From positions 3,168 through 67,167 of the forward strand of contig CAYHNZ010000001.1 in assembly GCA_964358205.1 (NCBI GenBank): a DNA stretch of 64,000 nt, in the 5' to 3' direction. Shown one piece after another: positions 1 through 64,000 of the stretch. The stretch is from an uncultured Candidatus Saccharibacteria bacterium. GTDB taxonomy: Bacteria > Patescibacteriota > UBA1384 > 2-12-FULL-50-11. A model generated the notes under the pieces. That model had not been told where the DNA came from. It was given only the letters and a program-made list of their open reading frames with translations, and made no database searches. How positions within the stretch are numbered: the stretch's first letter is position 1; each line of letters begins with the position of its first letter. A program made the translations under genes and the position numbers.

Positions 1-38
1 ACAATTATTCTTTTCGTGGTCAGCGTTCTGACGAAACG

Positions 39-512
39 GTGGCGTTAGTGACCAAGCAACATGTTTGGCTCTTAATGCCGATTGCGGCGGTTTGGTTAGT
101 GATCGCTTTAGTTGTCGGTGTGGCCTTACTCGGATTTGGCGCCTCAAAAATAACTTCAATCGTCATCGGCCTGACCGTAGTCATTGGTGCTCTCTATAGC
201 TTTTACTTTTGGTTTATGTGGAACGGCTGTGATTACATTGTCACCAATCAACGAGTGATAAAAATTGATCAGGTTGGTTTGTTTAACCGGATGATTTCCG
301 AGGCCGAAATTCATCGAATCCAAGAAATATCAACCGAGATTAAGGGGCCGATCAGAACCCTGCTTAATTTTGGCACCGTGCGGATTAAAACCGCTTCTGA
401 CGATTCAAAATTAGATCTTGAAGATGTCACTGACCCCTACGATGTCCAGCAAGCCATCGTCCAAATCCAGAAACAAGCTTTAGAGCCATCTCGAGCCCCA
501 AGGCAGGTTTAG
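39..512 (+). CDS. Membrane protein with bacterial PH-like (bPH_2/DUF304-type) domain; GTG start; frame is open to window start so 5' end may be truncated
   Basis: N-terminal 2 TM helices followed by 'YIVTNQRVIKID...' motif typical of YdbS/YdbT-like bPH domains; frame open from nt 3. Confidence 0.45.
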   Translation: MALVTKQHVWLLMPIAAVWLVIALVVGVALLGFGASKITSIVIGLTVVIGALYSFYFWFMWNGCDYIVTNQRVIKIDQVGLFNRMISEAEIHRIQEISTEIKGPIRTLLNFGTVRIKTASDDSKLDLEDVTDPYDVQQAIVQIQKQALEPSRAPRQV

Positions 513-514
513 GG

Positions 515-3500
515 CTAGTTACTGCCGAGAACCTGATTTAGCTGCTCGGTCAGTTCTGGGGAGGGTTTTACCAAGAGTTTGGTCGGGAATACTTTTAACT
601 TCTCGCCCTGCATCATTCGCAGTTCTACCGGCAGGGGGCCGGGGTGGGCTTCCAGAATATTCTTTAGTTCGGCGATCGTTTCTTTAGTAGCCGATTTAGG
701 GAGATGGACAACGAAGGTTGTAGGTACTAGGGACTGGGTACTAGGTACTAGCTTTTGATTGACATTGAAATCACCATTTTTTCTAGCTAGTGGCCAGTTG
801 CCAGTTGCTAGTTGCTTCTTCGGTAAATTCACCGGATTGAGGCCATTCAAGGCCCAGGCCCGGTCAACCAAAACTTTGACGGAATTATCTTTGTCGGAAA
901 TCTTACCTTCGATCAAAACTAGCGTATCCGGCTGCCAAAGATGAGTTAATTCCTGGAAATGCGACGGAAAAACGACCAATTCTAGCGTACCGGTCAGATC
1001 TTCAAGCTCAATAAAGCCCATCGTCTGGCCATTTTTAGTGGTGATTTTTTTTAGTGTATGGATGATGCCGCCGACCCGAACCACTTGGCCGGCTTGGCTG
1101 ATGTCCAGCTCGGCGATCGGAGTGGCCAGCTCGGCCAGCAGGGCCGAAAATTGTTTGAGCGGGTGGTCAGACAAATAAAGTCCGAGCAGTTCTTTCTCCC
1201 AAATTAGATAAGCGGCCTTATCGGCGGTCACTTGCGGTAGCGCCAGTGTCGGGGCGGCACCGTTCTTGGCTCCTTCACCAAAAATCGACAGCTGGCTGGC
1301 GTCAGTCTTGCCGCTAGCGCTGACAAACTTGGTTATCAACTCTAGTCCAGCGTTCAAACGAGCCCGCTCTTCAAACCGATCGAGCGCCCCAGCTTTGATC
1401 ATATTCTCCAACACTTTTTTATTGAGATGGGGGCTATTGCGAACCAAAAAATCGTTCAAATCGGCAAACGAGCCGTTCTTTTTTCGTTCAGTGACGATCG
1501 CTTGAGCGGGGATAGTGCCGACATTTTTTATTGCTCCTAAGCCAAAACGCAGGGCTTTTTTCTCTCGGACAACAGCAAAGTCGGTAAACGATTCGTTGAC
1601 ATCCGGCGGTAAAACCGTCAGCCCCAGTCGCTCGCATTCGCTAATCTCAATCGATAATCGATCGGTATCGCCGAGGTCACTCGTCATCACCGCCGCCATA
1701 AAGCAGTCAGGGTAGTGGGCTTTGAGGTAGGCGGTTTGGAAGGCGATTAGAGCGTAGCAAGTGGCGTGACTTTTGTTGAAAGCATAAGCAGCAAAATCCT
1801 CCAAGGAACGGAAAATGTCGGTCGCCTGGTCTTTGGTGACGCCATTTTTAACCGCCCCGTCGATAAACTTGGTTTTCATCTCTTTCATCAACTTGGGGAT
1901 TTTCTTACCCATCGCTTTACGGAGGGTGTCGGCTTCGGCGCCGGTAAAGCCACACATATCTTTAGACAAACGCATCACTTGTTCCTGGTAAACAGGAATA
2001 CCGTAAGTATCGCGAAGGGCGCTTTCGGCCAACGGATGGAGGTACTTAACCTCCTCTAAACCGTTTTTACGGTCGATAAAACTTTGGATCCACTGCATCG
2101 GCCCTGGTCGGTAGAGCGAGACCATAGCCGTAATATCTTCAAATTTGGTTGGGCGCAATTCTTTGATATAGCGCCGCATCCCGCTACTTTCGAGCTGAAA
2201 GATCGATGTCGTCTCGCCACGGGCGAGCAGCTCAAAGGTTTTCTTATCATCAAGCGGCAGGTTTTCGATATCGATCTTGTCCCCGTAAACGGCTTCAATG
2301 ATTTCGGTCGCCCGGTGCATCGTCGTCAGGTTGGAAAGTCCCAGCAAGTCCATTTTAAGCAAACCGATTTTTTCAATCGGCAACATCGAGTATTGAGTGA
2401 CTTGATGGACGTCACCGCCCTGTGACGGCTGGACGGCGACATAGTTTTCCAACGGCTCTTTGGAGATAACGATGGCGCAGGCGTGTTGAGAGGCATGCCT
2501 AATCGTCCCTTCAAGGTGGGTGGCGGCGTCAATCAACTGCTTGTTTTCTGGGTCAGCGTCGTAGGCCGCTTTCAATTCTGGAGCTTGAGCGACCATTTGG
2601 GCCAGCGGGGTGTGACGGCCTTGAACGGGAGGCGGAACCAGCTTGGCCAAGGCATCGACCTTGCCGTAGGGGATGCCTAGCACCCGGCCGACATCGCGAA
2701 TAGCCGCTCGCGCCATAATTGTCCCAAAAGTAATAATACCAGCGACATGATTAGCGCCGTATTTTTCTTTCAAGTAATCAATCACTTCACCGCGGCGGGT
2801 ATCCTCAAAGTCCATATCAATATCCGGCATCGAGATTCGATTTAAGTCTAGAAAGCGCTCAAAGAGCAGACCGTACTTGAGCGGATCGACATTTGTAATG
2901 CCGGTGACAAAAGCAATAATCGAGCCAGCGGCCGAGCCACGGCCCGGGCCGACATAAATACCTTTGGAGCGGGCAAATTTAATCATATCGGCGACAATCA
3001 GGAAATAACCTGGGAAACCGGTTTTCATGACTGTTTCCAGTTCGTAATCTAGTCGAGCCCGAATTTCGAGGGTAATTTCGCCGTAGCGTTGGTGTAAACC
3101 TTTCTCACACCAAGAGCGCAAATAAGATTCCTCTGTTTCGCCCTTCGGTAGCTGGAAATGGGGCAGAAGACTTTGGCCGAGCGGAATCTCTAAATTGACC
3201 ATGTCGGCAATTTTTAGGGTATTAGACAGCGCTTCCGGCACATCACTAAAGGCCTCGGCCAATTCCTGGGGAGTTTTGAGCGAGAAATCACCGCCGTAGA
3301 CCATCCGATCGGTATCGCTGACTAATTTGCCAGTTTGAATGCAAATCAATTGGTCGTGGGCGACGGAGTCGTTGGAGTTAACATAGTGAACATCGTTGGT
3401 GGCAATCAGCGGTAGGCCAGTTTTGACGGCCAAATCTTTGAGATGAGTGTTCAGAACTTGCTGTTCGGGAATCGACGGGTGATGCTGGAGTTCGAGATAG

Positions 3501-4048
3501 TAATTATCTTTACCAAAAATCTCGCTGTACTCGCCGACGGTTTCGTTCAAGCCCTTGAAATCTTTGTTTTCGATCAGACGAGAAGTTTCGCTGGCCAGGC
3601 AGGCGGTGGTGGCAATCAGTCCTTCGTGATGGCGGGAGAGTAAATCGCGATCGATTCGAGGTTTGTAGTAGTAGCCATCTAGGTGGGCGGCGGAAGTGAG
3701 CTTGATCAAGTTTTGGTAGCCCTGAAAATTTTTAGCCAGGAGTAAAAGGTGATAGGGCTTGATGTCCTCGCCAGCGGTTTTGTCAGACATTTTGCGCCTG
3801 GCCACATAGGCCTCTACGCCGATAATCGGCTTGATGTCTTGTTTCTGACACTCCAGATAAAACTCGATCGCCCCGTACATCACACCGTGATCGGTAATGG
3901 CCAGTGCCGGCATCTCCAGCTCCTTGGCGCGACCAACTAATTCCGGCACCTTCCCCAACCCATCAAGCAATGAGTAATGCGAGTGAACATGAAGATGGAC
4001 AAAATTAGGTTTATCCGTCGTAGCTTTAGCGAAGTCGGGCTTACTCAT
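515..4048 (-). CDS. dnaE: DNA polymerase III alpha subunit (PHP domain + Pol IIIa core + OB fold), with low-complexity C-terminal tail; alternative start at 4096
   Basis: N-terminal PHP motif 'FVHLHVHSHYSLLDG', length ~1,180 aa, conserved Pol IIIa core motifs ('GFPGYFLIVAD', 'KMDLLGL'). Confidence 0.9.
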   Translation of the reverse strand: MSKPDFAKATTDKPNFVHLHVHSHYSLLDGLGKVPELVGRAKELEMPALAITDHGVMYGAIEFYLECQKQDIKPIIGVEAYVARRKMSDKTAGEDIKPYHLLLLAKNFQGYQNLIKLTSAAHLDGYYYKPRIDRDLLSRHHEGLIATTACLASETSRLIENKDFKGLNETVGEYSEIFGKDNYYLELQHHPSIPEQQVLNTHLKDLAVKTGLPLIATNDVHYVNSNDSVAHDQLICIQTGKLVSDTDRMVYGGDFSLKTPQELAEAFSDVPEALSNTLKIADMVNLEIPLGQSLLPHFQLPKGETEESYLRSWCEKGLHQRYGEITLEIRARLDYELETVMKTGFPGYFLIVADMIKFARSKGIYVGPGRGSAAGSIIAFVTGITNVDPLKYGLLFERFLDLNRISMPDIDMDFEDTRRGEVIDYLKEKYGANHVAGIITFGTIMARAAIRDVGRVLGIPYGKVDALAKLVPPPVQGRHTPLAQMVAQAPELKAAYDADPENKQLIDAATHLEGTIRHASQHACAIVISKEPLENYVAVQPSQGGDVHQVTQYSMLPIEKIGLLKMDLLGLSNLTTMHRATEIIEAVYGDKIDIENLPLDDKKTFELLARGETTSIFQLESSGMRRYIKELRPTKFEDITAMVSLYRPGPMQWIQSFIDRKNGLEEVKYLHPLAESALRDTYGIPVYQEQVMRLSKDMCGFTGAEADTLRKAMGKKIPKLMKEMKTKFIDGAVKNGVTKDQATDIFRSLEDFAAYAFNKSHATCYALIAFQTAYLKAHYPDCFMAAVMTSDLGDTDRLSIEISECERLGLTVLPPDVNESFTDFAVVREKKALRFGLGAIKNVGTIPAQAIVTERKKNGSFADLNDFLVRNSPHLNKKVLENMIKAGALDRFEERARLNAGLELITKFVSASGKTDASQLSIFGEGAKNGAAPTLALPQVTADKAAYLIWEKELLGLYLSDHPLKQFSALLAELATPIAELDISQAGQVVRVGGIIHTLKKITTKNGQTMGFIELEDLTGTLELVVFPSHFQELTHLWQPDTLVLIEGKISDKDNSVKVLVDRAWALNGLNPVNLPKKQLATGNWPLARKNGDFNVNQKLVPSTQSLVPTTFVVHLPKSATKETIAELKNILEAHPGPLPVELRMMQGEKLKVFPTKLLVKPSPELTEQLNQVLGSN
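716..751. repeat. GGGACT/AGTCCC-type hexamer microsatellite at dnaE 3' end (GGTACTAGGGACTGGGTACTAGGTACTAG); related copies at 4821-4935 in rplS tail
   Basis: Read directly; encodes 'LVPSTQSLVPTT' in DnaE and '[11 protein letters not shown]...SPVP' in L19. Confidence 0.7.
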
Positions 4049-4162
4049 CGGCTTTCTTGTTGTAACAACAAGAGGGGTTTTTAGCAAAAAGCTCAATATC
4101 TTCAGAGCATCTTAACGTTCAATTGACGCTTCCCAAGAAATTCGATATAATTTTCTCTACAA

Positions 4163-4435
4163 ATGGCGCATACAAAGGCGAAAGGTTCTAGTAAGAATAA
4201 CCGAGACTCGCAGTCGAAACGACTGGGGGTAAAGATTTATGGTGGGGAGGTGGTCAAAAAAGGCATGATCATCCTTCGTCAGCGTGGCAGTAAATATTTT
4301 ATGGGCGAAGGTGTCCAGAACGGTAACGACGATACGATTTTTGCCGTTGCCGACGGCGAGGTTAAATTTACCGAGAAAAAAGTCGTTAATTTTGCTGGTA
4401 ATCGGTCGCTTAAAACTTTTGTATCAGTAAAATGA
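4163..4435 (+). CDS. rpmA: 50S ribosomal protein L27
   Basis: '[24 protein letters not shown]...' canonical L27 N-terminus; 90 aa. Confidence 0.9.
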
Positions 4436-5085
4436 GCTTGAACGTTATCGACAAATTTCAGGTCACTCAAATGAAAGCCAAGGTCGCCGATGTTCGACCG
4501 GGCGAAACGGTTAAGGTTCACTACAAAATTCGCGAAGGCGGTAAAGAGCGTATTCAGATTTTTGAAGGTCTGGTAATCGGGACGAAAGCCACCAAATCTT
4601 ACCAAGGCTCTTTTACTGTTCGCAAAGTCGTTGACAGTATCGGTGTCGAGCGAACATTTCCGTTTCATTCGCCGTGGGTCACTAAAGTTGAGCGAGTTAA
4701 ATCCGGTAAAGTTCGCCGAGCCAAACTCAATTTTGTTCGCGAATACGCCATGTCCCGCCGTTTCAAGCTCAAAGACACGGGCTTGGCCGGGACAACCTGG
4801 GAGGAACTAGAAAAACAGGAACTAGGAGCTAGGGACTCGGGACTAGATGGAAAACCAGTACCTAGTTCCCAGTCCCCAGTCCCAGTCAATGCCCAGTCCC
4901 CAGTACCAGCCGAAGCCGAGTCCCCAGTCCCAGCTACCGCCGAACTTGTCAAAGCGGACGAAGCCACGGACAATGGCTCTGATGTCATTTCAGGGCAAGC
5001 TATTAGGGGCGAAAGCGGAGAACTGGGCGACGCAGTATCTGAAGGAAAAGAAATTCCGGATTCTGAAACGAAACTTCCGAACTAA
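4432..5085 (+). CDS. rplS: 50S ribosomal protein L19 with ~100-aa low-complexity C-terminal extension (SPVP repeats); ATGA overlap with rpmA
   Basis: L19 core ('[26 protein letters not shown]...') for first ~117 aa; ORF continues through hexamer-repeat DNA to 5085. Confidence 0.75.
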
Positions 5086-5344
5086 ATACGGCGAGATCGA
5101 CATTCTGGCTGGAGACGGTAAAACGCTGGTAATTGTTGAGGTTAAAGCTAAAACTTCCGATCGCCAAGGTGCGGCAATTGAAATGATCACCCCACGCAAA
5201 CGGGAGAAATTAATTTTGCTCTCCCATGAATTAATGATGAAATATCAGACCAACAATATCCGGATCGACGTCGTCACGGTTGACAACGCCGAAGATCAAC
5301 CAGCGATGAAGCACCATAAAGGTATAATAGAAAGTAACTATTAG
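4973..5344 (+). CDS. yraN: YraN-family (UPF0102) predicted endonuclease; start overlaps rplS tail
   Basis: '...[26 protein letters not shown]...RIDVVTV' matches YraN/UPF0102 pattern (GEIDxI, VEVK, RxDV); internal ATG at 4973 chosen over spurious upstream low-complexity ORF start 4847. Confidence 0.6.
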   Translation: MALMSFQGKLLGAKAENWATQYLKEKKFRILKRNFRTKYGEIDILAGDGKTLVIVEVKAKTSDRQGAAIEMITPRKREKLILLSHELMMKYQTNNIRIDVVTVDNAEDQPAMKHHKGIIESNY

Positions 5345-5348
5345 TTAT

Positions 5349-5480
5349 GAAAATCCCAAATCCCAATAATACAAATCCCAAACAAATCACAATATTCAAA
5401 TGCTCCAAGTTTTTGAATAGTTGGGGTTTTGGTAATTTGAGTTTGTTTGGAGCTTGGGATTTGGGATTTGGGATTTGGGG
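5349..5480. repeat. Long imperfect inverted repeat (AAATCCCAAATCCCAA... / ...TTGGGATTTGGGATTTGGG) with nested 8-bp palindrome (TATTCAAA/TTTGAATA); right arm carries G3N4G3N4G3N4G4 quadruplex motif (5456-5480)
   Basis: Read directly: left arm 5349-5390, right arm 5437-5482, four G-tracts at 5456-58, 5463-65, 5470-72, 5477-80, 12 nt before gltX ATG. Confidence 0.7.
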
Positions 5481-5492
5481 TTTTACTTATTG

Positions 5493-6950
5493 ATGGCTGA
5501 AGAAATTAGAGTTCGGATTGCTCCCAGCCCCACCGGCCGGTTTCATATTGGTACCGCCAGAACGGCCTTGTTTAATTACCTATTTGCCAAAAAGTTCGGC
5601 GGTAAATTTATTGTCCGAGTTGAAGATACTGATCAGGAGCGTCACGACGATTCGTCGCTAAAAGATATTCTCGAAGGTCTGTTGTGGTTAGGCATGAGCT
5701 GGGACGAAGGACCGGAAGTTGGTGGGCCTTATGGGCCGTACTTCCAGCAAGAACGACTCGGATTATATCAGCCGTTTGTTGACCAGCTACTGGAGAAAAA
5801 AACGGCCTACCGCTGTTACTGCACTCCGGAAGAATTGACGGCCGAGCGCGAAAGCCAGCAGGGTCATCACGCCGCACCCAAATACTCCGGTCGCTGTCGT
5901 AATTTATCAGCCCAAGAAATCGATCAGTTCGAACAGGCCGGTCGCACCAGTGCCGTTCGCTTTGTCGTCGAGCCGCAAACAGTTGGCTTTGACGATCTTG
6001 TTAAAGGCAAGGTTGAATTTGACGCATCGCTGTTTGGGGATTTTGTCATTCAAAGATCAGACGGTATGCCGCTGTTTGTTTTCTCCAATGTTATTGACGA
6101 TAATTTGATGAAAATTAGCCACGTTCTGCGAGGCGAAGAACACTTAGTCAACACCGCTAAACAAATGCTACTTGCTAACGCTCTAAATTTCTTGAGTCCG
6201 CAATTCGGACATTTCCCGCTGATTTTAAACGCTGATCGGTCGAAGATGAGTAAGCGCAAGAATCCGGTTTCAATATCGGACGACTACAAGGCCAAAGGTT
6301 TCTTGCCCGATGCCCTAGTCAACTTCATCGCCCTTTTGGGCTGGAATTCCGGTACCGACCAGGAGATATTCTCGCTGGCGGAGCTGGTTGACGAGTTTGA
6401 GATCAAGCGTGTAGGTACCAGCCCGTCAATATTTGATCCTGAAAAATTGCTCTGGATGAACGGCTACTACATTCGTCAGAAATCAATCGGTGAGATCGCC
6501 TCCGAAGCCCAAAATTTTATTACCGACAAGGAGCTCTTTCAAAAAACCCTCGCTAAGCCCGATTATTTTTTGGAAGCAATCGGCTTAGTTCACGATCGGA
6601 TGAAAATCTTGAGCGAAACGGAGGGATTAATCAACTACTTTTTCACCGCTCCCGAATATGATCCAGCGCTCTTAATCGCTAAAAAATCGACCAAAGAAAA
6701 TACCTTGGCCGCCCTCAAAGCGGCTGCTACTGTGGTTGGCGGGCTCAAAACTATGGCGCTCGATGAAGTTGAGCCAGCTCTGCGCGGTGCCGCAACAGAT
6801 CTAAAAATTAAAGATGGCGAACTGCTCTGGGCCGTCCGAGTCGCTCTATCTGGTCGCGACGCTTCACCGGGGGCATTTGAATTATTATCTGTAATTGGCA
6901 GGGAAGAGTCTTTGAAGCGCCTTAATTCTGCTATCGCTAAATTCAGGTAA
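5493..6950 (+). CDS. gltX: Glutamyl-tRNA synthetase (class I, HIGH 'HIGTAR', KMSK 'KMSKRK')
   Basis: 'IRVRIAPSPTGRFHIGTARTALFNYLFA', 'KMSKRKNP'; start moved to internal ATG 5493 matching GluRS N-terminus. Confidence 0.9.
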   Translation: MAEEIRVRIAPSPTGRFHIGTARTALFNYLFAKKFGGKFIVRVEDTDQERHDDSSLKDILEGLLWLGMSWDEGPEVGGPYGPYFQQERLGLYQPFVDQLLEKKTAYRCYCTPEELTAERESQQGHHAAPKYSGRCRNLSAQEIDQFEQAGRTSAVRFVVEPQTVGFDDLVKGKVEFDASLFGDFVIQRSDGMPLFVFSNVIDDNLMKISHVLRGEEHLVNTAKQMLLANALNFLSPQFGHFPLILNADRSKMSKRKNPVSISDDYKAKGFLPDALVNFIALLGWNSGTDQEIFSLAELVDEFEIKRVGTSPSIFDPEKLLWMNGYYIRQKSIGEIASEAQNFITDKELFQKTLAKPDYFLEAIGLVHDRMKILSETEGLINYFFTAPEYDPALLIAKKSTKENTLAALKAAATVVGGLKTMALDEVEPALRGAATDLKIKDGELLWAVRVALSGRDASPGAFELLSVIGREESLKRLNSAIAKFR

Positions 6951-7042
6951 TTATTGTTGACGGCCACCCTGTTTTAACGCATTGTTAAAGCACATGGAGG
7001 GTTTGTTTATATCCACTTACATGGGAGAGGGGGTTTTAGAGT

Positions 7043-10000
7043 ATGGCTCCACAGATTCAACGTGCCAGACGGCGATTTGACGGAGTTTACCAAGCCACTA
7101 GGGGAAAAATCCTTTGCGAGTACAATCTCCACCCAGTCAGGTTCTTCTCGGTATTTTTTTCCGTAGTTGTGTTACTCGGAGTAATCGCCTTCTTTAAGCC
7201 GGTTAGTGCCAGTATCGGTCTGCATCTAGACCAACGGGAGCTACAAAACAAATACCCGAATTTTTGGACATTGGCCGAACAAAAGAAGATCTCTCCAAGC
7301 AGCGATAAATATTTTATTGGAGACGAGCCGGTAGTGCCAAGTTCAAGCCCAGTTGTACTGGCCGTGGCCAGCGATTCTACAAACATTGAAGTAACCGCCG
7401 ACAGCGCGCACGAAGATATTGGTCAAAATCCTAACCAGTTCACAAAAAGCGTTAGCGTCGAACAGGTTGAAAGGGGGACGAAAATCTCCCAAAAGGAGAC
7501 CGATGGGCAAGCTGGCCTGTACAGAATCAAAGCCCAAGACAGGGTGACCGGTGCTGTTACGGCTGAAGAAACCATCGCTTGGGGGGTATTGGCGTTCAAC
7601 CCAGACTATTCAATCTACCCGACTGATACATCCGCCACTTTGGCGATGGCGGTCCTTGATGACCGAGGCAAGATGATCTGTGACGCCTCGCTGACGATCG
7701 AGATTACCGATCCAAACGGCAACAAAAAAATCTTATCGACCGAAAATGAGCTAGTGCTGGTAAATAATGCGTGTCTAATCTACGGCCCTACTTCTGAACC
7801 AGATTATATTGCCAATTATCAAACCGGCACTGAAGGCGATTATCAAGTCACGATAAAGGCACGTGTAGGAAGCGGTGTACGAACGCTCCACGACAAGTTT
7901 TCAGTTAAAGATAATCAGCCGTTTTACTTGCAGCGAGTCGGGGCGACTCGGACTTTTCCGAACGCTGAATATGTCTACAAACTTAATTTTCAGCCCAAAG
8001 TTGACGGCCAATATCAACTCACCGAAACTGTGCCGGCCGAGTTCATTATTTCCGACACCAGCGCCAAGATTACAGAGGTCGGTGATGTCAAAAAATTAGT
8101 CTGGCAAGTTGACGCCAAAGCTAAAGCAGACCAAACGTTGATGTTCGGTTACAAAGGGCCGCTCAAATCACCGCATCTTTATACTTTCGGCCCCGCCGAA
8201 GTCAGCTATGTCGCTGACGCTCGCTCTTCGTCGATAACTCAAAGTCAGCAATCAGCCAGCCGCAAGCTGCAAGCTGAAAGCTGGACCGAACCTCGGGCCT
8301 GGCAGATCGCCTCCGATGCGCCCTCCACCGTCAACTGGGATGGCAGCTCAAGTGCCAACTGGTCAGATGGCGCCAACTGGTCAACCAATGCCATACCACA
8401 GGCTGGCGACAACTTAGTTTTCCCGGCTGGTGCTGCAAATAAATCCAATTCCAACGATCTCGGCGAAAATATGCTGTTTAACTCGATTACTTTTAATGAC
8501 AGTGGCTACACCCTGGCTGGCAACACAATTATTGTCGGCCAAGGATTAAACGGCATCACCGACGCCGTAGTTTCTGGCGGAAACACCATTAGTCTTAACT
8601 TGCGCGTTGATGTAACTCGTTGGTTAACTGTCACCAATAGCGGTGAAACGTTAACAATTTCGGGAACGATTGCTGGCGTTGGCGGTATCACCAAAGAAGG
8701 TCAAGGCAAGTTGGTTCTATCTGGCGCAAATACCTACGGCGGCGTCACCAAAATTAACGGCGGTGATATTAGCGCACGAAGCAACACGGCTCTCGGCACC
8801 ATCGCCACCGGCACGGAAGTTGTAGGAGAAGCGGCGTTAGAATTACAAGGCACAATCGCTATCGGTCGCGAGCCGCTAACGCTGCGTGGCTACGGCGAAT
8901 CGAGCGGCGGCGCGCTTAAGAACGTTTCGGATAGTAATAGTTTTGATGGGCTGATCACTATTGCCGGTATCGCTGAAATTCAATCTGATTCTGGCACACT
9001 CACGCTAAACGGCGGCGTCACTGGTGCGGCAATCCCACTTGTTCTTGATGGGGCTGGCAATATTACGTTTGCCAAAGCCCCGGTCGCAAACACCAGCGGC
9101 TTAATCACTAAAAACGGCGCCGGGACGCTAACGTACAATTTCCCTAACACCTATACTGGTTTGACAACCGTCAATGCCGGGACGCTGACCTACGGGGTCG
9201 ATAACGCGATACTGTCTGGTGGTATCACCGTTAACGGCGGGACTGTCGATATCGCCACGTTCTCCGATATGGTCGGAACGGTGACGCTCGGGACGCTGGC
9301 CGGTGGGAGCGGCATTATTACTGGCTCGACCGGTGTGTTGAGCAGTGCGTCGTATGTGGTGTATGTCGGAACGATTAGCGCCATTATCGCCGGTGACGGT
9401 GGCACTTTAGCGAAATCGACCCCGGGAACGGTGACCCTAACTCGTCCAAATCTATTCAGCGGTGCGACCACGGTCACCGTCGGCACCCTGAAGATTCAAG
9501 ACAGCTTGGCGCTGGGCGTGATCGACGGCATTACCACTGTTTCCGCCGGTGCGACGTTGCAAGTTGATGGCACTGGCTTGTCGATCCCCGAATTTATAAC
9601 TATCTCGGGTGTCGGCCTTTTAAACCAAGGTGTGATCTGGAATTCAACCGGCAGCAACACCGTTACTGGCCTGGTGACCATGGCGGCCGCTTCAACTATT
9701 AAGGCTGATGTTAGTACTACCATTACGTACGCGACGAACGGTTTCACTGGAGCGTTCGGCTTAACCGTCAACGGGGATGGAGACACGACAATTTCCGGGC
9801 CGATTGCGACGACGAGCGGTACGCTCTCAAAAAATGGCCCTGGCACGCTCACCCTCACCGCCTTCAATCCCTACACCGGGGCCACCACAATCAATACCGG
9901 CACGCTCACCTTGAACAGTAACGGCGCCATCACTATGTCAGCTTCGATCGCCATCAACTCAAACGGGAAACTAATCGCTGATAACAGCAGCGTGGTCACT

Positions 10001-13000
10001 GATCGCATTGGCGACGCTGTCGCCGTCTCCATGAACGGTGGCTCTTGGGACTTTTACGGTAGCTCCAGTACCAATACGCTCGCGACCGCCGGCACGCTCA
10101 CGATGACCGGCGGGAAGAATGCCATCACCGTTTTTGCCGGTACCGGCGGTTACACGATTATGCGGTTTGCTTCATTTTCCCGGACCGCTGGCGCCAGAGG
10201 CCTATTTCGAGGTGCTAGTCTGGGCGCGACCCCAGCGGCCAACGTGGCCACAATTTTGTTCACCACGGCTCCAACGCTGCTCGGCGACGATGGCGTGGCC
10301 GGGACCTCGGCCGTCAGTATTATGCAGGGCGTATTTGGTGACAACTCAACCTCCGGAACTGGGACCGACATGGTCACCTACGGTCGCGGCAACAATAATG
10401 GCTTACGGCTCTTGAACGGCGCTGGCTTCAGCAATGAATACACCACAAATTTCTTGACCACCAACGCTAATATTAAAATCTCGTCCGCTACCGCCGCTAT
10501 CACTTCGCAAATTAATTCGCTCATTCTCGATTCCGGCGCCAGTATCACTAACCCCGGTTCGGCCCAAACAATCACTTTTATGTCCGGCAATATTCTTAAC
10601 CTTGAGGCTAGCGGGTCGATTGCCGGTGCTAACACCACCCTGGCCGCCGGAGCGGTTGAGTTTAGTATTAGCACGCCCCAAAGCCTCACGATCTCGTCTC
10701 TCATTACTACCACGGGCGGACTGACCAAAGGCGGCACAGGCACACTAACCTTCTCTACCGCCAAGACGTACACCGGTCTGACTTCGGTTAACGATGGAAC
10801 CTTGATCTACGGCATTAACGATGCGATTAGCTCGGGTGCGGTTACAGTCAACGACGCCACCTTAGATATCGCTACTTTTACTGACACTGTTGGGGCGGTC
10901 GTGGTCCAAGGCGGCACCATTACCGGGACTAGCGGTGTCCTGACAGCAACCTCCTACGATCTTCGGGCCGCCACGATAAATGCAATTTTAGCAGGCTCAG
11001 GAACGCTAACCGTGGTAAACACCAACGAACGCACCGATGCCGTCACGACGCTATCTAGGGACAATACCTTTACTGGTTCGATTGCGCTGACGAGTGGAGT
11101 CTTAAAGCTTGGTGGTGCTGGCGGTGGATCAAACACCCCCTTGGGGACAACTGCGGCAGGCATTACGATGACGAGCGGGGCGATGTTAGATCTGAATGGC
11201 TACACGCTTGTAACGAGTGAAGCAATTTCAGCGACCGGCACTGGCATTGCTCTACAGGGCGCAATTATTAACAGCTCAGCGAGTACGGTCACATATAACG
11301 GTGTGATTACGCAAACCGCGGCTGCTCGGATTGGGGCAAATTATGGGAAGATTATCATCGGGACCGGCGGCATCACTGGCACCTTTAACCTAACTCTTGG
11401 TGGCTTTGGCGATATTGACGTGACGAGTGCTATCACTATTAGCACCGGCACGATCACCAAAGACGGTTTCGGAATTTACACACCTTCAAGTGCGAGTTCT
11501 ACATACACCGGTCTGACGACGGTTAGCGCCGGAACACTGAAGCTTGGAGTTTCGGGCGGTGCAACGAATACCCCGTTGGGGACTAATGCTGGCGGTGTGA
11601 CCGTTACCGCCGGTGCGACGCTTGATATGAATGGCTTCTCTTTGGCGACAGTCGCCGATACCTTAACGATAAATGGAACTGGTTCCGGGACCGGAGATTT
11701 TGCAGCTGGCGCATTGGTGAATTCATCTGGAACGGGCGTTACATATGTCGGGGCTATCGTTCTCGGCTCAGCGACAACCGTCAAATCAAACTCTGGAACA
11801 ATCACCCTAACAACCGGCGGTATTACGGGTGCGTTTGCCTTAACGCTGGGTGGTACGGCGAGTAGTACAATTTCTGGTGTGATCGCGACCGCTGCCGGGA
11901 CGATCATCAAGATTGATACCGGGACGTGGACGTTGTCGAGCGTAAATACCTACACGGGCGCAGCGACAATTTACCAAGGAACAATTAAGAATGGGATCGC
12001 CGCTGCGGCCGGCGGTGGTCCGCTAGGGACGGCTGCTGGGGCAACAACAATTTTTAGCGGCGGCGTACTAGACATGAATGGTTTTTCGCTTAGCGCCTTA
12101 GCAGAAGGGTTAACGATCAACGGCTTCGGCATCGAGAGCGGTGGCGCCATGGTCAATAACTCTGGAAGCGGCGTAACCTATTTGGGGACACGGGCCCTCG
12201 GGTCTGACACTCGAACCACCAACTCCGGCGCCGGCCTGTTAACCCTAAGTGGAATTCAGAGCGGCGCCTTTGAATCTCGCTACGGGGGAGCGGGCAATAT
12301 CACCATTTCGGTGGCGATTGCCGCGACCGCCTCATCATTCTGGAAAGATGGGGCCGGAACAGTCATCTTGAGCGCCGCTAACGGTCATACCGGGGTGACG
12401 ACGGTCGCGGCTGGGACCTTACAATACGGTATTCTCAACACGCTGGCAGCTGGCGCGGTGGTAGTGAACGGCGGAACGCTCAACATCGTTTCGTTTAGCG
12501 ATACGGTCGGTGCGGTGACGTTAGTTGACGGTATGATTTCAGGTACAACCGGAATATTAACAGCAACCGGATACACTTTTGAAAGTGGCACGATCAGCGG
12601 AATTATCGCTGGTGCGGTGGCCGTCAATAAGTACACGGCCGGTACGGTTGTCATCTCCGGCGTCGAAACGATCTCCAGTACCCTGACTATCCACGCCGGA
12701 ACAATCGAGATCAGCGGCTCTGGTTCGGCGGTCGGTGTCACGGCAATTACTATCAACCTCGGTGCGACCTTAACGCTTGATAATTCAACGACGGCTGTGG
12801 CCAGTCGTCTGCTTGATACGATTGTCCTGACCATGAACGGCGGTAATTTTAATTACAAGGGCAATACCGCCAGCACCGCCGCCGAGACGATCGGACAGCT
12901 CCTTTTTTCATCTGGTCACAACACGGTTACCGTGACGCCGGGCGCCGGCGGATCGACGACGCTGACGGCGGCGACTAACCCGGGCATCAATCGTACGGCC

Positions 13001-16000
13001 GGCGCGACAGTGTTGTTTCGTGGGACAAGTCTTGGCTCGACCCCGGCCGCCAACATCTCGACCTTAAAGTTTACAACGGCGCCGATCGTTGTCGGCGGCG
13101 GCGGCGGTACGGGTACCACCACCATCAGTATTATCAAAGGCGCGTATGGGGACAATTCCCTGACTGGAACAGGGACAGACATGGTGACCCATAACGTTGG
13201 GAACACCAACGGTTTGCGACTTCTGAACGGACCTGGGTTTTCCGGTGAGTATGCAGCGAACCTGGGTACCGCTAGTGCCAACGTGAAATTGACAGGGGAT
13301 ACGGCCGCCACGACGACCAATACCAATTCGATTGTTCTGAACGGTGGCGGCGTCACGAACGCCTCGGTGACGTTGCCGATCGCCGCCACCGCCTTAGCCG
13401 GAAACATTTTAATTGCGACCGCCCATAACATTGCCGGCGCGAATACGGTGCTTGGTATAACAACATTCGAACTCAATGTTTTAGCGAACGCGGCCTCAAC
13501 CGTTTCGGCCACCGTTGGTACGGCCACGACTGGGTCGCTTACCCTGAGCGGGAGCGGGAATGTGACCTTTAGCGCGGCGAATCCATATACCGGTACAACC
13601 TTTATTAATAATGCGACGTATACCTATGGCGTGGCTAACGCGATCAGTTCCGGTGCGGCAACGGTGATTGGCGGCACCTATAATCTTAACGGCAACTCCG
13701 ATACGATCGGCGCCCTGAACGCGACAGGTGGCACCATTGCCACCGGCGCGGGCACCTTAACGCTTGGCGGTACTGTCACTACCGTCGCCAACGCCAATGT
13801 AACCTCGATAATTACTGGGAACCTCGCGCTGGGGGCAAACCGAATCTTTAACGTTGGTGACGGCCTGGTCGATAACGACCTCGTTGTTTCGGCGACGGTC
13901 ACCGGCGCCTTTACCGTGACGAAAAGTACGGGCACTGGGGTCTTAGTATTATCGGCGACCGACAGTACCTATAGCGGTAGCACCACGATTAGCACCGGAA
14001 CGTTTCGGTTCGGCAGTGGGGGGAGTGGCGCTAACGGTCCGCTCGGGACGACGGCCGCGGCGACTATTATTTCTAGCGGTGCGTCTCTTGATCTGAATGG
14101 CTATTCGTTAGCGACTGCCGAAGGACTGACTATCAGCGGTACGGGTGTTGGGGCAAACGGGGCAATTATGAACACATCATCGGCCGCCGCAACTTACCAG
14201 GGTCTAATAATCCTCGGCGCGGCGGCAACGATTACGTCGAACTACGGCGATATTACCATTTCCAATACCGGCAGTATGACTGGTACCGGATTTGCGTTGA
14301 CCTTGCGCGGTGCCGGGAATGGTTCAATAGCCACTCAAGTCAATACTTCCACGGGTGGTTCAAGGGTTAAAAATGGCTTAGGCACCTGGACGGTTTCGGG
14401 CGATGGTGGCTACACCGGCGTAACGACAATTACTCTGGGCGTATTAAAACTGGGTGCGGCTGGTGGCGCGACTAATACGCCGCTCGGCACAACCGGTACC
14501 AATACGACGATTGCCAGCGGAGCGATGCTGGACTTAAATGGTTTTACTCTTGGTACGGCCGAGCCCTTATCGATACAAGGCACCGGTATCGCCAACGCCG
14601 GGGCGATTACAACCAGCTCGGGGATCGCGACGAGTTACTCGGGGGCAATTACGATTGCGACCGCTTCCCGTATAACGAACTATGGCAACGGGACATTCTC
14701 ACTCAGCGGTGCAATTGCAGGCGGTGCCGTGGCCTTAACGACCGTCAACGCGCCGGGAACAATTACCCAGACAAGCGCCAGCGTCTGGTCGGGTACGACA
14801 TCGTCTCTCACAAAAGAAGGCTGGGGGACGACGATTTTGGCGGGTCAAAACTCAATCACTGGCTCGATGACCGTCAGTTCCGGCACTCTCCAGCTCGGGG
14901 CAAACGGCGGCGCGGCGAATACTCCGACCGGGACTATTGCCGGAGGCGTGATTGTTTCGGCCGGTGCCGTGTTTGATTTGAGCACCTTCGTGTTGGGCGG
15001 CGCATCCACCTGGGAGCCACTAACCCTTAACGGTTCGGGCATCAAAAACGGCGGCGCCTTAATTAGTGCCGCCACCAGCGGTAATAACTTTGGCGTGGTG
15101 ACTTATGGATCGAGTGCCCGCGTCGTCAACAACGCTTCGGGGACGATTACCTTTGTCGGTGCGCCAACCGGAACCTTTAACTACGTTTTCGGCGGGACAG
15201 GTCCGATCACTATTACGGGTGTAATGCCGGCGGTGGCGATTACCATCACCAAATATGACTCTGGGATCCTGCTCTTAAATGGTGCACATCTCAGCACTGG
15301 ACTGATTCGTATTAACGGCGGGACGGTCAGATACGGCGTGGCCAATGCGATTCTGGTGAACGCCGTGACCATTGCCGGCGGGACGCTCGATATTAACGGT
15401 CAGACCGATGCCGTTGGTGCCATTATCCTGATGAGCGGCACGATTACCAACGGCGGCGCGGCCGCGACGCTAACTGGAACAGCCTATACGTTTTACGGGG
15501 GCGCCATTACCGCAGTGCTGGCCGGAACGGCAATCGCAATGGCGAAAAACACCGGCGCCACGCTGACGATCAACCAAGCTTTGACGAATACCGGTACCTT
15601 AACTATCAACGCCGGCACGGTCCAGTATTTGGCTAGCAACGTCGTGGCTAACACCGCCGCGGTCATCGTGGCTGGCGGCACGCTGGATATCGGCGCGCAA
15701 ACGGATACCGTGGCCGCCGTGACCCTGACCAGCGGAGCGATCACTGGCAGTACCGGAATTTTAACCGGCACTTCCTACGCCGTTGCCAGTGGCACGATCA
15801 GCGCGATTTTAGCCGGCGCGGTTACTCTGGCCAAAACCACGGCCGGTACGGTCACGCTCTCGGGTGTGAATACGTACTCGGGCGTTACGACGATCAGCGG
15901 TGGAGTCTTAAGTGTTGGCACTATTGGTAATGGTGGTGTGGCCGGGAACCTGGGAGCGGCGCCGGCCGCCGCATCCAATATTGTTTCCAATACCGGTACC

Positions 16001-19000
16001 GGGACATTGCAATATACCGGCACGACCTCGTCGACTGACCGCAGCATTACGACGACCGCGGCGATCACTTTAAATCTTGATATTACAAATCCTGCCGCAG
16101 CGCTAACCATTTCGGGGACGACGACTGTAACGACTGCGCCGTTCACGAAAGTTGGACCAGGGACACTGATCTTGTCGGGCACGAACGGTCATACGGGGCT
16201 AACCACGGTCCTGGCTGGGACGCTAAAAGAGGGCGTCGCCAGTGCACTCTCAACGGGAGCGTTAACTGTTACGAACGGGACATTCGATCTCAATAACTTC
16301 TCGGATAGTGTCGGGACAACCACTCTTACTAACGGTGGGCAGATGATCGATTCCGGCGGTACGACCGCGGTTTTGACTAGTACAGCAACTTACGCATTGC
16401 AAAGCGGTAAGATCAGCGCCCGACTGGGTAGCGCCGTTGCTGCCGGTATCTCTAAAACGACAACGGATCGGGTTATTCTTTCCGGCGACAATACGTTTAC
16501 CAGCACCTCTATAGCCTTGAGTGCCGGCGCCCTGAACCTTCAAAGCAACAACGCGCTCGGCGCTGCCGGTACGACCTTAACGACCACCATTACCTCGGGC
16601 GCGGCTCTGGAAACCCAAAATAATATTACGATTCCCAGCACCAAGCCAATTACGGCTAACTTGGGCGGCGTTAACAACAGTGGCGCAATTAGGAATATCG
16701 CCGATGCCAATACGATTCAAGCCAACATCGTGCTTGGTGTGACCAACACTCGGGTGAACTCGGACAGCGGCACCCTCACCTTCCCAACCGTCTCCGGTAA
16801 CACCAACAATTTAATTGTGGGCGGCGCCGGCAATACGACAGTTACCGGTATTATTAGCACTACATCTGGCACCTTAACCAAAGACGGTGCAGGCACATTG
16901 ACGCTTCAAGGCAATAACAGTTATACGGGTCTGACAACGATCAGCGCCGGTGTCGTGAATGTTCGGCATGCCGCAGGTCTTGGCACAATTGCGGCCGGTA
17001 CCTCCGTCGCCGCTGGCGCGGCCCTGCAAATACAAGGGATCGTCACCGTTGGCGCCGAAACGTTAACGCTCAATGGCACGGGCGTTGCCAGCGACGGAGC
17101 GTTAAGAAATATCACCAACAATAATACTTATCAGGGTAATATTACTCTCAATACTACCAGTTCGATTGGCTCCGATGCCAACACGCTCACTCTAAGCGGA
17201 ACAATAACTGGCGGTGCATCCATTGGCTTAACTAAAGTTGGTGCCGGCGAGGTGTCAGCTTCCAATACGGTCACGGTTGGTGGCGACCTAACGATTTCAG
17301 CGGGAACCTTAACTGCCTCCAGCAACACCATTACGGTTAGCGGTAACTGGTCTAATAGCGGCACATTTACGGCCGGCGCGAGTACGGTGGTATTAAATGG
17401 GGGCGCCACCCAGACTTTATCCGGAACCATGACCACCACCAGCGCATTTAACAACCTAACCGTGACTAACGCCTTCGGTACCAACGCCTCGGACTGCGAA
17501 CGAACCAGCTTTGTGGCCTCGATCGATTTCGATGCTGCGGCCACGGTGACAACAAACCTAGTCTTTACGACCGCCAGTACCAGGGTGGAATTCAACAGCG
17601 GGTCAACCTATGCTTTTACCAACATCAACTGGAACGGTCAGGCATCAGGTACGAAAATTTACTTCCGCAACTCGGACGCTTCCGGTACCTGGTTATTAAA
17701 AGTCACCGGCACCCAAACTGCGGTCTCGTTTATTAATGTCTCCCGCTCCGACGCATCGGTCGTCGGCGGTAACGCCATTGTCGCCAACGACGGCACCAAC
17801 ACCGATTGCACCAATAACACCAACTGGACATTCCCGAGTAGCAATACTGCCCCAAATGCGCCAACTAGCTTGGCCCAAAAGCGCACAACCGATGTGGCGC
17901 TCGCCACCGGTGATTGGACCAATGAAACATCCGTTAAGTTTACGGCAACCGCCAGCGACACCGATAATCCCGACACACTGAAGCTCTGTATTGAAGCAAT
18001 TGCGATTGCCAGCAATTTTACTAACACCGACACCGGCTGTGGAAGCTTAACCGCCTATAGCGGTACACCAATCACTGTTACCGTCACCTTGTCTGGCCTA
18101 GTTACCAGTACCGAGTACAAATGGCAGGCGAGAATCAAGGACACGGCTGATGCCGCTTCGGCCTGGAGCGATTACGCCGCCAATGGGTCTAGTCGCGATT
18201 TTGGTGTTGATACAACCGCTTGTACGACCGCCACCGTTTACGATGGCAGTTCCGCTGGTGTAGATGCCGACTTTAACGATAGCTCGCTAACGGCGCTATC
18301 AGGCAACTGGGATGCTTTTACTTGTACTGTTTCGGGTCTGCAGAAGTATGAGTACTCAATCGGCGTGACCGCCGGCGGTACGACAATCAAGGGCTGGACC
18401 GATAACTCGACGACAGCATCGGTCACCGCCGGTAGCTTGATTTTACACACTAATGAGCTCTATTTCATTAACATCCGAGCGACCGACAACGCCAGCAACG
18501 TTTCGTCAGTGGTGTCGTCTAATGGCCAACAGGTTTTACCGTCGTTAAGTTTTACTATGGGCAGTAACACGATTAGCTTTACTAATTTAAATAGCACCAA
18601 CAACCGACTCGACACTAAAACCGTTAGTCTAACCACCAGCACTAATGCTTTCGGCGGTTATATTATTCGCCAGTACGCCGGTGGCTTACTAACCGACGGT
18701 ACCAATACCATACCGATGTTCTCGGCTGGCTCGTACGCCGCACCAGCTTCGTGGGGGACAGGGTTTTGCTCGGGTACAACTTGTGGTTACGGCTATACAT
18801 CTAACGACACAACTATCCAAGGCAGCAACTTATTTAGTAGTGGCACGCTTTATGCCCCCTTTAGCCAAACTCCTTCTGGCGATATTGTGGCCGATCACAC
18901 CGCCGCCGTTGACGGTACGAGCGGTGCAGTTAGCAACGAGTCGTTCACTATTACCCATAAAGTCGCCGTAACCGCTCTACAAGCGGCCAAAACCTATCAA

Positions 19001-19036
19001 GCAACAGTCTACTTGATTGTCACTGGCACTTTTTAA
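7043..19036 (+). CDS. Giant (3,997 aa) cell-surface repeat protein: N-terminal TM/signal anchor, >30 autotransporter-associated beta-strand (PATR-like) repeats 'TxTGxTxVNxGTLxLG', C-terminal Ig/FN3-like region
   Basis: Single uninterrupted ORF; repeated units such as 'NTYTGLTTVNAGTLTYGV', 'NSYTGLTTISAGVVNV', 'NPYTGATTINTGTLTL' throughout. Confidence 0.85.
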   Translation: MAPQIQRARRRFDGVYQATRGKILCEYNLHPVRFFSVFFSVVVLLGVIAFFKPVSASIGLHLDQRELQNKYPNFWTLAEQKKISPSSDKYFIGDEPVVPSSSPVVLAVASDSTNIEVTADSAHEDIGQNPNQFTKSVSVEQVERGTKISQKETDGQAGLYRIKAQDRVTGAVTAEETIAWGVLAFNPDYSIYPTDTSATLAMAVLDDRGKMICDASLTIEITDPNGNKKILSTENELVLVNNACLIYGPTSEPDYIANYQTGTEGDYQVTIKARVGSGVRTLHDKFSVKDNQPFYLQRVGATRTFPNAEYVYKLNFQPKVDGQYQLTETVPAEFIISDTSAKITEVGDVKKLVWQVDAKAKADQTLMFGYKGPLKSPHLYTFGPAEVSYVADARSSSITQSQQSASRKLQAESWTEPRAWQIASDAPSTVNWDGSSSANWSDGANWSTNAIPQAGDNLVFPAGAANKSNSNDLGENMLFNSITFNDSGYTLAGNTIIVGQGLNGITDAVVSGGNTISLNLRVDVTRWLTVTNSGETLTISGTIAGVGGITKEGQGKLVLSGANTYGGVTKINGGDISARSNTALGTIATGTEVVGEAALELQGTIAIGREPLTLRGYGESSGGALKNVSDSNSFDGLITIAGIAEIQSDSGTLTLNGGVTGAAIPLVLDGAGNITFAKAPVANTSGLITKNGAGTLTYNFPNTYTGLTTVNAGTLTYGVDNAILSGGITVNGGTVDIATFSDMVGTVTLGTLAGGSGIITGSTGVLSSASYVVYVGTISAIIAGDGGTLAKSTPGTVTLTRPNLFSGATTVTVGTLKIQDSLALGVIDGITTVSAGATLQVDGTGLSIPEFITISGVGLLNQGVIWNSTGSNTVTGLVTMAAASTIKADVSTTITYATNGFTGAFGLTVNGDGDTTISGPIATTSGTLSKNGPGTLTLTAFNPYTGATTINTGTLTLNSNGAITMSASIAINSNGKLIADNSSVVTDRIGDAVAVSMNGGSWDFYGSSSTNTLATAGTLTMTGGKNAITVFAGTGGYTIMRFASFSRTAGARGLFRGASLGATPAANVATILFTTAPTLLGDDGVAGTSAVSIMQGVFGDNSTSGTGTDMVTYGRGNNNGLRLLNGAGFSNEYTTNFLTTNANIKISSATAAITSQINSLILDSGASITNPGSAQTITFMSGNILNLEASGSIAGANTTLAAGAVEFSISTPQSLTISSLITTTGGLTKGGTGTLTFSTAKTYTGLTSVNDGTLIYGINDAISSGAVTVNDATLDIATFTDTVGAVVVQGGTITGTSGVLTATSYDLRAATINAILAGSGTLTVVNTNERTDAVTTLSRDNTFTGSIALTSGVLKLGGAGGGSNTPLGTTAAGITMTSGAMLDLNGYTLVTSEAISATGTGIALQGAIINSSASTVTYNGVITQTAAARIGANYGKIIIGTGGITGTFNLTLGGFGDIDVTSAITISTGTITKDGFGIYTPSSASSTYTGLTTVSAGTLKLGVSGGATNTPLGTNAGGVTVTAGATLDMNGFSLATVADTLTINGTGSGTGDFAAGALVNSSGTGVTYVGAIVLGSATTVKSNSGTITLTTGGITGAFALTLGGTASSTISGVIATAAGTIIKIDTGTWTLSSVNTYTGAATIYQGTIKNGIAAAAGGGPLGTAAGATTIFSGGVLDMNGFSLSALAEGLTINGFGIESGGAMVNNSGSGVTYLGTRALGSDTRTTNSGAGLLTLSGIQSGAFESRYGGAGNITISVAIAATASSFWKDGAGTVILSAANGHTGVTTVAAGTLQYGILNTLAAGAVVVNGGTLNIVSFSDTVGAVTLVDGMISGTTGILTATGYTFESGTISGIIAGAVAVNKYTAGTVVISGVETISSTLTIHAGTIEISGSGSAVGVTAITINLGATLTLDNSTTAVASRLLDTIVLTMNGGNFNYKGNTASTAAETIGQLLFSSGHNTVTVTPGAGGSTTLTAATNPGINRTAGATVLFRGTSLGSTPAANISTLKFTTAPIVVGGGGGTGTTTISIIKGAYGDNSLTGTGTDMVTHNVGNTNGLRLLNGPGFSGEYAANLGTASANVKLTGDTAATTTNTNSIVLNGGGVTNASVTLPIAATALAGNILIATAHNIAGANTVLGITTFELNVLANAASTVSATVGTATTGSLTLSGSGNVTFSAANPYTGTTFINNATYTYGVANAISSGAATVIGGTYNLNGNSDTIGALNATGGTIATGAGTLTLGGTVTTVANANVTSIITGNLALGANRIFNVGDGLVDNDLVVSATVTGAFTVTKSTGTGVLVLSATDSTYSGSTTISTGTFRFGSGGSGANGPLGTTAAATIISSGASLDLNGYSLATAEGLTISGTGVGANGAIMNTSSAAATYQGLIILGAAATITSNYGDITISNTGSMTGTGFALTLRGAGNGSIATQVNTSTGGSRVKNGLGTWTVSGDGGYTGVTTITLGVLKLGAAGGATNTPLGTTGTNTTIASGAMLDLNGFTLGTAEPLSIQGTGIANAGAITTSSGIATSYSGAITIATASRITNYGNGTFSLSGAIAGGAVALTTVNAPGTITQTSASVWSGTTSSLTKEGWGTTILAGQNSITGSMTVSSGTLQLGANGGAANTPTGTIAGGVIVSAGAVFDLSTFVLGGASTWEPLTLNGSGIKNGGALISAATSGNNFGVVTYGSSARVVNNASGTITFVGAPTGTFNYVFGGTGPITITGVMPAVAITITKYDSGILLLNGAHLSTGLIRINGGTVRYGVANAILVNAVTIAGGTLDINGQTDAVGAIILMSGTITNGGAAATLTGTAYTFYGGAITAVLAGTAIAMAKNTGATLTINQALTNTGTLTINAGTVQYLASNVVANTAAVIVAGGTLDIGAQTDTVAAVTLTSGAITGSTGILTGTSYAVASGTISAILAGAVTLAKTTAGTVTLSGVNTYSGVTTISGGVLSVGTIGNGGVAGNLGAAPAAASNIVSNTGTGTLQYTGTTSSTDRSITTTAAITLNLDITNPAAALTISGTTTVTTAPFTKVGPGTLILSGTNGHTGLTTVLAGTLKEGVASALSTGALTVTNGTFDLNNFSDSVGTTTLTNGGQMIDSGGTTAVLTSTATYALQSGKISARLGSAVAAGISKTTTDRVILSGDNTFTSTSIALSAGALNLQSNNALGAAGTTLTTTITSGAALETQNNITIPSTKPITANLGGVNNSGAIRNIADANTIQANIVLGVTNTRVNSDSGTLTFPTVSGNTNNLIVGGAGNTTVTGIISTTSGTLTKDGAGTLTLQGNNSYTGLTTISAGVVNVRHAAGLGTIAAGTSVAAGAALQIQGIVTVGAETLTLNGTGVASDGALRNITNNNTYQGNITLNTTSSIGSDANTLTLSGTITGGASIGLTKVGAGEVSASNTVTVGGDLTISAGTLTASSNTITVSGNWSNSGTFTAGASTVVLNGGATQTLSGTMTTTSAFNNLTVTNAFGTNASDCERTSFVASIDFDAAATVTTNLVFTTASTRVEFNSGSTYAFTNINWNGQASGTKIYFRNSDASGTWLLKVTGTQTAVSFINVSRSDASVVGGNAIVANDGTNTDCTNNTNWTFPSSNTAPNAPTSLAQKRTTDVALATGDWTNETSVKFTATASDTDNPDTLKLCIEAIAIASNFTNTDTGCGSLTAYSGTPITVTVTLSGLVTSTEYKWQARIKDTADAASAWSDYAANGSSRDFGVDTTACTTATVYDGSSAGVDADFNDSSLTALSGNWDAFTCTVSGLQKYEYSIGVTAGGTTIKGWTDNSTTASVTAGSLILHTNELYFINIRATDNASNVSSVVSSNGQQVLPSLSFTMGSNTISFTNLNSTNNRLDTKTVSLTTSTNAFGGYIIRQYAGGLLTDGTNTIPMFSAGSYAAPASWGTGFCSGTTCGYGYTSNDTTIQGSNLFSSGTLYAPFSQTPSGDIVADHTAAVDGTSGAVSNESFTITHKVAVTALQAAKTYQATVYLIVTGTF

Positions 19037-19109
19037 TAACCAACGAAGCGACGCAAATCAACTCTAGCTTGACAGTTGCCAAAGAAAATAATTACAGTAA
19101 AGTTACAGC

Positions 19110-20207
19110 ATGAGGGGAACAACGCTGCGACGTTTCGGAATATATTTATCAATCACAGTTCTTTTAGTCGCCTTTAGCCCAATTCAGGATACGGCTTTGG
19201 CGGCGGCCATTAGTACTGCTTCCGACACAATGTCCACCATCAAGCAGAGCGTTAACGCTGACCACACCATTCAGTTCATCACTCCTACTGGTGTCGCGGC
19301 CGGCGAAACTATTACTTACGCCTTCCCAACCGGTTTTACCCTGCTGGCCGAAGCGGTTAATAACTTTGACTTTGCCGTCAGTGCCGCTGGCTCGTGTGCC
19401 AGCTTTACCGATAAAGCTCTGGCCCTAACCGCTTCTGGTGCAACCTGGGGGTTAGACGTCACCAGCCAAACCATCACCGTTACATCGGGAACAGATACCA
19501 TCGCTGCTGGTCGTTGCGTGCAGCTAGAAGCTGGCACAGTTGCCACCGACGGCACCACTGGTGCGGCTAACACCATTGTCAACCAGACGGCGGTCCAAAA
19601 TACCACCGACGCCAAAATAGTAATTGATGGTAGTATGGTCGATACCGGTACGATTGCCGTCGAAATTGTGACCGACAACACCTTGGCGGTCACTGCCACC
19701 GTTGACCCAAGCATTACTTGTGCCGTCGATGGTAACATCGCCCAATTTGGGACGTTTGTGACCAGCACGGTTGACACCGCCAGTCAAACGCCGATCTGGA
19801 CCATTAGCACTAACGCCAACACTGGCTACAACTTGTCGGTTAAATCGGCCGGCAATGCCACCAACGCTGGACTATATAGTTCCTCTGCCGCCTATGTAAT
19901 CAAGTCGGCTGACGGTTCTGAAAACTCAACGGCTGACTTAAGCGTGGCCGCGACGATCGGTTATGGTATGCAGGCAAGCAAAGCGAACGGCGACGCCGGC
20001 TCCGCCGCGTCCACTATTTCATCGCCTTACACGTCAACTAGCGATACGGTTGGTCGCTTACAGCTCACTGCGCAAACCGTCTCGTCAGCCGGTGGGCCAG
20101 TTTCCAACGCCACCGTTACCACGACACTTAAAGCCAAAGTCACTGGTTTAGTGCCACCCGGCGCCTACGTTGATACCCTTACTTACGTTTGCAGCGGAAT
20201 CTATTAA
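19110..20207 (+). CDS. Secreted Thr/Ala/Ser-rich beta-rich protein of unknown function (signal peptide)
   Basis: N-terminal signal 'LSITVLLVAFSPIQDTALAAA'; composition typical of surface beta-sandwich proteins. Confidence 0.5.
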   Translation: MRGTTLRRFGIYLSITVLLVAFSPIQDTALAAAISTASDTMSTIKQSVNADHTIQFITPTGVAAGETITYAFPTGFTLLAEAVNNFDFAVSAAGSCASFTDKALALTASGATWGLDVTSQTITVTSGTDTIAAGRCVQLEAGTVATDGTTGAANTIVNQTAVQNTTDAKIVIDGSMVDTGTIAVEIVTDNTLAVTATVDPSITCAVDGNIAQFGTFVTSTVDTASQTPIWTISTNANTGYNLSVKSAGNATNAGLYSSSAAYVIKSADGSENSTADLSVAATIGYGMQASKANGDAGSAASTISSPYTSTSDTVGRLQLTAQTVSSAGGPVSNATVTTTLKAKVTGLVPPGAYVDTLTYVCSGIY

Positions 20208-20211
20208 TCTG

Positions 20212-21222
20212 ATGAGGCAGCGTCTCCACCTGCTTACCAAACTCTTTTTGGCTCTTTTGGTGGGTGGCGTTATTTTTATTTCGGCTACTCGGGCACAAAC
20301 TGACACCGGCATTACTTTCGGTATAACGATTGCGCCAGTTATAGACGAATTTAGCTCTGAATCGGGAACAACAACGTCGCGAACAATCAAGATTACTAAT
20401 CCCATTCAGGAGGTGGTCACCCTTTATCCACAAGCGCTTAATATTTACTCCGATAACGACAAGGGTCAGCCAAAATTTTACAGCCTGAACGAACGTAACT
20501 CGCGCTACTCTGTTTCCGACTGGATTACATTCTCCAAGCCGTTAATAAGGATTGCGCCAGGTGAAGTTGAAGAATTTGCCTACAAGCTAACCGTCCCCAA
20601 GGATGCCGAGCCCGGTGGCCATTACGGTGCGGTGCTGTTTTCAACCAAACCGCCAGTTGTCCAAACACCAGACCCTAAAAATAGTCAAGTCAGCGTGGTT
20701 GGTCTAATCGGCACGCTCGTACTGCACACGGTTCCTGGAGCGGTCGTTCAGAAAGCAACTCTAACTAATTACTCTGCGCCAACAATTTTAATCCGGGCAC
20801 CAGCCAATTTTTCACTAACTTTCCAGAACACCGGTAATGTTCATATTAAACCAGTTGGCGAGATAAAGGTTCGCAATCTTTTTGGGGAAGTAACGACCAG
20901 CCTGAAGGTCAACGACGGCGGCGGTAGCGTTCTGCCGGAAAGCACTCGAAAATATGAAACCAGCTGGAAATTTAACTGGCAGCAGATCGGTAAATTTACC
21001 GCCTCTGCCGTCGTTACTTTTGGTACACCCGAGCAGCAAATAATCTCTGTTAGAACCTTTTACATCATTCCAGTTTGGTCGCTAGTGTTATCTGGCCTGA
21101 TTATATTAATAATTATTTGGTTGATTTTCCGGCGCCAACGCCGAGCGAAAACTATGCCACCGCCACCAACCTCACCACCGTCACCACCGGAACCAAAACG
21201 ACCAGGATTTGCGATGCGCTAA
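20212..21222 (+). CDS. Cell-surface protein with signal peptide, C-terminal TM anchor followed by RRQRR and Pro-rich tail; architecture resembles DUF916/DUF3324-type surface proteins
   Basis: 'LFLALLVGGVIFISATRAQT' signal; C-terminal 'IIPVWSLVLSGLIILIIIWLIFRRQRRAKTMPPPPTSPPSPPEP'; start set at internal ATG 20212. Confidence 0.45.
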   Translation: MRQRLHLLTKLFLALLVGGVIFISATRAQTDTGITFGITIAPVIDEFSSESGTTTSRTIKITNPIQEVVTLYPQALNIYSDNDKGQPKFYSLNERNSRYSVSDWITFSKPLIRIAPGEVEEFAYKLTVPKDAEPGGHYGAVLFSTKPPVVQTPDPKNSQVSVVGLIGTLVLHTVPGAVVQKATLTNYSAPTILIRAPANFSLTFQNTGNVHIKPVGEIKVRNLFGEVTTSLKVNDGGGSVLPESTRKYETSWKFNWQQIGKFTASAVVTFGTPEQQIISVRTFYIIPVWSLVLSGLIILIIIWLIFRRQRRAKTMPPPPTSPPSPPEPKRPGFAMR

Positions 21223-21612
21223 TTAAATAAACCAACGGCTAACGATTCTCCAGATCCGTTTTAATAGAGCGGGAATTGGTCGCTCGTCGCGTTGATAAAC
21301 CAAGCCGGGTTTGGAAAAATTAAGACTGGACTTGATTGACTGATATTGCTCGATAATTGATTGCGAATAAGGAACTTCTTTACCGTCGACTTCGCCCAAC
21401 ACTACTCGAGGTCGAGTTTCCTCGGCGGTATTGCTAATGATTTTTTGGATAGTCAAATTTTGATCGACCACAATTATTCGCTGGGGCAGAACTGTTGCAA
21501 CTACTGTGATTGTGCTTGAGGTGGTTTCGGTCGCCAACAGTAGTGCGTTAGCCAGTAGCACCGTCAATAAGGTGATGAGGCCGTAGCTAATTAGGTTGAG
21601 ACTCCTTTTCAT
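21223..21612 (-). CDS. Small signal-anchored protein, unknown function
   Basis: ORF with N-terminal hydrophobic segment 'LISYGLITLLTVLLANALLLA'. Confidence 0.35.
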   Translation of the reverse strand: MKRSLNLISYGLITLLTVLLANALLLATETTSSTITVVATVLPQRIIVVDQNLTIQKIISNTAEETRPRVVLGEVDGKEVPYSQSIIEQYQSIKSSLNFSKPGLVYQRDERPIPALLKRIWRIVSRWFI

Positions 21613-21614
21613 AG

Positions 21615-22061
21615 CTAAAATCTCACCACCTTAGCGTACACCAAATACCCGCTCGTGGAGTCATTTGGAAAGAATGGAAACATAATATAGAACCGATGAT
21701 CGATAAAGAGGCGATACGGCCGTAAGCGTTTTAACGACTGCTCGGGACTCTCATTGAGCACGCCAAGTGAAGACGCTCGTGAGATGCCAATGAAATTTGG
21801 TTGGGGTAAATCCTGACCGTTGCTGTAAGAAACCGTCAGGTTATCTATCTGCTGATAATACAGTTTAAATTGCTTGGCTATCGTGGCTATCTTAGCCGAA
21901 TCACCTTCAGTGAAAGCGGTAAAAATCTCTCTATTGCCTATAAGTTTTTGATACCGAGAATTAGCGCGCTCGCTGGCCAAGAACCAACTACCGACAAGTA
22001 AAAGCAGAAAAATAGTACCCAATAAAACCCACCGATCACGAATTGATCGTTTCTTCGTCAT
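21615..22061 (-). CDS. Membrane-anchored protein, unknown function
   Basis: ORF with N-terminal TM 'WVLLGTIFLLLLVGSWFLA'; 26-nt overlap with upstream gene. Confidence 0.35.
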   Translation of the reverse strand: MTKKRSIRDRWVLLGTIFLLLLVGSWFLASERANSRYQKLIGNREIFTAFTEGDSAKIATIAKQFKLYYQQIDNLTVSYSNGQDLPQPNFIGISRASSLGVLNESPEQSLKRLRPYRLFIDHRFYIMFPFFPNDSTSGYLVYAKVVRF

Positions 22062-23073
22062 GTTTGCGGATTACCCAGTAGATAACGGCAATGGCCAGGA
22101 TTGTTAACAACATTGAGCGGGTGCCGTTGCCGGTATTGATTCGATTCAGAGATGCGTCAAGCAGTTGCAACTCCTTGGTAGCTTCACTCTTTGGTAGATA
22201 GTAAATAATAAAAACGCCGCCACTATTGCCCAAATCAACTCGACTGGCCTCTACAAATGTTTCAGTCCCTTCGAAATTGATTTCTTCATCACGGAAGGTT
22301 TGGGCGCCGGCTATCAGCGCCGCGACCGCTCGATCCTCCTTAATATTAGTAGTTTTTGAGCGGACCCCATTGTTATCAAAGAGTATGTTGCCGTCGATAT
22401 CCGTTACAACAGATTTAAATGTTGCGTAGTCACTTTTTAGGGCGGCCGCTTGGAAATGATCATTGAGGGCGCTTAAACGGACGGCACTACAAACGATTGC
22501 TTGCAAATCTTGACCCTTTAAGAATGGGGCGCAATAATTGATTGACGCCGCGCCGTCCTTGAGAGTGTAGTAAACTTTACTAGCCGACCCTCTTTTCGTT
22601 TCGATTATATTTTTATAATACGGCTGACTAGAGGCGTTCGTCCCCAACAGCTGTTTTAGGGGGTCACTATCAAGATTTACCGCGATCACTACGCCAGTTT
22701 TATCTAGCACAAACAGCCCACTCCCGATCCCAGTCACGTCATGTTGTTGGTCGATAATTTTCGCAAGCGCCACTTTGTCGCCGCCGATCACGGCCGTCAC
22801 TGCCGGTCCGTAGTTAGTTAGACGAGAGGTGATATTGTAGACTTCGTTGAAGTAGTCGCTGACTACGGATACACTACCAGCGTGAAGAATATCCAATTCG
22901 GCCCAATATTTTTTCTCAAAGGCCTGTAAGTAATGAGTTTTAATTTTCTGACCGGTGTAACTATTATTGAGATATGTAGAAAAACCGAAAATAATAACCG
23001 CTACTAAGACCACCCTCATAATTATCCGGTGGCGTTTTAGTAGTTTTTTCCCCTTCCAAACCATGATATTCAT
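22036..23073 (-). CDS. Membrane protein with extracytoplasmic sensor-like (Cache-like) domain between two TM helices
   Basis: TM 'VVLVAVIIFGFSTYL' ... periplasmic ~280 aa ... C-terminal TM 'MLLTILAIAVIYWVI'; ORF-track start 23229 rejected because the extension overlaps tRNA-like sequence. Confidence 0.4.
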   Translation of the reverse strand: MNIMVWKGKKLLKRHRIIMRVVLVAVIIFGFSTYLNNSYTGQKIKTHYLQAFEKKYWAELDILHAGSVSVVSDYFNEVYNITSRLTNYGPAVTAVIGGDKVALAKIIDQQHDVTGIGSGLFVLDKTGVVIAVNLDSDPLKQLLGTNASSQPYYKNIIETKRGSASKVYYTLKDGAASINYCAPFLKGQDLQAIVCSAVRLSALNDHFQAAALKSDYATFKSVVTDIDGNILFDNNGVRSKTTNIKEDRAVAALIAGAQTFRDEEINFEGTETFVEASRVDLGNSGGVFIIYYLPKSEATKELQLLDASLNRINTGNGTRSMLLTILAIAVIYWVIRKHDEETINS

Positions 23074-23165
23074 ATTCACTTTACCACATTGCCGGGTAGT
23101 ATTTTCCTCACCCAAGAGACGGGTAATTGACTCTGGTTTATGATAAAATTGCAGAAGTATTTTCG

Positions 23166-23217
23166 CTCCGGGATCGGCTAAGGGCAGGCCTGCAGAATCT
23201 GGATCTGCCAACCTTGG
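23166..23217 (+). other. tRNA-Gln(CUG)-like 5' fragment (acceptor 5', D arm, anticodon arm, variable loop and T-stem 5' strand; lacks T loop and 3' acceptor)
   Basis: 'CTCCGGGATCGGCTAAGGGCAGGCCTGCAGAATCTGGATCTGCCAACCTTGG' aligns to the full tRNA-Gln at 23281. Confidence 0.55.
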
Positions 23218-23245
23218 CCCGCCCCGCACTTTACAGTCGTTATGC

Positions 23246-23453
23246 TCCCGAGTCGTCTACTACGAACTGACACTTTCTGTTCCGGGATCGTCTAGCGGTA
23301 GGACTGCAGATTCTGGATCTGCCAACCTTGGTTCGAATCCAAGTCCCGGAACAAAGTGTGTCAGTGAGAAGCGAGTCCGCCAACAAGCGGACGACAATGG
23401 TAGGACGCTAGGTTCTGGTCCTAGTAACCGGGGTTCGAATCCCTGCTCGGGAA
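23246..23453 (+). other. Interrupted 'outer' tRNA-Gln(CUG)-like gene: 5' piece 23246-23259 (acceptor + D-stem + first D-loop nt) and 3' piece 23397-23453 (rest of D loop to acceptor), separated by a 137-nt insert that contains the complete tRNA-Gln
   Basis: TCCCGAG...CTCGGGA acceptor pairing; 3' piece has anticodon stem CTAGG/CCTAG, loop TTCTGGT (CUG), T arm CGGGG-TTCGAAT-CCCTG. Confidence 0.5.
23281..23351 (+). tRNA. tRNA-Gln (anticodon CUG), complete cloverleaf, no encoded CCA; flanked by 12-13-bp inverted repeats (CTGACACTTTCTG / CAAAGTGTGTCAG)
   Basis: TCCGGGA-TC-GTCT-AGCGGTA-GGAC-T-GCAGA-TTCTGGA-TCTGC-CAAC-CTTGG-TTCGAAT-CCAAG-TCCCGGA-A; close to E. coli tRNA-Gln. Confidence 0.85.
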
Positions 23454-23711
23454 CAGTTTAGGGTTGGTAACGATTGCCTCCTTTAACGATGAGCGTTGCT
23501 TCCTTTGCCAATCTTTTTGTGATGTACTACACTTAATGAAGGTACGATCAGGGAAATTAAATGTGGCAAATTGGCCTAATGACTCTTGCTCGGACAGCAA
23601 TTTTCAAGTAGAGTGTGACTTGCACGTTAGGTTATAGGCTGTTGCGGAGTTGAAAAGCAGAAAGGCTCTACTGCGGAGTGTTATTAGACTGGCTTGCCGG
23701 TATCGAACGCA

Positions 23712-24188
23712 CTACGATGAAGGAATGTCGCCCTTCCAACTCCACAATAGCTCATAACCCTTGAGATAATTCTCGTCTCGTACCCGAAGGCAAGTGACAA
23801 CGTAATTCATTTCTTCAATTACACCGTCCTCAAGGTCGGTCATTTTTGTTTCAATCGAGCAAAGGTACATAAATTTCCCAATCATTTTGAAGAAGCAAAG
23901 GCTGCCTCGCTTGCTGGTTTTATTAAGATAAACTCGATCAGGGAAACGCACAATTTTAGCCATATTTTTCAAAACTACATCAAACTCCTCGGCAGGCTTT
24001 CGGTCGTATAGGTGTTTGATAACTCTGGTTGTAATGTGCACTTTAGCGATAGTTAAATTGCAGCCTTGCCTGGTAGCGAGGGTCAAATTAGTAAGATAAA
24101 GAGTCAAATCGACAACAATGGCCTCTGGGTCTGTTCCTTCAATACGTTCCGAGAAGGCTTTATCGAGACTGCTTTCCATCTCGTCCAT
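23712..24188 (-). CDS. Hypothetical protein (158 aa)
   Basis: ORF only. Confidence 0.3.
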   Translation of the reverse strand: MDEMESSLDKAFSERIEGTDPEAIVVDLTLYLTNLTLATRQGCNLTIAKVHITTRVIKHLYDRKPAEEFDVVLKNMAKIVRFPDRVYLNKTSKRGSLCFFKMIGKFMYLCSIETKMTDLEDGVIEEMNYVVTCLRVRDENYLKGYELLWSWKGDIPSS

Positions 24189-24329
24189 AATAAGTCAAAA
24201 GTTGAACCCTGTCTTCAGGGCTGGCTGAAACAGCTCTAACTCCTGCTGAAACGAAAATTTGCTTCGTACGAGAAGCCAGCTCGGCGGATAGTTAGTACAA
24301 ATCAATGAAATTACGTTAAGATAAAAACT

Positions 24330-27300
24330 ATGATGGGTGGGAGGGGTTTTATAGGAGGGCGATTAATCCATTCCGGTCAAAAGTTTTGGCGAAGATTGTC
24401 GAGCCGACGGCGGGTAAATATTTTAATCGTAGTTGGAGTTTTAACACTGATTGTCGGTGGCTTACTTCGTAATGATTTTACGGCTCAAGAGATTGGCTCG
24501 AACGAAGCCCATAACGGTTTACCGCAACTACCGGCCGAACAAGGTGGACCGGTTATCTATCGCCCGAGCGAGAGCGTTTTGCCAGGCGAAACCCTTAACC
24601 TGACTGGCGGTAACTTTAGTGCCCAAGCGACGGCCGTGATCCAGTTGATCAACAACAACGGCACACGCGCCGCTAGCCGCGCCTTGACCCTCGAGAATCA
24701 GAGCGCTTTCTTAATTCAAGCCACCGTTCCTGCCGATTTGACACCCGGCCTCTGGTCGGTTTGGGTCGAACAAATTGTCGACAAGACATTGGTGGCCAGT
24801 AACGAAGTTTATATTAACGCCCCCGATGTGAGCCACTACCCAACTCCCGACGTTGCTCCGGGCGAGAGCCTTGCTATTTACGGTCGGAACCTCACAAAAG
24901 ATAAAAACGACGCTAACGGTTACCGGCAAAGTGCGGTGGTTTTCAAACATAATGGAACAAGCCTGACGGCATCGGTAACGGGTGGCGATTGGTTCCATTT
25001 GGTTGTCAAAGCCCCAGCGGGATTGCAACCGGGTACCGACTACGATGTCTATGTCTCGAATGGTTTGGGTGGTGAGCTAGGCTTGATTAAAGCCCAAAGC
25101 GATAAGCCGCTCAAAGTGGTGGCCGCCGGGACAGCCGATACCTTGGGACTTGGCGTCAACTGGGCTCGCAAACTGGATTTCGTCAACGATGCATCCCGAA
25201 CCTACAACGTTAAAACCGACCCGCGCCTTGCTCGTAAAGCCGTTGGTGACGGAGTAACCAACGATCGGCAAGCGATTCAAGAAGCCATTGACGCGGCCGC
25301 CGCTGGAGGTGGTGGAGTAGTCTACCTGCCGCAAAGTACCTACTACGTTAGTATTGGCACAAACGACACTATTGTTCTTCGTAGCAAGGTGGTTCTCAAG
25401 GGTGAAGGTACCGACAAGACGACGATTAAATACGGCGTGCGGGATGTGAAGGACTTAAGCTATTTCTTGCGTTTTCAGGATATCGATAATGGTGCTGGTG
25501 GTTTAGCCGGTATTACAAGTTTGACAATTACCAATATTAATCACGACAATAGTGATCCAAACTTAGATTTTGTCGGTGGCTCGGCTGGTATTAGTTTTGG
25601 TAACGCCGGTCAGACATTTATGACCAAAGTCAAATACGATATGGGCCCGCATGATTTCGTCGGAAGCGAGTACTCAAGCCAGCTACTAATTAGTGACTCG
25701 GAGATGACCAGCCTCTACAGCTGGATCGGCCCAGCTTTTCGTTTTTCTGGGAAAAAGCCAAATGCCGAGATGTCGGCCGAGCGGAGTGCAAACTCCGGTT
25801 ATTACAACCGATACAGCGGCAATACATTTACATACCTTAACGGCCGATTTTCTTTGTTTGAACAACAAGACTCGACTTTTGAAAATAATCAAGTCATTAG
25901 CGATGTCCGGGCCCAGCCGAACCTCCAAACCCATAACACATGTTGTAGCGGAGGCGTCACCTTTAATTTTAGTAACTTCACCGCCCTGATCGGCAATACC
26001 GTCAAGACCGTCAACGGTATCAATCGGTTCGGTGTAAACGACAGAGAAGCCTTTGTGACCGAGAACCCCCTCGAAGGCTTGTGGCATATGGGTAGCGTCA
26101 CCGACAGTACCGAAACCACCCTGACGGACAATACCCAACAGTGGGAAGATGTCATCAACGGTCGTTGGCCAACCTATAATAACGGCCTTAGTTTCGGCCA
26201 GCCGCATAAACGTGGTGACGCTGCATACAATGCTAGTACCAACACCAACGGTGACGACTGGGACGGTGATGTCCCGCTTAAGCCGGGTAGCCGGCTTCAG
26301 CCGTGGGACCCGATCAGCATTCAGCGTTTGGTGGTGGCGATTACCGATGGAACTGGGCAGGGACAGTGGCGTTACATTACGGCCAACACCCCCACCACCC
26401 TTACTATTGACCGACCCTGGGACTTAAAGCCAGACAGCACTAGCCAGTATAAAATTACCGTCCCGGTGACGATAGACGTGGTCATTGCCAAAAACACGAT
26501 TGAGAACGCTAACGCCGGAATTATCCTTTATGATGGGGGTATTCGAAACCTCATCGCTGACAACCGTGTCATTAATGCCGGCGAAGTGAGTATCTACGCT
26601 AAAGATATTCACAGCGGCTACAATCAACCCTCGTGCGATTTTATGGGGCGGATTATTGGCGATGACCCCTACTCGCCAACACGCGAATCTTTTCCTCGGG
26701 TGGAAAGCAATAACGTGCCGGCCGCTTTCCACGACTGTTATCGCCTCGGCTTAGCCTGGGATAACGAGATAGTCGACAACACCAACGAGAATACCAACGG
26801 CAATTACCCGGCCCAGTTCTACGTCATAAATAATAACTTTATTAACGGTAGCGACCATGACGAGCAGGATTATCTTACGGATGATTGCAACGGTGACGGT
26901 AAAGTTGATAGTGCTGACGCGGCTTGCAATAATGATTACCGCAAAAATCTTCGGGCACCTTTCCATAACAATTCCATGTTTAATACGGTCTTGCGAGACA
27001 ACAAAATCGTTGCCGGAGACAGATTGATGGACGGTAATTACTTATCTAAATTGCCAAATCGTTTTAATTATTTTAGTTTCGACTTCAGTTCCAAGGAACG
27101 TTACTACGTGTTGGCTGGTGGATCAGCTCAAGGACTACTCCAGGAGACTGATGCCGCCAACAAGGCCGTCATCGGGACGATCTTAGACAATAATACCATC
27201 AGTAATATGGGTAACGGTTCAGATGATCAACCTTATATTTTCTCGTTGGGTACGAGCCAAACTACGCTCAAAAGTCTCGGTCAACCTTCGACCGCCTGCT

Positions 27301-27896
27301 ACCGGATCAATCTCACCAAACCCCGTGGCGATCAATCGGCTGGAGGCCTAAATCTACTTTTCTTGGACGCGAATCGTCAAACCACAAACTACAAAACAAA
27401 CCAACAGTATGTAGCTAGTCTGGGTAGCGAGCAAACCGATGCCATCGGTCGAGCAACAATTAACGATGCCGCTGCCAATTTCCTTTTGCGCTATCGTTAC
27501 ACAATTACCCAACGAGCTGATAACGGGGTAATCTGGCAGCAACATCACTGGGTACCAATTGACGCCAACCAGAAGTACACCACTTGGTATAAAGTGCCTG
27601 GCTATCTAGGCAAGAGAACCAACGGGGTATTGGCGAGCGCTCTTTTTGACCCGACTAAATGCGGCACAACCGGCGTTCTCGATTTGACTAAAGCAATTTT
27701 GGGAGACTTCAATAATGATAATCAAATCACCGAGGCCGACATCACGGTCGCCATCCAAGCCTACAACGGCACGACGGATAGCGCCGCTGCAAAAACAGCC
27801 CTCGGTGCCTACAACGACCTTTTGACAATTAAGGATTTGGCGGCGCTTATCAAAACCTTCAACACCTCCTCTAAAGGCGATCCTAACTCGCCGTAA
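24330..27896 (+). CDS. Large secreted right-handed parallel beta-helix (pectate-lyase-fold) protein with Ca-binding DxDxDG-like loops and C-terminal dockerin-like module
   Basis: N-terminal TM/signal; beta-helix-style repeats; 'DDCNGDGKVDSADAA'; C-terminal 'LGDFNNDNQITEADITVAIQAY...AYNDLLTIKDLAALIK' dockerin-like duplicated segment. Confidence 0.6.
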   Translation: MMGGRGFIGGRLIHSGQKFWRRLSSRRRVNILIVVGVLTLIVGGLLRNDFTAQEIGSNEAHNGLPQLPAEQGGPVIYRPSESVLPGETLNLTGGNFSAQATAVIQLINNNGTRAASRALTLENQSAFLIQATVPADLTPGLWSVWVEQIVDKTLVASNEVYINAPDVSHYPTPDVAPGESLAIYGRNLTKDKNDANGYRQSAVVFKHNGTSLTASVTGGDWFHLVVKAPAGLQPGTDYDVYVSNGLGGELGLIKAQSDKPLKVVAAGTADTLGLGVNWARKLDFVNDASRTYNVKTDPRLARKAVGDGVTNDRQAIQEAIDAAAAGGGGVVYLPQSTYYVSIGTNDTIVLRSKVVLKGEGTDKTTIKYGVRDVKDLSYFLRFQDIDNGAGGLAGITSLTITNINHDNSDPNLDFVGGSAGISFGNAGQTFMTKVKYDMGPHDFVGSEYSSQLLISDSEMTSLYSWIGPAFRFSGKKPNAEMSAERSANSGYYNRYSGNTFTYLNGRFSLFEQQDSTFENNQVISDVRAQPNLQTHNTCCSGGVTFNFSNFTALIGNTVKTVNGINRFGVNDREAFVTENPLEGLWHMGSVTDSTETTLTDNTQQWEDVINGRWPTYNNGLSFGQPHKRGDAAYNASTNTNGDDWDGDVPLKPGSRLQPWDPISIQRLVVAITDGTGQGQWRYITANTPTTLTIDRPWDLKPDSTSQYKITVPVTIDVVIAKNTIENANAGIILYDGGIRNLIADNRVINAGEVSIYAKDIHSGYNQPSCDFMGRIIGDDPYSPTRESFPRVESNNVPAAFHDCYRLGLAWDNEIVDNTNENTNGNYPAQFYVINNNFINGSDHDEQDYLTDDCNGDGKVDSADAACNNDYRKNLRAPFHNNSMFNTVLRDNKIVAGDRLMDGNYLSKLPNRFNYFSFDFSSKERYYVLAGGSAQGLLQETDAANKAVIGTILDNNTISNMGNGSDDQPYIFSLGTSQTTLKSLGQPSTACYRINLTKPRGDQSAGGLNLLFLDANRQTTNYKTNQQYVASLGSEQTDAIGRATINDAAANFLLRYRYTITQRADNGVIWQQHHWVPIDANQKYTTWYKVPGYLGKRTNGVLASALFDPTKCGTTGVLDLTKAILGDFNNDNQITEADITVAIQAYNGTTDSAAAKTALGAYNDLLTIKDLAALIKTFNTSSKGDPNSP

Positions 27897-27898
27897 TA

Positions 27899-29113
27899 AT
27901 GCTACTCGGCGGAAAACGGCTAATTACATTGGGCTGTCTGCTAATTTTGGCGGTAGCTTACTCCGGCGACAGACTCTTAGCCAAAGATCTTCCCGGAGCG
28001 GGCGGCAATCAACAAGCCACCGTTAACGCTATTCTCGGTTTTAGCCAGGCCAGCTATACTGGCGCCGTTGGAACAAACACCTCAATCGATCTGGTTGTCA
28101 ACAGCGGCAGTAACGGCTTGAGTATTGTCTCCGTCGCTATTAGCTATCCGGCCAACCTGCTCCGATTTATCGGTGCGGACTATGGAGGTTCCGCTTTTCC
28201 GACTACTGTTAGGGAGGCCGAAGACACCGCTGGAACGATCACTCTTTCCCGAGCCAATTTGAATAACGGAGGGTTTAGTGGTAGTCAGGGTTTGATAGCC
28301 CATCTTAACTTTACCCTCATTGCCCAAGGCTCGACCTTAATCCAAATAAATCAAAATGCCTCCGATGTTCGCGACTATATCTTTGCCGAGAACGTTTTGG
28401 CCAGCGTCACTAGCGCCGCGGTAACTGTTACCCAGGCTGGCGGCGGTACGAGTAAAGGTCCGGGTGGCGGCACCGGCGGTGGAGGAGGGGGTGGTGGTAA
28501 TGGTGGCGGAGGAAGTGGATCTGGTGGCAGTGGTGGAACCGGCAGTGGTAACACCGGTGGGAGTAGCGGTAGTACCACCACCGAAGAAGGCTCGTCAATA
28601 TCAACGGACGGAAGTCAGTCAAACCCAGGCAACCAGAGCAATCAAACCCAGAGCAATAAGAGAGCGACCAAGCCGGTCGTTACCACCTATCCCGACACCG
28701 ATAACTTCCGCAATTTAGTAGTGAAGGCTCTGACCAACCAGGCCATTATTAGCTGGGAAAGTCCGACTGCTTACACTTACGAGCTGAAGTATCAGCTAAC
28801 GAACGGTCAAGCGATTGACGCCCAAACAATTCGCTCCGACCAACCCAACACTCTTTTCCAGGCGGTCATCTCCAATCTAGAAAGCTGTCGAAATTATGGT
28901 TTTACCATCACTCTTTTTGAGGAAAAAAAGACCGTCGAAATGCGCAACGACAGCTTCACCACCCTTGGTTGTAAATTTCTACTACCCGTCGATCCCGTGA
29001 CTGGTCGACTGTCCTCTGTCACCAGCCTACTGATTGCCATCGGTATAACGGCTCTAATAGGTCTAATCAGCTTTTTTACCATCTGGGCTGTCAAAATCTT
29101 TCACGGTCGATAA
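27899..29113 (+). CDS. Membrane-anchored scaffold-like protein: signal peptide, cohesin-like domain, Gly-rich linker, FN3-like domain, C-terminal TM anchor
   Basis: Cohesin-like ~150 aa ('TSIDLVVNSGSNGLSIVSVAISYPANLLRFIGADYG...'); GGT-repeat linker; C-terminal 'LLIAIGITALIGLISFFTIWAV'. Confidence 0.5.
   Translation: MLLGGKRLITLGCLLILAVAYSGDRLLAKDLPGAGGNQQATVNAILGFSQASYTGAVGTNTSIDLVVNSGSNGLSIVSVAISYPANLLRFIGADYGGSAFPTTVREAEDTAGTITLSRANLNNGGFSGSQGLIAHLNFTLIAQGSTLIQINQNASDVRDYIFAENVLASVTSAAVTVTQAGGGTSKGPGGGTGGGGGGGGNGGGGSGSGGSGGTGSGNTGGSSGSTTTEEGSSISTDGSQSNPGNQSNQTQSNKRATKPVVTTYPDTDNFRNLVVKALTNQAIISWESPTAYTYELKYQLTNGQAIDAQTIRSDQPNTLFQAVISNLESCRNYGFTITLFEEKKTVEMRNDSFTTLGCKFLLPVDPVTGRLSSVTSLLIAIGITALIGLISFFTIWAVKIFHGR
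28441..28600. repeat. GGT/GGC-rich low-complexity DNA encoding poly-Gly/Ser linker
   Basis: 'GGCGGCGGTACGAGTAAAGGTCCGGGTGGCGGCACCGGCGGTGGAGGAGGGGGTGGTGGTAATGGTGGC...'. Confidence 0.8.
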
Positions 29114-29612
29114 GATGTACAAAGTATTTTATGGCTTGGCAGTTTTGGTGGCGTTGGCGCTGATAATTATCGGCGTCGTGGCTAGTCGCAAAAACGATAG
29201 CCCAACCAACGGCGACTCCTTTAACACCGACCAACTCCAAGACGCTGAACAGAAAACCCCTTAGAGCCTGACAATAATCTAACCGCAACATCCAAACTAA
29301 TAACAATACTACTTGCCGGTTAAAACAGCCCCATTTCGTCTGCAAACCACTCATCCTTCCTCACCGTATCTCAATATGGTTCGTCGGTCTTCGTGGTTTT
29401 CGCTTGAAATGGGACAGTTTTTCCTCGGCATTAGATTTTGTCAGGCTCTTAAGGGCAAGGCTAAAGTTATAAGGCTAAAGTCTGAAGTAAGTGACAACTT
29501 TCAAGTATTAAGTAATTAGAACTTATTACCTATTACTTACTTTGAACGGACCGCCATCCGCCAGCGGCGGTGAAAAGCGAGGGATAGCGACAAATAACTA
29601 ATTGATCAGGTA

Positions 29613-30023
29613 TCAGGCGATTTGCTCAATATGTAGAGCGTGAGCTTGTTTTAGCAATTTCTTGTCATAGCTGAATAATTTAGAAATACCTGCGTCCAAC
29701 ATTAGCTGTAGTATCAATGCATCATTCACGCCGGTGTTTAATTTTTGGCCCAGGTCAGCATAGCGTAAAGCGAAATCAATACTCGGTGAAGGCTCAACTA
29801 GGATTAGGCCTGGTAGTTTAGCGATTCTTTCCACGGCCCTAACGATATCAGCATCGGGAGAGAGCTTTGATAAGACAAATAATACTTCCTCGATAATATG
29901 GTGCGAGGTTACAAGTTGCTCGTCATCATCTACCAGTTTTTGAAGGAGTCCAATGGTTTGGGAATGGTTATCAGATGTTTCATCTAAGTAATAGACCAGC
30001 ACATTAGCGTCTAGCAAAACCAT
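29613..30023 (-). CDS. vapC: PIN-domain ribonuclease toxin (VapC-like)
   Basis: 'MVLLDANVLVYYLDE...' with conserved acidic residues of PIN fold; 136 aa. Confidence 0.7.
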   Translation of the reverse strand: MVLLDANVLVYYLDETSDNHSQTIGLLQKLVDDDEQLVTSHHIIEEVLFVLSKLSPDADIVRAVERIAKLPGLILVEPSPSIDFALRYADLGQKLNTGVNDALILQLMLDAGISKLFSYDKKLLKQAHALHIEQIA

Positions 30024-30198
30024 TGGACTTCTTTCATAACCCCTATTTGACAGCTTAACTGGGAGCGATTTTGAGCGAAAGGCACGATCTTGTGAGAAGG
30101 CATAGACACATCTACGCTGACGAGCAAATCGTGACTTGTAGCCAAAGTCGCCAGTTGAGTTTGATCAATGGGGTTATGAAAGAAGTCCATTATTTGAG

Positions 30199-30438
30199 CT
30201 ACTCGTATTTACTCTCGGCAAGCTCGTTGAGATATTCCGGGGTTAATGGCCGACCGGCTTTTTCCTGCAGACGAAAGCCTCCGCCAATAACCTTGCGACT
30301 TTTAGCTGTAATAGAAAGCGGTTCAAGACGAGCAATGGGTCTGCCCGCCTTGCCAATGACAATCCGCTCTCCATTAGCCGCCCTCTCAAGTAGCTTGGAA
30401 AAGTTTGTTTTCGCTTCGTGTACATTGATTACATTCAT
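30199..30438 (-). CDS. Phd/YefM-family type II antitoxin
   Basis: 'MNVINVHEAKTNFSKLLERAANGERIVIGKAGRPIARLEPL' canonical Phd/YefM N-terminus; 79 aa. Confidence 0.75.
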   Translation of the reverse strand: MNVINVHEAKTNFSKLLERAANGERIVIGKAGRPIARLEPLSITAKSRKVIGGGFRLQEKAGRPLTPEYLNELAESKYE

Positions 30439-30539
30439 AACACTAGTCTAGTCGACTAAGTGGACTCTGTCAACAGCGACATTCAGTAATTTCGTAATTC
30501 TGTAATTCCCCGCTGTGACTGATTTAGGTTATTCTGGTA

Positions 30540-33254
30540 TTGATGGTATCAACTCACCCAACCCATACTCGTCCAGTGTCGAAAGATTTTTGGTCGCAAT
30601 CGAAGACCCAAGTCTTAACCGACTTGCGCAGTAACGAGCATCACGGCTTAACCAACCAGGAGGCTCGCCGTCGGCTACTAACTCACGGCTACAATGAGCT
30701 TAATAAACCCGATCGACCGTCGCCGGTCAAACTGTTAATTCGCCAGTTTATTAGCCCGTTCGTCTATATATTACTAGCCGCCTCGGCAATCTCGTTCTAC
30801 GAACGGCAGTGGACCGAGCTAGGGGTGATTCTGGTTGTTATCGTTGCCAACGGCATTATCGGTTTTTTGGAAGAATACCGAGCCGAACAAACCATCGGCA
30901 AATTACGGAGTATCCTTGCCCCCCAAGCCCGGGTTATTCGTGAATCGGTTGAGCAAAAAATTCCCGCCCGTTATTTAGTACCGGGCGACATTATTATCGT
31001 TGAAGCTGGTGATCGTGTTCCGGCCGATGCCCGGATACTTGAAGCTAGAAGTATGCGAGTTAATCAAGCGCCGTTAACGGGCGAATCGTTACCAGCTCAC
31101 AAACGCGACACGATTATTGCGAGTGCCTCGGCTCTGCTCGATCGGGACAATATGCTTTATCTGGCCACCCTAGTTGTCTCCGGTCGAGGGGTGGCGGTGG
31201 TTTGTGCCACCGGTATGGGAACGGAATTGGGCAGTATCGCCCGGGAAGTTTCGGGTGTTAAAGAAGCGCCGAGCGATCTGCAAAAAAAGTTACAGGTCTT
31301 GGGTTCTGCCCTACTACTGGCCTCGGTTGTTCTGTCGGTAATTTCTTTTGTCATCGGCTTTGCCAACGGCGTGCCGATTCTTCAGATGTTTCGGACGACG
31401 CTCGCCCTGTTGGTTTCGGTCGTACCAGAAGGTCTGCCGATTGCCCTAACGGTAACGCTCTCGATCGGTTTAACTAGATTGTTTCATCGCCACAGTTTGA
31501 TTCGCCAGCTCTCGGCCACCGAAACGCTGGGGAGTATCACAGTGCTGTGTGTCGACAAAACCGGCACCCTGACCGAAGGGGCAATGATGGTTGAAAAAAT
31601 AGTTCTGCCCTCGGGCGAGTATTCCGTTTCGGGTCGAGGTTTCGATTTGTCGGGCTCGTTCTTTGAAGCTGAAAACAAGATCACGGCGACCAAAGTGCCC
31701 CAGCTAGATTTGATTTTGAAACTAGCTAGCCTGGCGACGATGTCATCGATTTCCAAGGACGACTTGCTGAAAAATCGGGCCAAACAATTAACCGATCCGA
31801 CCGAAACAGCCTTGGCAGTGGTGGCGGCCAAAGCCGGATACTATGCCTTTGAGGAGGAGCGAGATTACCCAGAATTGCTGGAAATCCCTTTCGATCAAGA
31901 GCTTCGCTACTCGGCTTCAATTCATCAATTCGATCATCACCACCGAATCATCGTTAAGGGCTCGCCAGAGCGATTAATCGCTCTTTGCGATTATGTGGCC
32001 GGGACCAAAAAACGGCGATTGCTAAAAACCGACCGAGACAATTTATTGCGACAAGTCGACGAACTGGCAGGGGCGGGCTACCGGCTAGTGGCGCTCTCTT
32101 ACGCTGATTACCCGGCCTCGGCCAGCATTAATGCCAGCCTGGCGAAAAATCTCACCTGGGTTGGCCTGCTAGCGCTGGCTGACCCGATTCGTCCCGAAGC
32201 CAAAAAAGCTATTAGCAACGCCCTAGATGCGGGCATCCGAACAGTGATGATTACTGGCGACCACCTCTTAACCGCCGCTCACATCGCCCGTAAACTTGGT
32301 CTGGATCTTCAGGGCGAGATCGTTCACGCCCAAGACCTGGCTGGACACGATTTGCCTAAGGTGGCAGTCATTGCGCGGGCGACCCCTAAAGACAAACTGC
32401 TGATTGTTGAACGACTTCAACGGCACGGAGATCGGGTGGCAATGACCGGCGACGGGGTAAACGACGCTCCGGCCTTGAAGAAATCTGACATCGGCGTTTC
32501 TATGGGTCGAGGCGGTAGCGACATCGCCGTTGAGGCATCGCATATGGTTCTGCTCGATGATAACATCACCGGCATCGTCTTCGCCGTCGCTGAAGGGCGG
32601 CTAATTTGGGAGAACATCAAAAAAGTGGTTTACTACCTCGTTTCCACTAGTCTGGGGGAAATTCTAACGATTATTGGCGCCGTCTTACTCGGCTGGCCTC
32701 TACCTGTCCTGGCAGTGCAAATATTGTGGATGAATTTGGTCACGGACGGGGTGACTTCGATGGCGCTCGCCGTAGAACCGGCCGAGGAGGATCTGATGAA
32801 GCGACCGCCCAGAAACCTGAAAGAGCCGATTCTGTCGAGCTCAACTTTTGGTCGAATGATGCTGGTATCGGTGGTGATGGCGTTGGGGGCGTTGTTTATT
32901 TTTGAGCGCTTCGCCAGTGACCTGGTTTACGCTCGGTCAGCGACACTGACGACGCTGGTCTTTTTTCAGCTCTTTAATTTATTTAACAGTCGTTCGGCGA
33001 CGGCGTCCGTTTTCAAGATTAACTGGTTTGATAATCGATGGCTTCTATTAATGTTTGGTGTCGCGACAACCTTGCAATTGGGCGTCCTTTACTGGCCGAG
33101 CGTCAGCGGTGTTTTGGGCTTGACGGCCCTGGATTTACCGACGCTCGCTCTCTGTCTGGTGGTCTCTCTCTCGATTGTCTTAGTGGACGAGTTGCGTAAA
33201 TTAGGGCGTATAATGATGCTGTCTTGGGCTAAAACCCAAGCGGTGTTTAACTGA
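30540..33254 (+). CDS. Cation-transporting P-type ATPase (type IIA Ca2+-ATPase-like)
   Basis: 'CVDKTGTLTEG' phosphorylation site, 'MTGDGVNDAPALKKSDIGVSMG' hinge, 10 TM layout, 904 aa. Confidence 0.85.
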   Translation: MMVSTHPTHTRPVSKDFWSQSKTQVLTDLRSNEHHGLTNQEARRRLLTHGYNELNKPDRPSPVKLLIRQFISPFVYILLAASAISFYERQWTELGVILVVIVANGIIGFLEEYRAEQTIGKLRSILAPQARVIRESVEQKIPARYLVPGDIIIVEAGDRVPADARILEARSMRVNQAPLTGESLPAHKRDTIIASASALLDRDNMLYLATLVVSGRGVAVVCATGMGTELGSIAREVSGVKEAPSDLQKKLQVLGSALLLASVVLSVISFVIGFANGVPILQMFRTTLALLVSVVPEGLPIALTVTLSIGLTRLFHRHSLIRQLSATETLGSITVLCVDKTGTLTEGAMMVEKIVLPSGEYSVSGRGFDLSGSFFEAENKITATKVPQLDLILKLASLATMSSISKDDLLKNRAKQLTDPTETALAVVAAKAGYYAFEEERDYPELLEIPFDQELRYSASIHQFDHHHRIIVKGSPERLIALCDYVAGTKKRRLLKTDRDNLLRQVDELAGAGYRLVALSYADYPASASINASLAKNLTWVGLLALADPIRPEAKKAISNALDAGIRTVMITGDHLLTAAHIARKLGLDLQGEIVHAQDLAGHDLPKVAVIARATPKDKLLIVERLQRHGDRVAMTGDGVNDAPALKKSDIGVSMGRGGSDIAVEASHMVLLDDNITGIVFAVAEGRLIWENIKKVVYYLVSTSLGEILTIIGAVLLGWPLPVLAVQILWMNLVTDGVTSMALAVEPAEEDLMKRPPRNLKEPILSSSTFGRMMLVSVVMALGALFIFERFASDLVYARSATLTTLVFFQLFNLFNSRSATASVFKINWFDNRWLLLMFGVATTLQLGVLYWPSVSGVLGLTALDLPTLALCLVVSLSIVLVDELRKLGRIMMLSWAKTQAVFN

Positions 33255-33628
33255 TGAAACAGAAAAAGATTTTATTGGTCGAGGACAACGAGGAGCTCCG
33301 CCGACTCTACAAAGAGGCTTTTAGTCATCACGACTTCGCCGTTTTTGAATCTGGCGACGGCCAGTCAGCCATCGATTCCGCCTTACTTCATGCCCCGGAT
33401 ATTATCTTGCTGGATTTGATGTTACCTCGCCAGGGGGGACTGGGGGCGCTCAAAATTTTTCGCACCCTACCGGAGTGCAAGCACATCCCGATTATTATTC
33501 TGACGGCTCTGCCTAACCCCGAGTACAAAGAACAGGCCGAAGGTCGGGTTCAGGGCTACTACCTAAAAACCGAGATCACCCCGAAGGAACTGATTGAAAA
33601 AATCGAAACGTTGCTAGCACCCAGCTAA
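33254..33628 (+). CDS. Stand-alone response-regulator receiver domain (CheY-like); start overlaps ATPase stop (TGATG)
   Basis: 'KILLVEDNEELRRLY...DIILLDLMLP...IPIIILTA' receiver signature; 124 aa. Confidence 0.8.
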   Translation: MKQKKILLVEDNEELRRLYKEAFSHHDFAVFESGDGQSAIDSALLHAPDIILLDLMLPRQGGLGALKIFRTLPECKHIPIIILTALPNPEYKEQAEGRVQGYYLKTEITPKELIEKIETLLAPS

Positions 33629-33657
33629 ACTGACGAATCCTTGCTAGGGAAAGGGTA

Positions 33658-33720
33658 TTGACAAGCCGTGGTAGGTGTATATAATACACTTATATAGTGT
33701 AGAAAATACACTATTGTAGC
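33658..33720 (+). promoter_or_regulatory. Sigma-70-like promoter TTGACA-16nt-TATAAT (33658-33685) followed by operator-like palindromes (TACACT...AGTGTA) upstream of the SPFH operon
   Basis: Read directly: 'TTGACAagccgtggtaggtgtaTATAATacacttatatagtgtagaaaatacactattgtag'. Confidence 0.5.
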
Positions 33721-33766
33721 TTCACATTCATGTGTGCAAAGCGGAAAGAGCCTTCAGGAGACTAGA

Positions 33767-34642
33767 ATGTTTGGTATCTCACTGTTTCACTCGGCCGGTG
33801 CTACTGGCCACGTTTTCACTCTGAGTCGAGGAACGTTCCAGGACCGAGGTATCGGCTGGAGCGGACTGATCGGCCCGATGACCGCCGTGGCCGTCGTCCC
33901 CACAATCGCACAGGTGATCAACTTTTCTGTCGAAGCGTACACGCAAGACAGACAGCAGATCACCGTTAGCGGCAGTATTCAGGCCAGACTGAACGGCCAG
34001 GATGCTAAGAACAGTTTCGACTTCACCGTCGACAAACACAGCGGCGGCTACCGTAGCAGATGGGAGGCGCTACTCCAGCAGAGCATCGTCGAGCAGATTC
34101 TTGGTCCGATCCGGACCCAGGCGCTTAAACTCGATATCTCGACGGCCGTCACCTCGCAACCGCAATTTGAGGAAGCGATCCGTCAGGCGATCGCTGACAA
34201 GACCAACCCGCTCGTAGCCCGTGGCGTCACAATCGAAAGCTGCTCGGTCTCGACGGTCGAACCATCTGACGACGAAGTTAGCGAAGCGATCGGTTCCAAG
34301 GAGCGCGAAGATCTGCTCTCGGCGGCGGATACCGCCCGGCACGAACGTCGCTCCAAAGCGGCTAATCACGAGCGAGATATCAGAACTTTTGAGGCCGAAA
34401 CCAACCTCAAACTCGAAATGGATCGTTCCAAGCTAGTCGCCGAGCAGGGCAAGAACATGGTCGCGCTTGCCAAGTCGGAAGCCGAAGCCACCCAAGCTCG
34501 TCTCGAGCCGTTGACCAATATCGACCCCGGCAAATTGATGGCCGCGGCGCTGATGGTCGCTGCCGAGAAAGGAAAACTTGGCTCGCTTAACCTGACAACT
34601 GAGCTTCTCGCCGCAGTCACAGCGACTGAAAAAGGCGGCTAA
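33767..34642 (+). CDS. SPFH/band-7 (flotillin/stomatin-like) domain protein
   Basis: SPFH-like core followed by coiled-coil 'EAE..Q' region; start at 33767 has AGGAG 6 nt upstream. Confidence 0.55.
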   Translation: MFGISLFHSAGATGHVFTLSRGTFQDRGIGWSGLIGPMTAVAVVPTIAQVINFSVEAYTQDRQQITVSGSIQARLNGQDAKNSFDFTVDKHSGGYRSRWEALLQQSIVEQILGPIRTQALKLDISTAVTSQPQFEEAIRQAIADKTNPLVARGVTIESCSVSTVEPSDDEVSEAIGSKEREDLLSAADTARHERRSKAANHERDIRTFEAETNLKLEMDRSKLVAEQGKNMVALAKSEAEATQARLEPLTNIDPGKLMAAALMVAAEKGKLGSLNLTTELLAAVTATEKGG

Positions 34643-34644
34643 CG

Positions 34645-35556
34645 ATGGATCGCGTCGTCGTGGTTACTAAGCCAACTCGGCTCGAGGAGCTGATCCGGGA
34701 ACATCTCACTGAAGGGATGGCCCAGTTCTTCCTCGAATCGAAGGACGACTCCATCGCTCCGTATCGGGATGAACATACGACCTATCAAGACGCCTTGACC
34801 GCGGTTCGCCGCCAGATCCCCAACGATCTGGTAGTCACCACTGTCTCGCGGAGCGACTTACCGACGTTTCTCTTTCGAGACGACGATCTGGTGATCGTCT
34901 GCGGGCCAGACGGCCTGTTTGTCAACCTGGCTCAATACGTCACGAACCAGTTGGTGCTCGGAGTCAATCCCGATCCCGACAGCATCGCTGGCAACCTGAT
35001 GCCATTTGAGCCAACCCAGGTTGGCGACGTCATTACTCGCGTCAAGAACGACAAGTACCTCGTCGAGGATCTGCCGTTTGTCAAAGCGACGACGAGCGAC
35101 GACAAAGTCGTCTGGGGCATCAACGACATCTTTATCGGCCGCCGGGATCACATTTCGGCCCGATACAAGATTGCCTTTGGTAGTCGGGAGGAACGACACT
35201 CGTCGGACGGCGTGATCGTCTCAACTGGCGTCGGGACCAACGGCTGGTTACGTTCAATCGTGGCGATGGTCGATGGTCTAATCCCAGAACGGGGGCGCCA
35301 TCTTTTGACGCAGCTACCGGGTCCGACCGACTTAGAGCTAGTCTTCGTCGTTCGCGATCCGTTCCCCTCGCCGGTGACCGGCGCGACAATCGTGACCGGA
35401 CGAGTTGTCGTCGGGTCCTTGCTGAAACTAACCTCTGAGATGCCCAGGGGCGGCGTCATCTTCTCAGATGGCATTATCGAAAAGGGTGTCGACTGGCCGG
35501 CCGGTAGCACCGTGACCGTTACCGTTGGTGAACGTGTTGTTCACCGAGTTGTTTGA
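34645..35556 (+). CDS. ATP-NAD kinase / DAG-kinase-fold protein (divergent: GPDG instead of GGDG)
   Basis: 'VIVCGPDGLF' and 'DGVIVSTGVGTNGWLRSI' resemble NAD kinase GGDGT and DGxxVSTPTGSTAYS motifs. Confidence 0.45.
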   Translation: MDRVVVVTKPTRLEELIREHLTEGMAQFFLESKDDSIAPYRDEHTTYQDALTAVRRQIPNDLVVTTVSRSDLPTFLFRDDDLVIVCGPDGLFVNLAQYVTNQLVLGVNPDPDSIAGNLMPFEPTQVGDVITRVKNDKYLVEDLPFVKATTSDDKVVWGINDIFIGRRDHISARYKIAFGSREERHSSDGVIVSTGVGTNGWLRSIVAMVDGLIPERGRHLLTQLPGPTDLELVFVVRDPFPSPVTGATIVTGRVVVGSLLKLTSEMPRGGVIFSDGIIEKGVDWPAGSTVTVTVGERVVHRVV

Positions 35557-35619
35557 TAGAAAACCTTAGGGGGGCGAATAGCCCCCCTGTTCTTATAAAT
35601 GATATATTTCAATTAAACG

Positions 35620-36309
35620 ATGACAAAACAATCAAAAGAATCTTTCGTTGAGACTGTAGCTCGACTCAGGGTGGCAATCGCCGCCGTCGATGTCGTGCTT
35701 TTAAGTGTGCTCAAAAATAAAGTCCAAGTTTTTCTGATGCCGGTTCACCGGCCGCCGCACTACCGACATCAACATGGCGTACCAGGTGGGGTTATTCGTT
35801 CTGACGAATCGGCTGAGGCCTCGGCCAGGCGCCATCTCAGTGAAAAAGTAGGGGTCAAAGATGTTCATATTGAACAATTCCACACCTTCAGCGATCCCGA
35901 TCGTGATAAACGGAGCCGGGCGATTTCCGTCGCCTTTCTGGCCCTGGTCCCTGCTGTAGCCACTGATATAAATTCAACAGAAAGCGGCCAGTGGTTTCCG
36001 GTTTCCGCCTTGCCGGAGTTAGCCTTTGACCATAAAGATATGATTAAAGTCGCGGTCGAACGCTTGAAACTGAAATTGATAAACACCACTATCATTTCGA
36101 GCTTACTACCCGGGCAATTTACCTTGCCGCAGCTCCAAGAGCTCTACGAAATTATTCTCGCTCGACCGCTCGATAAGCGGAACTTCCGTCGCAAGATTAT
36201 TGCGCTTGATGTCGTTGAGACAGTCGGTCGACAGAAGGACAGTATTTATCGGCCAGCCAAACTCTTCTCCTTTAAGAAAAAGGGTACTCTTAGCAGTGAC
36301 GTTTTATAG
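35620..36309 (+). CDS. nrtR: NrtR-like regulator: N-terminal Nudix hydrolase-like domain + C-terminal winged-helix DNA-binding domain
   Basis: Nudix-box-like 'GGVIRSDESAEASARRHLSEKVGV'; C-terminal 'FTLPQLQELYEIILARPLDKRNFRRKI' typical of NrtR wHTH. Confidence 0.55.
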   Translation: MTKQSKESFVETVARLRVAIAAVDVVLLSVLKNKVQVFLMPVHRPPHYRHQHGVPGGVIRSDESAEASARRHLSEKVGVKDVHIEQFHTFSDPDRDKRSRAISVAFLALVPAVATDINSTESGQWFPVSALPELAFDHKDMIKVAVERLKLKLINTTIISSLLPGQFTLPQLQELYEIILARPLDKRNFRRKIIALDVVETVGRQKDSIYRPAKLFSFKKKGTLSSDVL

Positions 36310-36496
36310 CTCCTGACGTCGCCACAATCAGATCCAGGGTTACTACTTAAAAGCGGGATTAAGCCCGAGTAGCTGATTGGGGAGCACTAATCATCACCAG
36401 CTGCGTCAAGTAGTCGACTTAGGCCGGTTTTTTCGCTAAAATATCAGAGCTAAAAGGTTTTTTGGTCCATCGTCTACTTGGAGCAACAGAGCGACA

Positions 36497-36596
36497 AGCG
36501 AGCCCGAGCTTACGAGGGCGACAATGGCCTAGGACGCCTGGTTCTCACTTCGACCCGCCGGCTGGCGGGGAGAAGCGAGCTGATACTTACAAACTT
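36497..36596 (+). other. tRNA-Glu-like fragments upstream of the complete tRNA-Glu: D-arm piece 'TCGTCTA' + 47-nt insert + 'ATGGCCTAGGACGCCTGGTTCTCA' (D loop to anticodon CUC), then a second insert carrying the CCGCCGGCTGGCGG hairpin
   Basis: Aligns with inner tRNA-Glu 'TCGTCTAGTGGCCTAGGACACCTGGTTCTCAT'. Confidence 0.5.
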
Positions 36597-36673
36597 GGCG
36601 TGTTCGTCTAGTGGCCTAGGACACCTGGTTCTCATCCAGGAGATCACGGGTTCGACTCCCGTACACGCCGCCA
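36597..36673 (+). tRNA. tRNA-Glu (anticodon CUC), complete cloverleaf with encoded CCA; flanked by a perfect 9-bp inverted repeat GCTGATACT (36579-36587) / AGTATCAGC (36678-36686)
   Basis: GGCGTGT-TC-GTCT-AGTGGCCTA-GGAC-A-CCTGG-TTCTCAT-CCAGG-AGATC-ACGGG-TTCGACT-CCCGT-ACACGCC-G-CCA; matches bacterial tRNA-Glu D-loop signature. Confidence 0.85.
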
Positions 36674-36686
36674 AATCAGTATCAGC

Positions 36687-36775
36687 GACATCCAGGAGAT
36701 CACGGGCCTTCGCCCGCCGAAGCGGGGCTACTGCCCGCGAAGGCGGGGGTTCGACTCCTTCGTCACTGACTCGGT
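36687..36775 (+). other. tRNA-Glu-like 3' fragment ('ATCCAGGAGATCACGGG' anticodon-stem 3' strand + variable loop + T-stem 5' strand) continuing the upstream outer copy, followed by GC-rich hairpins and 'GGGGGTTCGACTCC' T-loop-like sequence
   Basis: Read directly; resumes the inner-tRNA sequence from anticodon-loop position 38 onward, then diverges. Confidence 0.45.
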
Positions 36776-36832
36776 TGATTTTTGTCATCAAGAGATATAC
36801 ACTAGCGCAGTATTCGTACCTAAGGAGTTGTT

Positions 36833-37636
36833 ATGGAAGAACCGATTGAAGAACAATTGTCATCGCTTCTTCGGCGACCGCTTCTAACGGTCGAGGAAGA
36901 ACGCTATCTAGCTCGTCAGATGCGCCTCGGTGGTTCGGAGGGAGCCGAGGCCCGAATTCGATTAATTGAGGGTAACATTCGTTTGGTAAATTCAATTGCC
37001 CATTCCTTCAACCGTCAGGAATACGTGAGCGACCTCATCGCCGAAGGAATGATTGGATTAGTGAGGGCTGTTGATGGATTTGATCCCGATAAAGGGTTCA
37101 GGCTCTCCACTTACGCCACTCCGTCCATTCGAAAAGCTATTTCGAAGTCGCTGGCTAATTTTCACAACAATCGCAATGTGGCCCGATTGCCAGATTATGC
37201 GGTTTGGGCACTTCGTCAGCTTCGCCAACTTATCGAGGAATCGCCGCAATTGCTGGGTGATATTGAGACTTTGGCGACAAGAATGGGAACGACACGAGAG
37301 ACGACGGTACTGTTGCTTTTTGCCCACCACGGTGGCCTGACGGCTCTATCGCTCGATGTGCCCGTCACGGGAGATTCCAGCACATCCTTCCTGGAAGTAG
37401 TTCCAGAGCTGAAAGTTGAGGATGCGAGCGTAGAATTGGTCGGTATTTTACTCGAACATTTAACAGAAAGAGAAGCTAAGATTTTCCGGCTTCATTATCT
37501 GGAGGGAGAGTTACTAGTTGAAATCGCGGCCAAAATGAATATCTCGATTACTGGGTTGGGAAGGATTATGTCTAGGGCCAAAGACAAGCTCCGCAGTAAA
37601 TATCCGACACTGACTGAATTAATCCTCGATTCCTGA
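36833..37636 (+). CDS. Sigma-70 family RNA polymerase sigma factor (regions 2-4)
   Basis: 'LIEGNIRLVNSIAHSF...DLIAEGMIGLVRAVDGFDPDKGFRLSTYATPSIRKAI' region 2; C-terminal HTH region 4; 267 aa. Confidence 0.8.
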   Translation: MEEPIEEQLSSLLRRPLLTVEEERYLARQMRLGGSEGAEARIRLIEGNIRLVNSIAHSFNRQEYVSDLIAEGMIGLVRAVDGFDPDKGFRLSTYATPSIRKAISKSLANFHNNRNVARLPDYAVWALRQLRQLIEESPQLLGDIETLATRMGTTRETTVLLLFAHHGGLTALSLDVPVTGDSSTSFLEVVPELKVEDASVELVGILLEHLTEREAKIFRLHYLEGELLVEIAAKMNISITGLGRIMSRAKDKLRSKYPTLTELILDS

Positions 37637-37725
37637 CCGTCACTAATGTGGCGGTCGTTTTTTAAAGGTAGGTATACTAAAGCTATGCTCATGTCAGTAT
37701 TGGTTTTAACACCTAATATTTCGAA

Positions 37726-38613
37726 ATGTCGTTAATTATTTTCTGGCTGATGCCAGTTGTGCTGTTATTGGTTTTAATTCTCTTGGTCCTGCCAATTATT
37801 AAGCCCCACCGAAACGGCCGTCTTTATGTCATCGAGCCGCTCGGCTGGTTGGTTACAACCTGGCAAGTAGCGCGGTTTGAGCCAAACACACAGTCGCTCG
37901 CCCGACTTTTTAAAGTGCTCGCTAGTAGCAATCTTTCGAAAGGCACACTGCTGGAGCAAATCATCGTCTCGGCGGCTGGAGCGCTTCGCATAAAATCCCA
38001 AACTACTTCTGCGACATTGATCGAACATCAGTCGATCGGACCGTTGGCCGAACGGTTTGTCCTGGAAATTAGCACCAAAACCCAATCGGTCATCGTTGGG
38101 CCGCTGGAGCAAATCGGAAGCTTGGTTGAGGATGAAAATATGGCCAAATACCGTATTTTGTCCCAAAAGTCCGCCGACCACGGCTACTTGGCGCTAACAA
38201 TTGCCACTGCTTTTGTTCACGGCGACAAACCCAAAAGAACCAAACATCGAATTGAGGGGCTAGTAGTGATTGAACCTAAGGTCGCCGTCGACCGAGCGGC
38301 AACATTGCAGAAACTTGGCCAAGACTCGGTTCGGTTTCTGTCTGTCGCGCCAGTTGGCTTTACCAGACATTTATATCAACAAATCTTTCCTGACCAAGCC
38401 CCCTTTGGTCTCGATGCCAAAGAGCTAGAAACAGTTCTGCCACCGAAATTTGCCGAAGCCGATTTGGAGAAGGCCGTCGTCGTCGGCGGAGCCGATATCG
38501 TCGCCCGCCATCAAGCCCTGCGAACTTGGCAACGTCGCTTTGACTGCGTCGTTGTCAGTATTAATCCTGAAGACCGAGATTTACCTATTACCCCCAAGAC
38601 CAACATTATCTAA
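37726..38613 (+). CDS. Hypothetical membrane-anchored protein (N-terminal TM)
   Basis: 'LIIFWLMPVVLLLVLILLVLPII' then soluble domain, no recognised motifs. Confidence 0.35.
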   Translation: MSLIIFWLMPVVLLLVLILLVLPIIKPHRNGRLYVIEPLGWLVTTWQVARFEPNTQSLARLFKVLASSNLSKGTLLEQIIVSAAGALRIKSQTTSATLIEHQSIGPLAERFVLEISTKTQSVIVGPLEQIGSLVEDENMAKYRILSQKSADHGYLALTIATAFVHGDKPKRTKHRIEGLVVIEPKVAVDRAATLQKLGQDSVRFLSVAPVGFTRHLYQQIFPDQAPFGLDAKELETVLPPKFAEADLEKAVVVGGADIVARHQALRTWQRRFDCVVVSINPEDRDLPITPKTNII

Positions 38614-38766
38614 ACACAGAATACCAACTTTCCCAGAATATTTCGTTAAACCCTGCGTATGTCATATAGGACATATTCGGTATTAGGGTCTTTGGGCTAT
38701 ACCTGTCTTCAAGCCCTCCCCATAGTTTGCTTTGGCTAAAACTCTCTGGTCGGGTAGAATACGGTA

Positions 38767-39993
38767 ATGAATCGAGACAATTTACTACCGTTATCGGGGT
38801 TTCGCGATCAGCTTGAGCCGAGTAAATCGGCCATATTAGACGAACTGAAGAAAATCTTTCAAAGCTACGGTTATCAGGAGTTGGAAACGCCGGTAATTGA
38901 GCGTCAGGAGATACTGCTCGGTAAGATGGGAGACGAAGCCCAGAAATTACTTTATCTATTCGAAGACAATGGGAAGCGGAAAGTCGGCTTGCGTTACGAT
39001 CTAACGGTGCCTTTGAGCCGATATGTGGCCGGCAATTACCAGAGTATGGCCTTGCCGTTCAAGCGCTTTGAGATCGGGCCGGTTTTTCGAGCCGAAAAGC
39101 CCCAGGCCGGTCGCTTCCGCCAATTTACCCAGGCCGATATCGATATTGTTGGCTCCGACGGAGGGGAGAGGGAAATTCTTGAGATAGTCGCCTCGGTTGC
39201 CCAAAACTTCGGCTTAAAAATCACCTGTGTTATTAACGATCGACGAATAGTTGAAGCGGTGTTTGAAGACCTGAAAGTCAAAACGGATATCCGTCAGTCG
39301 CTCCTGCGCCTGCTCGACAAAAAAGACAAGATTGCCGCCGAGCGGCTGGCTCGTGAGTTAGATGACTTAGGCATGACGACTGTTCAGAAGAAAGCCGTCA
39401 GCGGCCTGTTTCTGGGTGACGACGAGCCATTTGACGAGCTCGAAGGCCTACTTGGCAAGTCCGAAGCCCTAGCCGAACTTAAAAACCTGGTTAAATACGG
39501 CAAATCGATCGGCTTGAAGATGAAGTTTGATTTATCGATGGTTCGGGGGCTCGATTACTACACCGGCACGATTTTTGAATGCGTTGAAAAAAGTTACGGC
39601 GGCGGCACGCTGATGGGTGGCGGTCGCTATGACGGTTTGGTTGAGAGTTTGATCGGTCAGAAGCTACCAGCCGTCGGTATCTCTTTTGGGGTTGACCGGA
39701 TCGGCGAAGTGATGCAACTCAAAACTTCCGAGCAGTTGTTTGTCGTCTGCTTGCCGGAGAACGAAGTTGAAACTCGTCGCTGGGCAACCGAATTGCGCGA
39801 GCAGGGGAAGAGAGTTGAGGTTTATCTGGACTCGGCCGTCGAACTCGGCAAGCAGATTAAATATGCCGACAAGCGGGGCTATAAAACAATTATCATTCCA
39901 CTGGAAGAAGCCTGGAAAAAGGGCTGTGTTGAGGTGAAAGATCTTGAATCCGGCAAGCAGGAAGCAGTTGAGCGAAATCAAATAAGTAAATAG
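38767..39993 (+). CDS. hisS: Histidyl-tRNA synthetase (class II) with C-terminal anticodon-binding domain
   Basis: Motif 1/2 region 'KRFEIGPVFRAEKPQAGRFRQFTQADIDIVG'; 'GGGRYD' motif 3; 408 aa. Confidence 0.85.
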   Translation: MNRDNLLPLSGFRDQLEPSKSAILDELKKIFQSYGYQELETPVIERQEILLGKMGDEAQKLLYLFEDNGKRKVGLRYDLTVPLSRYVAGNYQSMALPFKRFEIGPVFRAEKPQAGRFRQFTQADIDIVGSDGGEREILEIVASVAQNFGLKITCVINDRRIVEAVFEDLKVKTDIRQSLLRLLDKKDKIAAERLARELDDLGMTTVQKKAVSGLFLGDDEPFDELEGLLGKSEALAELKNLVKYGKSIGLKMKFDLSMVRGLDYYTGTIFECVEKSYGGGTLMGGGRYDGLVESLIGQKLPAVGISFGVDRIGEVMQLKTSEQLFVVCLPENEVETRRWATELREQGKRVEVYLDSAVELGKQIKYADKRGYKTIIIPLEEAWKKGCVEVKDLESGKQEAVERNQISK

Positions 39994-40089
39994 CGTTCCA
40001 GCGAAAAACCGCGAGCCATGACCCATCAAAAGCAGGTCAGTGAGCGGTTTTTCACTTCTCCCCGAAGGGTAGCGTGCGGGGTAGGGAGT

Positions 40090-40135
40090 GTGAGGGTGTA
40101 GGGGCTGCTCCGCCACTAAGCCCCTCCACCCTCAC
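40090..40135. promoter_or_regulatory. Strong 17-bp-stem hairpin (GTGAGGGTGTAGGGGCT / AGCCCCTCCACCCTCAC, 1 mismatch) in hisS-ileS intergenic region / ileS leader; followed by A6 on + strand, so not a canonical intrinsic terminator in either orientation
   Basis: Read directly from sequence. Confidence 0.5.
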
Positions 40136-40192
40136 AAAAAAGCCAGCGACGCAGTCGCAAACCAATGTCTTTCGAGGTAAAATCAAACAACA

Positions 40193-43051
40193 ATGCCAAA
40201 GCCAGATTTTTCCGCAGAAACAAAATCGCTTTTTGAAGTAGAAGAAAAAGTCCTGAAGTTTTGGGACGAACAGAAGATTTTTCAGAAATCCCTCGATAAG
40301 AACCCTAAAGAGAATATCTTTTCTTTCTACGACGGCCCGCCGTTTATTACCGGCATTCCTCATTACGCCACGCTTTTGCCGTCTATCGCCAAAGACATTA
40401 TTCCCCGCTATCAAACGATGCGGGGTAAATACGTTCGGCGGATTTGGGGCTGGGATACCCACGGCTTGCCGGCCGAAAACCAAGTCGAAAAACAGCTCGG
40501 CCTGAAGGTAAAAAAAGACATCGAAACGCTGGGAGTCGATAAGTTTATCGCTGCTTGTCGCAACTATGTTGGCGAAGTCTCGGATGCTTGGAAGTGGTAC
40601 ATCGACCACATCGGTCGCTGGGTCGATATGGAGGGCGCCTATCGAACGGACAGCCTATCTTATATGGAGTCGGTGCTTTCTGTGTTCAAACAGCTTTACG
40701 ACAAAAACCTGATTTACCGTGGTCGCCGGACATCGCTCTATTGTCCGCGTTGTGCCACGCCGCTCTCGAAGTTTGAAGTGACGATGGACGACGATTCGTA
40801 TCGTGATGTTGAGGACCCGGCAGTTACAATTGCTTTCCCCCTTTTGGCCGACGACGTTTCACTCTTGGCCTGGACTACCACACCCTGGACTCTGCCTGCA
40901 AACCTTAGCTTGGCAGTCGATGAATTGGCCGAGTACGTCAAAGTAACCGACGGCAAGAAGCAGTACATTCTGGCGCATGAGGCCTTGTCACGTTACTCGG
41001 ATTGCGACTTTGAGATTCTTGAAACATTTAAAGGTAAGAAATTGATTGGTCAGAAATATGAACCGCTTTACAGTTTCCTACCAACCAATCCGGCCACTGA
41101 CTACCAAGTCTATCCAGCCGACTTCGTCTCGATGGATGAAGGCACGGGAATTGTCCATATTGCTCCAGGCTTTGGCGAGGACGATACCAAACTCGGGGAG
41201 AAGGTCGGTTTGTCACTGCACGAAACGATTGACGAAGCCGGGCATTTTATTCCCGAGGTCAAACCCTGGGCCGGTCAGTATTATAAAAAATCCAACTCCC
41301 AAATTTCCGCCGATTTACAAAAACGGGAGCTGTTATTTAAGGAAGAAACGATCACTCACTCCTACCCCCACTGCTACCGTTGCAGTACGCCGCTCATCTA
41401 CAAAGCCCAGGTTTCTTGGTACTTATCGATTGAACCGTTGCGAGCGCAGTTGCTCTCCAGCAATAAAAAAATAAACTGGATGCCCCAACATTTTGGCGAC
41501 AAGCGATTTGCCCACAATATTACTAATGCACCCGATTGGTCGATCAGTCGCACCCGTTATTGGGGGACGCTACTACCGGTTTGGGAGACCGAAGATGGTG
41601 AGATCTTTGTGCCCGAATCAATTACCGAACTGGAAAAATTAAGCGGTCAGAAAATAGACGATTTACATCGCCCCAAGATTGACGAGGTTGTCTTGACCCT
41701 ACCCAGCGGCAAAAAAGCTCGCCGAGTCAAAGACGTGCTCGATGTTTGGTTTGAATCCGGCTCGATGCCCTACGCCCAGGACCATTATCCGTTTGAGCAT
41801 CAAAAAGAATTTGACCAGCACTTCCCGACAGATTTCATTATTGAATACACCGGCCAGCTTCGGGGCTGGTTTTATTATTTACATGTTTTGGCCACTGCCC
41901 TCAAAAAAAGCATCGCTTTTAAAAATGTGGCTGTAACGGGAGTGCTGATGGGCAACGACGGTCGAAAAATGAGCAAATCCTACGGCAACTACCCCGATCC
42001 CCGTGGGACGATTGAGAAGTACGGCGCCGAGTCGCTCCGGCTCTATTTCATGGGATCGAAGATAATGGCTGGCGAGGATCTGGTGATTGCCGAGGAGGAT
42101 ATTCGCGAACAATCCCGCTTGCTTAATGTTTGGCACAACGCCCTAAAGTACTACTCAACCTACGCCGGAATCCACCCTTCTCCCACCCGGCGGGTGGGAG
42201 AAGGGGGAAACAAAGATAATAAGGGCGAAAAAAATGTGCTCGATCGGTGGGTTGAAGCCCGGCTCGAAGAGGCGATTAGGGACTACAGTCAGGGGTTGGA
42301 TAACTTCGATTTTCAATGCTCGACCAAAGCCATCCGGCCTTTTATTGAAGATTTATCGACGTGGTATATTCGACGGTCACGGGATCGTTTTGTCACGGGC
42401 GACCAAGCGGCGCTGGCGACTTTAGGGGCAGTTTTACAACGAGCGGCCATCGCTTTTGCCCCAACTCTGCCTTTTACCGGCGAGTATTTTTATCAGGTCC
42501 TCGGTGGTACGAAAGAGTCAGTTCACCTGGAAGATTATCCGACTGTTGACGAGGTAGTACTGAAAACTGAAAAAGAAACTATTGCCGTCATGGCAACTGT
42601 GCGAACCGTGGCTTCAGTAGCCCATATGCAACGCGCCGAGGCCAAAATGCCCCTGCGCCAACCGCTATCAAACTTGACCGTTGGCGGATCGCCAGATCTA
42701 GCCAATCGGGAAGATCTGATTGAGATTTTACGGGACGAGATGAATGTCGAGAGCGTTGAATTTGGTCAAGAGACCAGGATAGATACCGAGCTGACGCCAG
42801 AGCTGAAAGCCGAAGGCCGCACCCGAGAGTTAGCTCGCAAGCTTCAGGAGGCTCGCAAAAAATCTGGCTTAAAAGTGGGCGAATTGGCCAGTTTCCACTA
42901 CTTTACTCGTGACGACGAATTACGAGAGCTGATTGAAAAACATTCGACCGAATTAGCGAAAACTGCTTCACTGCGCTCCATCGAGCCGATCGCCGATTCT
43001 CCTGGCTTAACTAAACTCGACGGCGAAGAGCTGGCCTACAAATTTGAGTAG
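40193..43051 (+). CDS. ileS: Isoleucyl-tRNA synthetase, eukaryote-like type 2 (KMSKS intact; HIGH region reads 'PHYAT')
   Basis: 'DGPPFITGIPHYATLLPSIAKDIIPRY...WGWDTHGLPAE' matches type-2 IleRS N-terminus; 'KMSKSYGNYPDP'; 952 aa. Confidence 0.8.
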   Translation: MPKPDFSAETKSLFEVEEKVLKFWDEQKIFQKSLDKNPKENIFSFYDGPPFITGIPHYATLLPSIAKDIIPRYQTMRGKYVRRIWGWDTHGLPAENQVEKQLGLKVKKDIETLGVDKFIAACRNYVGEVSDAWKWYIDHIGRWVDMEGAYRTDSLSYMESVLSVFKQLYDKNLIYRGRRTSLYCPRCATPLSKFEVTMDDDSYRDVEDPAVTIAFPLLADDVSLLAWTTTPWTLPANLSLAVDELAEYVKVTDGKKQYILAHEALSRYSDCDFEILETFKGKKLIGQKYEPLYSFLPTNPATDYQVYPADFVSMDEGTGIVHIAPGFGEDDTKLGEKVGLSLHETIDEAGHFIPEVKPWAGQYYKKSNSQISADLQKRELLFKEETITHSYPHCYRCSTPLIYKAQVSWYLSIEPLRAQLLSSNKKINWMPQHFGDKRFAHNITNAPDWSISRTRYWGTLLPVWETEDGEIFVPESITELEKLSGQKIDDLHRPKIDEVVLTLPSGKKARRVKDVLDVWFESGSMPYAQDHYPFEHQKEFDQHFPTDFIIEYTGQLRGWFYYLHVLATALKKSIAFKNVAVTGVLMGNDGRKMSKSYGNYPDPRGTIEKYGAESLRLYFMGSKIMAGEDLVIAEEDIREQSRLLNVWHNALKYYSTYAGIHPSPTRRVGEGGNKDNKGEKNVLDRWVEARLEEAIRDYSQGLDNFDFQCSTKAIRPFIEDLSTWYIRRSRDRFVTGDQAALATLGAVLQRAAIAFAPTLPFTGEYFYQVLGGTKESVHLEDYPTVDEVVLKTEKETIAVMATVRTVASVAHMQRAEAKMPLRQPLSNLTVGGSPDLANREDLIEILRDEMNVESVEFGQETRIDTELTPELKAEGRTRELARKLQEARKKSGLKVGELASFHYFTRDDELRELIEKHSTELAKTASLRSIEPIADSPGLTKLDGEELAYKFE

Positions 43052-43402
43052 GGGCTTGACAGCCATCTCTAGCCTGGAGTAGCCTAGTTAGGCAGGTATC
43101 ATGCCTGCGGGTCTTCCAAAGACCAATGACGTGTTACAAGGAATAGTCCGTATGATGCGTACGAGGGAAATAGAAGGCAAGCAAGAAAAAAAATCGGCGG
43201 AGTTATAACTTCCGCCACGGCTTAGGCAAATGTTCTGTTCGGATGTTGAACTTCGGTTCAAATCAGTCTAGAAATAAGCTCTAGCCAAAAGTAGGGCTGC
43301 GATCGGTTCAATCTTGATTCGATCCAGCCGGCAATCATCCCGTTCTTTCATGAGAACACTTCCAACCGCCGGCCTCCTTCTGGAGGCCGGTACATTCATA
43401 TG

Positions 43403-43437
43403 AAAAAATGCCCGCTTCAATTGTTGAAGCGGGCATT
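43403..43437 (-). terminator. Rho-independent terminator (12-bp perfect stem GCCCGCTTCAAC... followed by T6 on minus strand) downstream of the lipase gene
   Basis: 'AATGCCCGCTTCAATTGTTGAAGCGGGCATT' with A6 upstream on + strand. Confidence 0.7.
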
Positions 43438-43449
43438 GAAGGGAAGTGA

Positions 43450-45162
43450 TTACTTCCGACGAATTGCGATAGATGATGGTGCGGATTGGCCGCGAGGGGC
43501 GCGAGTCGATGGTTCGGTTGGCGAAATGCCGTTGTAGGTCATATGCAGGACGAACCTTCGGTCGTAACGCTTACCATTCGTGTCGTGAGCCAGAACAATG
43601 ATATTCGAGGTCCGGGCTTTCCGTCGCTCGGGTGCGTTCCAGACGGGAGTTTCAGACTCATCGGGCCAGTAATCGATACCCAAAGTTTTGGAGGCACTGG
43701 GACTCATTTGATAGTTCCAGTCGTACCTTTGGTGAGGGAAGAAGACCCCCGGCGGGTAGCTGGGGTTGTACCAATAATTGCCCTGCCAAGCTCCGTATCG
43801 GTCGAACTCCTCAAACTGCACGTTCTCGATCGTCAGCTCGGTCGGTGAGTTGTTAGCGATCGTCACATCGACAGTCCAGTTTCCGTAGTAGCTGGACGCT
43901 TCACACGGCTCGGGGATTACGTTAAGCGACAGCCCGTTTTCGAGGGTCTGGATCCTCTGGTAGACTTCCGTGATAACAACCGGCTCATCCATAGTCAGGT
44001 GTCCGCTGTTTGGGAGGGTTTCTCGGTAGATGGTACCGTTGGTCATGTCGCCTATGCCGAATTGCTGGGCAAGGGCGCTGTTCGAGTTAACGACGTTGTC
44101 ACCGTTACTAGCAAAGAAGAGGTAGTCAACCTGCCCTCTCTGAACATGCTGATAGGCATTGAGACTGGTCAAGGCGGCACTGTTTGGCAGGAGCTCCGCG
44201 ATGGAATCATCGCCGATCGCTACCAACGGAATGCCAACTGGGCTAGTCAAAAATACACTCAAGTAGAAGCCGTACAAAAGCGTTAAGCTCAAGTTGCAGC
44301 CAGAGTTAGGAACAGCCAAAAAGATGGCTCTTTTGACTTTCTTCGTTTCTCCGCTGACCTCGAGGGCGTAGCGAGTAACCAATCCACCCTTGGAATAACC
44401 GATGATGTCGACCGACTTGTCGGCAAAACCGCCTTCGCGGATGGCCCTAGCTAGCTCGGCTCCGGCTTTTGCAAACGGGACCCGGTCGTCGTAACGGAAC
44501 GAGTACGAAGCGTCGTAACCGCCGACAGAAAAGGCTCTGTTGATGGCAGGTTTCATTTCGTCGGCGGTTTGAGAGACGCCGTGAACGATTATGACTGGTC
44601 GGTTTTTAGCTCCAAGGTCTAGGCTAATTCTCGTCAGGCCGTAGTCCGCATCTGGTGAGTTGAATACTGTCGAGATGCCAAGTACGAGCCGAGAAGCGAT
44701 AGTCGGCGACCGCCCGCGATCAAACATTTCCGGGCTGACCGTGATGACGATTTTGCCGTTTTGGCGCTTGACTTCGTACGCTCCGACAGGAGAGTTTCCG
44801 TCAAGCGAAGCGACAAATAGCGTGCCCGGTTGAGTGGTGTCAGGATATTCGACTTGAATGGTCTGGAGAGGAGCAGAGGGCATCTCAATATTGAGTGTTG
44901 GCTGTAAAGCCTTTTCGCCCGGTTGAGCGAAATTTGGCGCCGTCTGCTCAGTGACGGGCAAACTGGTAGGGCCGCCGAAGGTTCCGGCGGGAATGGTGAT
45001 CCTGGCCTGGCCGATGTCGCCAGTGGCAACTTGGTTGGCCGGAATATCGATCGCGATACGGTTAAAGGTGTTGGATCCGCCCGATTCTCCACCTCCACCA
45101 CCACAACCGACGAGTGTCAAAATTAGAACGCTAACAAGCGCCCAAGAACGGATTTCTGTCAT
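43450..45162 (-). CDS. Secreted alpha/beta-hydrolase lipase-family protein (lipoprotein-type signal; GYSKGG nucleophile elbow) with C-terminal beta domain
   Basis: 'VIIVHGVSQTADEM...DIIGYSKGGLVTRYAL' lipase class-2/PGAP1-like motif; signal 'ALVSVLILTLVGCGGGG'; start at 45162 preceded by GAGGA. Confidence 0.6.
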   Translation of the reverse strand: MTEIRSWALVSVLILTLVGCGGGGGESGGSNTFNRIAIDIPANQVATGDIGQARITIPAGTFGGPTSLPVTEQTAPNFAQPGEKALQPTLNIEMPSAPLQTIQVEYPDTTQPGTLFVASLDGNSPVGAYEVKRQNGKIVITVSPEMFDRGRSPTIASRLVLGISTVFNSPDADYGLTRISLDLGAKNRPVIIVHGVSQTADEMKPAINRAFSVGGYDASYSFRYDDRVPFAKAGAELARAIREGGFADKSVDIIGYSKGGLVTRYALEVSGETKKVKRAIFLAVPNSGCNLSLTLLYGFYLSVFLTSPVGIPLVAIGDDSIAELLPNSAALTSLNAYQHVQRGQVDYLFFASNGDNVVNSNSALAQQFGIGDMTNGTIYRETLPNSGHLTMDEPVVITEVYQRIQTLENGLSLNVIPEPCEASSYYGNWTVDVTIANNSPTELTIENVQFEEFDRYGAWQGNYWYNPSYPPGVFFPHQRYDWNYQMSPSASKTLGIDYWPDESETPVWNAPERRKARTSNIIVLAHDTNGKRYDRRFVLHMTYNGISPTEPSTRAPRGQSAPSSIAIRRK

Positions 45163-45267
45163 ATTATCCTCATTGTGAAAGTTCGAAACCTTCACTATCA
45201 GCTTTACAGTACCTAAAAAAACGGCCGGATTGAAATTAATCAATCCGGCCAGGGGATTCGGGGCGAT

Positions 45268-45864
45268 TTAGTTACCGATGATAGGATAGGGCTTGAGCCA
45301 GTCTTTGAGTAGATCACGCAGACCGTTAGCGACGGCGATTATTTGACGATCACTCCCCTTATCGAGACCAGCAAAGACACCGCCACCAGATTTGCCCTTA
45401 ATGGTTTTGGCGCTGACTATTGGCTCCTTCTTTTTGGCGTCAACCATCCAGACTTTCAGAGTTGCTGTGCCTTCGCGTTTGGCGACCAGAAACTGCTGGA
45501 TTAAACGTTGGTCGGTATCGGTGATAACGACGAAAATAACCAAATCAGCTTGGAGTAGGTTGCCGAGTGCGTAAAGTGTCTCTCTCTTCCACACTTCTTC
45601 GTCAGCAAAGTCAATTTTCAAGTTTTGAATCGCTTGAGCGACGGTTTCGGCGTCAATAACGACAAAATTCCGTTTCTCAAACTCCTCCTTCAGAAACTTG
45701 CCACCATGCGCAATTTGCTTATCAGTCAGTGCTTGCCACTTTTCACCAGTGATGCTCCTGACCGGCACTATCGCGACCTTGGTTTCCTTGGGAATGTAGG
45801 TCTGGGCTGAAGCTATATTGGCCACCAGCAGAACAACGATTATCAACAATTTTTTCATGTTCAT
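45268..45864 (-). CDS. Secreted/lipoprotein-like protein of unknown function (paralog of 51588-52299)
   Basis: Signal 'KKLLIIVVLLVANIASAQT'; shared motifs with the 51588-52299 gene. Confidence 0.4.
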   Translation of the reverse strand: MNMKKLLIIVVLLVANIASAQTYIPKETKVAIVPVRSITGEKWQALTDKQIAHGGKFLKEEFEKRNFVVIDAETVAQAIQNLKIDFADEEVWKRETLYALGNLLQADLVIFVVITDTDQRLIQQFLVAKREGTATLKVWMVDAKKKEPIVSAKTIKGKSGGGVFAGLDKGSDRQIIAVANGLRDLLKDWLKPYPIIGN

Positions 45865-45977
45865 TTCCCTCCAATGAGGATGCGCAAATTATACCGAAAA
45901 ATCAGCCAGACTTCCACCCATCCCAGACCAATTTCCGGTGGCTGTCGGTTTAGCCTTACTTCAAGTAGAATCAGGTC

Positions 45978-46625
45978 ATGTTGTTTGCTATTGCTCAATA
46001 TTTTTCGGCCGGGATGTCGTTAATTTTATTGCGGTTATTTACGAATTTACAGATCAAGGGACTCAAAAATCTCCAAGAGGTATCGAAGCCGTTTATTGTC
46101 GTGACCAACCACGAAAGTCACCTTGACCCCCAGCTAACTGGTGTCGCTCTCTTATGGCGACCGTCGTTGTTTCCCCTGCGCTATATGACCAAAAATGAGT
46201 TTTTTCGAATTCCGGTCTTTAATCTTTTTATATGGTTATTGGGTGCTTTTAAGGCGCACCGTAAGCAGGGTATCGGCCGATCGCTGTTGACGCCCATTCG
46301 GATATTGGAGCGCGGCGGCGCCGTGATTATGTTTCCCGAGGGTCGAATTATACCTGAACGCCCTCACCTCGGTGAAGGTCGTCGAGGCGCCGCTATTTTA
46401 GCTTTGAGTACTAGAGCGGCACTGGTACCGATGTCGCTCCACACTCCAGCCGGTTTCAGTTTGGTTGATTTCTTTTTCAAGCGAAAAACGGTGGTGATCA
46501 ATATCGGCTCTCCGTTTTATCTTAATAATTTAGACTATCCCGACTTGACTGATCAGTTTACCTACGCCGCCACCCAGGTGATTATGCAAAAAATATCCGA
46601 TCTGTATTACCAGCACGGGTATTGA
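45978..46625 (+). CDS. plsC: 1-acyl-sn-glycerol-3-phosphate acyltransferase (PlsC family)
   Basis: HX4D motif 'NHESHLD', 'MFPEGRI' motif; 215 aa. Confidence 0.75.
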   Translation: MLFAIAQYFSAGMSLILLRLFTNLQIKGLKNLQEVSKPFIVVTNHESHLDPQLTGVALLWRPSLFPLRYMTKNEFFRIPVFNLFIWLLGAFKAHRKQGIGRSLLTPIRILERGGAVIMFPEGRIIPERPHLGEGRRGAAILALSTRAALVPMSLHTPAGFSLVDFFFKRKTVVINIGSPFYLNNLDYPDLTDQFTYAATQVIMQKISDLYYQHGY

Positions 46626-46692
46626 GAACAGCCCAACTAAAAAACTCCCCGCCTGGTAGGGCGGGGAGCGGGTGGCCGGCGTTCAGCAGAAC

Positions 46693-47139
46693 TTATAGTT
46701 TCTCTATGCCGACACCGACGGCACCGATTGCTTGTCTGCACGGCTTACCATCACAACCGATGTTTGTCGGCGTCCAACCGAACTCATGGTCGAGACACCA
46801 GCCCAGGAAAGTCTTCACCCCTGTTTCCTGGTTAACACAGAAGACTTTGCGCCATAAGGCGTCGAGAGTCTTGCGCATGTTGCATTTCTTCCATGGGTTA
46901 GAGCACTTCCTGCTGTGGGTGACACAGAAGTCTTCCTGTGTCCTGACGGAATCGGTATCGACTTCGATAAGGTCGTAAACCCCACCGCAGCTTCCCCGAC
47001 CATGCTCATTAGAAACACCATCCGGGCAGGGAGGGCGACGTGGCGTCCAGCAAGAGCTGTCGGCGGCCCAGGCTAGAGAAGCGTAAGTGACGAAGACGGC
47101 CACTAGGGCCATCAGTTTTGTTAGAGTCCTACTTTTCAT
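46693..47139 (-). CDS. Small secreted cysteine-rich protein (148 aa, ~12 Cys); start overlaps pilin gene stop by 11 nt
   Basis: Signal 'LMALVAVFVTYASLAWA'; ORF-track 233-aa version rejected because its N-terminal half is out-of-frame overlap with pilin gene. Confidence 0.5.
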   Translation of the reverse strand: MKSRTLTKLMALVAVFVTYASLAWAADSSCWTPRRPPCPDGVSNEHGRGSCGGVYDLIEVDTDSVRTQEDFCVTHSRKCSNPWKKCNMRKTLDALWRKVFCVNQETGVKTFLGWCLDHEFGWTPTNIGCDGKPCRQAIGAVGVGIEKL

Positions 47140-47764
47140 TGGATTGCTCCGTTTTGAAGATGTGGTCAAGTTCCCACTTCTCGGTGGAATCGAACCATCT
47201 GACCGATCCTTGAGCGTTGACGCCCCGGACCTTGTACTTAACGGGGTGGTCGGTGGGGTTGGGGATCGAGTAGGTATAGAGCTTCTTGCCAAACTCGTGG
47301 CTTTGAGCTTTGCACTGCCCGCTACCCAAACCGCAGTTGAAGTTGTGCCACTCCATGTCTTTGATGATCGAGTTCTGCCCCTCTTGAAACTCAACTATGA
47401 GTTCTGGAAGACAAACTTCCACTTGCAGTTGAGCGTAACTCAAGGGGTAATAGAACGAAAAACCGCTGACAATCGAGTGGAGAATCCGAGCATCTTTGCC
47501 CGTCCGCTTGTCGTAGAGTTCCCGATCTTCGTTAATGACACCGACGTCGATCAAGGACTTGAGTCTGGGCGGGAAGTACTGATCGTTATCAGTCCGATAG
47601 ATCTCAATGGCCTTCGCCACTTGGCCTAAACCGGCAATTTCCGGCTGTTTACGAGCTTCGCCGATAGCGCTGCTGAAAACAGGGGAAAGAAGTGCTGCCA
47701 GCACCCCAAGAATGGCGATGACGACGATGATTTCAACGAGCGTGAAACCGATGAGGCGTTTCAT
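47129..47764 (-). CDS. Type IV pilin-like / pseudopilin protein (class III signal peptide, N-methylation site)
   Basis: 'MKRLIGFTLVEIIVVIAILGVLAALL' prepilin leader with G-F-T-L-V-E. Confidence 0.8.
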   Translation of the reverse strand: MKRLIGFTLVEIIVVIAILGVLAALLSPVFSSAIGEARKQPEIAGLGQVAKAIEIYRTDNDQYFPPRLKSLIDVGVINEDRELYDKRTGKDARILHSIVSGFSFYYPLSYAQLQVEVCLPELIVEFQEGQNSIIKDMEWHNFNCGLGSGQCKAQSHEFGKKLYTYSIPNPTDHPVKYKVRGVNAQGSVRWFDSTEKWELDHIFKTEQSNEK

Positions 47765-47767
47765 TGT

Positions 47768-48619
47768 TTATTTTTTCCCCAGCGTTGTTACCGCTGTGTT
47801 GGCGACGATTCGCCGGTCTTGGACCTCAAGAATGAAGTGCGGTTGGTCGGGCGAGAAGTTCCAACTTTGGAGGTCGTCTCGATTGATGATGACTACTGGA
47901 CTTTTGGGAGCCCATTCGGCCATCTGCGGTTCGAGACCCAGAGCCAGAATAATCGGGCTCTTGCCTTGTTGGTGAAGTAGTTTGAGGGCTGTTTGTAACC
48001 CGTTAATGGGGCAACCACACTGGGTCCAGACGAGGATAGTCGAAGTGGACGTCAAGAGCGGTCGCGAAGGCAGGGTACTGCCAACTTCTGGACCGCTGTT
48101 GGTGGCGCTGGATCGTAAACCCAGGCTCAAGAGCAAGCCCTTGGCGGCAATATTGGTACTTGGTAGAGCCCTAATCGCCACCGCCAGAATCAGACTCAAA
48201 GCCCAAGCCCCCAGAGCGAATTGGCCAAGCCGTTCTTTACTGCTGAAGGTAACTTGGAGAAAGAGGGCGATGACACCAGCCCAGACGACGCCACAGAGCC
48301 AGCAAGGGTGATACCCGAGCTGCATTAGCCCGAGCGGAAGTGGGCTTAGCACTCCGGCGACGAGAACCGCCGCCTCGATGTTCTTTCGGAGCAGTTGGTT
48401 CTTACTGAACCCAGCCAGCAGTAGGGTTAGGCCGAAACCAACTCCCATAATGGGTAGGCCAACCTGCTCTAGCCAATTGCGAGAGTGGCACGTCGGGCAC
48501 CACTGCAACAATAGAGCCAGAGAACTTATGGCGATGACGATTGAGCCCAGCGACCACCATACTGTCTTGACAGACAACGGCGAAGCTAGGCGTGAGCGTA
48601 ACGAACTATTTGATGTCAT
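47768..48619 (-). CDS. VKOR-like integral membrane thiol oxidoreductase with CXXC motifs and C-terminal thioredoxin-like soluble domain
   Basis: Multiple TM helices; 'CPTCHS', 'CWLC' in/near membrane segments; C-terminal 'WTQCGCP' region. Confidence 0.45.
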   Translation of the reverse strand: MTSNSSLRSRLASPLSVKTVWWSLGSIVIAISSLALLLQWCPTCHSRNWLEQVGLPIMGVGFGLTLLLAGFSKNQLLRKNIEAAVLVAGVLSPLPLGLMQLGYHPCWLCGVVWAGVIALFLQVTFSSKERLGQFALGAWALSLILAVAIRALPSTNIAAKGLLLSLGLRSSATNSGPEVGSTLPSRPLLTSTSTILVWTQCGCPINGLQTALKLLHQQGKSPIILALGLEPQMAEWAPKSPVVIINRDDLQSWNFSPDQPHFILEVQDRRIVANTAVTTLGKK

Positions 48620-48801
48620 AAGACCTCGTTCGGTGAAGTTTCGATTTCCCTTGATGTCAAGGAACCTCTGAATCCCCGATATTCTGCGCCGAATCAGCCC
48701 CTATGTCAATAGCCTTGTCAGCATTTTGCAATTATTGCTTTTAATACCCCGACGGCTTGTCGGAGATATTAATTTACTGCAAATGTTGTTAGCATAATTA
48801 T

Positions 48802-49644
48802 ATGCAACCAGATACTACCAACGAGCCGAATTCACCACCTGTCCCACCAGTCCAAACGGTGGCGGTCGATCCAGAGAAAAAATCCAAAATTGTCCGTTGG
48901 TTCGGTTGGTTTTTACTGGCTTTCGGTTTGGTAAGTCTTTTTGCGATGTTGAGTGATGCCTCGGACCCGAAAACCGCTCTGGGCACCGACGATCAGACTG
49001 GCTCTGATATCGGATCCTTTTGGCTTAACTTTGGCTTCATTTCAATTCTATTGATTGGAGGATCATTCTTGATTGAAAGCGGTAAACCAGTCATCAAAAT
49101 TCTGCGCAAGTTCTTTATTGTCATCCCAGTACTTTTCATTATTATCTTTGCCGCCACCATTCAAGGCACATTTAATGGCCTGGTTTTTCTCGACCAAGAA
49201 ATTGAGTCACAGCTCGGAGATATTCGGGTTGCCTATCAACAGCGAGCCGATCTCGTTGAACCGCTCCTGACTATCGCCCGTGAACCGCTTCAGCAAGAAA
49301 AGGATATTCAACTGACTTTAGCAAGCGCCCGAGGGAAAATTGCCACCAGCAAAAGTGTTGATGAAACCATCCAGGGTGCCAACCAATTCGAACAAACCTT
49401 GAGCAAACTAGTTTTTCTAGTCGAGCAGTACCCAACCTTACGGGAGACGAAAGAGTACCAAAATGCTCAAGTGGCTCTTGTCGATAGCACTAAATCCTTA
49501 ACACTGGAGAGAAAGATATATAACGAGCGAGTAAAACAATACAATCTAATGGTCAAGTCGTTTCCGACTGTCTTACTCGCCCGAACATTTAGCTATTCGC
49601 CGCACGAGTTCTGGAACGCTACTACCAATCTTGACAGCCAGTAA
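48802..49644 (+). CDS. LemA-family protein with extended N-terminal membrane region
   Basis: C-terminal 'RVAYQQRADLVEPLLTIAR...EQYPTLRETKEYQNAQVALVDSTKSLTLERKIYNERVKQYN...FPTVLLARTF' matches LemA pattern. Confidence 0.65.
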   Translation: MQPDTTNEPNSPPVPPVQTVAVDPEKKSKIVRWFGWFLLAFGLVSLFAMLSDASDPKTALGTDDQTGSDIGSFWLNFGFISILLIGGSFLIESGKPVIKILRKFFIVIPVLFIIIFAATIQGTFNGLVFLDQEIESQLGDIRVAYQQRADLVEPLLTIAREPLQQEKDIQLTLASARGKIATSKSVDETIQGANQFEQTLSKLVFLVEQYPTLRETKEYQNAQVALVDSTKSLTLERKIYNERVKQYNLMVKSFPTVLLARTFSYSPHEFWNATTNLDSQ

Positions 49645-49681
49645 GTCCAGCCAAAATTAACCTAGAAAATATTGGCTGGCG

Positions 49682-51397
49682 TCAACGAGCAACCGAGTAA
49701 ATCATATTCATTAAGCGCCAGCTCTTTTGTTCGCTATAGAGAGTGGGGTCGTATACACCAACCGAATTGCGTTCAAAATATTTGTAGCGGTGCTCGACGG
49801 TGGCCGGATCGGTGCTCAAAGCTAGTTTGTAGAGGGCGTCGGCGATTATTAGTAGGTCGGGATTTAGAGCCGACAGGCTTAACACCCCGCCAGTGAAAGC
49901 CGATGGCGATCCCAAAGCAAAGGGCGGGTCGCCGTAGGCCGGATTACCGCCGTAATTGACTCGATACCAACCGTTGGCGTTAGCGTAGTTAGTAAAAAGC
50001 GGTCGATCAAAGTTGCCGTTAAAAGTGCTGTAGGCGAACTGATTAGTAAACCCCCTCATCTGATTGTCGCTGGGAAATTGGCTACCGACCAGCGAGCGAG
50101 CGCTGTAAAGGGCTTGCAACATAAAAAGATAGCGACGGTTGTGGCTACTGTCGCCACTAACGCCCGCAACCGGCGATTTTTGGTTATCGTTTGGTTTCGT
50201 TTCGCTGGTGTAGCCGGCATAGGCAAAGTCCGGGTGGTCGGTCCAAATACCGGCATCAAAAAACATTCCGGCTACTGTTGCCCCGGTTAAATTTCGTAAG
50301 CTCGTGACGGTTATACGAGTTTCTAAGAGTCGAGACGCCAGGCTGGTGAAATCGAGAAGTTTTTGACGGTCGGGAGCGCTAAGACTGACGAAAGCGGCAT
50401 CATCAGCTTGAGCTTGCAAAAGGAGGGCGTTGCTAGCGACCATCCAAACTAATCGATCAAGAATCGCCCGACGGTAACTAGGAGAAGTGCCTTGAGTTTT
50501 GTTGATTAAGCACTGGCTGTAATTAAAGTAGTTATCGGGATGGGGACAGACAGTGAAGGGGTAATCAAAAACTTTAGGACCGTATTCCCAACGGAGTAAT
50601 TGATCTTGAACGATGATCGGTAAAAAACGCTGGACATAATTGGTCATCACTGCAGTACGTTGGGCTGGTGGAGTGTCGGCAATTAGACTGATGACTTTGG
50701 CGTGAACATAGGTAAATTGAGTCGTGTCAATAATTTGCTCGTTATACGGAGCGTTATACGGCGTGCCGTTAGCGACATTTTTCCAGACCCGAAAACCGTC
50801 GATGCTGGTCAGTCCTTTTTCGCTTTCCATTAGCACCCGGGCCAGATAGTCGAGTTTGCCGTAATCACGACAGGCACCGATCATACTAAGGGTATTATCA
50901 ACTAACGGTTCAAACTGGTAGAGCAGAGCAGAATTATAAGTTTTATTGTAAAGACGAATCGTATTATTCAAATAACTGGTTCCCGGAGTACCGAACTGCT
51001 CTTGTTGGTAATAATTCCAGATGGCGTCAGCCTTCGCTCTGGCTGTTGGCGGTAGACAAGTGGCAAAGTTGAAAGATGAGAATACCTTATCATTAGAACC
51101 ACCGCCTCCAGAACCACCACCGTTTTCATTACCCGAATCGTTTCCCGAGCCACCATTATTTCCACCGGTTGAATTATCTGTCGATTGATTTTTATTAGTC
51201 TTGGAGTTATTACCCGAACTAGTAGAATCTGGGGATGATTCGGAAAGAGCTGGCTGATCAAAGGTCAACGGGTCGAGTACGACATTGCTTGGGCTATCGT
51301 CCTTTTTCCAGCCGAAAACACCGACCGCGACAACGGTTAAGATCAGCAGCCAACCCAGCGCTGTTCCCACGACTAGGCGGCGAACTCTATGCTTCAT
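49682..51397 (-). CDS. Secreted hypothetical protein (571 aa) with N-terminal TM/signal and Gly/Asn/Ser-rich linker
   Basis: ORF; 'GNNSKTNKNQSTDNSTGGNNGGSGNDSGNENGGGSGGGG' linker. Confidence 0.4.
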   Translation of the reverse strand: MKHRVRRLVVGTALGWLLILTVVAVGVFGWKKDDSPSNVVLDPLTFDQPALSESSPDSTSSGNNSKTNKNQSTDNSTGGNNGGSGNDSGNENGGGSGGGGSNDKVFSSFNFATCLPPTARAKADAIWNYYQQEQFGTPGTSYLNNTIRLYNKTYNSALLYQFEPLVDNTLSMIGACRDYGKLDYLARVLMESEKGLTSIDGFRVWKNVANGTPYNAPYNEQIIDTTQFTYVHAKVISLIADTPPAQRTAVMTNYVQRFLPIIVQDQLLRWEYGPKVFDYPFTVCPHPDNYFNYSQCLINKTQGTSPSYRRAILDRLVWMVASNALLLQAQADDAAFVSLSAPDRQKLLDFTSLASRLLETRITVTSLRNLTGATVAGMFFDAGIWTDHPDFAYAGYTSETKPNDNQKSPVAGVSGDSSHNRRYLFMLQALYSARSLVGSQFPSDNQMRGFTNQFAYSTFNGNFDRPLFTNYANANGWYRVNYGGNPAYGDPPFALGSPSAFTGGVLSLSALNPDLLIIADALYKLALSTDPATVEHRYKYFERNSVGVYDPTLYSEQKSWRLMNMIYSVAR

Positions 51398-51544
51398 TTC
51401 GGAGAAAACGAGCTAATATGATGAGAGGCATGTCTCAATTGTAAATGGCTTCATCCCTGATGGCAAAAAAGAACCATGGGGTTTTTTAACTTAAATAAAT
51501 ATCCTCGCGGCCAGCCGCCGAGGTTTCTTGCAAAAAATCAAATT

Positions 51545-51580
51545 AAAAAAAGCGGCTCAATTACAGGGTAATCGAGCCGC
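51545..51580 (-). terminator. Rho-independent terminator (GCGGCTC/GAGCCGC stem, 15-nt loop, T7 on minus strand) downstream of 51588 gene
   Basis: 'AAAAAAAGCGGCTCAATTACAGGGTAATCGAGCCGC' on + strand. Confidence 0.65.
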
Positions 51581-51587
51581 GAGACAT

Positions 51588-52299
51588 TCACTTGCCAATC
51601 TTATTCATGTTAGGTTGAGCTGTTAGCCAAGTCTCCAGGGCCTTGGACAGCGACAGTTGACCAGAGCGCTCCATGTGGGGAGTTTTGGGTCCGCCAGAGA
51701 AGACGCTGATGGGCACAATCAAAAGAGTTACCGCCGTTTTCCAGCCAGGTTCTTTCTCTGTGCTGTCGGACCTAACCTTGTCGGCTTTGAGGGAAAACTC
51801 GGATTTAGCGACATCGACGATCCAGAGGTCGACCGTACTGTGGGCTTTCGTCTTTGGCCCCAAGAAGATCCACTGGGGAACGGATGTTCCAATGGCAACG
51901 AGAGACAGCCACATAATCAACATCCAGCTTCTTGCCTAAGGCTACCAGTTGGGTGGCATCGGGCATGATGAAAGCCTCGGTGTTGAAAACAGCGCCTCCT
52001 AACATCTGCCAGCTAGCGTTTACCTTGGCCTGGTCGACGGTGACGATGCCGAGCTTCTCGAAGGCACCGAAGAGCGCCTTGTGATAGGTCTCGACGGCCT
52101 TGTTGTCAGTGCCAACTTCTCTTTCTTGTCCTTTGTCTGTTTCTTGAAACATTAAGGGCAGAACGGCGACGGTCTTGATCTTAGCGGCTTCTCCCTTAGC
52201 TGGAGTGCCGATTTTCTGGGCCGATGCCGAAGTTGCGAGCAACAGGGTGCCGAGCAACGCCACGGCCAGTGTGAAACAAGTTTTTCTGATCATAGTCAT
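51588..52299 (-). pseudogene. Frameshifted lipoprotein-like gene (paralog of 45268-45864): N-terminal 164-aa ORF and C-terminal 111-aa ORF in different frames
   Basis: ORFs 51805-52299 and 51588-51923 overlap; both halves align to successive parts of the 45268-45864 protein ('KTVAVLPL'~'KVAIVPV'; 'WIVDVAKSEF'~'VWMVDAKKKE'; 'SGGP...LSKALETWL'~'SGGG...ANGLRDLLKDWL'). Confidence 0.5.
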
Positions 52300-52373
52300 G
52301 TGAGATACGCTCCTTAAAAAGGATCAGGATTATCTTAATGCTCTTTGCAATATTAAGCAAGGGTTCTCTTGGT

Positions 52374-52440
52374 ACTTTTCTGGCAATCTGGGGGTAAGAT
52401 GTTTCCGCCGTCCGCCAGCCAGCGGAGGAGGACGGCAGAG
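52374..52440. repeat. Leader repeat copy 1 (ACTTTTCTGG.AATCTGGGGGTAAGATGTTTCCGCCG... with GC hairpin)
   Basis: Near-identical to copies at 52914 and 55961. Confidence 0.8.
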
Positions 52441-52456
52441 TCTAACCTTACTTTCG

Positions 52457-52771
52457 CTAAGCTAGTGGCAAACCGGTGCGTTTAATTTCCGTAGCGAAGA
52501 AATTTAGACGGTCGTCAAAATCCGTGCTTCGAATCGGATGAGGCTCGATCATATCGGTCTGGTCATTGCGAAGATTCATTAACCGAACTCTTTCGGCTTG
52601 ACGGTCATCGCTGAAATCCGCCGAGACGACACAAAGATCGATGTCACTGTCTATGTGTTCAGTGCCCTTGGTTCGTGAGCCGAAAATATAAGCTCGTTCC
52701 GGGTTGATGCCCGAGTTTCGAACCAGTTGCAGATAGAGTTCGGCTGTTTTTAAAGTCTCTGATTTAGTCAT
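52457..52771 (-). CDS. Minimal nucleotidyltransferase (MNT) domain protein (type VII TA antitoxin-like / Pol-beta superfamily)
   Basis: 'AYIFGSRTKGTEHIDSDIDLCVV' GS..(11)..DxD motif; 104 aa. Confidence 0.65.
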   Translation of the reverse strand: MTKSETLKTAELYLQLVRNSGINPERAYIFGSRTKGTEHIDSDIDLCVVSADFSDDRQAERVRLMNLRNDQTDMIEPHPIRSTDFDDRLNFFATEIKRTGLPLA

Positions 52772-52913
52772 TAATCTTTTGGGCGAAGGAAAGGTAGAAT
52801 TCCTCCACCACCTTCAGCCATTTTTCAGCGTACTGCTCGGTTGCTTTCAGGAAGACATCCCATTCTGTCATTTTCTAATTTGAGTTTAACAAAAGGGGTC
52901 GCCCAAAGCCAGT

Positions 52914-52984
52914 CATTTTCTGGTAATCTGGGGGTAAGATGTTTCCGCCGGCTGGCGGAGTGATTTTTGAAGGCGAAAGTTGAG
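52914..52984. repeat. Leader repeat copy 2 (contains CCGCCGGCTGGCGG hairpin and 'GAAGGCGAAAG')
   Basis: ~95% identical to copy 3 over ~70 nt. Confidence 0.8.
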
Positions 52985-53049
52985 AGGGTTGCGAATCTTC
53001 AGGGAAAAAGAGAACCGCCCCCTAACGCCTAACGGTCCTTAAGTATTGT

Positions 53050-53619
53050 CTATTTCTTCTTGCCCGTGACAAAATATAAACCACGCTGGATACCGTCATA
53101 TTTACTAGAAATTGCAGTGAAGACTTCTTCTGTAGAAAGGACTCGGAAAAAAGGCAACTCGGGGTTGCCAACAGTGAATGTGTCTTTTTCGCTGTTGTAG
53201 GCTATTAATAGTGAAAAATGTCCGTAACCTTTTTCGGAACCGTAGATACCCGTGTGATAGCGAAGGATGACGTCATAGTTCGATTCTTGTCCAAAAAGGA
53301 ATCTACTAATTAGATTCTCCCTATCCTTAGGAATAATTTGCCCCGAAATTGATAGAGGGATGCTATGGGATCGAAAAAAGTTATTTATTGAGTATTTTTT
53401 CTTCTCAATCTGGGTGCCATAACCCTCCCTGGGCTCGGAGGCAAGAAACTTAATCTGGGGGTGCTTGAACCTAGAGCGTCCTTTTTCGGGCAAACGTAAA
53501 CCCAGTTCAGCACCAATCGTCTCTTGGTCGAGAATGTCCAGCTTCCGTCGGTAGAGTATCCACTGAAGGGTGGCTGGGACGCAACAATACGGCAGTTGAT
53601 AAAATGGGCGGTAGTCCAT
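53050..53619 (-). CDS. Putative papain-like cysteine peptidase (C39-like fold)
   Basis: Candidate catalytic Cys in 'YCCVPATLQWIL' and His in 'GYGHFSLLIAY'; 189 aa. Confidence 0.35.
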   Translation of the reverse strand: MDYRPFYQLPYCCVPATLQWILYRRKLDILDQETIGAELGLRLPEKGRSRFKHPQIKFLASEPREGYGTQIEKKKYSINNFFRSHSIPLSISGQIIPKDRENLISRFLFGQESNYDVILRYHTGIYGSEKGYGHFSLLIAYNSEKDTFTVGNPELPFFRVLSTEEVFTAISSKYDGIQRGLYFVTGKKK

Positions 53620-53786
53620 ACATACGTATTATACGAAAAAGAGGGACGCTACCACGGAGGAGCGTCCCTTGTCGATGCTGGCCGAGCTTAGCCCATGTCG
53701 CCTTCGGAGCCACCTTCGCAGCTTGTCCGGCTGTTTAGTGCGCTTTGCCCCGATCGCCAATACGGGTGTCCCAAGAGGGATGCCCG

Positions 53787-54608
53787 CTATTTTATAAGAC
53801 GGCCAATTACGCAGGCCTCTTGCCCGATTTCGGTATTTGGTCGAGGGAAAATTATGTACTCGCCCTCTCTGGCTACATATTTAATCTCGCCATCAGTGGC
53901 AAAGATCTTGCCCGTTTCGAGTTTATCGAAGTTTTGGTACTCCTTGTCGAACGCGAATCGAGAGCTAGTTTTTTTAATAAAACGGTCCACGTTAATGTGT
54001 AGCCGACTCCTAAGTGTATCTTCGGGAAGTGAAGCGATGATACCGAAATAGCCCAAAAACTGCAGGATGGTTTTTTCGGCCAAGCCGATATATTTTTCTG
54101 GGTAGAAATTGGACCCACATTCGGCGCAGATGGCTATTTTATTCTGCGCGTGCATATATCCGTCGGTCCCGCCTGGTTCTGATACAGACCAACCAGAGGA
54201 AATGATCTCAAAATTAAATTTGCAGGCTAAATCAAACGACTCTTTCTCGCAGATAAGGAATGGTCGATCTTCCGGACCGTTGTAACCATGTAGATCTAGT
54301 AATGCGTCGCAGCCGTCGAGTAGTTTCATCAGCTCTCGAGCCAAGCCGTCCTCATAGACGGCTCCAGTATTTCCATTAATGAAACAACGATTGAGATTTT
54401 TTTCGGTAAAACGAACGTTCTGCTCGACAGCTTTAGGGTTAGCAATGACGAAATGAACAGTACCCGCATCAATTCGCAGGGCTCCTATTAGTTTCGTGAC
54501 AGCCAGTACGCCTGCTGGCTCATTCCCATGGATACCAGCAAAAACGGCAACGGTTCGGCCAGGTAGTTTTCCACGAACCGTCGTAATCTCAGGATTCATA
54601 GTACGCAT
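53787..54608 (-). CDS. Succinylglutamate desuccinylase/aspartoacylase (AstE/AspA, M14-like) family zinc deacylase
   Basis: 'TVAVFAGIHGNEPAGVLAV...DLHG' zinc-ligand motifs of AstE/AspA family; 273 aa. Confidence 0.6.
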   Translation of the reverse strand: MRTMNPEITTVRGKLPGRTVAVFAGIHGNEPAGVLAVTKLIGALRIDAGTVHFVIANPKAVEQNVRFTEKNLNRCFINGNTGAVYEDGLARELMKLLDGCDALLDLHGYNGPEDRPFLICEKESFDLACKFNFEIISSGWSVSEPGGTDGYMHAQNKIAICAECGSNFYPEKYIGLAEKTILQFLGYFGIIASLPEDTLRSRLHINVDRFIKKTSSRFAFDKEYQNFDKLETGKIFATDGEIKYVAREGEYIIFPRPNTEIGQEACVIGRLIK

Positions 54609-54725
54609 TCTAGCCCCTCGAGTAATTCTTTTCCAGCCCAGTACTAACGAGCTATCAAGCCCTGCTTGTGATTCCGCGCAATCTTATGCCCAAGCTCGTG
54701 GTATTCAGGTAATCTGAGAATCATA

Positions 54726-55199
54726 ATGTTACCAGCCCTCTACATAATGTGCGGCCTGCCCTACTCCGGAAAAACGGTACTCGCCAAGAAATTAAGTAAG
54801 AAATACGGCTGGAAACTGGTGGAAATCGATGGAATCAAGGCACGACATGGTTTTGCTGGCATATGGCAAGATATGAAGATGAAAGATTGGGATGAGATTT
54901 TTAGTGAATCATTCGAAGTCGTCCGAAACGAACTAGGAGCAGGTAGAAGTATTATTTATGACTCGGCTAATCTAACCAGGGAAAGCCGGGACAGACTGAA
55001 GAATATAGCGAAGGAGTCTAGTGCTGAGGCGAGACTGATTTTTCTTGATATTCCAACGGAAGAAGCCATCTCTCGATGGCGGGAGAATGAAAAAGCAAAG
55101 TTTCGACATCACCTACCGGAGTGGGCTTTGAAGGCCGCAATTAAAACATATCAGCCACCGACTACTGATGAGATGCCTGTTTCTCTTGACCTGCCTTAG
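54726..55199 (+). CDS. P-loop kinase (AAA_33/zeta-toxin-like small kinase)
   Basis: Walker A 'GLPYSGKTVLAKKL'; 157 aa. Confidence 0.55.
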   Translation: MLPALYIMCGLPYSGKTVLAKKLSKKYGWKLVEIDGIKARHGFAGIWQDMKMKDWDEIFSESFEVVRNELGAGRSIIYDSANLTRESRDRLKNIAKESSAEARLIFLDIPTEEAISRWRENEKAKFRHHLPEWALKAAIKTYQPPTTDEMPVSLDLP

Positions 55200-55218
55200 T
55201 CCTGGACAAAATCCTTTT

Positions 55219-55899
55219 TTACACCAAGGCAAGCCCTTTTTCTATGAAGACATTGATATCAGAGTAATGCGGGGTCAGCTTTTTCTGTAGATCGACTAGG
55301 TTCGGATAGTTGTGGTCGGTGTACGCGCCGGAGCGATTCCATGGCCAAAAAGTTTTCATGATGGGATCGAGGCCGGTGATGGCGAAAGCATAGACTTCCG
55401 CTAGTTTCCAAATTATTTGATCTGAAACTCCAGGATTCTTAGTGCGCATCCGCGAAAAGAAATGCGAAATGATTAGTTCGTGAGCAGTGATGCGTCGCTG
55501 TTCTCGAGCGTCTTTGTCCCAAATCCGCACCACTTTGTTACCGCCCCAGTTACTGATCCCGGGGTGGAAAAGACTGACGACACATTCGTAATGTTTGTGG
55601 GCGAGCGGAAACCTGGTTAGTTCAGCCAAGCGCTCGAAAAACTTCTGGTCAATCTCGTCCCAACCGCGTTGATACGTCCCAATAACTTCGTCGAGCTTAT
55701 TCCCGATTTCGAGATATCGCTTATTGGCGACTGTCTTGGCGAGTAATTTGTCACCATTAGCGATTTTCTTAGAGTCTTCTGCTGAAATTTTCATAGTTTC
55801 GGCGTACTCCAAAACACCTTGCTCGCTCCGCCCTTTAAGCATCACAACAATCATCTCCGTATCGTATTTTTGGTCTTTGATAAACCGCAGTAGCGACAT
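55219..55899 (-). CDS. Hypothetical protein (226 aa)
   Basis: ORF with AAGGAG RBS upstream of ATG 55899. Confidence 0.4.
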   Translation of the reverse strand: MSLLRFIKDQKYDTEMIVVMLKGRSEQGVLEYAETMKISAEDSKKIANGDKLLAKTVANKRYLEIGNKLDEVIGTYQRGWDEIDQKFFERLAELTRFPLAHKHYECVVSLFHPGISNWGGNKVVRIWDKDAREQRRITAHELIISHFFSRMRTKNPGVSDQIIWKLAEVYAFAITGLDPIMKTFWPWNRSGAYTDHNYPNLVDLQKKLTPHYSDINVFIEKGLALV

Positions 55900-55960
55900 A
55901 TAGCAATCTTACTCCTTAGGGCTTCACGGATAAACCCATTTCTTTTTAAGCCAATTCGGT

Positions 55961-56113
55961 ACTTTTCTGGTAATCTGGGGGTAAGATGTTTCCGCCGGCT
56001 GGCGGAGTCATTATTGAAGGCGAAAGTTGACTTGTCCTCCGAAGCCTCGGCGAAGGTGGGGAAAGCTGTTAACCGTTCCGCCGGCTGGCGGAGACAAGAT
56101 GGCGGGAACGGGT
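55961..56113. repeat. Leader repeat copy 3 (55961-56030) plus adjacent partial copy/hairpin CCGTTCCGCCGGCTGGCGGAG...GGCGGGAACGG (56073-56111)
   Basis: Read directly. Confidence 0.8.
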
Positions 56114-56170
56114 TAGAAGGTTCGGGAGTATGAGGGTGTAATTTTGTATTGATAAAATTAGATCACGGCT

Positions 56171-56590
56171 ATGGATACTATTAAGATATATCGAGCTAAG
56201 ACTGGGCGATGGGGCGGAACGAGCTTTGACGAACTAATTAAAAAAACTCGTCGCTTGTTTAAGGAGATTGAAAGTAATCCGAGACGAAAGCTACATATCC
56301 GTTCGGCGTATTTCAAGAAGGAGAAAATATTCTTTGATTATTTCTGGCCACACCTTAATCAAAAACCACCTCGCCAGCGCCAGAAAAGATTAGCCTACTT
56401 GGAATGTGGTATTGAGTTACTCCAAAATTCTCATCACGCTCCGACATCAAAAGCAAATCCCAATAGGAAGTCTGAACTTTTGCACCGCTTTGCGGGAGTA
56501 ACCAAAGACGACGAACTATTTTTTGTGCAAGTCAAAGAAGATACTAAAACCAAGAAAAAGTTTCTAATGTCAGTTTTTCCACCAGACTAA
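56171..56590 (+). CDS. Hypothetical protein (139 aa)
   Basis: ORF only. Confidence 0.3.
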   Translation: MDTIKIYRAKTGRWGGTSFDELIKKTRRLFKEIESNPRRKLHIRSAYFKKEKIFFDYFWPHLNQKPPRQRQKRLAYLECGIELLQNSHHAPTSKANPNRKSELLHRFAGVTKDDELFFVQVKEDTKTKKKFLMSVFPPD

Positions 56591-56655
56591 CAAAAAATCC
56601 CCCGCAAGTGAGGTATATCAACCTCGTGCCGGAGATTCTTCTTGAACCAAAGATA

Positions 56656-57789
56656 TCATTTACCTGGCAGGCTGTCAATAGTCACAGACCCCAATTTCTC
56701 GGCGACTAATTCCCAGGGGTTAGTAAAGCGGTGATTGCCAACACATTTTTGGAGCTCCCGAAAATTTTCAAAGTTACACTCGCTTTTTAGATAGTCGCCC
56801 AGATCTTTGTTGGTGCTACTTATATAGGCCAGAGTTTGTTTGCAAGAAACAGACTCCGCAAAGGCTTTTCTGAATTCACTCTCATTTTGGCAGTTGTCCT
56901 TTAGGATGATTGAACCCAGGATCAAATCTCGAGTCAGAGACGGCGGGCCGAGATTACCAGTTGCAATAATAGAATCGACACTGGAGGCTTTCTCCATTTT
57001 CTCAAGCAGAGAATCTCTGATCTCTAGGTCTTCTTCATCTTGAGAGACAATGGTTTGGTTGAGGGCTTTAATTACATCGTAGGAGGATGAGTGTTTCTCC
57101 TCCATCTCTTCTTCTTCGATGACTGAAAAAACTTTTTCGGCGATCTTTTCGGCAGTGGTGAAACCCATAAAGGCAGTGAGAATTGCCAGCTCATTATAGG
57201 TGTAATCGCCGTTTTCCCCACCATCGGAAGTGACGACTTTCACTCCGTCCAAGCTCTTTTTCGTAAAACTATCTTGGAAAATCGCGAGACCAGGCTTAAT
57301 TTCGGAAACCTTGTGGTTATTATCGCCGAAGGATCGAGAGAGCAGGGTTAACAAGATCGTGCATATGCCCGCATACGAGGCTTTGTAAAATAGGGGTAGA
57401 TTGCTAAGTTTCTCCCCGTGACTAAATGGTACATTCATTCCCATTCCACCAGACCCGGTTGTTCCAACCTGAATATAGTGAACTTCCTTCAACTTTTTCA
57501 GAACTGGATAGAGGCCTACGTGAAATTTGGTGATGTCAGTTAGATTGTCGTGTGATTTGCGGAAAAATATCGTGGCGATATTTAAGCAGTTGACGATCAC
57601 ATTTGGAGTGATTTTATCGACTATTTCTGCTAAGCTGTCGAGATTTAAAACATCAAGTTGTATGGAATCAATATCTTGTGAGCTGAACTTCTTAAGATCA
57701 GCTCCGGTTACCTCGTAACCTTTTTCCAATCCAATCTCGCAAATCTTTCTGCCAACAGATCCCGCTCCACCCAAGACCAGTATTTTCAT
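56656..57789 (-). CDS. NAD(P)-binding Rossmann-fold dehydrogenase (saccharopine-dehydrogenase-like)
   Basis: 'MKILVLGGAGSVGRKICE' N-terminal GxGxxG; 377 aa. Confidence 0.4.
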   Translation of the reverse strand: MKILVLGGAGSVGRKICEIGLEKGYEVTGADLKKFSSQDIDSIQLDVLNLDSLAEIVDKITPNVIVNCLNIATIFFRKSHDNLTDITKFHVGLYPVLKKLKEVHYIQVGTTGSGGMGMNVPFSHGEKLSNLPLFYKASYAGICTILLTLLSRSFGDNNHKVSEIKPGLAIFQDSFTKKSLDGVKVVTSDGGENGDYTYNELAILTAFMGFTTAEKIAEKVFSVIEEEEMEEKHSSSYDVIKALNQTIVSQDEEDLEIRDSLLEKMEKASSVDSIIATGNLGPPSLTRDLILGSIILKDNCQNESEFRKAFAESVSCKQTLAYISSTNKDLGDYLKSECNFENFRELQKCVGNHRFTNPWELVAEKLGSVTIDSLPGK

Positions 57790-57842
57790 CGGCCTAATTG
57801 TACATCTTGTTAGATAGGGGTAAAAATAATAAAGTCAAGGTA

Positions 57843-59312
57843 ATGAAACTAAAGACCATTACGGGGGAAGCAAAGATTCAAACCCATGAGACCGAGGGGA
57901 TAATTCCCGGGTTTCAACATGCTTTGACTTTATTCAAGCAAGCGTCAATCAATGTCCCGGCATATAAGGCTTTTTTGAAAAGTCACGGAGTGGATCCTAA
58001 AAAAATCAACACTCCAACTGACTTTTCCCGACTCCCCATAATTACCAAGGAGAATTACCTAAAGAAGTATCCGCTACAGGAATTGATGTGGCAGAGAGGA
58101 GTTAGCGACGCTCGGATGATATCGGCTAGTTCAGGGTCGAGCGGACAACCGTTTTTTTGGCCAAGAGGCAATCAAAGCGTTGAAGACTCGGTCGTGATAC
58201 TGGACGAGCTGTTAGACAAGACCTTTCAGACCAAAACCAAAGAGACACTGTGTATCAACGCCTTTGCCATGGGGACATGGATTGCCGGTACTTATATGAA
58301 TTCGGCAATGTGGCGATTGGCTGATTTAGGGCATCGGATAGTCACCATTACGCCCGGAATTACCAAAGAGGAAATTGCTCGCGAACTTGAAGTGTTGGGA
58401 CCAACTTTTCAGCAGGTTCTAATTATGGGTTATCCACCTTTCGTCAAAGATGTCGTCGATTATGCGAAAACCCGTAATATTAAACTCGCTCGACTCGATA
58501 TAAAGTGCTTATTGGCCGGTGAGAACTTTTCCGAGCAATGGCGAGACTACATTCTAGCGAGGATTGGCAAGAAGAACCAACCAGAATCAACTCTGGGGAT
58601 GTATGGAACTGCGGATGCGGGAATAGTTGGTACAGAAACACCCTTATCGATATTTATCAGAAGACTCTCTGCCGATGACCGCCGACTGTACGAAGCTCTT
58701 TTCGGTAACGACTCTATTTTGCCAACTCTGGTTCAATACAATCCCGATCTTCGTTATGCAGAAGAGATCGACGGTAAAATCATCTTCACAACCGACAACT
58801 CCTTGCCCCTGATAAGATATGAGATATTAGACGAAGGCAGAGTCTTGACACCGAGTATGGTTAATAACGTACTTGGCCGGTTTGGAAAGAGAATCCCAGC
58901 TGAAATGAAACCATTTTCTGACAACCCATACATTGCCCTCTATGGAAGACAGGATGTGGCGGCGACATTCTACGCCCTAAATATTTATCCAGAGAATGTT
59001 AAATATGGGCTAGAGATTCCAGCTCTTCAAGCAATTGTGACGGGGAAATTCGTCATTAAGGCCGAATTCGACGACACAACACAAACGCAGGCGTTAGACT
59101 TAAGTGTCGAGCTCCAGCCGGGAGTAAAACCAGACCAAAAGATCGAGAGGAAAATATTTAAAGCGGTTGTCGACAGTTTAGTGCAGAACAACAGCGAATA
59201 CAGCAAGTTATACCAGGAGATTGGCAAGAAGGCGGAGCCGATCGTGCATCTGATGGAGCAAGGGAATCCGGATTTCAAGCCAGGAATTAAGCACCGTTGG
59301 TTTAAGAAATGA
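57843..59312 (+). CDS. Adenylate-forming enzyme of the PaaK / coenzyme F390 synthetase-like family
   Basis: 'SASSGSSGQPFFWPR' (cf. PaaK SSGTTGKP); ~490 aa; start set at 57843 because 57798 would sit 8 nt from divergent gene start. Confidence 0.55.
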   Translation: MKLKTITGEAKIQTHETEGIIPGFQHALTLFKQASINVPAYKAFLKSHGVDPKKINTPTDFSRLPIITKENYLKKYPLQELMWQRGVSDARMISASSGSSGQPFFWPRGNQSVEDSVVILDELLDKTFQTKTKETLCINAFAMGTWIAGTYMNSAMWRLADLGHRIVTITPGITKEEIARELEVLGPTFQQVLIMGYPPFVKDVVDYAKTRNIKLARLDIKCLLAGENFSEQWRDYILARIGKKNQPESTLGMYGTADAGIVGTETPLSIFIRRLSADDRRLYEALFGNDSILPTLVQYNPDLRYAEEIDGKIIFTTDNSLPLIRYEILDEGRVLTPSMVNNVLGRFGKRIPAEMKPFSDNPYIALYGRQDVAATFYALNIYPENVKYGLEIPALQAIVTGKFVIKAEFDDTTQTQALDLSVELQPGVKPDQKIERKIFKAVVDSLVQNNSEYSKLYQEIGKKAEPIVHLMEQGNPDFKPGIKHRWFKK

Positions 59313-59338
59313 ACGAGGAATACGAGCCGATATTCTTC
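59268..59338 (+). repeat. Direct repeat DR1 (~71 nt) spanning the 3' end of the adenylate-forming gene and a 10-codon relic 'MNEEYEPIFF*' of the E1-like gene start
   Basis: ~88% identical to 60593-60663. Confidence 0.8.
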
Positions 59339-59350
59339 TAAATAAAACGA

Positions 59351-59920
59351 ATGAATAAGCCTCAATTACAAATAATTAATTCCAAAGTTTACAATAATAC
59401 TATCCGCCTCTGGCTGGGTCGAGACGATTATTTAAGTCACGACGAGCTCGATGAGTATTGCGTCGCGCTCAAGACAGAGTGGAACAAGGGCGGCGATACA
59501 TTTATAGAGTTAATGATAAAGTGCTTGGGATGGCCGTGGGCTGAAGATGTAGTTAAATGTTATGTCACCGGCACTCGAGCCAGCTTTTCTAGTCCGTTGA
59601 CCGTCGGGTACAAGAAAAATATTAATTTAGCGCTGAATGTATTAACTCACGAGCTTATCCATTGCTATATCAGTCAGCACATTCCCGAGCTTCGGAAGAA
59701 AATTGACGATTTCTACGCTGAATATTCGAACGAAAATCGATTGACCCAAAATCATATTATGGTTCATGCTATTCACGAATATATTTACCGTAACACAAGC
59801 AGAGTTGAAGAATTGGAAGCAGATATTAAGAGTTGCCAGTCAGCACCAGACTACGCCAAATCTTGGGAGATTGTTGGTCGAGTCGGCTATCAAGAGGTTG
59901 TAAAGAAAATAGCCCGCTGA
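59351..59920 (+). CDS. Hypothetical protein with HExxH motif ('LTHELIHCY'), possible metallopeptidase-like
   Basis: ORF; motif only. Confidence 0.3.
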   Translation: MNKPQLQIINSKVYNNTIRLWLGRDDYLSHDELDEYCVALKTEWNKGGDTFIELMIKCLGWPWAEDVVKCYVTGTRASFSSPLTVGYKKNINLALNVLTHELIHCYISQHIPELRKKIDDFYAEYSNENRLTQNHIMVHAIHEYIYRNTSRVEELEADIKSCQSAPDYAKSWEIVGRVGYQEVVKKIAR

Positions 59921-59964
59921 GATTTTGGTCTCAAGGGGCTAAGGGTGTTCGGAGCGGGTTGTTG

Positions 59965-60441
59965 CTACGCTCCCGTGCAACGACTGGTGCAACCGCCTTC
60001 GCCGCTACCACCGTCACCGCCGCATTCGCTGGGAGTGCTACAGTCACCGGCCTTGCCTTGTGGCCAGTAGATTGGATTCAGTTTGCCGAAGCGTAGGCGG
60101 AGTGCGGTCAGAGTCCGTTTGTAAGCGGACTTAGCTGGTTCATCGCTCGGAGAGTGGTGGATGAACTGGCTGAAGTGTTGCGTACAGAACTTGGCGTATT
60201 CCTGCGTGTGGAGGACGAAGCTGTGCCACATCTCGTCAATGATGAGAGATGGCGCATGTGTCTTGTCGGGCTTTTCAGCACAAACGATGAGGAATTTCTT
60301 GCACTCCTCGAACTGCTGGCGTGCTTCTGGTTCGGAAACTTCATATTTCCGACAAAAGTTCATGATGAGTAGGGGAGGAGGTTGATAAGCCATCACCTCC
60401 TCTGCGTTGACGATGTTAACGGTGCTTAATACAGTAGCCAT
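59965..60441 (-). CDS. Hypothetical protein with structured N-terminal domain and Cys/Gly-rich C-terminal tail (CSTPSECGGDGGSGEGGCTSRCTGA)
   Basis: ORF; tail composition. Confidence 0.35.
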   Translation of the reverse strand: MATVLSTVNIVNAEEVMAYQPPPLLIMNFCRKYEVSEPEARQQFEECKKFLIVCAEKPDKTHAPSLIIDEMWHSFVLHTQEYAKFCTQHFSQFIHHSPSDEPAKSAYKRTLTALRLRFGKLNPIYWPQGKAGDCSTPSECGGDGGSGEGGCTSRCTGA

Positions 60442-60592
60442 TTAGGTATCCTCGTATTTTTTCTCAAAGAAGGATCCTTGAGAAGCTCAAGATACAACTT
60501 TATTAATTCATAATCAATAGTTTAACCCCAAGTCAGCCATTTTATGCTAGTCTAAAGGCAAGATGTCGTCATTTCTAAAGGAAATTCTCTTC

Positions 60593-60663
60593 CCGGATTT
60601 TAAGCCAGGAGTTAAGCATCGTTGGTTTAAGCGATGAACGAGGAATATGAGCCGAGATTTTTT
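60593..60663 (+). repeat. Direct repeat DR2: relic 3' end of an adenylate-forming gene ('...FPDFKPGVKHRWFKR*') fused to the true start of the E1-like gene
   Basis: Aligns to 59268-59338 with ~8 mismatches. Confidence 0.8.
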
Positions 60664-61797
60664 CAGTCTCGTGAACATTCTGATGTCAAGGAGCTTATTA
60701 AGGAAGGAAAAATTCGTGAGGTTATTGATAATCTTTCAGAAGAGCTGGAGAATCTATTTCGCATAAACTTTCCCTTCATAACCCCCGCTACCCCAGAGTA
60801 CATCACTACTTTTCAGAAGTTTCTCGGTAGATATCTGAACGGGAAGAAAGAAGCTGAGGTTGGGGTTTGGGCTTACTATCCTTGGAAGCAAACTTTGGTT
60901 CACTTACCCGAAAGTGCAGACTTCTTTAAACTAAGAACTTCCAGAAACAAATTTTTAATAAATAATGAAGAACAGCAGAAGTTCTATAGCTCAAAGATAG
61001 GTATAGCTGGTCTCAGTGTTGGACTCGCAGCCGTAAACTCACTCGTGTTATCAGGCGGTGGTGGGCAAATGAGAATCGCGGATTTTGATAATCTATCCAT
61101 TACAAATTTGAATAGATTGCACTCATCGGTATGTGATTTGAACAGAAGTAAAGCAGCTATTGCCGCAAGAAAGGTTTACGAAATAAATCCTTTTCAAGTT
61201 CTCGAAGTCTTCCGGGATGGAATAACAACAAAGAACATAAGCAAGTTTTTTGGGAGGGGGAGTGATAAACTCGACATTTTTATTGAGGAGATAGATGATA
61301 TTAAGCTGAAAATAGACACGCGAATCTGGGCTAGAAAACTAAAGATACCTGTCGTTATGGCTACAGACAACGGAGATAATGCAATCATTGATGTGGAAAG
61401 ATTTGATTTGGAGCCTAATCGGAAGTTGTTTCACGGTAGAATTGAGGAATCAAAGCTCCTAAGCGTTGGGGAGAACCTTGGAATGACGGAGAGAATAAGG
61501 CTAGCTAGCGCAATCGTTGGAGCAGATATTACTCCGAGGACACGCATGTCGCTCACTATGGTGGGAACAAAAATACCAGCATGGCCCCAGTTAGGCAATG
61601 CAGCAACCCTCTCTGGTGTGGCGGTGAGCTACGTTTCAAGAAGAATACTTACGGGGTTAAGTATGCCCTCTGGTAGGTATGAAGTATCGCTTGACGAGAA
61701 ACTTGATCCCACCTACTTCAGAGGTTCATCTGTACAAGAGAGGGAAATAGACAGAAAAGAGTTCATTTTTACGCTTGGTAAAATATTCGGGAGTTAA
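60634..61797 (+). CDS. E1-like ThiF/MoeB-family adenylyltransferase with ~110-aa N-terminal extension
   Basis: 'KIGIAGLSVGLAAVNSLVLSGGGGQMRIADFDNLSITNLNRL' (GxGxxG + DxDx5NLNRQ-like). Confidence 0.7.
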   Translation: MNEEYEPRFFQSREHSDVKELIKEGKIREVIDNLSEELENLFRINFPFITPATPEYITTFQKFLGRYLNGKKEAEVGVWAYYPWKQTLVHLPESADFFKLRTSRNKFLINNEEQQKFYSSKIGIAGLSVGLAAVNSLVLSGGGGQMRIADFDNLSITNLNRLHSSVCDLNRSKAAIAARKVYEINPFQVLEVFRDGITTKNISKFFGRGSDKLDIFIEEIDDIKLKIDTRIWARKLKIPVVMATDNGDNAIIDVERFDLEPNRKLFHGRIEESKLLSVGENLGMTERIRLASAIVGADITPRTRMSLTMVGTKIPAWPQLGNAATLSGVAVSYVSRRILTGLSMPSGRYEVSLDEKLDPTYFRGSSVQEREIDRKEFIFTLGKIFGS

Positions 61798-61803
61798 TAA
61801 AAG

Positions 61804-62820
61804 ATGTCAATTATAAATCCCTGGTTGATCGAAGAGAAGGATTTCGCAGCGGCTAAAGATCTTAGGAGCCAGATAAACTTCTGGTTGAAATACGCCGTAT
61901 TAGCGGCATCTGCGCACAATACCCAACCTTGGGGCTGTATCTTTAGAGACAACTCCCTAATTGTATATAGGGACGAAGATCGAACTCTTGGAAGCGATCA
62001 AACTACTAGATTGGCTCATATAGGTATAGGAGCGTTTATCGAAAATCTATCCATCGCATCAAAAAGCTGGGGGTATGAACCCAAAATACACATTACTGCT
62101 TTCTATCCTAATGAGTTAGAGATAGCTCATATTTCATTCGAGAAGGCCGTAGAAACTACAGGGAGAGATGATCTCGAGTTGTTCAAAGCAATAACCTCTA
62201 GACACACCAACAGGGGTCTCTATGTGCCAGGAAAGCTAGATGAATCCCTACTAAATAAAATTGCAACTGACAAAGAAGGTACCGCCAAATCTTTTGTAAT
62301 TACTGAGGAAAGTGGGAGAAAACGGATCGGAGAGCTGGTAGCAAAAGGCACCGACATAGCGCTATCGCTGCCCTTTATGAAAAGAGAGTTGGCAAGTTTT
62401 ATTTATTCCTCAAGCAAGCCTAGGGAAATAGGAATGCCAATAGAGTCAATGATTCCGGGTCAACTCAAGAACTTTATAAGACCAGAAACTGCAATAAAAT
62501 ATATGAATCCCGAATCGCTTGCTAGGGAAAATTTGAAAAAATATTCCCAAGCCCCCGCATTAGTAATAGTGGGAACTTATGAGGATGACCCTACGGCATG
62601 GATTGATGCGGGCAGACTCATGCAACGAACCTTACTTAGAGCAGCTGCAAAGGGCTACAGCCATGATATAGCAGCGGGACCTATTGAGATACCTACACTC
62701 CTTCCCATTCTCAGACAAGAGATACAACCCGATACAAGGCCTCAATTACTATTCAGAATCGGTCGAGCCGAAAAGTCTTCGTTATCAGTTAGCTCTGGTA
62801 GGAAAGCCGTAATAGTTTAA
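61804..62820 (+). CDS. Nitroreductase-family protein with tandem/extended nitroreductase fold (SagB-type dehydrogenase-like)
   Basis: 'AASAHNTQPW' nitroreductase signature; second half 'TSRHTNRGLYV'; 338 aa. Confidence 0.55.
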   Translation: MSIINPWLIEEKDFAAAKDLRSQINFWLKYAVLAASAHNTQPWGCIFRDNSLIVYRDEDRTLGSDQTTRLAHIGIGAFIENLSIASKSWGYEPKIHITAFYPNELEIAHISFEKAVETTGRDDLELFKAITSRHTNRGLYVPGKLDESLLNKIATDKEGTAKSFVITEESGRKRIGELVAKGTDIALSLPFMKRELASFIYSSSKPREIGMPIESMIPGQLKNFIRPETAIKYMNPESLARENLKKYSQAPALVIVGTYEDDPTAWIDAGRLMQRTLLRAAAKGYSHDIAAGPIEIPTLLPILRQEIQPDTRPQLLFRIGRAEKSSLSVSSGRKAVIV

Positions 62821-62871
62821 CTTATTGCCAGTTCTTAGATCTGTCGGGTTCGTATGTGGTAGGCTAATCTT

Positions 62872-64000
62872 ATGGAGCTTGTTGTCTTAACTCTCTCAAC
62901 CTTGGCTAACTTGGTAGTAGGGACATTTATCTTAGTGAAGGATAGAGGGAGCCATACGAATCGTTTTTTCTGGGCATTTACGGTTTTTTCCGCTATCTGG
63001 GGAGTGTCTAACTACTTTTCTCTGCACCAAACAAATCCTGAGGCAAGTCTTGGATCAATCAGGATCGTGATGTTCTTCGCTGTTTACTATTCGCTTACTC
63101 TATTTTTAACAATACACACCTTCCCCTCAAGAACTATTTTATTGAAACGGTGGTTGTTTATTATCATAACTCTCGGGAGTGTATTTGTATCAATCTTAAC
63201 TCAAACATCATTGATATTTTCCGGTATAGAAGGCTCTGGATCGAACGCAGCGCCCATTGCCGGTCCGGGGATATTCCTATTTGCTCTAACAACTGGTTCA
63301 TTAATACTATCGTCAATAATTCTGTTGGTTACGCGATATATCAAATCTCGCGACACTCTAAGGGCTCAACTCAAGATGCTATTAATCGGAGTGACTGGAA
63401 GTGCGCTACTCATATTCTTGAGCAATTTTCTGCTCGTAGTTGTGTTTAAATTTAATCTCTTGTTAAATTTTGGGCCGTCGTTTACGTTGATTTTCATTAT
63501 TGCAACCGCTTACGCGATCACCCAACATGGTTTGTTTAATGTTAAGGTCGTTGTAGCAGAAATCGGTGCTGCGGCAATAGTGTTAGTGAACTTCACGCAA
63601 CTCTTTGGCTCAGAGGGAGTTGCAGATTTAGTATTCAGGTTGATTATTTTTGGGATGGTAACTATCTTCGGCTTTCTACTCGTCAGATCTGTCCAAAACG
63701 AGGTCTCCCGTCGTGAGGAAGTCGAGATTTTGGCCAAGGAGAAGACGGCGGCGTTGGGGGAGGTTGAGGAGCGCAACAAGAATCTAGCGACACTGCAGAG
63801 GATTTCCGACATCGTGTTGAACGAAAGTGAGATGCGACCGATGACCCAGAAGATTCTCGATGAGATTCCCAAACAACTGGAATCGTGCGCTGGGGCACTA
63901 CTGTCCGTCGTCAAGGATAGTCAGCTAGTGGCTTACGGCCTGTCGGAGCATCAGTTTGCTCATAAGATCCTGTCGTTGGTCGGTGGAGACTTGGAAAAAT
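62872..64000 (+). CDS. Partial (3'-truncated by window) polytopic membrane sensor protein: ~7 TM helices then coiled-coil and GAF-like start, probably the N-terminus of a sensor histidine kinase
   Basis: Frame from ATG 62872 is open to window end (manually translated); not in ORF track because no stop. Confidence 0.5.
   Translation, partial: MELVVLTLSTLANLVVGTFILVKDRGSHTNRFFWAFTVFSAIWGVSNYFSLHQTNPEASLGSIRIVMFFAVYYSLTLFLTIHTFPSRTILLKRWLFIIITLGSVFVSILTQTSLIFSGIEGSGSNAAPIAGPGIFLFALTTGSLILSSIILLVTRYIKSRDTLRAQLKMLLIGVTGSALLIFLSNFLLVVVFKFNLLLNFGPSFTLIFIIATAYAITQHGLFNVKVVVAEIGAAAIVLVNFTQLFGSEGVADLVFRLIIFGMVTIFGFLLVRSVQNEVSRREEVEILAKEKTAALGEVEERNKNLATLQRISDIVLNESEMRPMTQKILDEIPKQLESCAGALLSVVKDSQLVAYGLSEHQFAHKILSLVGGDLEK

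What the first reader, a model, noticed from the sequence alone, without database searches (positions are those of the whole stretch)
36490..36780. tRNA-Glu locus shows the same nesting: complete tRNA-Glu(CUC) flanked by a perfect 9-bp inverted repeat, inserted at anticodon-loop position 37/38 of an outer tRNA-Glu-like copy that also carries a D-loop insert
The outer tRNA-Glu-like copy reads TCGTCTA at 36491-36497 (D-stem strand plus the first D-loop nucleotide), then a 47-nt insert, then ATGGCCTAGGACGCCTGGTTCTCA. After a second insert it resumes with TCCAGGAGATCACGGG. The second insert contains the CCGCCGGCTGGCGG/GAGAAGCGAG motif and the IR-flanked complete tRNA-Glu. It lies exactly between anticodon-loop positions 37 and 38, the canonical intron position. 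Both inserts begin CT.(C/G)GA and end (A/G)GCGACA(AT), as does the Gln-locus insert, and they sit at the identical D-loop position in both loci. The conservation of position and sequence across two different tRNA species argues against random decay.
Basis: seen in the sequence. Interest (0 to 1): 0.85.

Follow-up and report, generated by a model that had tools for sequence, protein, structure and literature searches.

The report
Hairpin insertion element nesting tRNA genes
In an ultra-small groundwater bacterium (Patescibacteria), a previously undescribed 33-60-base hairpin element sits exactly in the loops of tRNA-Glu and tRNA-Gln genes, sometimes carrying a whole replacement tRNA, so each locus has one live tRNA surrounded by broken copies. 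This looks like mobile DNA, not a spliced intron.

Summary
It is identical in independent assemblies.

Window layout:
- Intact tRNA-Glu(CUC) at 36597-36673, flanked by a perfect 9-bp inverted repeat.
- It lies inside a 143-nt insert at position 37/38 of an outer tRNA-Glu-like copy.
- That outer copy also has a 47-nt insert at 14/15. The tRNA-Gln locus is built the same way.

All inserts are copies of one element ('E'): CTNN-GA-[hairpin 1]-GA-N'N'AG-CGAG-[hairpin 2]-CGACA.
- The 4-bp closing helix covaries in six complementary variants.
- Orthologous copies differ mainly by compensatory changes.
- Rfam has no match.

E also occurs away from intact tRNA genes:
- solo in intergenic DNA;
- next to a toxin-antitoxin cargo;
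- antisense inside an in-frame insertion in mnmA;
- as a present/absent insertion between two strains.

In related genomes the orthologous locus holds one intact tRNA-Glu followed by units of an 8-nt anticodon-loop stub, E and a tRNA 3' half.

The outer Glu copy has no acceptor 3' strand and is dead. The outer Gln copy would be a perfect tRNA if its insert were removed.

Best reading: a new strand-specific hairpin insertion element that targets tRNA loops, with the outer pieces as disrupted remnants. RNA-level excision is not excluded.

The parts
36414..36442 (+). Promoter-like site (TCGACT-17-TAAAAT) about 20 nt upstream of the outer tRNA-Glu 5' end. It is the only promoter-like site in the locus.
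   Evidence: The -10 region and its spacing to the tRNA start are conserved in relatives L244, L248, L257 and L277.
36464..36476 (+). Outer tRNA-Glu 5' fragment GGTCCATCGTCTA (positions 1-14, with one C lost). It is the remnant of the resident 'type 1' tRNA-Glu(CUC) that is intact in relatives (GGTCCCATCGTCTA...).
36477..36523 (+). Element copy E_C (47 nt) at tRNA position 14/15: CTTG-GA-GCAACAGAGC-GA-CAAG-CGAG-CCCGAGCTTACGAGGG-CGACA.
   Evidence: (fold -14.3 kcal/mol, z = -2.25).
36524..36547 (+). Outer tRNA-Glu positions 15-37 (ATGGCCTAGGACGCCTGGTTCTCA), 96% identical to the inner tRNA.
   Evidence: repeat D1.
36548..36690 (+). Element copy E_B (143 nt) at tRNA position 37/38: CTTC-GA-CCCGCCGGCTGGCGGG-GA-GAAG-CGAG-[hairpin 2 carrying the whole inner tRNA]-CGACA.
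   Evidence: (fold -61.4 kcal/mol, z = -4.2).
36579..36587 (+). Left arm (GCTGATACT) of the perfect 9-bp inverted repeat that forms hairpin 2 of E_B. The right arm is at 36678-36686.
   Evidence: repeat I4.
36597..36673 (+). Intact inner tRNA-Glu(CUC), 'type 2', with CCA encoded. It is the only functional-looking tRNA-Glu at this locus.
   Evidence: (Rfam tRNA, 62 bits).
36691..36706 (+). Outer tRNA-Glu positions 38-53 (TCCAGGAGATCACGGG), identical to the inner tRNA.
   Evidence: repeat D2.
36707..36746 (+). Third insert in the outer T arm. It is a G+C-rich double hairpin that starts with the element-like CTTCG but lacks the CGAG...CGACA core. Unclassified.
   Evidence: (repeat I1).
36747..36766 (+). 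Outer T-loop remnant GGGTTCGACTCC followed by a degraded 3' end. There is no acceptor 3' strand complementary to GGTCC(C)A.
   Evidence: (repeat D3).
23167..23217 (+). Gln-0, a 5' fragment (positions 1-53) of a third tRNA-Gln(CUG). It is 84% identical to the inner tRNA, has a compensatory D-stem change, and breaks off after the 5' strand of the T stem.
   Evidence: (repeat D2).
23246..23259 (+). Outer tRNA-Gln (Gln-1), positions 1-14: TCCCGAGTCGTCTA.
23260..23396 (+). Element copy E_D (137 nt) at position 14/15: CTAC-GA-[hairpin 1 carrying the whole inner tRNA-Gln]-GA-GAAG-CGAG-TCCGCCAACAAGCGGA-CGACA. The closing helix has one A.A mismatch.
   Evidence: (fold -58.3 kcal/mol, z = -5.5).
23281..23352 (+). 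Intact inner tRNA-Gln(CUG).
   Evidence: 59 bits.
23397..23453 (+). Outer tRNA-Gln positions 15-72. Joined to 23246-23259 it gives a canonical tRNA-Gln(CUG) with a perfect 7-bp acceptor stem.
   Evidence: ARAGORN on the in-silico spliced sequence.
29540..29592 (+). Solo element copy E_A in intergenic DNA: CTTT-GA-...-GA-AAAG-CGAG-GGATAG-CGACA.
   Evidence: A 75%-identical paralogous unit is in L134.
29593..30480 (.). An 888-bp cargo holding a PIN toxin and a Phd/YefM antitoxin, both on the - strand. It lies between two copies of AGCGACA (29586-29592 and 30474-30480). The DNA after the second copy (TTCAGTAATT...) is what directly follows the minimal element in relatives.
   Evidence: (PF02604).

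Best explanation
The inserts are copies of a previously undescribed small structured insertion element, here called E. Its core is 33-60 nt: a 4-bp closing helix, tandem GA/GA, hairpin 1, then CGA-G[hairpin 2]C-GA-CA. It is carried by a narrow Patescibacteria lineage.

Proposed mechanism:
- E inserts at the DNA level, strand-specifically and without a target duplication longer than 2 nt.
- It inserts immediately 3' of an A in sequence that is single-stranded when the strand folds. In tRNA genes these are the conserved loop residues A14 and A37. An E-like variant inserted after A58.
- Its hairpin tips tolerate large cargo: a whole tRNA gene with its own leader/trailer stem, or a toxin-antitoxin module.
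- An insertion into a single-copy tRNA gene is survivable only if an intact copy of the same tRNA stays at the locus.
- What persists is therefore either an element carrying a replacement tRNA nested in the dead gene (this window) or an intact gene followed by element-interrupted fragments (the relatives).
- The inner tRNAs are the functional genes. They are transcribed from the old promoter of the outer gene and released by ordinary tRNA processing. The outer pieces are remnants.

Shown: the element, its structure, its positions, its dispersal, one filled/empty site, and the dead state of the outer Glu copy.
Inferred: single-strand DNA targeting, the enzyme that moves it, the selection filter, and how the cargo got in.
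For: 1. One motif in all inserts. Four exact core matches lie on one strand against about 0.27 expected. About 17 copies were found in related contigs.
2. Structure under selection. The closing helix is 97% paired with six fully complementary variants; the covariation score is 0.60 against 0.16 in shuffles, and 0 of 500 shuffles reach it. The orthologous copies L244/L248 differ only by the compensatory pair C4->T / G16->A. The tRNA-linked copies differ by the compensatory pair C28->T / G32->A plus one loop change.
3. Not restricted to tRNAs:
- solo intergenic copies;
- an antisense copy inside an in-frame insertion of about 52 aa in mnmA;
- a toxin-antitoxin cargo bracketed by AGCGACA repeats.
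4. Recent mobility. A 39-nt E-like insert after A58 is present in L277 and absent in L278. These two contigs encode the identical IleRS protein.
5. Outer Glu is dead. No tRNA is found after in-silico removal of the inserts. Its 5' end is orthologous to an intact, different tRNA-Glu in relatives.
6. ARAGORN finds exactly one intact tRNA-Glu(CUC) at each of the five loci that hold one (window, L244, L248, L257, L277). L278 has none.
7. All tRNA-linked copies are co-oriented with the tRNA.
8. No Rfam ribozyme or intron family matches.
Against: - No transposase, integrase, HUH nuclease or reverse transcriptase is present in the 64-kb window. The enzyme is unknown.
- Cargo sits inside hairpin loops rather than between the two end modules. 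This is unusual for known transposons and typical of structured RNAs.
- In-situ compensatory evolution of orthologous copies suggests the structure matters to the host, not only for transposition.
- Outer Gln has all 21 stem pairs intact and would be a perfect tRNA if the insert were excised.
- The tRNA 3' halves in the arrays all keep perfect T stems. The type 2 half is 40/40 identical between the window and L244, whose IleRS proteins are 85% identical. This is unexpected for old junk.
- The constant 8-nt stub in the stub-E-3'half units is not explained by simple insertion plus random deletion.
- Only fragments of the genomes could be read.
Confidence: 0.5

Rival explanations
1. E is a genuine RNA-level intervening sequence, a new kind of bacterial tRNA intron or processing module. 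It would be removed from the precursor either by its own catalysis or by a host nuclease plus an RtcB-type ligase. The outer tRNA-Gln would then be functional, and the nested tRNA would be released from the intron.
For: - Insert positions are the classic loop positions 14/15 and 37/38, always in the sense orientation.
- Conserved junction nucleotides, variable stems, covariation, and cargo at hairpin tips are hallmarks of a structured RNA.
- Outer Gln minus its insert is a perfect tRNA.
- tRNA fragments next to E are unusually well conserved.
- Both splice sites lie at one junction in the predicted fold.
Against: - Outer Glu cannot form a tRNA even with all inserts removed.
- No locus seen depends on an interrupted gene.
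- E lies antisense within mnmA with the reading frame kept open through it. In L244 it lies antisense to its neighbouring genes.
- There is no bulge-helix-bulge junction, because the 5' end pairs inside the element.
- There is no Rfam ribozyme or intron hit at E <= 10.
- No RtcB or splicing endonuclease is in the window.
Confidence: 0.2
2. The mosaics are scars of repeated site-specific integration into the tRNA-Glu and tRNA-Gln genes by integrative elements. Such elements carry a tRNA 3' part that regenerates the gene and displaces the old 3' fragment. E would be part of the attachment site, or all that is left of these elements.
For: - In L244 an intact tRNA is followed, after a linker, stub and E, by an exact 36-nt second copy of its own 3' half. 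This is the classic pattern of a regenerated gene plus a displaced fragment.
- L257, L277 and L278 carry tandem stub-E-3'half units of about 45-50 nt of tRNA sequence, the size of typical identity blocks.
- Anticodon and T loops are known integrase crossover sites (general knowledge; Islander paper PMC4383910 listed).
- The toxin-antitoxin cargo is flanked by a 7-nt direct repeat.
Against: - No integrase or island body lies between the regenerated gene and the fragment. The linkers are only 0-24 nt.
- E interrupts the would-be crossover region in every fragment.
- The 3' halves have incompatible acceptor strands (TGGGACC, ACACGCC, CCAGAGC, TGGCGCC), so they cannot all have served the same 5' half.
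- The window shows nesting with 5' fragments piled upstream, which integration at a 3' identity block does not produce.
- E also occurs far from any tRNA.
Confidence: 0.2
3. The pattern is chance similarity, local duplication and decay, or an assembly artefact.
For: Several assemblies break at this locus, showing that it is hard to assemble.
Against: - Identical structure in independent assemblies from different samples.
- The motif is enriched far above chance and has conserved boundaries.
- Covariation in the closing helix.
- The same architecture appears at the orthologous locus of several related species.
Confidence: 0.02

Closest known systems
Rickettsia palindromic elements (RPEs) and other bacterial miniature hairpin repeats (REP/BIME, Correia, MITEs)
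   Same: - Short, non-coding, dispersed and hairpin-forming.
- Found in intergenic DNA and as in-frame insertions in protein genes (mnmA in L134).
- No enzyme is encoded.
- Lineage-restricted.
   Different: - The E core is much smaller (33 nt minimum).
- It is defined by conserved unpaired GA/CGAG/CGACA nucleotides with freely covarying stems.
- It inserts at exact tRNA loop positions in one orientation.
- It carries cargo, including whole tRNA genes, in its hairpin loops.
Archaeal non-canonical tRNA introns and their transposition (Thermoproteales); split and permuted tRNA genes
   Same: - Related short inserts at several loop positions (D, anticodon and T loops) of different tRNAs.
- Multiple inserts in one gene.
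- Evidence that the inserts spread between positions.
   Different: - The organism is a bacterium.
- The exon-intron junctions show no bulge-helix-bulge.
- At least one host copy is a dead gene.
- E also lies outside tRNAs and antisense in a coding gene.
- Splicing is not shown.
Displaced tRNA gene fragments left by integrative elements (Islander-type islands)
   Same: An intact tRNA is followed by direct-repeat 3' fragments that begin in the anticodon arm. Tandem accumulation occurs at one tRNA locus.
   Different: - There is no island or integrase between the copies.
- Every fragment is interrupted by E at 37/38.
- The fragments have different acceptor stems.
- The nested (not tandem) form in this window is not produced by such integration.
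IS200/IS605-derived palindrome-associated elements (single-strand 'peel and paste' transposition)
   Same: - Hairpins at both ends.
- Strand-specific insertion immediately 3' of a short motif.
- No target duplication.
- A preference for sequence that can be single-stranded.
   Different: - No TnpA was seen.
- The hairpin sequences are not conserved.
- Cargo is inside the hairpin loops.
- The resemblance is from memory and was not tested.
Group I introns in Patescibacteria tRNA genes (PMC13011429)
   Same: Same phylum, and insertion into the tRNA anticodon loop.
   Different: - Those are self-splicing introns with a group I fold, mainly at 35/36.
- E is 33-60 nt and has no Rfam intron match.

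Membership tests
Archaeal/eukaryal-type (bulge-helix-bulge) tRNA intron | Exon-intron junctions lie in two 3-nt bulges separated by a 4-bp helix. | tested here: not met
   The first 4 nt of E pair with N'N'AG inside the element, not with sequence next to the 3' junction. The 3' junction follows unpaired GACA.
Archaeal/eukaryal-type (bulge-helix-bulge) tRNA intron | Removing the insert(s) restores a functional tRNA. | tested here: inconclusive
   Met for outer Gln, which gives a perfect 72-nt tRNA. Not met for outer Glu, where no tRNA is found.
Archaeal/eukaryal-type (bulge-helix-bulge) tRNA intron | A splicing endonuclease and ligase are present in the genome. | not testable with these tools
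   None is in the 64-kb window. The rest of the genome could not be read.
Group I / group II self-splicing intron | The conserved catalytic core fold is recognisable by a covariance model. | tested here: not met
   Rfam scans at E <= 10 return only tRNA and noise. E is 33-60 nt.
Known small self-cleaving ribozymes (hammerhead, twister, twister-sister, pistol, hatchet, HDV-like, hairpin) | The sequence matches the family covariance model or conserved core. | tested here: not met
   No Rfam hit. The G[stem]C flanked by GA/GA resembles hammerhead stem II, but CUGANGA and GAAA are absent, as seen directly in the sequence.
Displaced tRNA fragment of an integrative element | A regenerated intact tRNA plus a direct-repeat 3' fragment. 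| tested here: met
   L244 has two identical 36-nt type 1 3' halves.
Displaced tRNA fragment of an integrative element | An island with an integrase lies between the regenerated gene and the fragment. | tested here: not met
   Only 0-24 nt of linker plus the stub and E lie between them.
Miniature dispersed hairpin repeat (RPE/REP/MITE-like) | Multiple dispersed copies in a genome, including non-tRNA sites. | tested here: met
   - Four copies in the window.
- Two copies in 8 kb of L134.
- Copies upstream of the ATPase gene in L244 and L248.
Miniature dispersed hairpin repeat (RPE/REP/MITE-like) | Insertion polymorphism (filled versus empty site) between close relatives. | tested here: met
   A 39-nt E-like insert is present in L277 and absent in L278. 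The insert is a diverged variant of the element.
Miniature dispersed hairpin repeat (RPE/REP/MITE-like) | Terminal inverted repeats and a target-site duplication. | tested here: inconclusive
   The tRNA-linked copies have no terminal repeats and at most 1-2 nt of boundary ambiguity. The longer L134 units do have AAGTCT-rich inverted arms.
IS200/IS605-type single-strand transposon derivative | A Y1 HUH transposase in the genome, and a conserved tetranucleotide at the left flank. | not testable with these tools
   The left flanks are TCTA, CTCA, TTCA, CTTA, GTAA and GTAG, almost always ending in A. No TnpA is in the sequence available.
Integron attC site | R''/R' core sites RYYYAAC ... GTTRRRY. 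| tested here: not met
   E starts CTNNGA and ends CGACA.

The most novel reading that the evidence does not exclude
E is a new class of functional nucleic-acid element, not passive junk. One possibility is a bacterial tRNA intervening sequence removed by a so far unknown ribozyme- or protein-based pathway. The other is the recognition structure of an unknown single-strand recombination system. Such a system would exchange tRNA parts and cargo at tRNA loops, building arrays of alternative tRNA-Glu 3' halves and swapping in whole replacement tRNAs. Both this phylum and this window are rich in PIN-type and other nucleases of families that include tRNA-cutting toxins, which suggests a possible arms race over tRNA sequence.
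Probability: 0.25. Interest if true: 0.9.

Novelty: new variant of a known kind. Interest (0 to 1): 0.72.

Why it matters
- tRNA genes in bacteria are thought to be interrupted only by group I or group II self-splicing introns, or split by integrating islands. Here a tiny structured element sits at exact loop positions of tRNA genes, nests whole replacement tRNAs, and leaves arrays of tRNA halves.
- This matters for annotation. Standard tRNA finders see only the inner genes and would misjudge the tRNA complement of such genomes.
- It matters for understanding genome dynamics in ultra-small bacteria with single-copy tRNA sets.
- It may also point to a new insertion or processing mechanism that recognises folded single strands.
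- If the element is excised from RNA, it would be a new type of bacterial tRNA intron.

Tried and rejected
- Rfam at gathering and at permissive thresholds on the Glu locus, the solo copy and L257 gave only tRNA hits.
- Hammerhead-like reading: the topology is similar but the core sequences do not match, so it was rejected by eye.
- Bulge-helix-bulge reading: rejected, because the 5' end pairs inside the element.
- Generic motif scan of viral contigs: 120 hits, all chance. The N/N' positions were complementary in 23% (25% expected) and none had a hairpin-1 stem. Two specific patterns found nothing.
- Genome-collection scan: 118 loci returned, of which 117 were chance hits in G+C-rich genomes. 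The one real hit (L134) also named the organism.
- Metagenome scan: 19 loci, one real (L257).
- Sigma-factor homologues: too few relatives.
- Homologues of the protein next to the Gln locus: none close, so no orthologous Gln locus could be examined.
- The idea that the tRNA cargo is its own mobile unit with CTGAYACT ends: the 8-mer is not repeated elsewhere.
- MAFFT could not align full-length element copies because of the variable loops. Covariation was therefore counted on the extracted closing-helix columns only.
- Literature searches found no description of this element.

Full report
**1. What is in the window**

ARAGORN and Rfam find only two tRNAs in the 64 kb: tRNA-Gln(CUG) at 23281-23352 and tRNA-Glu(CUC) at 36597-36673. 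The layout is:
- GGTCCATCGTCTA (36464-36476)
- a 47-nt insert (36477-36523)
- ATGGCCTAGGACGCCTGGTTCTCA (36524-36547)
- a 143-nt insert (36548-36690) that contains the intact tRNA-Glu between a perfect 9-bp inverted repeat
- TCCAGGAGATCACGGG (36691-36706)
- a third, G+C-rich 40-nt insert (36707-36746)
- GGGTTCGACTCC and degraded sequence

The Gln locus is built the same way:
- TCCCGAGTCGTCTA (23246-23259)
- a 137-nt insert holding the intact tRNA-Gln
- ATGGTAGGAC...CTCGGGAA (23397-23453)
- upstream, a further 5' fragment of a third tRNA-Gln (23167-23217)

The Glu locus is 100% or 99.9% identical in three other assemblies from different samples. The Gln locus is identical in two more. It is not an assembly artefact.

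**2. The inserts are one element**

All inserts share this plan: CTNN-GA-[hairpin 1]-GA-N'N'AG-CGAG-[hairpin 2]-CGACA.
- The core GANAAGCGAG occurs four times exactly in the window, all on the + strand. About 0.27 were expected (P = 2e-4).
- The fourth copy is solo, in intergenic DNA at 29540-29592.
- Folding gives the same two-hairpin shape for each copy.
- The tRNA cargo sits in the loop of hairpin 2 in the Glu copy and of hairpin 1 in the Gln copy.
- Rfam has no family for the element, even at E <= 10.

**3. Organism and relatives**

A pattern scan of the genome collection gave one true hit, a contig of 'Patescibacteria group bacterium isolate H43-bin183_1' from the same Hainich well. The IleRS gene of the window has relatives at 72-85% identity, some labelled Patescibacteria or Berkelbacteria.

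Gene order around the Glu locus is conserved in these relatives. At the orthologous site they carry an intact tRNA-Glu(CUC) beginning GGTCCCATCGTCTA. The window's 'outer' 5' piece is therefore the remnant of that resident gene. Downstream of the intact gene the relatives have units made of:
- an 8-nt stub, GRTTYTCA (tRNA positions 30-37)
- a copy of the element
- a tRNA-Glu 3' half (38 to the 3' end)

There is one such unit in L244 and L248, two in L257 and L277, and three in L278. In L244 the 3' half that follows the element is 40/40 identical to the window's inner tRNA. A further ...CGACA is followed by an exact second copy of the resident gene's own 3' half. ARAGORN finds exactly one intact tRNA-Glu(CUC) at each locus, except in the orphan array of L278, which has none.

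**4. Evidence that the structure matters**

Across the copies the 4-bp closing helix appears as six fully complementary variants: CTTT/AAAG, CTTC/GAAG, CTTG/CAAG, CTCT/AGAG, CTCC/GGAG and CTGC/GCAG. One further copy has a mismatch and one has a wobble pair.
- 97% of cells are paired.
- Seven cells have changes on both sides, against 1.9 in shuffles.
- The covariation score is 0.60 against 0.16, and 0 of 500 shuffles reach it.
- All slid registers fall to about 50-65% paired.

Most copies were found by the core motif or by their position, not by this pairing. The exception is 8209-8244.

The two minimal copies at orthologous sites differ by exactly two bases, which are a compensatory pair. The tRNA-linked copies of L244 and L248 differ by three bases, two of them a compensatory pair in hairpin 2. 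The pairing is on one strand, and wobble pairs occur. The element therefore acts as a folded single strand, either RNA or DNA.

**5. Evidence that it is an insertion element not tied to tRNA splicing**

(a) Solo copies lie in intergenic DNA, in both orientations relative to their neighbours. The copy upstream of the P-type ATPase gene is inverted in L244 relative to L248.

(b) In L134 an E copy lies antisense inside a palindromic unit of roughly 165 nt. This unit forms an in-frame insertion of about 52 aa in mnmA. The protein aligns to solved MnmA on both sides of the insertion.

(c) In the window an 888-bp PIN/Phd toxin-antitoxin module lies between the solo copy's AGCGACA and a second AGCGACA. 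The second copy is followed by exactly the flank that follows the minimal element in relatives.

(d) L277 and L278 encode the identical IleRS protein, yet L277 has a 39-nt E-like insert after A58 of a tRNA fragment that L278 lacks. The boundary ambiguity is 2 nt and there is no longer duplication.

(e) With all inserts removed, the outer Glu copy is still not a tRNA, because the acceptor 3' strand is missing.

**6. What argues the other way**

- With its insert removed, the outer Gln copy is a perfect tRNA.
- The tRNA-linked copies are all in the sense orientation and sit after the conserved loop residues A14 and A37. An E-like variant sits after A58.
- Cargo sits in hairpin tips, as in structured RNAs.
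- The tRNA halves in the arrays keep perfect T stems.
- The constant 8-nt stub needs a defined mechanism.
- No mobility enzyme was seen in the window.

I therefore keep RNA-level excision and integrase-type recombination as live rivals.

**7. Working model**

Only one promoter-like site lies upstream of the Glu locus, and it sits in front of the outer fragment. The inner tRNA would therefore be made from a precursor that starts at the old gene and would be released by normal 5' and 3' processing. I infer that insertions into single-copy tRNA genes survive only when an intact copy stays at the locus. That would explain why nesting always involves the same isoacceptor.

**8. Novelty**

Literature searches and the recent survey of group I introns in Patescibacteria tRNAs do not describe this element. 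It behaves most like miniature palindromic repeats such as the Rickettsia elements. It differs in three ways: precise tRNA-loop targeting, tRNA cargo, and arrays of interrupted tRNA halves.

Noticed in passing
L134 3-1091 (+), element at L134 206-265 (-): mnmA carries an in-frame insertion of about 52 aa encoded by an AAGTCT-rich palindromic unit with an antisense E copy. A second, inverted copy of the unit lies at about 2232-2380. The two copies therefore bracket the 3' part of mnmA and an S41 peptidase gene.
   Followed up: partly
window 29593-30480: A PIN toxin / Phd antitoxin module is bracketed by 7-nt direct repeats AGCGACA, right after the solo element. Relatives have only the 33-nt element at this site.
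   Followed up: partly
window 8209-8244 (-): A 36-nt E-like sequence lies antisense inside the 3997-aa ORF 7043-19036. It was found only with a descriptor that required the closing helix, so it may be chance.
   Followed up: no
window 23712-24188 (-): The small ORF next to the Gln locus has a weak, sub-threshold hit to PBECR3 (Barnase/EndoU/colicin E5-D/RelE-like nuclease), E = 1.6e-4.
   Followed up: no
L278 2040-2320: An orphan array of three stub-E-tRNA-Glu-3'half units has three different acceptor strands and no intact tRNA-Glu nearby. A fourth stub is followed by a truncated element start.
   Followed up: partly
L257 347-399 and L277 1347-1398: A 14-nt tRNA-Glu 5' fragment is followed by a degenerate element. 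Next comes the last ~10 nt of a tRNA ending in CCA, joined directly to the first base of the intact tRNA-Glu (a head-to-tail junction).
   Followed up: no
L257 728-1845: An insertion sequence with perfect 23-bp terminal inverted repeats and a 344-aa zinc-ribbon ORF without a Pfam transposase match lies between the tRNA-Glu array and the sigma-factor gene.
   Followed up: partly
L248 2061-2143 (-): A tRNA-Leu-like gene has only a 4-nt anticodon loop (ARAGORN 'tRNA-???').
   Followed up: no
window 36580-36588 and 23267-23275: The stems that enclose the two cargo tRNAs start with nearly the same sequence (CTGATACTT and CTGACACTT, 8 of 9). The motif is not repeated elsewhere in the window.
   Followed up: yes
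L001/L002 starts, L250, L253, L276: Several independent assemblies break at or next to the tRNA-Glu mosaic, as expected for a repeat-rich, possibly polymorphic locus.
   Followed up: no
L244 538-570 (-) versus L248 3323-3355 (+): The minimal element upstream of the P-type ATPase gene is inverted in L244, between inverted copies of TTCAGTAAT.
   Followed up: partly

Follow-up and report, generated by a model that had tools for sequence, protein, structure and literature searches.

A conserved gene triad of Patescibacteria encoding a putative membrane thiol-disulfide oxidoreductase, a prepilin-type protein and an exported cysteine-rich protein

In this study, we found that three tightly coupled minus-strand genes within a stretch of 64,000 nucleotides (hereafter, the window) form a triad, which is conserved among ultra-small bacteria of a rare Patescibacteria/Saccharibacteria-type group. 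The conserved unit combines an extracytoplasmic CxxC/thioredoxin-fold protein, a prepilin and an exported Cys-rich protein, and a dedicated thiol-disulfide machinery for the pilin-associated Cys-rich protein is therefore its most economical reading. The initial annotation of this DNA had already claimed such a machinery, and we retain the claim in this form, with an oxidative direction that we infer. On balance, we consider it probable that the operon makes and folds a pilin-associated, disulfide-rich extracellular protein, and that gene 1 provides its dedicated thiol-disulfide relay. All three protein families are at present without annotation, and the triad may be an additional kind of bacterial machinery for disulfide bonds that has so far escaped recognition.

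Organization of the gene cluster

The genes and the putative signals around them are as follows.

47768..48619, minus strand: gene 1, a 283-aa putative membrane thiol-disulfide oxidoreductase of an unannotated family, with five predicted TM helices and an extracytoplasmic thioredoxin-fold domain
47129..47764, minus strand: gene 2, a 211-aa prepilin-type protein with a family-specific C-terminal domain
46693..47139, minus strand: gene 3, a 148-aa exported protein with 10 conserved cysteines
47129..47139, minus strand: 11-nt overlap of the pilin stop and the gene 3 ATG, read from the DNA and taken as translational coupling
48681..48709, minus strand: candidate sigma-70-like promoter, TTGACA-17 nt-CAGAAT, 10/12 matches, ~60 nt upstream of the gene 1 ATG
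46644..46669, minus strand: intrinsic-terminator-like hairpin (10 bp, 8 GC) with a T-run, 24 nt past the gene 3 stop

A three-gene minus-strand operon had been annotated at these positions, and the existence of homologues for all three proteins and the recurrence of the gene order in independent metagenomes indicate that they are real genes. The TAA stop codon of gene 1 is followed by 3 nt and then by the ATG of the pilin gene. The overlap between the end of the pilin gene and the start of gene 3, also noted before, was confirmed at 11 nt; it falls within the final pilin codons AAT GAA AAG TAG, and the gene 3 ATG is preceded at 8 nt by a GGAG. The positions of the motifs suggest a single unit running from the promoter-like site to the terminator hairpin. 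Neither motif class was enriched in comparison with shuffles, so it is the position alone that is suggestive.

Membrane protein with three cysteine motifs

The structure of the gene 1 product was predicted with AF2 (pLDDT 82.7), and the following parts were distinguished.

48125..48619, minus strand: membrane domain (residues 1-165), TM1-TM5 and an amphipathic helix, N-terminus predicted inside
48488..48499, minus strand: C41-P-T-C44, the first of two membrane-edge CxxC motifs, at the outer end of TM1, both cysteines invariant in the family alignment
48293..48304, minus strand: C106-W-L-C109, the second of these motifs, at the outer start of TM4, with an invariant W113 after it
47771..48094, minus strand: C-terminal thioredoxin-fold domain (residues ~176-283), predicted outside the cell membrane
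48011..48019, minus strand: active-site position C201-G-C203 of the thioredoxin-fold domain, a CxC (DNA read and family alignment)

In the model, the helices span residues 17-37, 49-71, 75-100, 107-126, 130-151 and 153-165. The first CxxC stands directly at the end of TM1, before a TM1-TM2 loop of ~8 residues, and the second, with the family consensus PCxLCxxFW, lies in a 6-residue loop; with five TM helices the C-terminus is predicted to be outside. In the family alignment, none of the six cysteines that make up the three motifs varies. The positive-inside charge pattern is kept in 12/12 members of the family, and by this rule both CxxC motifs and the thioredoxin-fold domain are predicted to be extracytoplasmic in all of them. 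An internal duplication of the TM-CxxC-TM hairpin was also considered and was rejected (hhalign probability 0.7%).

The thioredoxin fold of the C-terminal domain was confirmed by structural comparison, and in the AF2 model strand 1 is followed by the active-site Cys pair at the helix 1 N-terminus. Pfam and NCBIfam models for thioredoxin, redoxin and AhpC-TSA gave no match to the gene 1 family at E<=1. The active site is a CxC in the window and its closest relatives (CGC, CPC, CRC), and a canonical CxxC in the distant members (CPPC, CSAC, CAPC, CATC, CPVC, CPAC, CENC). Several CxC members of the close subfamily are without the usual cis-proline position in the family alignment, and both this and the CxC itself count against the proposed relay.

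Comparison with known disulfide-generating enzymes

The initial annotation described gene 1 as a polytopic CXXC membrane protein with a thioredoxin-like C-terminal domain, which agreed with our results, and assigned it to the VKOR/DsbB type, for which we found no homology. The HMM check that had been proposed was run on 12 family members, and PF07884 (VKOR), PF02600 (DsbB) and the MauE model gave no match at E<=1 in 12/12. DoxX was likewise without a match in the Pfam/NCBIfam scans of the three proteins and the 12 gene 1 homologues. The reference sequences themselves were recognised (VKORC1 by PF07884 at 7.8e-28, DsbB at 3e-45). The family profile searched against PDB sequences returned no VKOR or DsbB chain and nothing else of relevance, and hhalign gave a probability of 0.2% against human VKORC1 and of 1.9% against E. 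coli DsbB, the latter over 9 columns of PCxLC alone. The second CxxC stretch is the sole region that hhalign paired with the TM4 CIVC of VKOR and the PCVLC of DsbB, at non-significant scores. The annotation was to be abandoned if VKOR or DsbB homology was lacking and the Cys-rich ORF was also unconserved in relatives; the homology is lacking, and the ORF is conserved.

By contrast with the sequence searches, the best and only full-length structural match of gene 1, with a weak structural score, was the VKOR-Trx fusion of Synechococcus sp. (PDB 3kp9 / 4nv2 / 4nv5). In both proteins the N-terminus is inside and five TM helices lead to a thioredoxin-fold domain on the extracytoplasmic side, and both carry a CxxC at the outer start of TM4 together with a second outward-facing Cys pair that could shuttle electrons. 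Gene 1 thus has the architecture expected of this type, namely a four-helix core, a TM4 CxxC and a fifth TM helix leading into a thioredoxin-like domain. However, instead of the CxxC at the end of TM1, VKOR has a Cys-x6-7-Cys pair, a long TM1-TM2 loop with a cap helix and a conserved Ser/Thr; moreover, gene 1 has no sequence homology to VKOR-Trx, and its thioredoxin-fold domain in the window has a CxC. The best reading is that gene 1 belongs to a new enzyme family analogous to VKOR-Trx.

DsbB shares with gene 1 the CxxC at the outer end of TM1 (numbered C41-x-x-C44 in both by coincidence), and its PCVLC resembles the PCxLC motif of gene 1. On the other hand, the second pair of DsbB consists of two cysteines in the long TM3-TM4 periplasmic loop, and not of a CxxC at the start of TM4. 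DsbB has four TM helices with both termini inside, while gene 1 has five and a fused thioredoxin-fold domain of the TlpA type and not the DsbA type. The relay logic proposed here is the same as in DsbB-DsbA and in BdbB/BdbC-BdbD of Bacillus subtilis, where a thioredoxin-fold oxidase is re-oxidised by a membrane protein. A passage in PMC2765640, citing Dorenbos 2002, places bdbB in the sublancin operon, which is a precedent for a dedicated membrane oxidase beside a Cys-rich secreted client.

MauE-MauD has recently been proposed as a third DsbB-like membrane oxidase class, a 4-TM bundle with an outward cysteine motif (preprint 10.64898/2026.03.05.709764). The same preprint describes DsbB, VKOR and MauE as 4-TM bundles with outward-facing Cys pairs, and reports fusions to thioredoxin-family domains in ~8-9% of the entries for VKOR and MauE. 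MauE was at first linked to a single multi-disulfide client, the methylamine dehydrogenase small subunit. Its active site is a single CXC between TM3 and TM4, whereas the TM3-TM4 motif of gene 1 is a CxxC; gene 1 has two membrane-edge CxxC motifs and places its CxC in the thioredoxin-fold domain.

In CPR genomes, MdbA-like oxidoreductases next to VKOR are enriched and were proposed to fold pilins (PMC6744442). The MdbA and VKOR proteins of Actinomyces/Corynebacterium, and the CPR families fam000318 and fam000898, are similar to our system as monoderm disulfide machinery needed for pilus proteins. These systems, however, are common, consist of recognisable DsbA/MdbA and VKOR homologues and serve sortase pili or general folding, whereas the gene 1 family is without annotation, rare and fused, and is tied to a single pair of pilin and Cys-rich protein.

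Since 2008 it has been asked which enzymes form disulfides in bacteria that have neither DsbB nor VKOR, and even with MauE as a third family, ~20% of the surveyed species are still without a known enzyme (10.64898/2026.03.05.709764). A further family with the same architecture and no detectable homology would mean that a helical membrane bundle with outward-facing cysteine pairs and a thioredoxin-fold partner has arisen repeatedly as a solution, and would be a direct candidate for complementation tests. We put forward only tentatively, as a doubtful extension, that gene 1 is a fourth class of de novo disulfide-generating membrane enzyme, independent of DsbB, VKOR and MauE and confined to Saccharibacteria-like Patescibacteria. 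Such an enzyme would hold a three-pair relay (CxxC, CxxC, CxC/CxxC) in one polypeptide and use an unconventional electron sink (host-derived quinone or oxygen), and its product would be a pilin-docked five-disulfide protein for epibiont cell-cell contact.

Direction of electron transfer

In the mechanism that we propose, gene 1 would by itself constitute a complete thiol-disulfide relay of the cytoplasmic membrane. Client cysteines outside the cell would give their electrons to the thioredoxin-fold domain, with CGC in this case. From there the electrons would reach the CxxC pairs of TM1 and TM4, both on the outer side, and the final acceptor in the membrane would presumably be quinone. This oxidative direction, the relay order and the acceptor follow the logic of VKOR-thioredoxin fusions and of DsbA-DsbB. 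Patescibacteria are generally not known to have quinone synthesis and respiratory chains, so the electron sink of a quinone-dependent relay is in doubt.

The thioredoxin-fold domain also bears on a reductive or isomerase pathway, which we regard as unlikely. Here gene 1 would maintain the cysteines of its partners in the reduced state or would rearrange incorrect disulfides of the 10-Cys protein, with a domain working like ResA, CcmG, TlpA or DsbC and a membrane part feeding it with electrons like CcdA/DsbD. The nearest structural relatives of the domain are indeed of the TlpA/ResA/CcmG/DsbE types, which are mostly reductases, and in our reading the GPxxGSxxP before strand 1 recalls the N-terminal motif of the TlpA/ResA/CcmG class. 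A protein with five disulfides would plausibly need an isomerase, and the CxC active site of the CGC peptide and of thioredoxin variants mimics protein disulfide isomerase, which we count in favour of this pathway. However, both membrane CxxC pairs are predicted to sit where helices end on the outer side, and no conserved cysteine of gene 1 faces the cytoplasm, which leaves no obvious cytoplasmic electron route. Gene 1 also does not resemble CcdA/DsbD, whose cysteines stand singly in PCxxP motifs within a protein of 6+ TM helices, and in one relative (L020) the genome has a separate pair of CcdA-like and thioredoxin-lipoprotein genes ~1.2 kb away.

Conservation of the triad in relatives

The gene 1 family was found by an exhaustive HMMER search, whereas a word-indexed search returned gene 1 alone. 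It is extremely rare, with 12 clusters among 1.84 billion representatives. All relatives that we found have the triad, even where gene 1 shares only 23% identity. A prepilin gene follows gene 1 in 11/11 homologues with readable contigs, with a 1-4 nt overlap at the junction, as against the 3-nt gap in the window. The Cys-rich gene is present in 9/9 loci that continue past the pilin, and its junction with the pilin gene ranges from overlaps of 1-4 nt to gaps of ~9-24 nt, compared with the 11-nt overlap in the window. The conservation check suggested by the initial annotation yielded the same gene order in at least nine independent loci. Two relatives come from labelled genomes, a Saccharibacteria MAG and a Patescibacteria MAG. 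In at least one locus the Cys-rich gene had been overlooked by automatic gene calling. Searches of metagenome contigs with the Cys-rich and pilin alignments gave no matches.

The flanking genes vary among the loci, which shows that the triad is the conserved unit; synteny between the gene downstream of the triad in L007 and the acyltransferase of the window was looked for and not found. The three proteins co-diverge (r 0.69-0.79; pilin versus gene 3, r 0.77), and gene 3 is the best conserved with a mean identity of 50%, followed by the pilin (45%) and gene 1 (34%). In L015, the pilin and the Cys-rich gene are duplicated together behind a single gene 1. In the distant L022, the pilin is without cysteine, while the conserved cysteine pairs of gene 1 are retained and the locus still encodes the Cys-rich partner. 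It suggested that gene 3 is the conserved client.

This linkage makes it quite improbable that gene 1 is a general housekeeping replacement of DsbB/DsbA for all exported proteins, whose adjacency to a pilin is merely historical. The window and the loci read, a very limited sample, contained no canonical DsbB, VKOR or MauE, and the lack of all three known families in ~20% of surveyed bacterial species (preprint 10.64898/2026.03.05.709764) would leave room for such an enzyme. Nevertheless, gene 1 always occurs with the pilin (11/11 loci), through coupled junctions and with a linkage that persists to 23% identity amid unrelated flanks, and the housekeeping enzyme of a large phylum would be expected to be far commoner than 12 clusters in 1.84 billion.

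Cys-rich exported protein

In the dedicated relay that we favour, gene 3 would be the main client. Its product is divided as follows.

47065-47139, minus strand: Sec-type signal peptide (residues 1-25), ..AWA/AD, read from the sequence
46696-47064, minus strand: mature part after the signal peptide

The initial annotation was right in describing a 148-aa exported Cys-rich protein, but the number of cysteines is 10 and not ~12. All 10 are conserved in relatives and would allow up to five disulfides. They are 5-21 residues apart, with no CC or CxC clusters, and are accompanied by conserved aromatic residues. The protein is predicted to be beta-rich, at a low AF2 confidence (pLDDT 59, from a 6-sequence alignment). 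It is rare, with 6 clusters only among 5.8 billion proteins, and a Pfam scan, the family profile against PDB sequences and structural comparison revealed no relative. NCBIfam gave a weak match to LpqS (E 0.064, 13.5 bits against a cut-off of 35).

LpqS is a putative copper-homeostasis lipoprotein, and this sub-threshold match raises the idea of metal handling, in which a thiophilic metal (Cu, Zn, Hg) would be the ligand or cargo of the CxxC/CxC motifs and the Cys-rich protein and the thioredoxin-fold domain would be a Sco- or TlpA-like copper chaperone. We consider this very improbable. The match falls on the signal-peptide region, far under the cut-off; the cysteine spacing and the predicted beta-rich structure look like structural disulfides and not like a metallothionein, and an obligatory pilin partner would be left unexplained. 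Chance adjacency of unrelated or spurious ORFs has next to no likelihood and is refuted by homologues and conserved motifs for all three genes, and by order, orientation and coupled junctions in at least nine independent loci.

Prepilin-type protein and its possible partnership with gene 3

Two features of the gene 2 product bear on its processing and folding.

47681..47764, minus strand: class III signal peptide and hydrophobic alpha1-N of the pilin, MKRLIG/FTLVEIIVVIAILGVLAALL, read from the sequence
47312..47335, minus strand: C144-x6-C151 pair (CGLGSGQC), a candidate disulfide loop, kept in the 7 closer loci

The prepilin gene with a G/FTLVE leader had been recognised correctly, as gene 2 reached 25.9 bits with PF07963 (curated cut-off 21.2) and 24.8 bits with TIGR02532 (curated cut-off 16.3). 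The leader MKRLIG/FTLVE is canonical and is a class III signal peptide; across the pilin family (10 members) Glu+5 is invariant and position -1 is Gly/Ala. Type IV pilins and pseudopilins (GspG, ComGC, PilA/PilE, Geobacter PilA-N) share with gene 2 this type of signal peptide, Glu+5 and the hydrophobic alpha1. The family profile matches solved T4 pilins and GspG over the first 60-80 residues (E 2e-12 to 1e-9). However, gene 2 falls below the equivalog cut-offs of GspG (TIGR01710, 44.9 vs 88.85 bits) and ComGC (NF040999, 26.3 vs 75), and these matches are confined to its ~60 N-terminal residues. Its C-terminal ~130 residues matched nothing known and contain the family-specific motifs YYPLNY, FEPSxNSxVK, CGxxNxxC and LDGSVxWF...E.WE.

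The Cx6C loop of the pilin, whose C144-x6-C151 pair is missing from the most distant pilins, may be a secondary client of the relay. A prepilin peptidase encoded elsewhere would cleave the pilin, and the machine that handles it would be that of a type IV pilus or a pseudopilus. Its binding or presentation of the Cys-rich protein would be 1:1, on the model of the type IVb minor pilins CofB and TcpB with the secreted CofJ and TcpF. A role of such a pilin-partner complex in adhesion is conceivable, and the "adhesin or toxin" role given to the Cys-rich protein by the initial annotation is putative in the same sense. CofJ-CofB and TcpF-TcpB are precedents for a Sec-exported protein docking on a pilin (PMC6048534, PMC9565799). 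In both ETEC (CofJ-CofB) and V. cholerae (TcpF-TcpB), as in our triad, a Sec-exported non-pilin is encoded in a pilin operon (PMC6048534, PMC9565799, PMC10120004). CofJ and TcpF dock on the pilin and are displayed or exported by the pilus, whereas the tie of gene 3 to its pilin is known from genetic linkage. Their hosts are diderm pathogens with full pilus operons and no attached dedicated oxidoreductase gene, and no sequence or fold relationship of gene 3 to CofJ/TcpF was shown.

Pili are central to the epibiotic life of Patescibacteria, and the triad of enzyme, pilin and Cys-rich protein offers a defined, testable system for studying how a probable contact protein is oxidatively folded and displayed at the surface. 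Gene 2 carries the sole prepilin motif of the window, and no pilus assembly gene (PilB/GspE, PilC/GspF, prepilin peptidase) was found within its 64 kb, a point against our main reading. In its favour, among relatives a PilB-like ATPase gene lies 87 nt downstream of the triad in L024/L025 and 2.9 kb downstream in L011, and a PilC-like T2SSF gene lies 2.8 kb upstream of it in L013.

Gene organization and conservation

Genes 1 to 3 are arranged head to tail on one strand, and we consider it nearly certain that this triad is a conserved operon.

47768-48619, minus strand: gene 1, ORF of 283 aa with a TAA stop, membrane thiol-disulfide protein
47129-47764, minus strand: gene 2, ORF of 211 aa, prepilin-type protein
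46693-47139, minus strand: gene 3, ORF of 148 aa, exported Cys-rich protein
48709-48681, minus strand: sigma-70-like site (TTGACA-17-CAGAAT), about 60 nt 5' of gene 1
46669-46644, minus strand: 10-bp GC-rich hairpin with a T-run, 3' of gene 3

The initial annotation described an overlap of the pilin stop with the gene 3 start, and this was confirmed: gene 2 ends in AAT GAA AAG TAG, four codons that share 11 nt with the beginning of gene 3, and a GGAG is located 8 nt 5' of the gene 3 ATG. As the matches to the sigma-70-like site and the hairpin were not enriched over shuffles, it is their positions alone that are suggestive. The triad is flanked 5' by a divergent gene encoding a LemA protein and 3' by a convergent acyltransferase gene.

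The strongest evidence in this analysis is the conservation of the triad, whose gene order recurs across the readable loci. A family pilin directly follows the gene 1 homologue in every readable contig (the window, homologues P0004, P0005 and P0008 to P0014, and the P0006-like locus L020). The gene 1/pilin junctions overlap by 1-4 nt, except in the window, where 3 nt separate the gene 1 TAA from the gene 2 ATG. The Cys-rich gene is present in 9/9 loci extending past the pilin (the window, L008/L021, L011, L013, L015, L020, L022, L024/L025 and L019), even where gene 1 identity is just 23-26%. The contig of L014 stops 11 codons into an ORF preceded by AGGAGG, in agreement with the triad order. 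The flanking genes differ from locus to locus, and the three proteins co-diverge pairwise with r of 0.69-0.79; conservation is highest for gene 3 (mean identity 50%), followed by the pilin (45%) and gene 1 (34%). At L022, where the pilin lacks cysteines altogether, the Cys-rich partner is still present and gene 1 retains its conserved cysteine pairs, an indication that the conserved client is gene 3.

The window sequence is also present on contigs from Hainich groundwater wells (Hain_H43_01um and Hain_H43_02um name forms), a site from which Patescibacteria MAGs have been reconstructed (PMC8672522). Only two relatives were present in the species-representative genome collection, both of them MAGs: L020, with the label 'uncultured Candidatus Saccharibacteria', and L021, with the label 'Patescibacteria group bacterium'. 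The window, too, probably comes from a Saccharibacteria-like patescibacterium.

The module at L015:5959-8160, and likewise the one at L016, has two tandem copies of the pilin/Cys-rich pair behind a single gene 1.

L015, first pair: pilin at 5959-6552, Cys-rich gene at 6565-6987
L015, second pair: pilin at 7137-7727, Cys-rich gene from a GTG at 7741 to 8160

The second Cys-rich copy of L015 is far more diverged than the first, and the module adjoins HisRS and IleRS genes, both of which are also present in the window. In the public annotation, L015:6565-6987 and L016:2445-2834 carry a 129-aa ORF called on the opposite strand, and the GTG-start Cys-rich gene is missed; the family is therefore under-counted by automatic annotation.

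Gene 1 and its relation to known disulfide-generating proteins

Gene 1 had no Pfam or NCBIfam match even at E<=1, and a word-indexed search of 5.8 billion proteins retrieved gene 1 itself alone. When 1.84 billion cluster representatives were searched exhaustively with HMMER, 11 relatives emerged (about 256-315 aa, identity 23-38%). The family alignment has just eleven invariant columns, six of which are motif cysteines (C41xxC44, C106xxC109 and C201/C203); the second motif has the consensus PCxLCxxFW with an invariant W113. The third site is CxC (CGC, CPC, CRC) in the window and its closest relatives and a canonical CxxC in the distant members. Judged by Lys/Arg counts, the N-terminus is inside in 12/12 members, as are the loops joining TM2 to TM3 and TM4 to TM5; the thioredoxin-fold domain and the two loops that carry a CxxC are outside. 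We regard gene 1 as very probably an extracytoplasmic thiol-disulfide oxidoreductase. The cis-Pro position that usually precedes strand 3 is not occupied by proline in several CxC members; together with the CxxC to CxC switch, this suggests altered redox chemistry in the window clade.

The gene product had been labelled VKOR- or DsbB-like, and by sequence this label did not hold: PF07884, PF02600 and the MauE model were unmatched in 12/12 members, and the family profile found no VKOR, DsbB or MauE chain in the PDB. Comparison by hhalign with human VKORC1 and E. coli DsbB, whose reference sequences were validated, gave probabilities of 0.2% and 1.9%, and the pairing was restricted to the second CxxC of gene 1 with VKOR TM4 CIVC or DsbB PCVLC. 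What stands of the label is a resemblance in overall architecture to the VKOR-thioredoxin fusion, the sole full-length Foldseek match (TM about 0.40, E 0.04-0.4); these scores are weak and in part due to the thioredoxin fold. A CxxC lies at the end of TM1, as in DsbB, and another at the start of TM4, as in VKOR, each within a very short loop in gene 1, so that the predicted cysteine layout is a hybrid, part DsbB-like and part VKOR-like. We also suspected that the TM-CxxC-TM hairpin had been duplicated internally, and this was not supported. Since sequence homology was not found, the architecture is similar and the cysteine layout is hybrid, we treated gene 1 as the representative of a new family, similar to the known disulfide-generating enzymes in its mode of action and a member of none of their families. 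It mirrors the design of the three known classes of disulfide-generating membrane proteins without detectable homology to them.

Pilin and Cys-rich protein

The identification of gene 2 as a prepilin was upheld, as its N-terminus (MKRLIG|FTLVEIIVVIAILGVLAALL) exceeds the curated thresholds of PF07963 and TIGR02532. The family profile matched solved pilins and GspG over the first 60-80 residues (E 2e-12 to 1e-9), and the gene 2 score was below the GspG and ComGC equivalog cut-offs. The C-terminal 130 residues are family-specific, with the motifs YYPLNY, FEPSxNSxVK, CGxxNxxC and LDGSVxWF...E.WE. The Cx6C pair is kept in the closer loci and missing from the most distant. In most of the closer pilins there is also a third cysteine, unpaired and at an unconserved position (C118 in the window, about C80-87 elsewhere; absent from the first L015 pilin); it may be present as a free thiol or engage a partner in a mixed disulfide.

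Gene 3 encodes a Sec-type signal peptide (AWA|AD) followed by a mature protein of 123 residues with 10 cysteines, fewer than the approximately 12 first estimated; 10/10 are conserved across all relatives. Among 5.8 billion proteins, just six clusters belong to this family, and no relatives were found in Pfam, PDB sequences or the fold search. The best AF2 model is of low confidence (pLDDT 59) and hints at three long beta strands.

Gene 2 bears the sole prepilin motif of the 64-kb window, and no pilus machinery genes are encoded there. A PilB-like ATPase lies 87 nt downstream of the triad at L024/L025 and 2.9 kb away at L011, and a PilC-like gene lies 2.8 kb upstream at L013. In the region L024:8501-11855 and L025:6571-9925, the ATPase has 550 aa (MshEN and T2SSE) and is directly 3' of the triad; after it, on the other strand, are four tandem PF18895 (T4SS_pilin) genes and a 453-aa unannotated gene. 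This region is near dnaA, rnpA and yidC, i.e. close to the chromosomal origin.

Discussion

From the operon, the outward-facing redox motifs, the thioredoxin fold, the prepilin and the exported 10-cysteine protein, we infer the following mechanism as a whole. The thioredoxin-fold domain of gene 1 would oxidise the gene 3 cysteines, and the pilin Cx6C where present, and would be re-oxidised via the two membrane-edge CxxC pairs, with electrons passing to a membrane acceptor. The processed pilin may then bind the folded gene 3 product 1:1 and present or export it via a machine of the type IV pilus or pseudopilus kind whose genes lie elsewhere. We slightly favour an oxidative, DsbB-like action of gene 1, and give the complex of the pilin with its partner an even chance. 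Relays and dedicated clients have precedents in VKOR-Trx, DsbB-DsbA, BdbB with sublancin and MauE-MauD (PMC2765640; preprint 10.64898/2026.03.05.709764). MdbA/VKOR is a precedent in pilus assembly and is enriched in CPR genomes (PMC6744442), and secreted proteins dock on pilins in CofJ-CofB and TcpF-TcpB (PMC6048534, PMC9565799, PMC10120004).

A role of gene 1 in a reductive or isomerase pathway would fit the TlpA/ResA-like fold class of its thioredoxin-fold domain, but is weakened by the lack of any conserved cytoplasm-facing cysteine and of CcdA/DsbD similarity, and by the CcdA-like and thioredoxin-lipoprotein pair that L020 has of its own nearby. This pair (L020:9596-10891) is about 1.2 kb downstream of the triad on the opposite strand and consists of a CcdA/DsbD-like membrane protein (244 aa, LAPCVLPLLP) and a thioredoxin-like exported protein (181 aa, WCPTC); it looks like a conventional reductive pathway next to a putative oxidative module. 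Sco-like fold matches and a single sub-threshold LpqS match would suit metal handling by the triad, although both the spacing of the cysteines and the linkage to the pilin speak against this reading. A general housekeeping oxidase would hardly be expected to belong to so rare a family as that of gene 1 or to be so strictly linked to the pilin. Chance adjacency of the triad is excluded.

All three triad families are unannotated. Should gene 1 turn out to generate disulfides de novo and independently, in organisms that lack quinones of their own, this would add significantly to the field. The use of disulfide machinery for pilins by CPR bacteria has already been published in general terms (PMC6744442), so this kind of system is already known, and the general importance is restricted because the gene 1 family is very rare. 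The weight is also reduced by the inferred nature of the chemistry and by the weak link of the gene 1 model to VKOR structures.

Other genes in the window

A giant ORF of 3997 aa (7043-19036, plus strand) with 11 PATR (passenger-associated transport repeat) matches (E 9.5e-41) probably encodes a huge surface or adhesin-like protein. At 24330-29113 (plus strand), a gene for an 1188-aa protein with a pectate-lyase-like (rhamnogalacturonase A/epimerase) domain is followed by a 404-aa ORF without a family match. At 60634-62820 (plus strand), a ThiF-family gene (387 aa) adjoins a nitroreductase-family gene (338 aa, weak match), a pair reminiscent of peptide-modification or cofactor-maturation cassettes.

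What the first reader, a model, noticed from the sequence alone, without database searches (positions are those of the whole stretch)
52300..56600. Accessory islet of leader-repeat-driven genes: MNT nucleotidyltransferase, papain/C39-like peptidase, AstE/AspA-family deacylase, P-loop kinase and unknowns
These genes are short, of mixed orientation and separated by the repeat elements. A 35-codon ORF (52876-52772, MTEWDVFLKATEQYAEKWLKVVEEFYLSFAQKIND) overlaps the MNT start in ATGA fashion where a HEPN partner would normally be expected. The MNT therefore appears orphaned or paired with a degenerate partner. A peptidase, a deacylase and a kinase in combination would fit a peptide/amide processing or immunity function linked to the neighbouring modification cluster, or they could be leftover toxin-antitoxin and defence fragments.
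Basis: inference. Interest (0 to 1): 0.5.

Follow-up and report, generated by a model that had tools for sequence, protein, structure and literature searches.

The report
Decayed HEPN–MNT module in a variable gene islet
This stretch of an uncultured groundwater bacterium's genome is a patchwork of unrelated accessory genes, and the puzzling 35-codon ORF is the leftover of a deleted HEPN toxin gene beside its surviving MNT partner, which is an ordinary kind of gene decay.

Summary
They are an MNT nucleotidyltransferase, a papain-fold (C39/phytochelatin-synthase-like) cysteine peptidase, an AstE/AspA-family zinc deacylase and an AAA_33 P-loop kinase. There are also two families without a Pfam domain: a zincin-fold protein (226 aa) and a 139-aa protein common in Patescibacteria.

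The main result concerns the 35-codon ORF. In 43 of 80 related loci the MNT gene is directly preceded by a ~130-aa PF05168 HEPN gene. The mini-ORF matches only the last ~28 residues of that protein. A close relative (L101) keeps the same start but only the HEPN N-terminus. The mini-ORF is therefore an internally deleted HEPN pseudogene, and the MNT is an orphaned antitoxin-type enzyme.

Gene order is not conserved for any islet gene. Relatives share the flanking backbone and the 226-aa gene but carry different cargo on both sides of it. I found no support for a joint peptide-processing or immunity function.

The repeat is real. Its 28-nt core lies 44–95 nt upstream of start codons of several unrelated genes in four related genomes. 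That suggests a lineage-specific regulatory element whose mechanism I could not resolve.

Overall the finding is ordinary, with modest interest.

The parts
52457..52771 (-). Minimal nucleotidyltransferase (MNT), 104 aa. It is intact and is the antitoxin-type partner of HEPN.
   Evidence: PF18765 scores 37 bits and PF01909 36 bits, both above their cut-offs. The MntA equivalog NF047752 scores 37 bits against a cut-off of 60. The catalytic G31-S32, D43, D45 and E76 are invariant among 23 relatives. Compared with L101, 35 codons differ synonymously and 11 non-synonymously.
52764..52871 (-). 35-codon mini-ORF. It is an internally deleted remnant of a PF05168 HEPN gene: the ancestral start plus ~6 codons, fused in frame to the last ~28 codons.
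   Evidence: It is the only hit of the HEPN-partner HMM among 2,361 six-frame ORFs of the window (HMM positions 100-127 of 128, E=0.0047; next best 7.3). tblastn hits fall directly upstream of the MNT in L019 and L020, at 56-57% identity. One search shows the alignment. In L101 the homologous position keeps HMM positions 3-28 instead.
52916..53026 (+). Repeat copy 2. As written on the + strand it has the 28-nt core at 52916-52943, the GC hairpin at 52943-52960 and a tail to ~53026. On the - strand the core lies 44 nt upstream of the HEPN-remnant start.
52376..52443 (+). Repeat copy 1. The core is at 52376-52403, followed by a longer and different GC hairpin. On the - strand the core lies 77 nt upstream of the 164-aa gene start (52299).
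55963..56030 (+). Repeat copy 3. The core is at 55963-55990 and the hairpin at 55990-56007. On the - strand the core lies 64 nt upstream of the 226-aa gene. A second copy of the hairpin alone lies at 56076-56093, in the divergent region before the 139-aa gene.
54702..54716 (-). Degenerate copy of the repeat core (CAGATTACCTGAATA), 93 nt upstream of the AstE-like start in gene sense. It also overlaps a TAATCT hexamer 10 nt before the kinase ATG on the other strand.
   Evidence: (family D3).
53050..53619 (-). 189-aa stand-alone papain-fold cysteine peptidase, C39-like / phytochelatin-synthase-like.
   Evidence: The search found 71 homologues; the named ones are from Patescibacteria (CPR) and DPANN-type archaea. 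In the 66-sequence alignment Q8 is present in 57, C13 and H134 in all 66, and position 152 is D in 61 and N in 5, the window protein having N. The family profile hits Nostoc Alr0975 at E=1.3e-5 with the catalytic His and Asp aligned. 28 of 66 members hit PF13529.
53642..53669 (-). Terminator-like hairpin (8-bp stem AGGGACGC/GCGTCCCT, then CTTTTT) between the AstE-like and 189-aa genes. It is followed by TATAAT ending 8 nt before the 189-aa ATG.
   Evidence: Read directly from the sequence. The consensus scan did not list it because its loop is 12 nt.
53787..54608 (-). AstE/AspA-family zinc deacylase / carboxypeptidase-like protein, 273 aa.
   Evidence: PF24827 scores 67.8 bits and PF04952 35.8 bits, both above cut-off. 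PDB succinylglutamate desuccinylases match at E 7.6e-11 to 6e-9. The HGNE and DLHGY metal motifs are present. It falls below the AstE and aspartoacylase equivalog cut-offs.
54726..55199 (+). AAA_33 P-loop kinase, 157 aa, similar to polynucleotide kinase, gluconokinase and PSTK; substrate unknown.
   Evidence: PF13671 scores 64.2 bits and KTI12 45.5 bits. phrog_505 'polynucleotide kinase' matches at E=4e-12. The Walker A motif GLPYSGKT is present.
55219..55899 (-). 226-aa zincin-fold protein with an atypical H140-E141-x4-H146 motif and conserved E168. It is a syntenic backbone gene of this lineage, not islet cargo.
56171..56590 (+). 139-aa member of a family of conserved ~136-139-aa proteins whose named members are all Patescibacteria. 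The fold has no confident solved relative.

Best explanation
The window comes from an uncultured groundwater bacterium, probably a Patescibacteria (CPR) lineage related to Candidatus Uhrbacteria. The region 52.3-56.6 kb is not one system. It is the end of a variable slot of the chromosome, holding independent accessory transcription units, next to one conserved backbone gene (the 226-aa zincin-fold protein) and the start of a second variable slot (the 139-aa gene onward).

Within the first slot lies a decayed HEPN-MNT toxin-antitoxin module. In this subfamily a ~130-aa PF05168 HEPN gene precedes the MNT gene and overlaps its start. Here an in-frame internal deletion removed roughly codons 7-99 of HEPN. 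What remains is the original start, about 6 codons and the last ~28 codons. This is the 35-codon mini-ORF, still overlapping the MNT start.

The remnant lacks the helices carrying the conserved ARYDDYK region, so I infer it cannot act as a toxin. The MNT keeps its catalytic residues and looks to be under purifying selection. By analogy with MntA, which inactivates HepT by AMPylation, I infer it persists as an orphan antitoxin-type nucleotidyltransferase. It may do nothing, or it may neutralise HEPN proteins encoded elsewhere.

The papain-fold peptidase, the AstE/AspA-type zinc deacylase and the AAA_33 kinase are separate single-gene units whose substrates cannot be read from context.

Several - strand units share a lineage-specific 28-nt sequence, AACATCTTACCCCCAGATTACCAGAAAA, 44-95 nt upstream of their start codons. 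It is often preceded by a GC hairpin. I infer it is a common cis-regulatory element, either an operator or part of a promoter or leader.
For: Origin:
- Identical contigs come from 0.1-0.2 um filter fractions of Hainich well H43.
- The nearest genome hit is a Cand. Uhrbacteria MAG.
- Homologues that carry names are Patescibacteria or DPANN-type archaea.

HEPN remnant:
- Of 80 loci with MNT relatives, 43 have a full HEPN ORF directly upstream, 4 have it split, 11 have partial remnants and 14 have none.
- The upstream partner is PF05168 HEPN, with E from 1e-12 to 1e-21.
- The partner HMM hits only the mini-ORF in the whole window, at positions 100-127, E=0.0047.
- The alignment shows VFLKATEQYAEKWLKVVEEFYL against AFYKKATLAYAEQWMKLGEEIYL.
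- L101, whose MNT is 90% identical in protein, has the same upstream core, spacer and first 20 nt of the remnant (85% identical). It then retains HEPN positions 3-28 instead.

MNT integrity.

No conserved gene order.

Variable slots:
- L099 and the contig carrying P0145 share the backbone genes with the window: DUF7379, the acyltransferase and the 226-aa gene. In L099 these are 61-74% identical in protein, and IleRS (67%) and the HisKA_7TM kinase (about 58%) also match.
- Both hold radical-SAM, methyltransferase or aminotransferase genes where the window holds the islet genes.

Upstream element: seven aligned instances in four genomes, always in the same orientation relative to the downstream start.
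Against: - The mini-ORF/HEPN match is short, 28 residues and 14 bits. It is convincing only together with its exact syntenic position and the L101 comparison.
- Some of the MNT conservation between the window and L101 may date from before HEPN was lost, so selection on the orphan MNT is not proven.
- Contexts were sampled for only 3-5 homologues per family, and for none of the AstE-like or kinase homologues. A weak recurrent association could have been missed. Examples seen once each: a P-loop kinase plus a 2H phosphoesterase next to a 139-aa homologue in L013, and a C39_2 gene next to one in L018.
- The regulatory role of the 28-nt core is inferred from position only. No canonical -35/-10 pair fits it.
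- One instance, L007a, is 220 nt from the nearest start.
Confidence: 0.75

Rival explanations
1. The peptidase, deacylase, kinase and the two unknowns form one functional module for peptide or amide processing, or for self-immunity. It would serve the neighbouring ThiF / nitroreductase / PaaK-like ligase / epimerase cluster.
For: - The genes lie close to that cluster.
- Three of the proteins are hydrolase-like.
- In one relative, the contig carrying P0145, the 226-aa homologue is flanked on both sides by radical-SAM genes, with methyltransferase and acetyltransferase genes on one side. In L099 a radical-SAM gene lies on one side and an aminotransferase on the other.
Against: - No two of these families are neighbours in any other locus examined.
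- The genes are separate units in mixed orientation. A terminator-like hairpin lies between the AstE-like and 189-aa genes.
- Syntenic relatives keep the 226-aa gene but none of the others.
Confidence: 0.07
2. The mini-ORF is a genuine small protein, a new short partner or regulator of the MNT, rather than a pseudogene remnant.
For: - It has an ATG and an intact 35-codon frame, and it overlaps the MNT start by 8 nt in a way that would allow translational coupling.
- The deletion that made it is in frame.
Against: - In L101 the same position has a different, frame-broken remnant (positions 3-28). The DNA under the rest of the mini-ORF is only 39% alignable, against 80% for the MNT.
- Pfam, NCBIfam, PADLOC and PHROGs give no hit.
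- Other loci show varied partial remnants, not a conserved 35-aa product.
Confidence: 0.05
3. The repeats are recombination or mobility sites of a cassette-like system. They would move single genes between related genomes and so create the islet.
For: - The 139-aa gene and its flank are 89% identical in DNA between the window and the Uhrbacteria MAG. A backbone protein is only 69% identical between the two.
- L007 carries remnants of the 3' ends of the window's epimerase and ligase genes. The epimerase remnant lies beside the 139-aa homologue and the ligase remnant beside a partial repeat core.
- Repeat copies sit at borders of the variable slots.
Against: - The precomputed Pfam annotation of the genes from about 43 kb to the 3' end of the window lists no integrase, transposase or recombinase.
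- The core always has the same orientation and a promoter-like distance to a downstream start, including before a backbone gene conserved in relatives.
- I recognised no terminal inverted repeats or target duplications.
- The pattern is absent from the viral contigs.
Confidence: 0.13

Closest known systems
[quoted passage not shown]
   Same: - The MNT is a ~100-aa minimal nucleotidyltransferase with the GS...DxD motif.
- Relatives carry an adjacent, overlapping ~130-aa HEPN gene.
- Solo toxin and antitoxin genes are common in the largest TA families generally (PMC2701414).
   Different: - The HEPN gene here is reduced to a 35-codon remnant.
- In this subfamily HEPN is 5' of MNT (43 of 80 loci). 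[quoted passage not shown]
- The MNT scores below the NCBIfam MntA equivalog cut-off (37 against 60 bits).
- The partner HEPN consensus shows ARYDDYK rather than a clear Rx4-6H motif.
Papain-fold peptidases of the C39-like (PF13529) and phytochelatin-synthase-like (PF05023; Nostoc Alr0975/NsPCS) groups
   Same: - The Gln/Cys/His/Asp(Asn) constellation is conserved.
- The His-to-Asp spacing of 18 residues matches the aligned NsPCS segment.
- The family profile hits Alr0975 at E=1.3e-5.
   Different: - It is a stand-alone 189-aa protein with no ABC-transporter fusion or neighbour.
- The window protein itself gives no Pfam hit at E<=0.1.
- The PDB match covers only the C-terminal half.
AstE/AspA family (succinylglutamate desuccinylase / aspartoacylase; M14-like zinc hydrolases)
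   Same: Both family domains score above the Pfam cut-offs, the zinc-ligand motifs are present, and solved AstE structures match.
   Different: - It is short (273 aa against ~320-350 aa).
- It scores far below the equivalog cut-offs for AstE, aspartoacylase, MpaA and DoeB.
- There is no arginine-catabolic or ectoine context.
Zincin / gluzincin metallopeptidases (M1 catalytic domain, M30, Wss1/SprT-like minimal zincins)
   Same: - It has a conserved His-Glu on the long helix and a conserved Glu 28 residues later.
   Different: - The motif is HExxxxH, not HExxH.
- No Pfam, NCBIfam or PDB sequence match was found.
RelE/HigB/CdiA-type BECR-fold RNase toxins
   Same: The 139-aa model has helices packed on a 4-stranded antiparallel sheet. 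RelE, HigB and CdiA toxins appear among its best weak matches.
   Different: - No adjacent antitoxin-like gene appears in the five contexts examined.
- The family keeps a constant length and has named members in several Patescibacteria groups, as a housekeeping-like gene would.

Membership tests
HEPN-MNT type VII toxin-antitoxin | Minimal nucleotidyltransferase with the GSx(9-10)DxD catalytic motif | tested here: met
   FGSRTKGTEHIDSDIDL is present. G31, S32, D43 and D45 are invariant in 23 relatives. PF18765 and PF01909 score above cut-off.
HEPN-MNT type VII toxin-antitoxin | Adjacent intact HEPN-domain toxin gene | tested here: not met
   Only a 35-codon remnant is present, matching HMM positions 100-127 of 128. 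There is no other HEPN hit in six frames of the 64-kb window.
HEPN-MNT type VII toxin-antitoxin | Score above the NCBIfam MntA equivalog cut-off (NF047752) | tested here: not met
   37.1 bits against a cut-off of 60.
HEPN-MNT type VII toxin-antitoxin | Rx4-6H RNase motif in the HEPN partner | tested here: inconclusive
   The consensus of 26 full-length partners in relatives shows ARYDDYK, with no His 4-6 residues after the Arg. Conserved His residues lie elsewhere (GHL, HDL). PMC3710099 notes MNT-linked HEPN families that lack the motif.
HEPN-MNT type VII toxin-antitoxin | MNT AMPylates and neutralises the HEPN toxin | not testable with these tools
   This needs biochemistry.
Peptidase C39-like / papain fold (PF13529, PF05023) | Sequence-model match | tested here: inconclusive
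   The window protein gives no hit at E<=0.1. 28 of 66 family members hit PF13529 and 3 hit PF05023 at E<=0.01. The family profile matches NsPCS in the PDB at E=1.3e-5.
Peptidase C39-like / papain fold (PF13529, PF05023) | Catalytic Cys and His with Asp/Asn, plus an oxyanion Gln | tested here: met
   Q8 is present in 57 of 66, C13 and H134 in all 66, and position 152 is D in 61 and N in 5.
Peptidase C39 proper (bacteriocin-processing) | Fusion to, or neighbourhood with, an ABC exporter and a double-glycine leader substrate | tested here: not met
   The protein is a stand-alone 189 aa. No ABC transporter is adjacent in the window or in 3 other contexts.
AstE/AspA family | Catalytic and hybrid-barrel domains, and zinc ligands | tested here: met
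   PF24827 scores 67.8 bits and PF04952 35.8 bits, each against a cut-off of 25. HGNE and DLHGY are present.
AstE or aspartoacylase orthologue | Score above the equivalog cut-off | tested here: not met
   73.7 against 170, 56.6 against 180, and 55.3 against 305.
AAA_33 / polynucleotide-kinase-like P-loop kinases | PF13671 match and Walker A motif | tested here: met
   64.2 bits against a cut-off of 27. GLPYSGKT is present. All specific equivalogs score far below cut-off.
Zincin metallopeptidases | Zincin catalytic-domain fold | tested here: met
   [not shown]
Zincin metallopeptidases | HExxH motif | tested here: not met
   The conserved motif is H140-E141-L-I-I-S-H146, that is HExxxxH.
RelE/BECR RNase toxins | Significant fold match and a linked antitoxin | tested here: not met
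   [not shown]
Integron-type cassette array | Integrase, uniform cassette orientation and attC-type sites | tested here: not met
   No integrase appears among the annotated genes of the contig stretch read. Orientation is mixed. The repeat lies upstream of starts, not at 3' ends.

The most novel reading that the evidence does not exclude
The 28-nt core AACATCTTACCCCCAGATTACCAGAAAA contains a TTACC-N6-TTACC direct repeat and is often preceded by a GC hairpin. It could be the operator or promoter element of a lineage-specific regulon in Uhrbacteria-like Patescibacteria. That regulon would co-control otherwise unrelated genes: the HEPN-MNT module, the HExxxxH zincin-fold protein, the 164-aa gene, DUF7379 and the AstE-like gene. 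The element may also serve as homology for swapping cargo genes between related genomes.
Probability: 0.3. Interest if true: 0.45.

Novelty: new member of a known kind. Interest (0 to 1): 0.3.

Why it matters
- It settles an ambiguous mini-ORF as a pseudogene remnant. Annotators should not call it a gene or a new antitoxin partner.
- It documents, with two separate deletions in close relatives and about 15 degraded cases among 80 loci, that HEPN is repeatedly lost while the MNT is kept in this subfamily. This bears on how type VII TA modules decay and on what orphan MNTs do.
- It provides high-confidence models for two domain-less families found mainly in Patescibacteria. It also points to a possible shared cis-regulatory element in a group whose transcription signals, to my knowledge, have hardly been studied.
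- None of this is surprising enough to change current views.

Tried and rejected
1. Rfam gave nothing at the repeats or elsewhere in the region, apart from a noise hit.
2. I considered that the repeat encodes a small leaderless peptide (MFPPAGGV...). I rejected this because the stop and frame are not conserved, and the module-B-only copy in L007 is read in another frame.
3. I considered the repeat as a + strand promoter plus terminator, or a structured sRNA.
   - Fold z-scores on the + strand are unremarkable for copies 1 and 2 and the L007 copy. Only copy 3 is significant, and that is caused by its duplicated hairpin.
   - The consensus scan found no more terminators than the shuffles did.
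   - Two of the three copies have no + strand gene downstream.
4. I first thought the HEPN deletion breakpoint abutted repeat copy 2. The L101 comparison rejected this. The mini-ORF start is the ancestral HEPN start, and the deletion is internal.
5. Exact-pattern scans for the repeat found nothing in the viral contigs or the metagenome collection. They found one locus in the GTDB representative genomes.
6. A 23-sequence MNT alignment was too divergent for the search for related loci. A 5-sequence alignment worked.
7. The afdb50 fold library was unavailable.
8. PADLOC and PHROGs added nothing beyond PDC-S09/PDC-M05A hits for the MNT and a polynucleotide-kinase phrog for the kinase.
9. Canonical sigma-70 -35/-10 pairs could not be fitted to the 28-nt core by eye.
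10. A literature search for Patescibacteria (CPR) promoter motifs returned nothing relevant.

Full report
**Observation**

- MNT, 52457-52771(-), 104 aa.
- A 35-codon ORF with exactly the quoted peptide.
- A 189-aa ORF, 53050-53619(-).
- A 273-aa ORF, 53787-54608(-).
- A 157-aa ORF, 54726-55199(+).
- A 226-aa ORF, 55219-55899(-).
- A 139-aa ORF, 56171-56590(+).

The mini-ORF lies at 52764-52871(-), not at 52876-52772. It overlaps the MNT start by 8 nt (ATGACTAA). Public gene calls on identical contigs do not include it.

The repeat is real. A 28-mer occurs three times against 0.00 expected, and its hairpin core five times against 0.07 expected. It fills only some of the intergenic gaps.

**Origin**

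Identical contigs come from 0.1-0.2 um filter fractions of Hainich groundwater well H43. The only GTDB representative genome containing the repeat 28-mer is a Candidatus Uhrbacteria MAG (L007). Homologues of the unknown proteins that carry names are Patescibacteria or DPANN-type archaea. I infer a Patescibacteria (CPR) genome related to Uhrbacteria.

**The mini-ORF and the MNT**

The MNT hits PF18765 and PF01909 above cut-off. It stays below the NCBIfam MntA equivalog cut-off. A search of 1.84 billion representative proteins gave 643 relatives at E<=0.001. The best 150 are mostly 100-110 aa long, and none is more than about 50% identical.

Scanning the metagenome collection with a 5-sequence MNT alignment returned 80 loci. 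tblastn of the mini-ORF against them produced weak hits that all fall directly upstream of the MNT gene. Examples are L020 (56% over 18 aa) and L019 (57% over 21 aa).

Extracting the upstream ORFs showed why. Most loci carry a ~128-135-aa gene that ends overlapping the MNT start. That gene is a PF05168 HEPN domain protein, with E from 1e-12 to 1e-21.

I built an HMM from 26 full-length partners. It gave these results:
- Among all 2,361 six-frame ORFs of the 64-kb window it hits only the mini-ORF, at HMM positions 100-127 of 128. E is 0.0047, and the next best ORF has E=7.3.
- The alignment shows VFLKATEQYAEKWLKVVEEFYL against, for example, AFYKKATLAYAEQWMKLGEEIYL. This stretch starts just after the family's conserved ARYDDYK stretch.
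- Among the 80 loci, 43 have a full HEPN ORF, 4 have it split by a frameshift or stop, 11 have partial remnants (2 at contig edges), 14 have none and 8 are too short to judge.

A 979-nt contig, L101, carries an MNT 90% identical in protein. The two differ at 35 codons synonymously and at 11 non-synonymously. It has the same layout upstream:
- The repeat core is 89% identical.
- The 44-nt spacer is 75% identical.
- The first 20 nt of the remnant are 85% identical.
- After that the sequences stop aligning (39%) until the MNT start.

The L101 remnant matches HEPN positions 3-28 (E=8.4e-5). The mini-ORF's ATG is therefore the ancestral HEPN start. The window copy is an in-frame internal deletion of roughly codons 7-99. 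At least two separate deletions destroyed HEPN in these two lineages, while the MNT stayed intact with its catalytic G31-S32, D43, D45 and E76.

From the published mechanism, MntA neutralises HepT by AMPylation (PMC7641770), and HEPN is the toxin (PMC3710099). I infer that this is a toxin-less remnant with an orphan antitoxin-type enzyme. Solo toxin and antitoxin genes are common in TA families (PMC2701414).

**The other genes**

189-aa protein:
- It gives no Pfam hit itself, but it has 71 homologues.
- In a 66-sequence alignment C13 and H134 are invariant, Q8 is present in 57, and position 152 is D in 61 and N in 5.
- The family profile hits the Nostoc phytochelatin-synthase-like papain-fold enzyme Alr0975 at E=1.3e-5, with the catalytic His and Asp aligned.
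- 28 of 66 members hit PF13529 Peptidase_C39_2.
It is not a bacteriocin-type C39, because it has no ABC exporter.

AstE/AspA protein: both family domains score above cut-off, the zinc motifs are present, and solved succinylglutamate desuccinylases match. It is far below every equivalog cut-off.

Kinase: it is an AAA_33 P-loop kinase with a Walker A motif and polynucleotide-kinase-like affinities.

226-aa protein:
- It has 38 homologues and no Pfam domain.
- Its conserved motif is HExxxxH, with a conserved Glu 28 residues later.

139-aa protein:
- It has 69 homologues of constant length. The named ones come from several Patescibacteria groups.
- The model has pLDDT 93.8.
- No solved structure matches convincingly. 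RelE/HigB/CdiA-type toxins appear only at noise level.

**Is it one system?**

No two islet families are neighbours in any other locus examined:
- Contexts of three 189-aa homologues.
- Contexts of five 139-aa homologues.
- Contexts of three 226-aa homologues.

Two relatives show the backbone. L099 shares with the window:
- IleRS, 67% identical.
- DUF7379, 61%.
- The acyltransferase, 70%.
- The 226-aa gene, 74%.
- The HisKA_7TM kinase, about 58%.

The contig carrying P0145 shares the acyltransferase, DUF7379 and 226-aa arrangement.

Between the acyltransferase and the 226-aa gene the window has about 8.6 kb. This segment holds pilin-like genes, LemA, a 571-aa gene, the 164-aa gene, the HEPN remnant and MNT, the peptidase, the AstE-like gene and the kinase. 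L099 has one radical-SAM gene there. The other relative has two radical-SAM genes and two unknowns.

On the other side of the 226-aa gene the cargo also differs. The 226-aa gene is therefore backbone. The rest of the finding lies in two variable slots.

**The repeat**

Written on the + strand, it has two parts. The first is a core, TTTTCTGGTAATCTGGGGGTAAGATGTT. The second is a GC hairpin (CCGCC-N4-GGCGG) followed by a tail.

In L007 it lies upstream of a DUF2268 zincin gene and a 141-aa homologue of the window's 139-aa gene. That homologue is 94% identical in protein and 89% in DNA.

I rejected reading it as a + strand leader, a small peptide or an sRNA. Aligning seven instances from four genomes in the opposite orientation gives a consistent picture. 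The 28-nt core AACATCTTACCCCCAGATTACCAGAAAA lies upstream of these start codons:
- The HEPN-remnant/MNT unit in the window and in L101, at 44 nt.
- The 226-aa gene in the window, at 64 nt. The L099 homologue has a degenerate copy at about 88 nt.
- The 164-aa gene, at 77 nt.
- DUF7379 in L099, at 63 nt.
- The AstE-like gene, a degenerate copy at 93 nt.

The L007 copy is 220 nt from the nearest such start. The hairpin upstream of the core is variable or absent in L099 and L101.

The core contains TTACC-N6-TTACC. In L101 the half-sites are kept while the spacer differs. I could not fit a canonical promoter to it. A shared operator or promoter element is the best inference, and it is unproven.

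The high DNA identity of the 139-aa segment to L007, and the gene-end remnants in L007, leave room for a role in recombination.

**Verdict**

That reading can now be stated precisely: an internally deleted PF05168 HEPN gene. The proposed joint peptide-processing or immunity function has no support. This is an ordinary variable region with a decayed TA module. The shared upstream element and two structurally modelled domain-less families are minor leads.

Noticed in passing
L019-L098 (80 metagenome loci with MNT relatives): In this MNT subfamily the PF05168 HEPN gene is 5' of the MNT gene and overlaps its start, in 43 of 80 loci. [quoted passage not shown] Two loci, L024 and L094, also have a second HEPN gene downstream of the MNT.
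   Followed up: partly
L023, L033, L036, L039/L041, L047/L048, L049, L052, L056, L059, L062, L064: HEPN decays repeatedly next to an intact MNT. The forms seen are C-terminal-only remnants, internal deletions (L052, L064) and frameshifted copies. That is about 15 of the roughly 72 loci that can be assessed.
   Followed up: partly
window 52916-52943, 52376-52403, 55963-55990, 54702-54716; L099 9394-9467; L101 362-406; L007 3528-3623: A 28-nt core of the repeat contains a TTACC-N6-TTACC direct repeat, with 11-bp spacing between the half-sites. In L101 the half-sites are conserved while the spacer varies. This is reminiscent of response-regulator binding sites.
   Followed up: partly
L007 2063-2146 and 7727-7811, against window 56591-56737 and 59270-59356: The Uhrbacteria MAG keeps short remnants of the 3' ends of the window's 377-aa epimerase-like and 504-aa PaaK-like ligase genes. 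The epimerase remnant lies beside the 139-aa homologue and the ligase remnant beside a partial repeat core. It looks as if the modification cluster was deleted there.
   Followed up: partly
window 56656-62820: The neighbouring cluster holds an epimerase-like protein with a Beta_methylindole_red_C domain, a PaaK-like ligase, a 189-aa unknown, a UCP032817-like protein, ThiF and a nitroreductase-like protein. It occupies the second variable slot and is absent from the syntenic relatives (L099 and the contig carrying P0145).
   Followed up: no
L013 5001-6780: In a Saccharimonadales genome the 139-aa homologue is followed by a P-loop NTPase/kinase-like gene (AAA_18/Zeta_toxin-like, below the Pfam cut-offs) and a 2H-phosphoesterase (DUF1045 / 2'-5' RNA ligase-like) gene. 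This looks like an RNA-repair trio. It was not seen in the other contexts.
   Followed up: partly
L018 2740-4417: In one Parcubacteria contig the 139-aa homologue directly follows a VanZ plus Peptidase_C39_2 fusion gene. A reverse-transcriptase gene lies 2 kb downstream.
   Followed up: no
window 53620-53677 (- strand): The 189-aa peptidase gene has TATAAT ending 8 nt before its ATG and no Shine-Dalgarno sequence, which suggests a nearly leaderless mRNA. A hairpin followed by a T-run lies just upstream and would terminate the AstE-like transcript.
   Followed up: no
L100 5001-6277: A distant 226-aa homologue (44% identity) is followed by a 215-aa gene with a weak Peptidase_MA_2 hit. This may be a paralogous zincin pair.
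   Followed up: no
window 51805-52299 and L099 11454-11765: The 164-aa protein lies just outside the finding. It is 45% identical to the gene next to DUF7379 in L099, which points to a lineage-specific paralogue family.
   Followed up: no
window 7043-19036: A single 3,997-aa ORF lies on the + strand. Two tRNA genes lie at 23281-23351 and 36597-36670.
   Followed up: no
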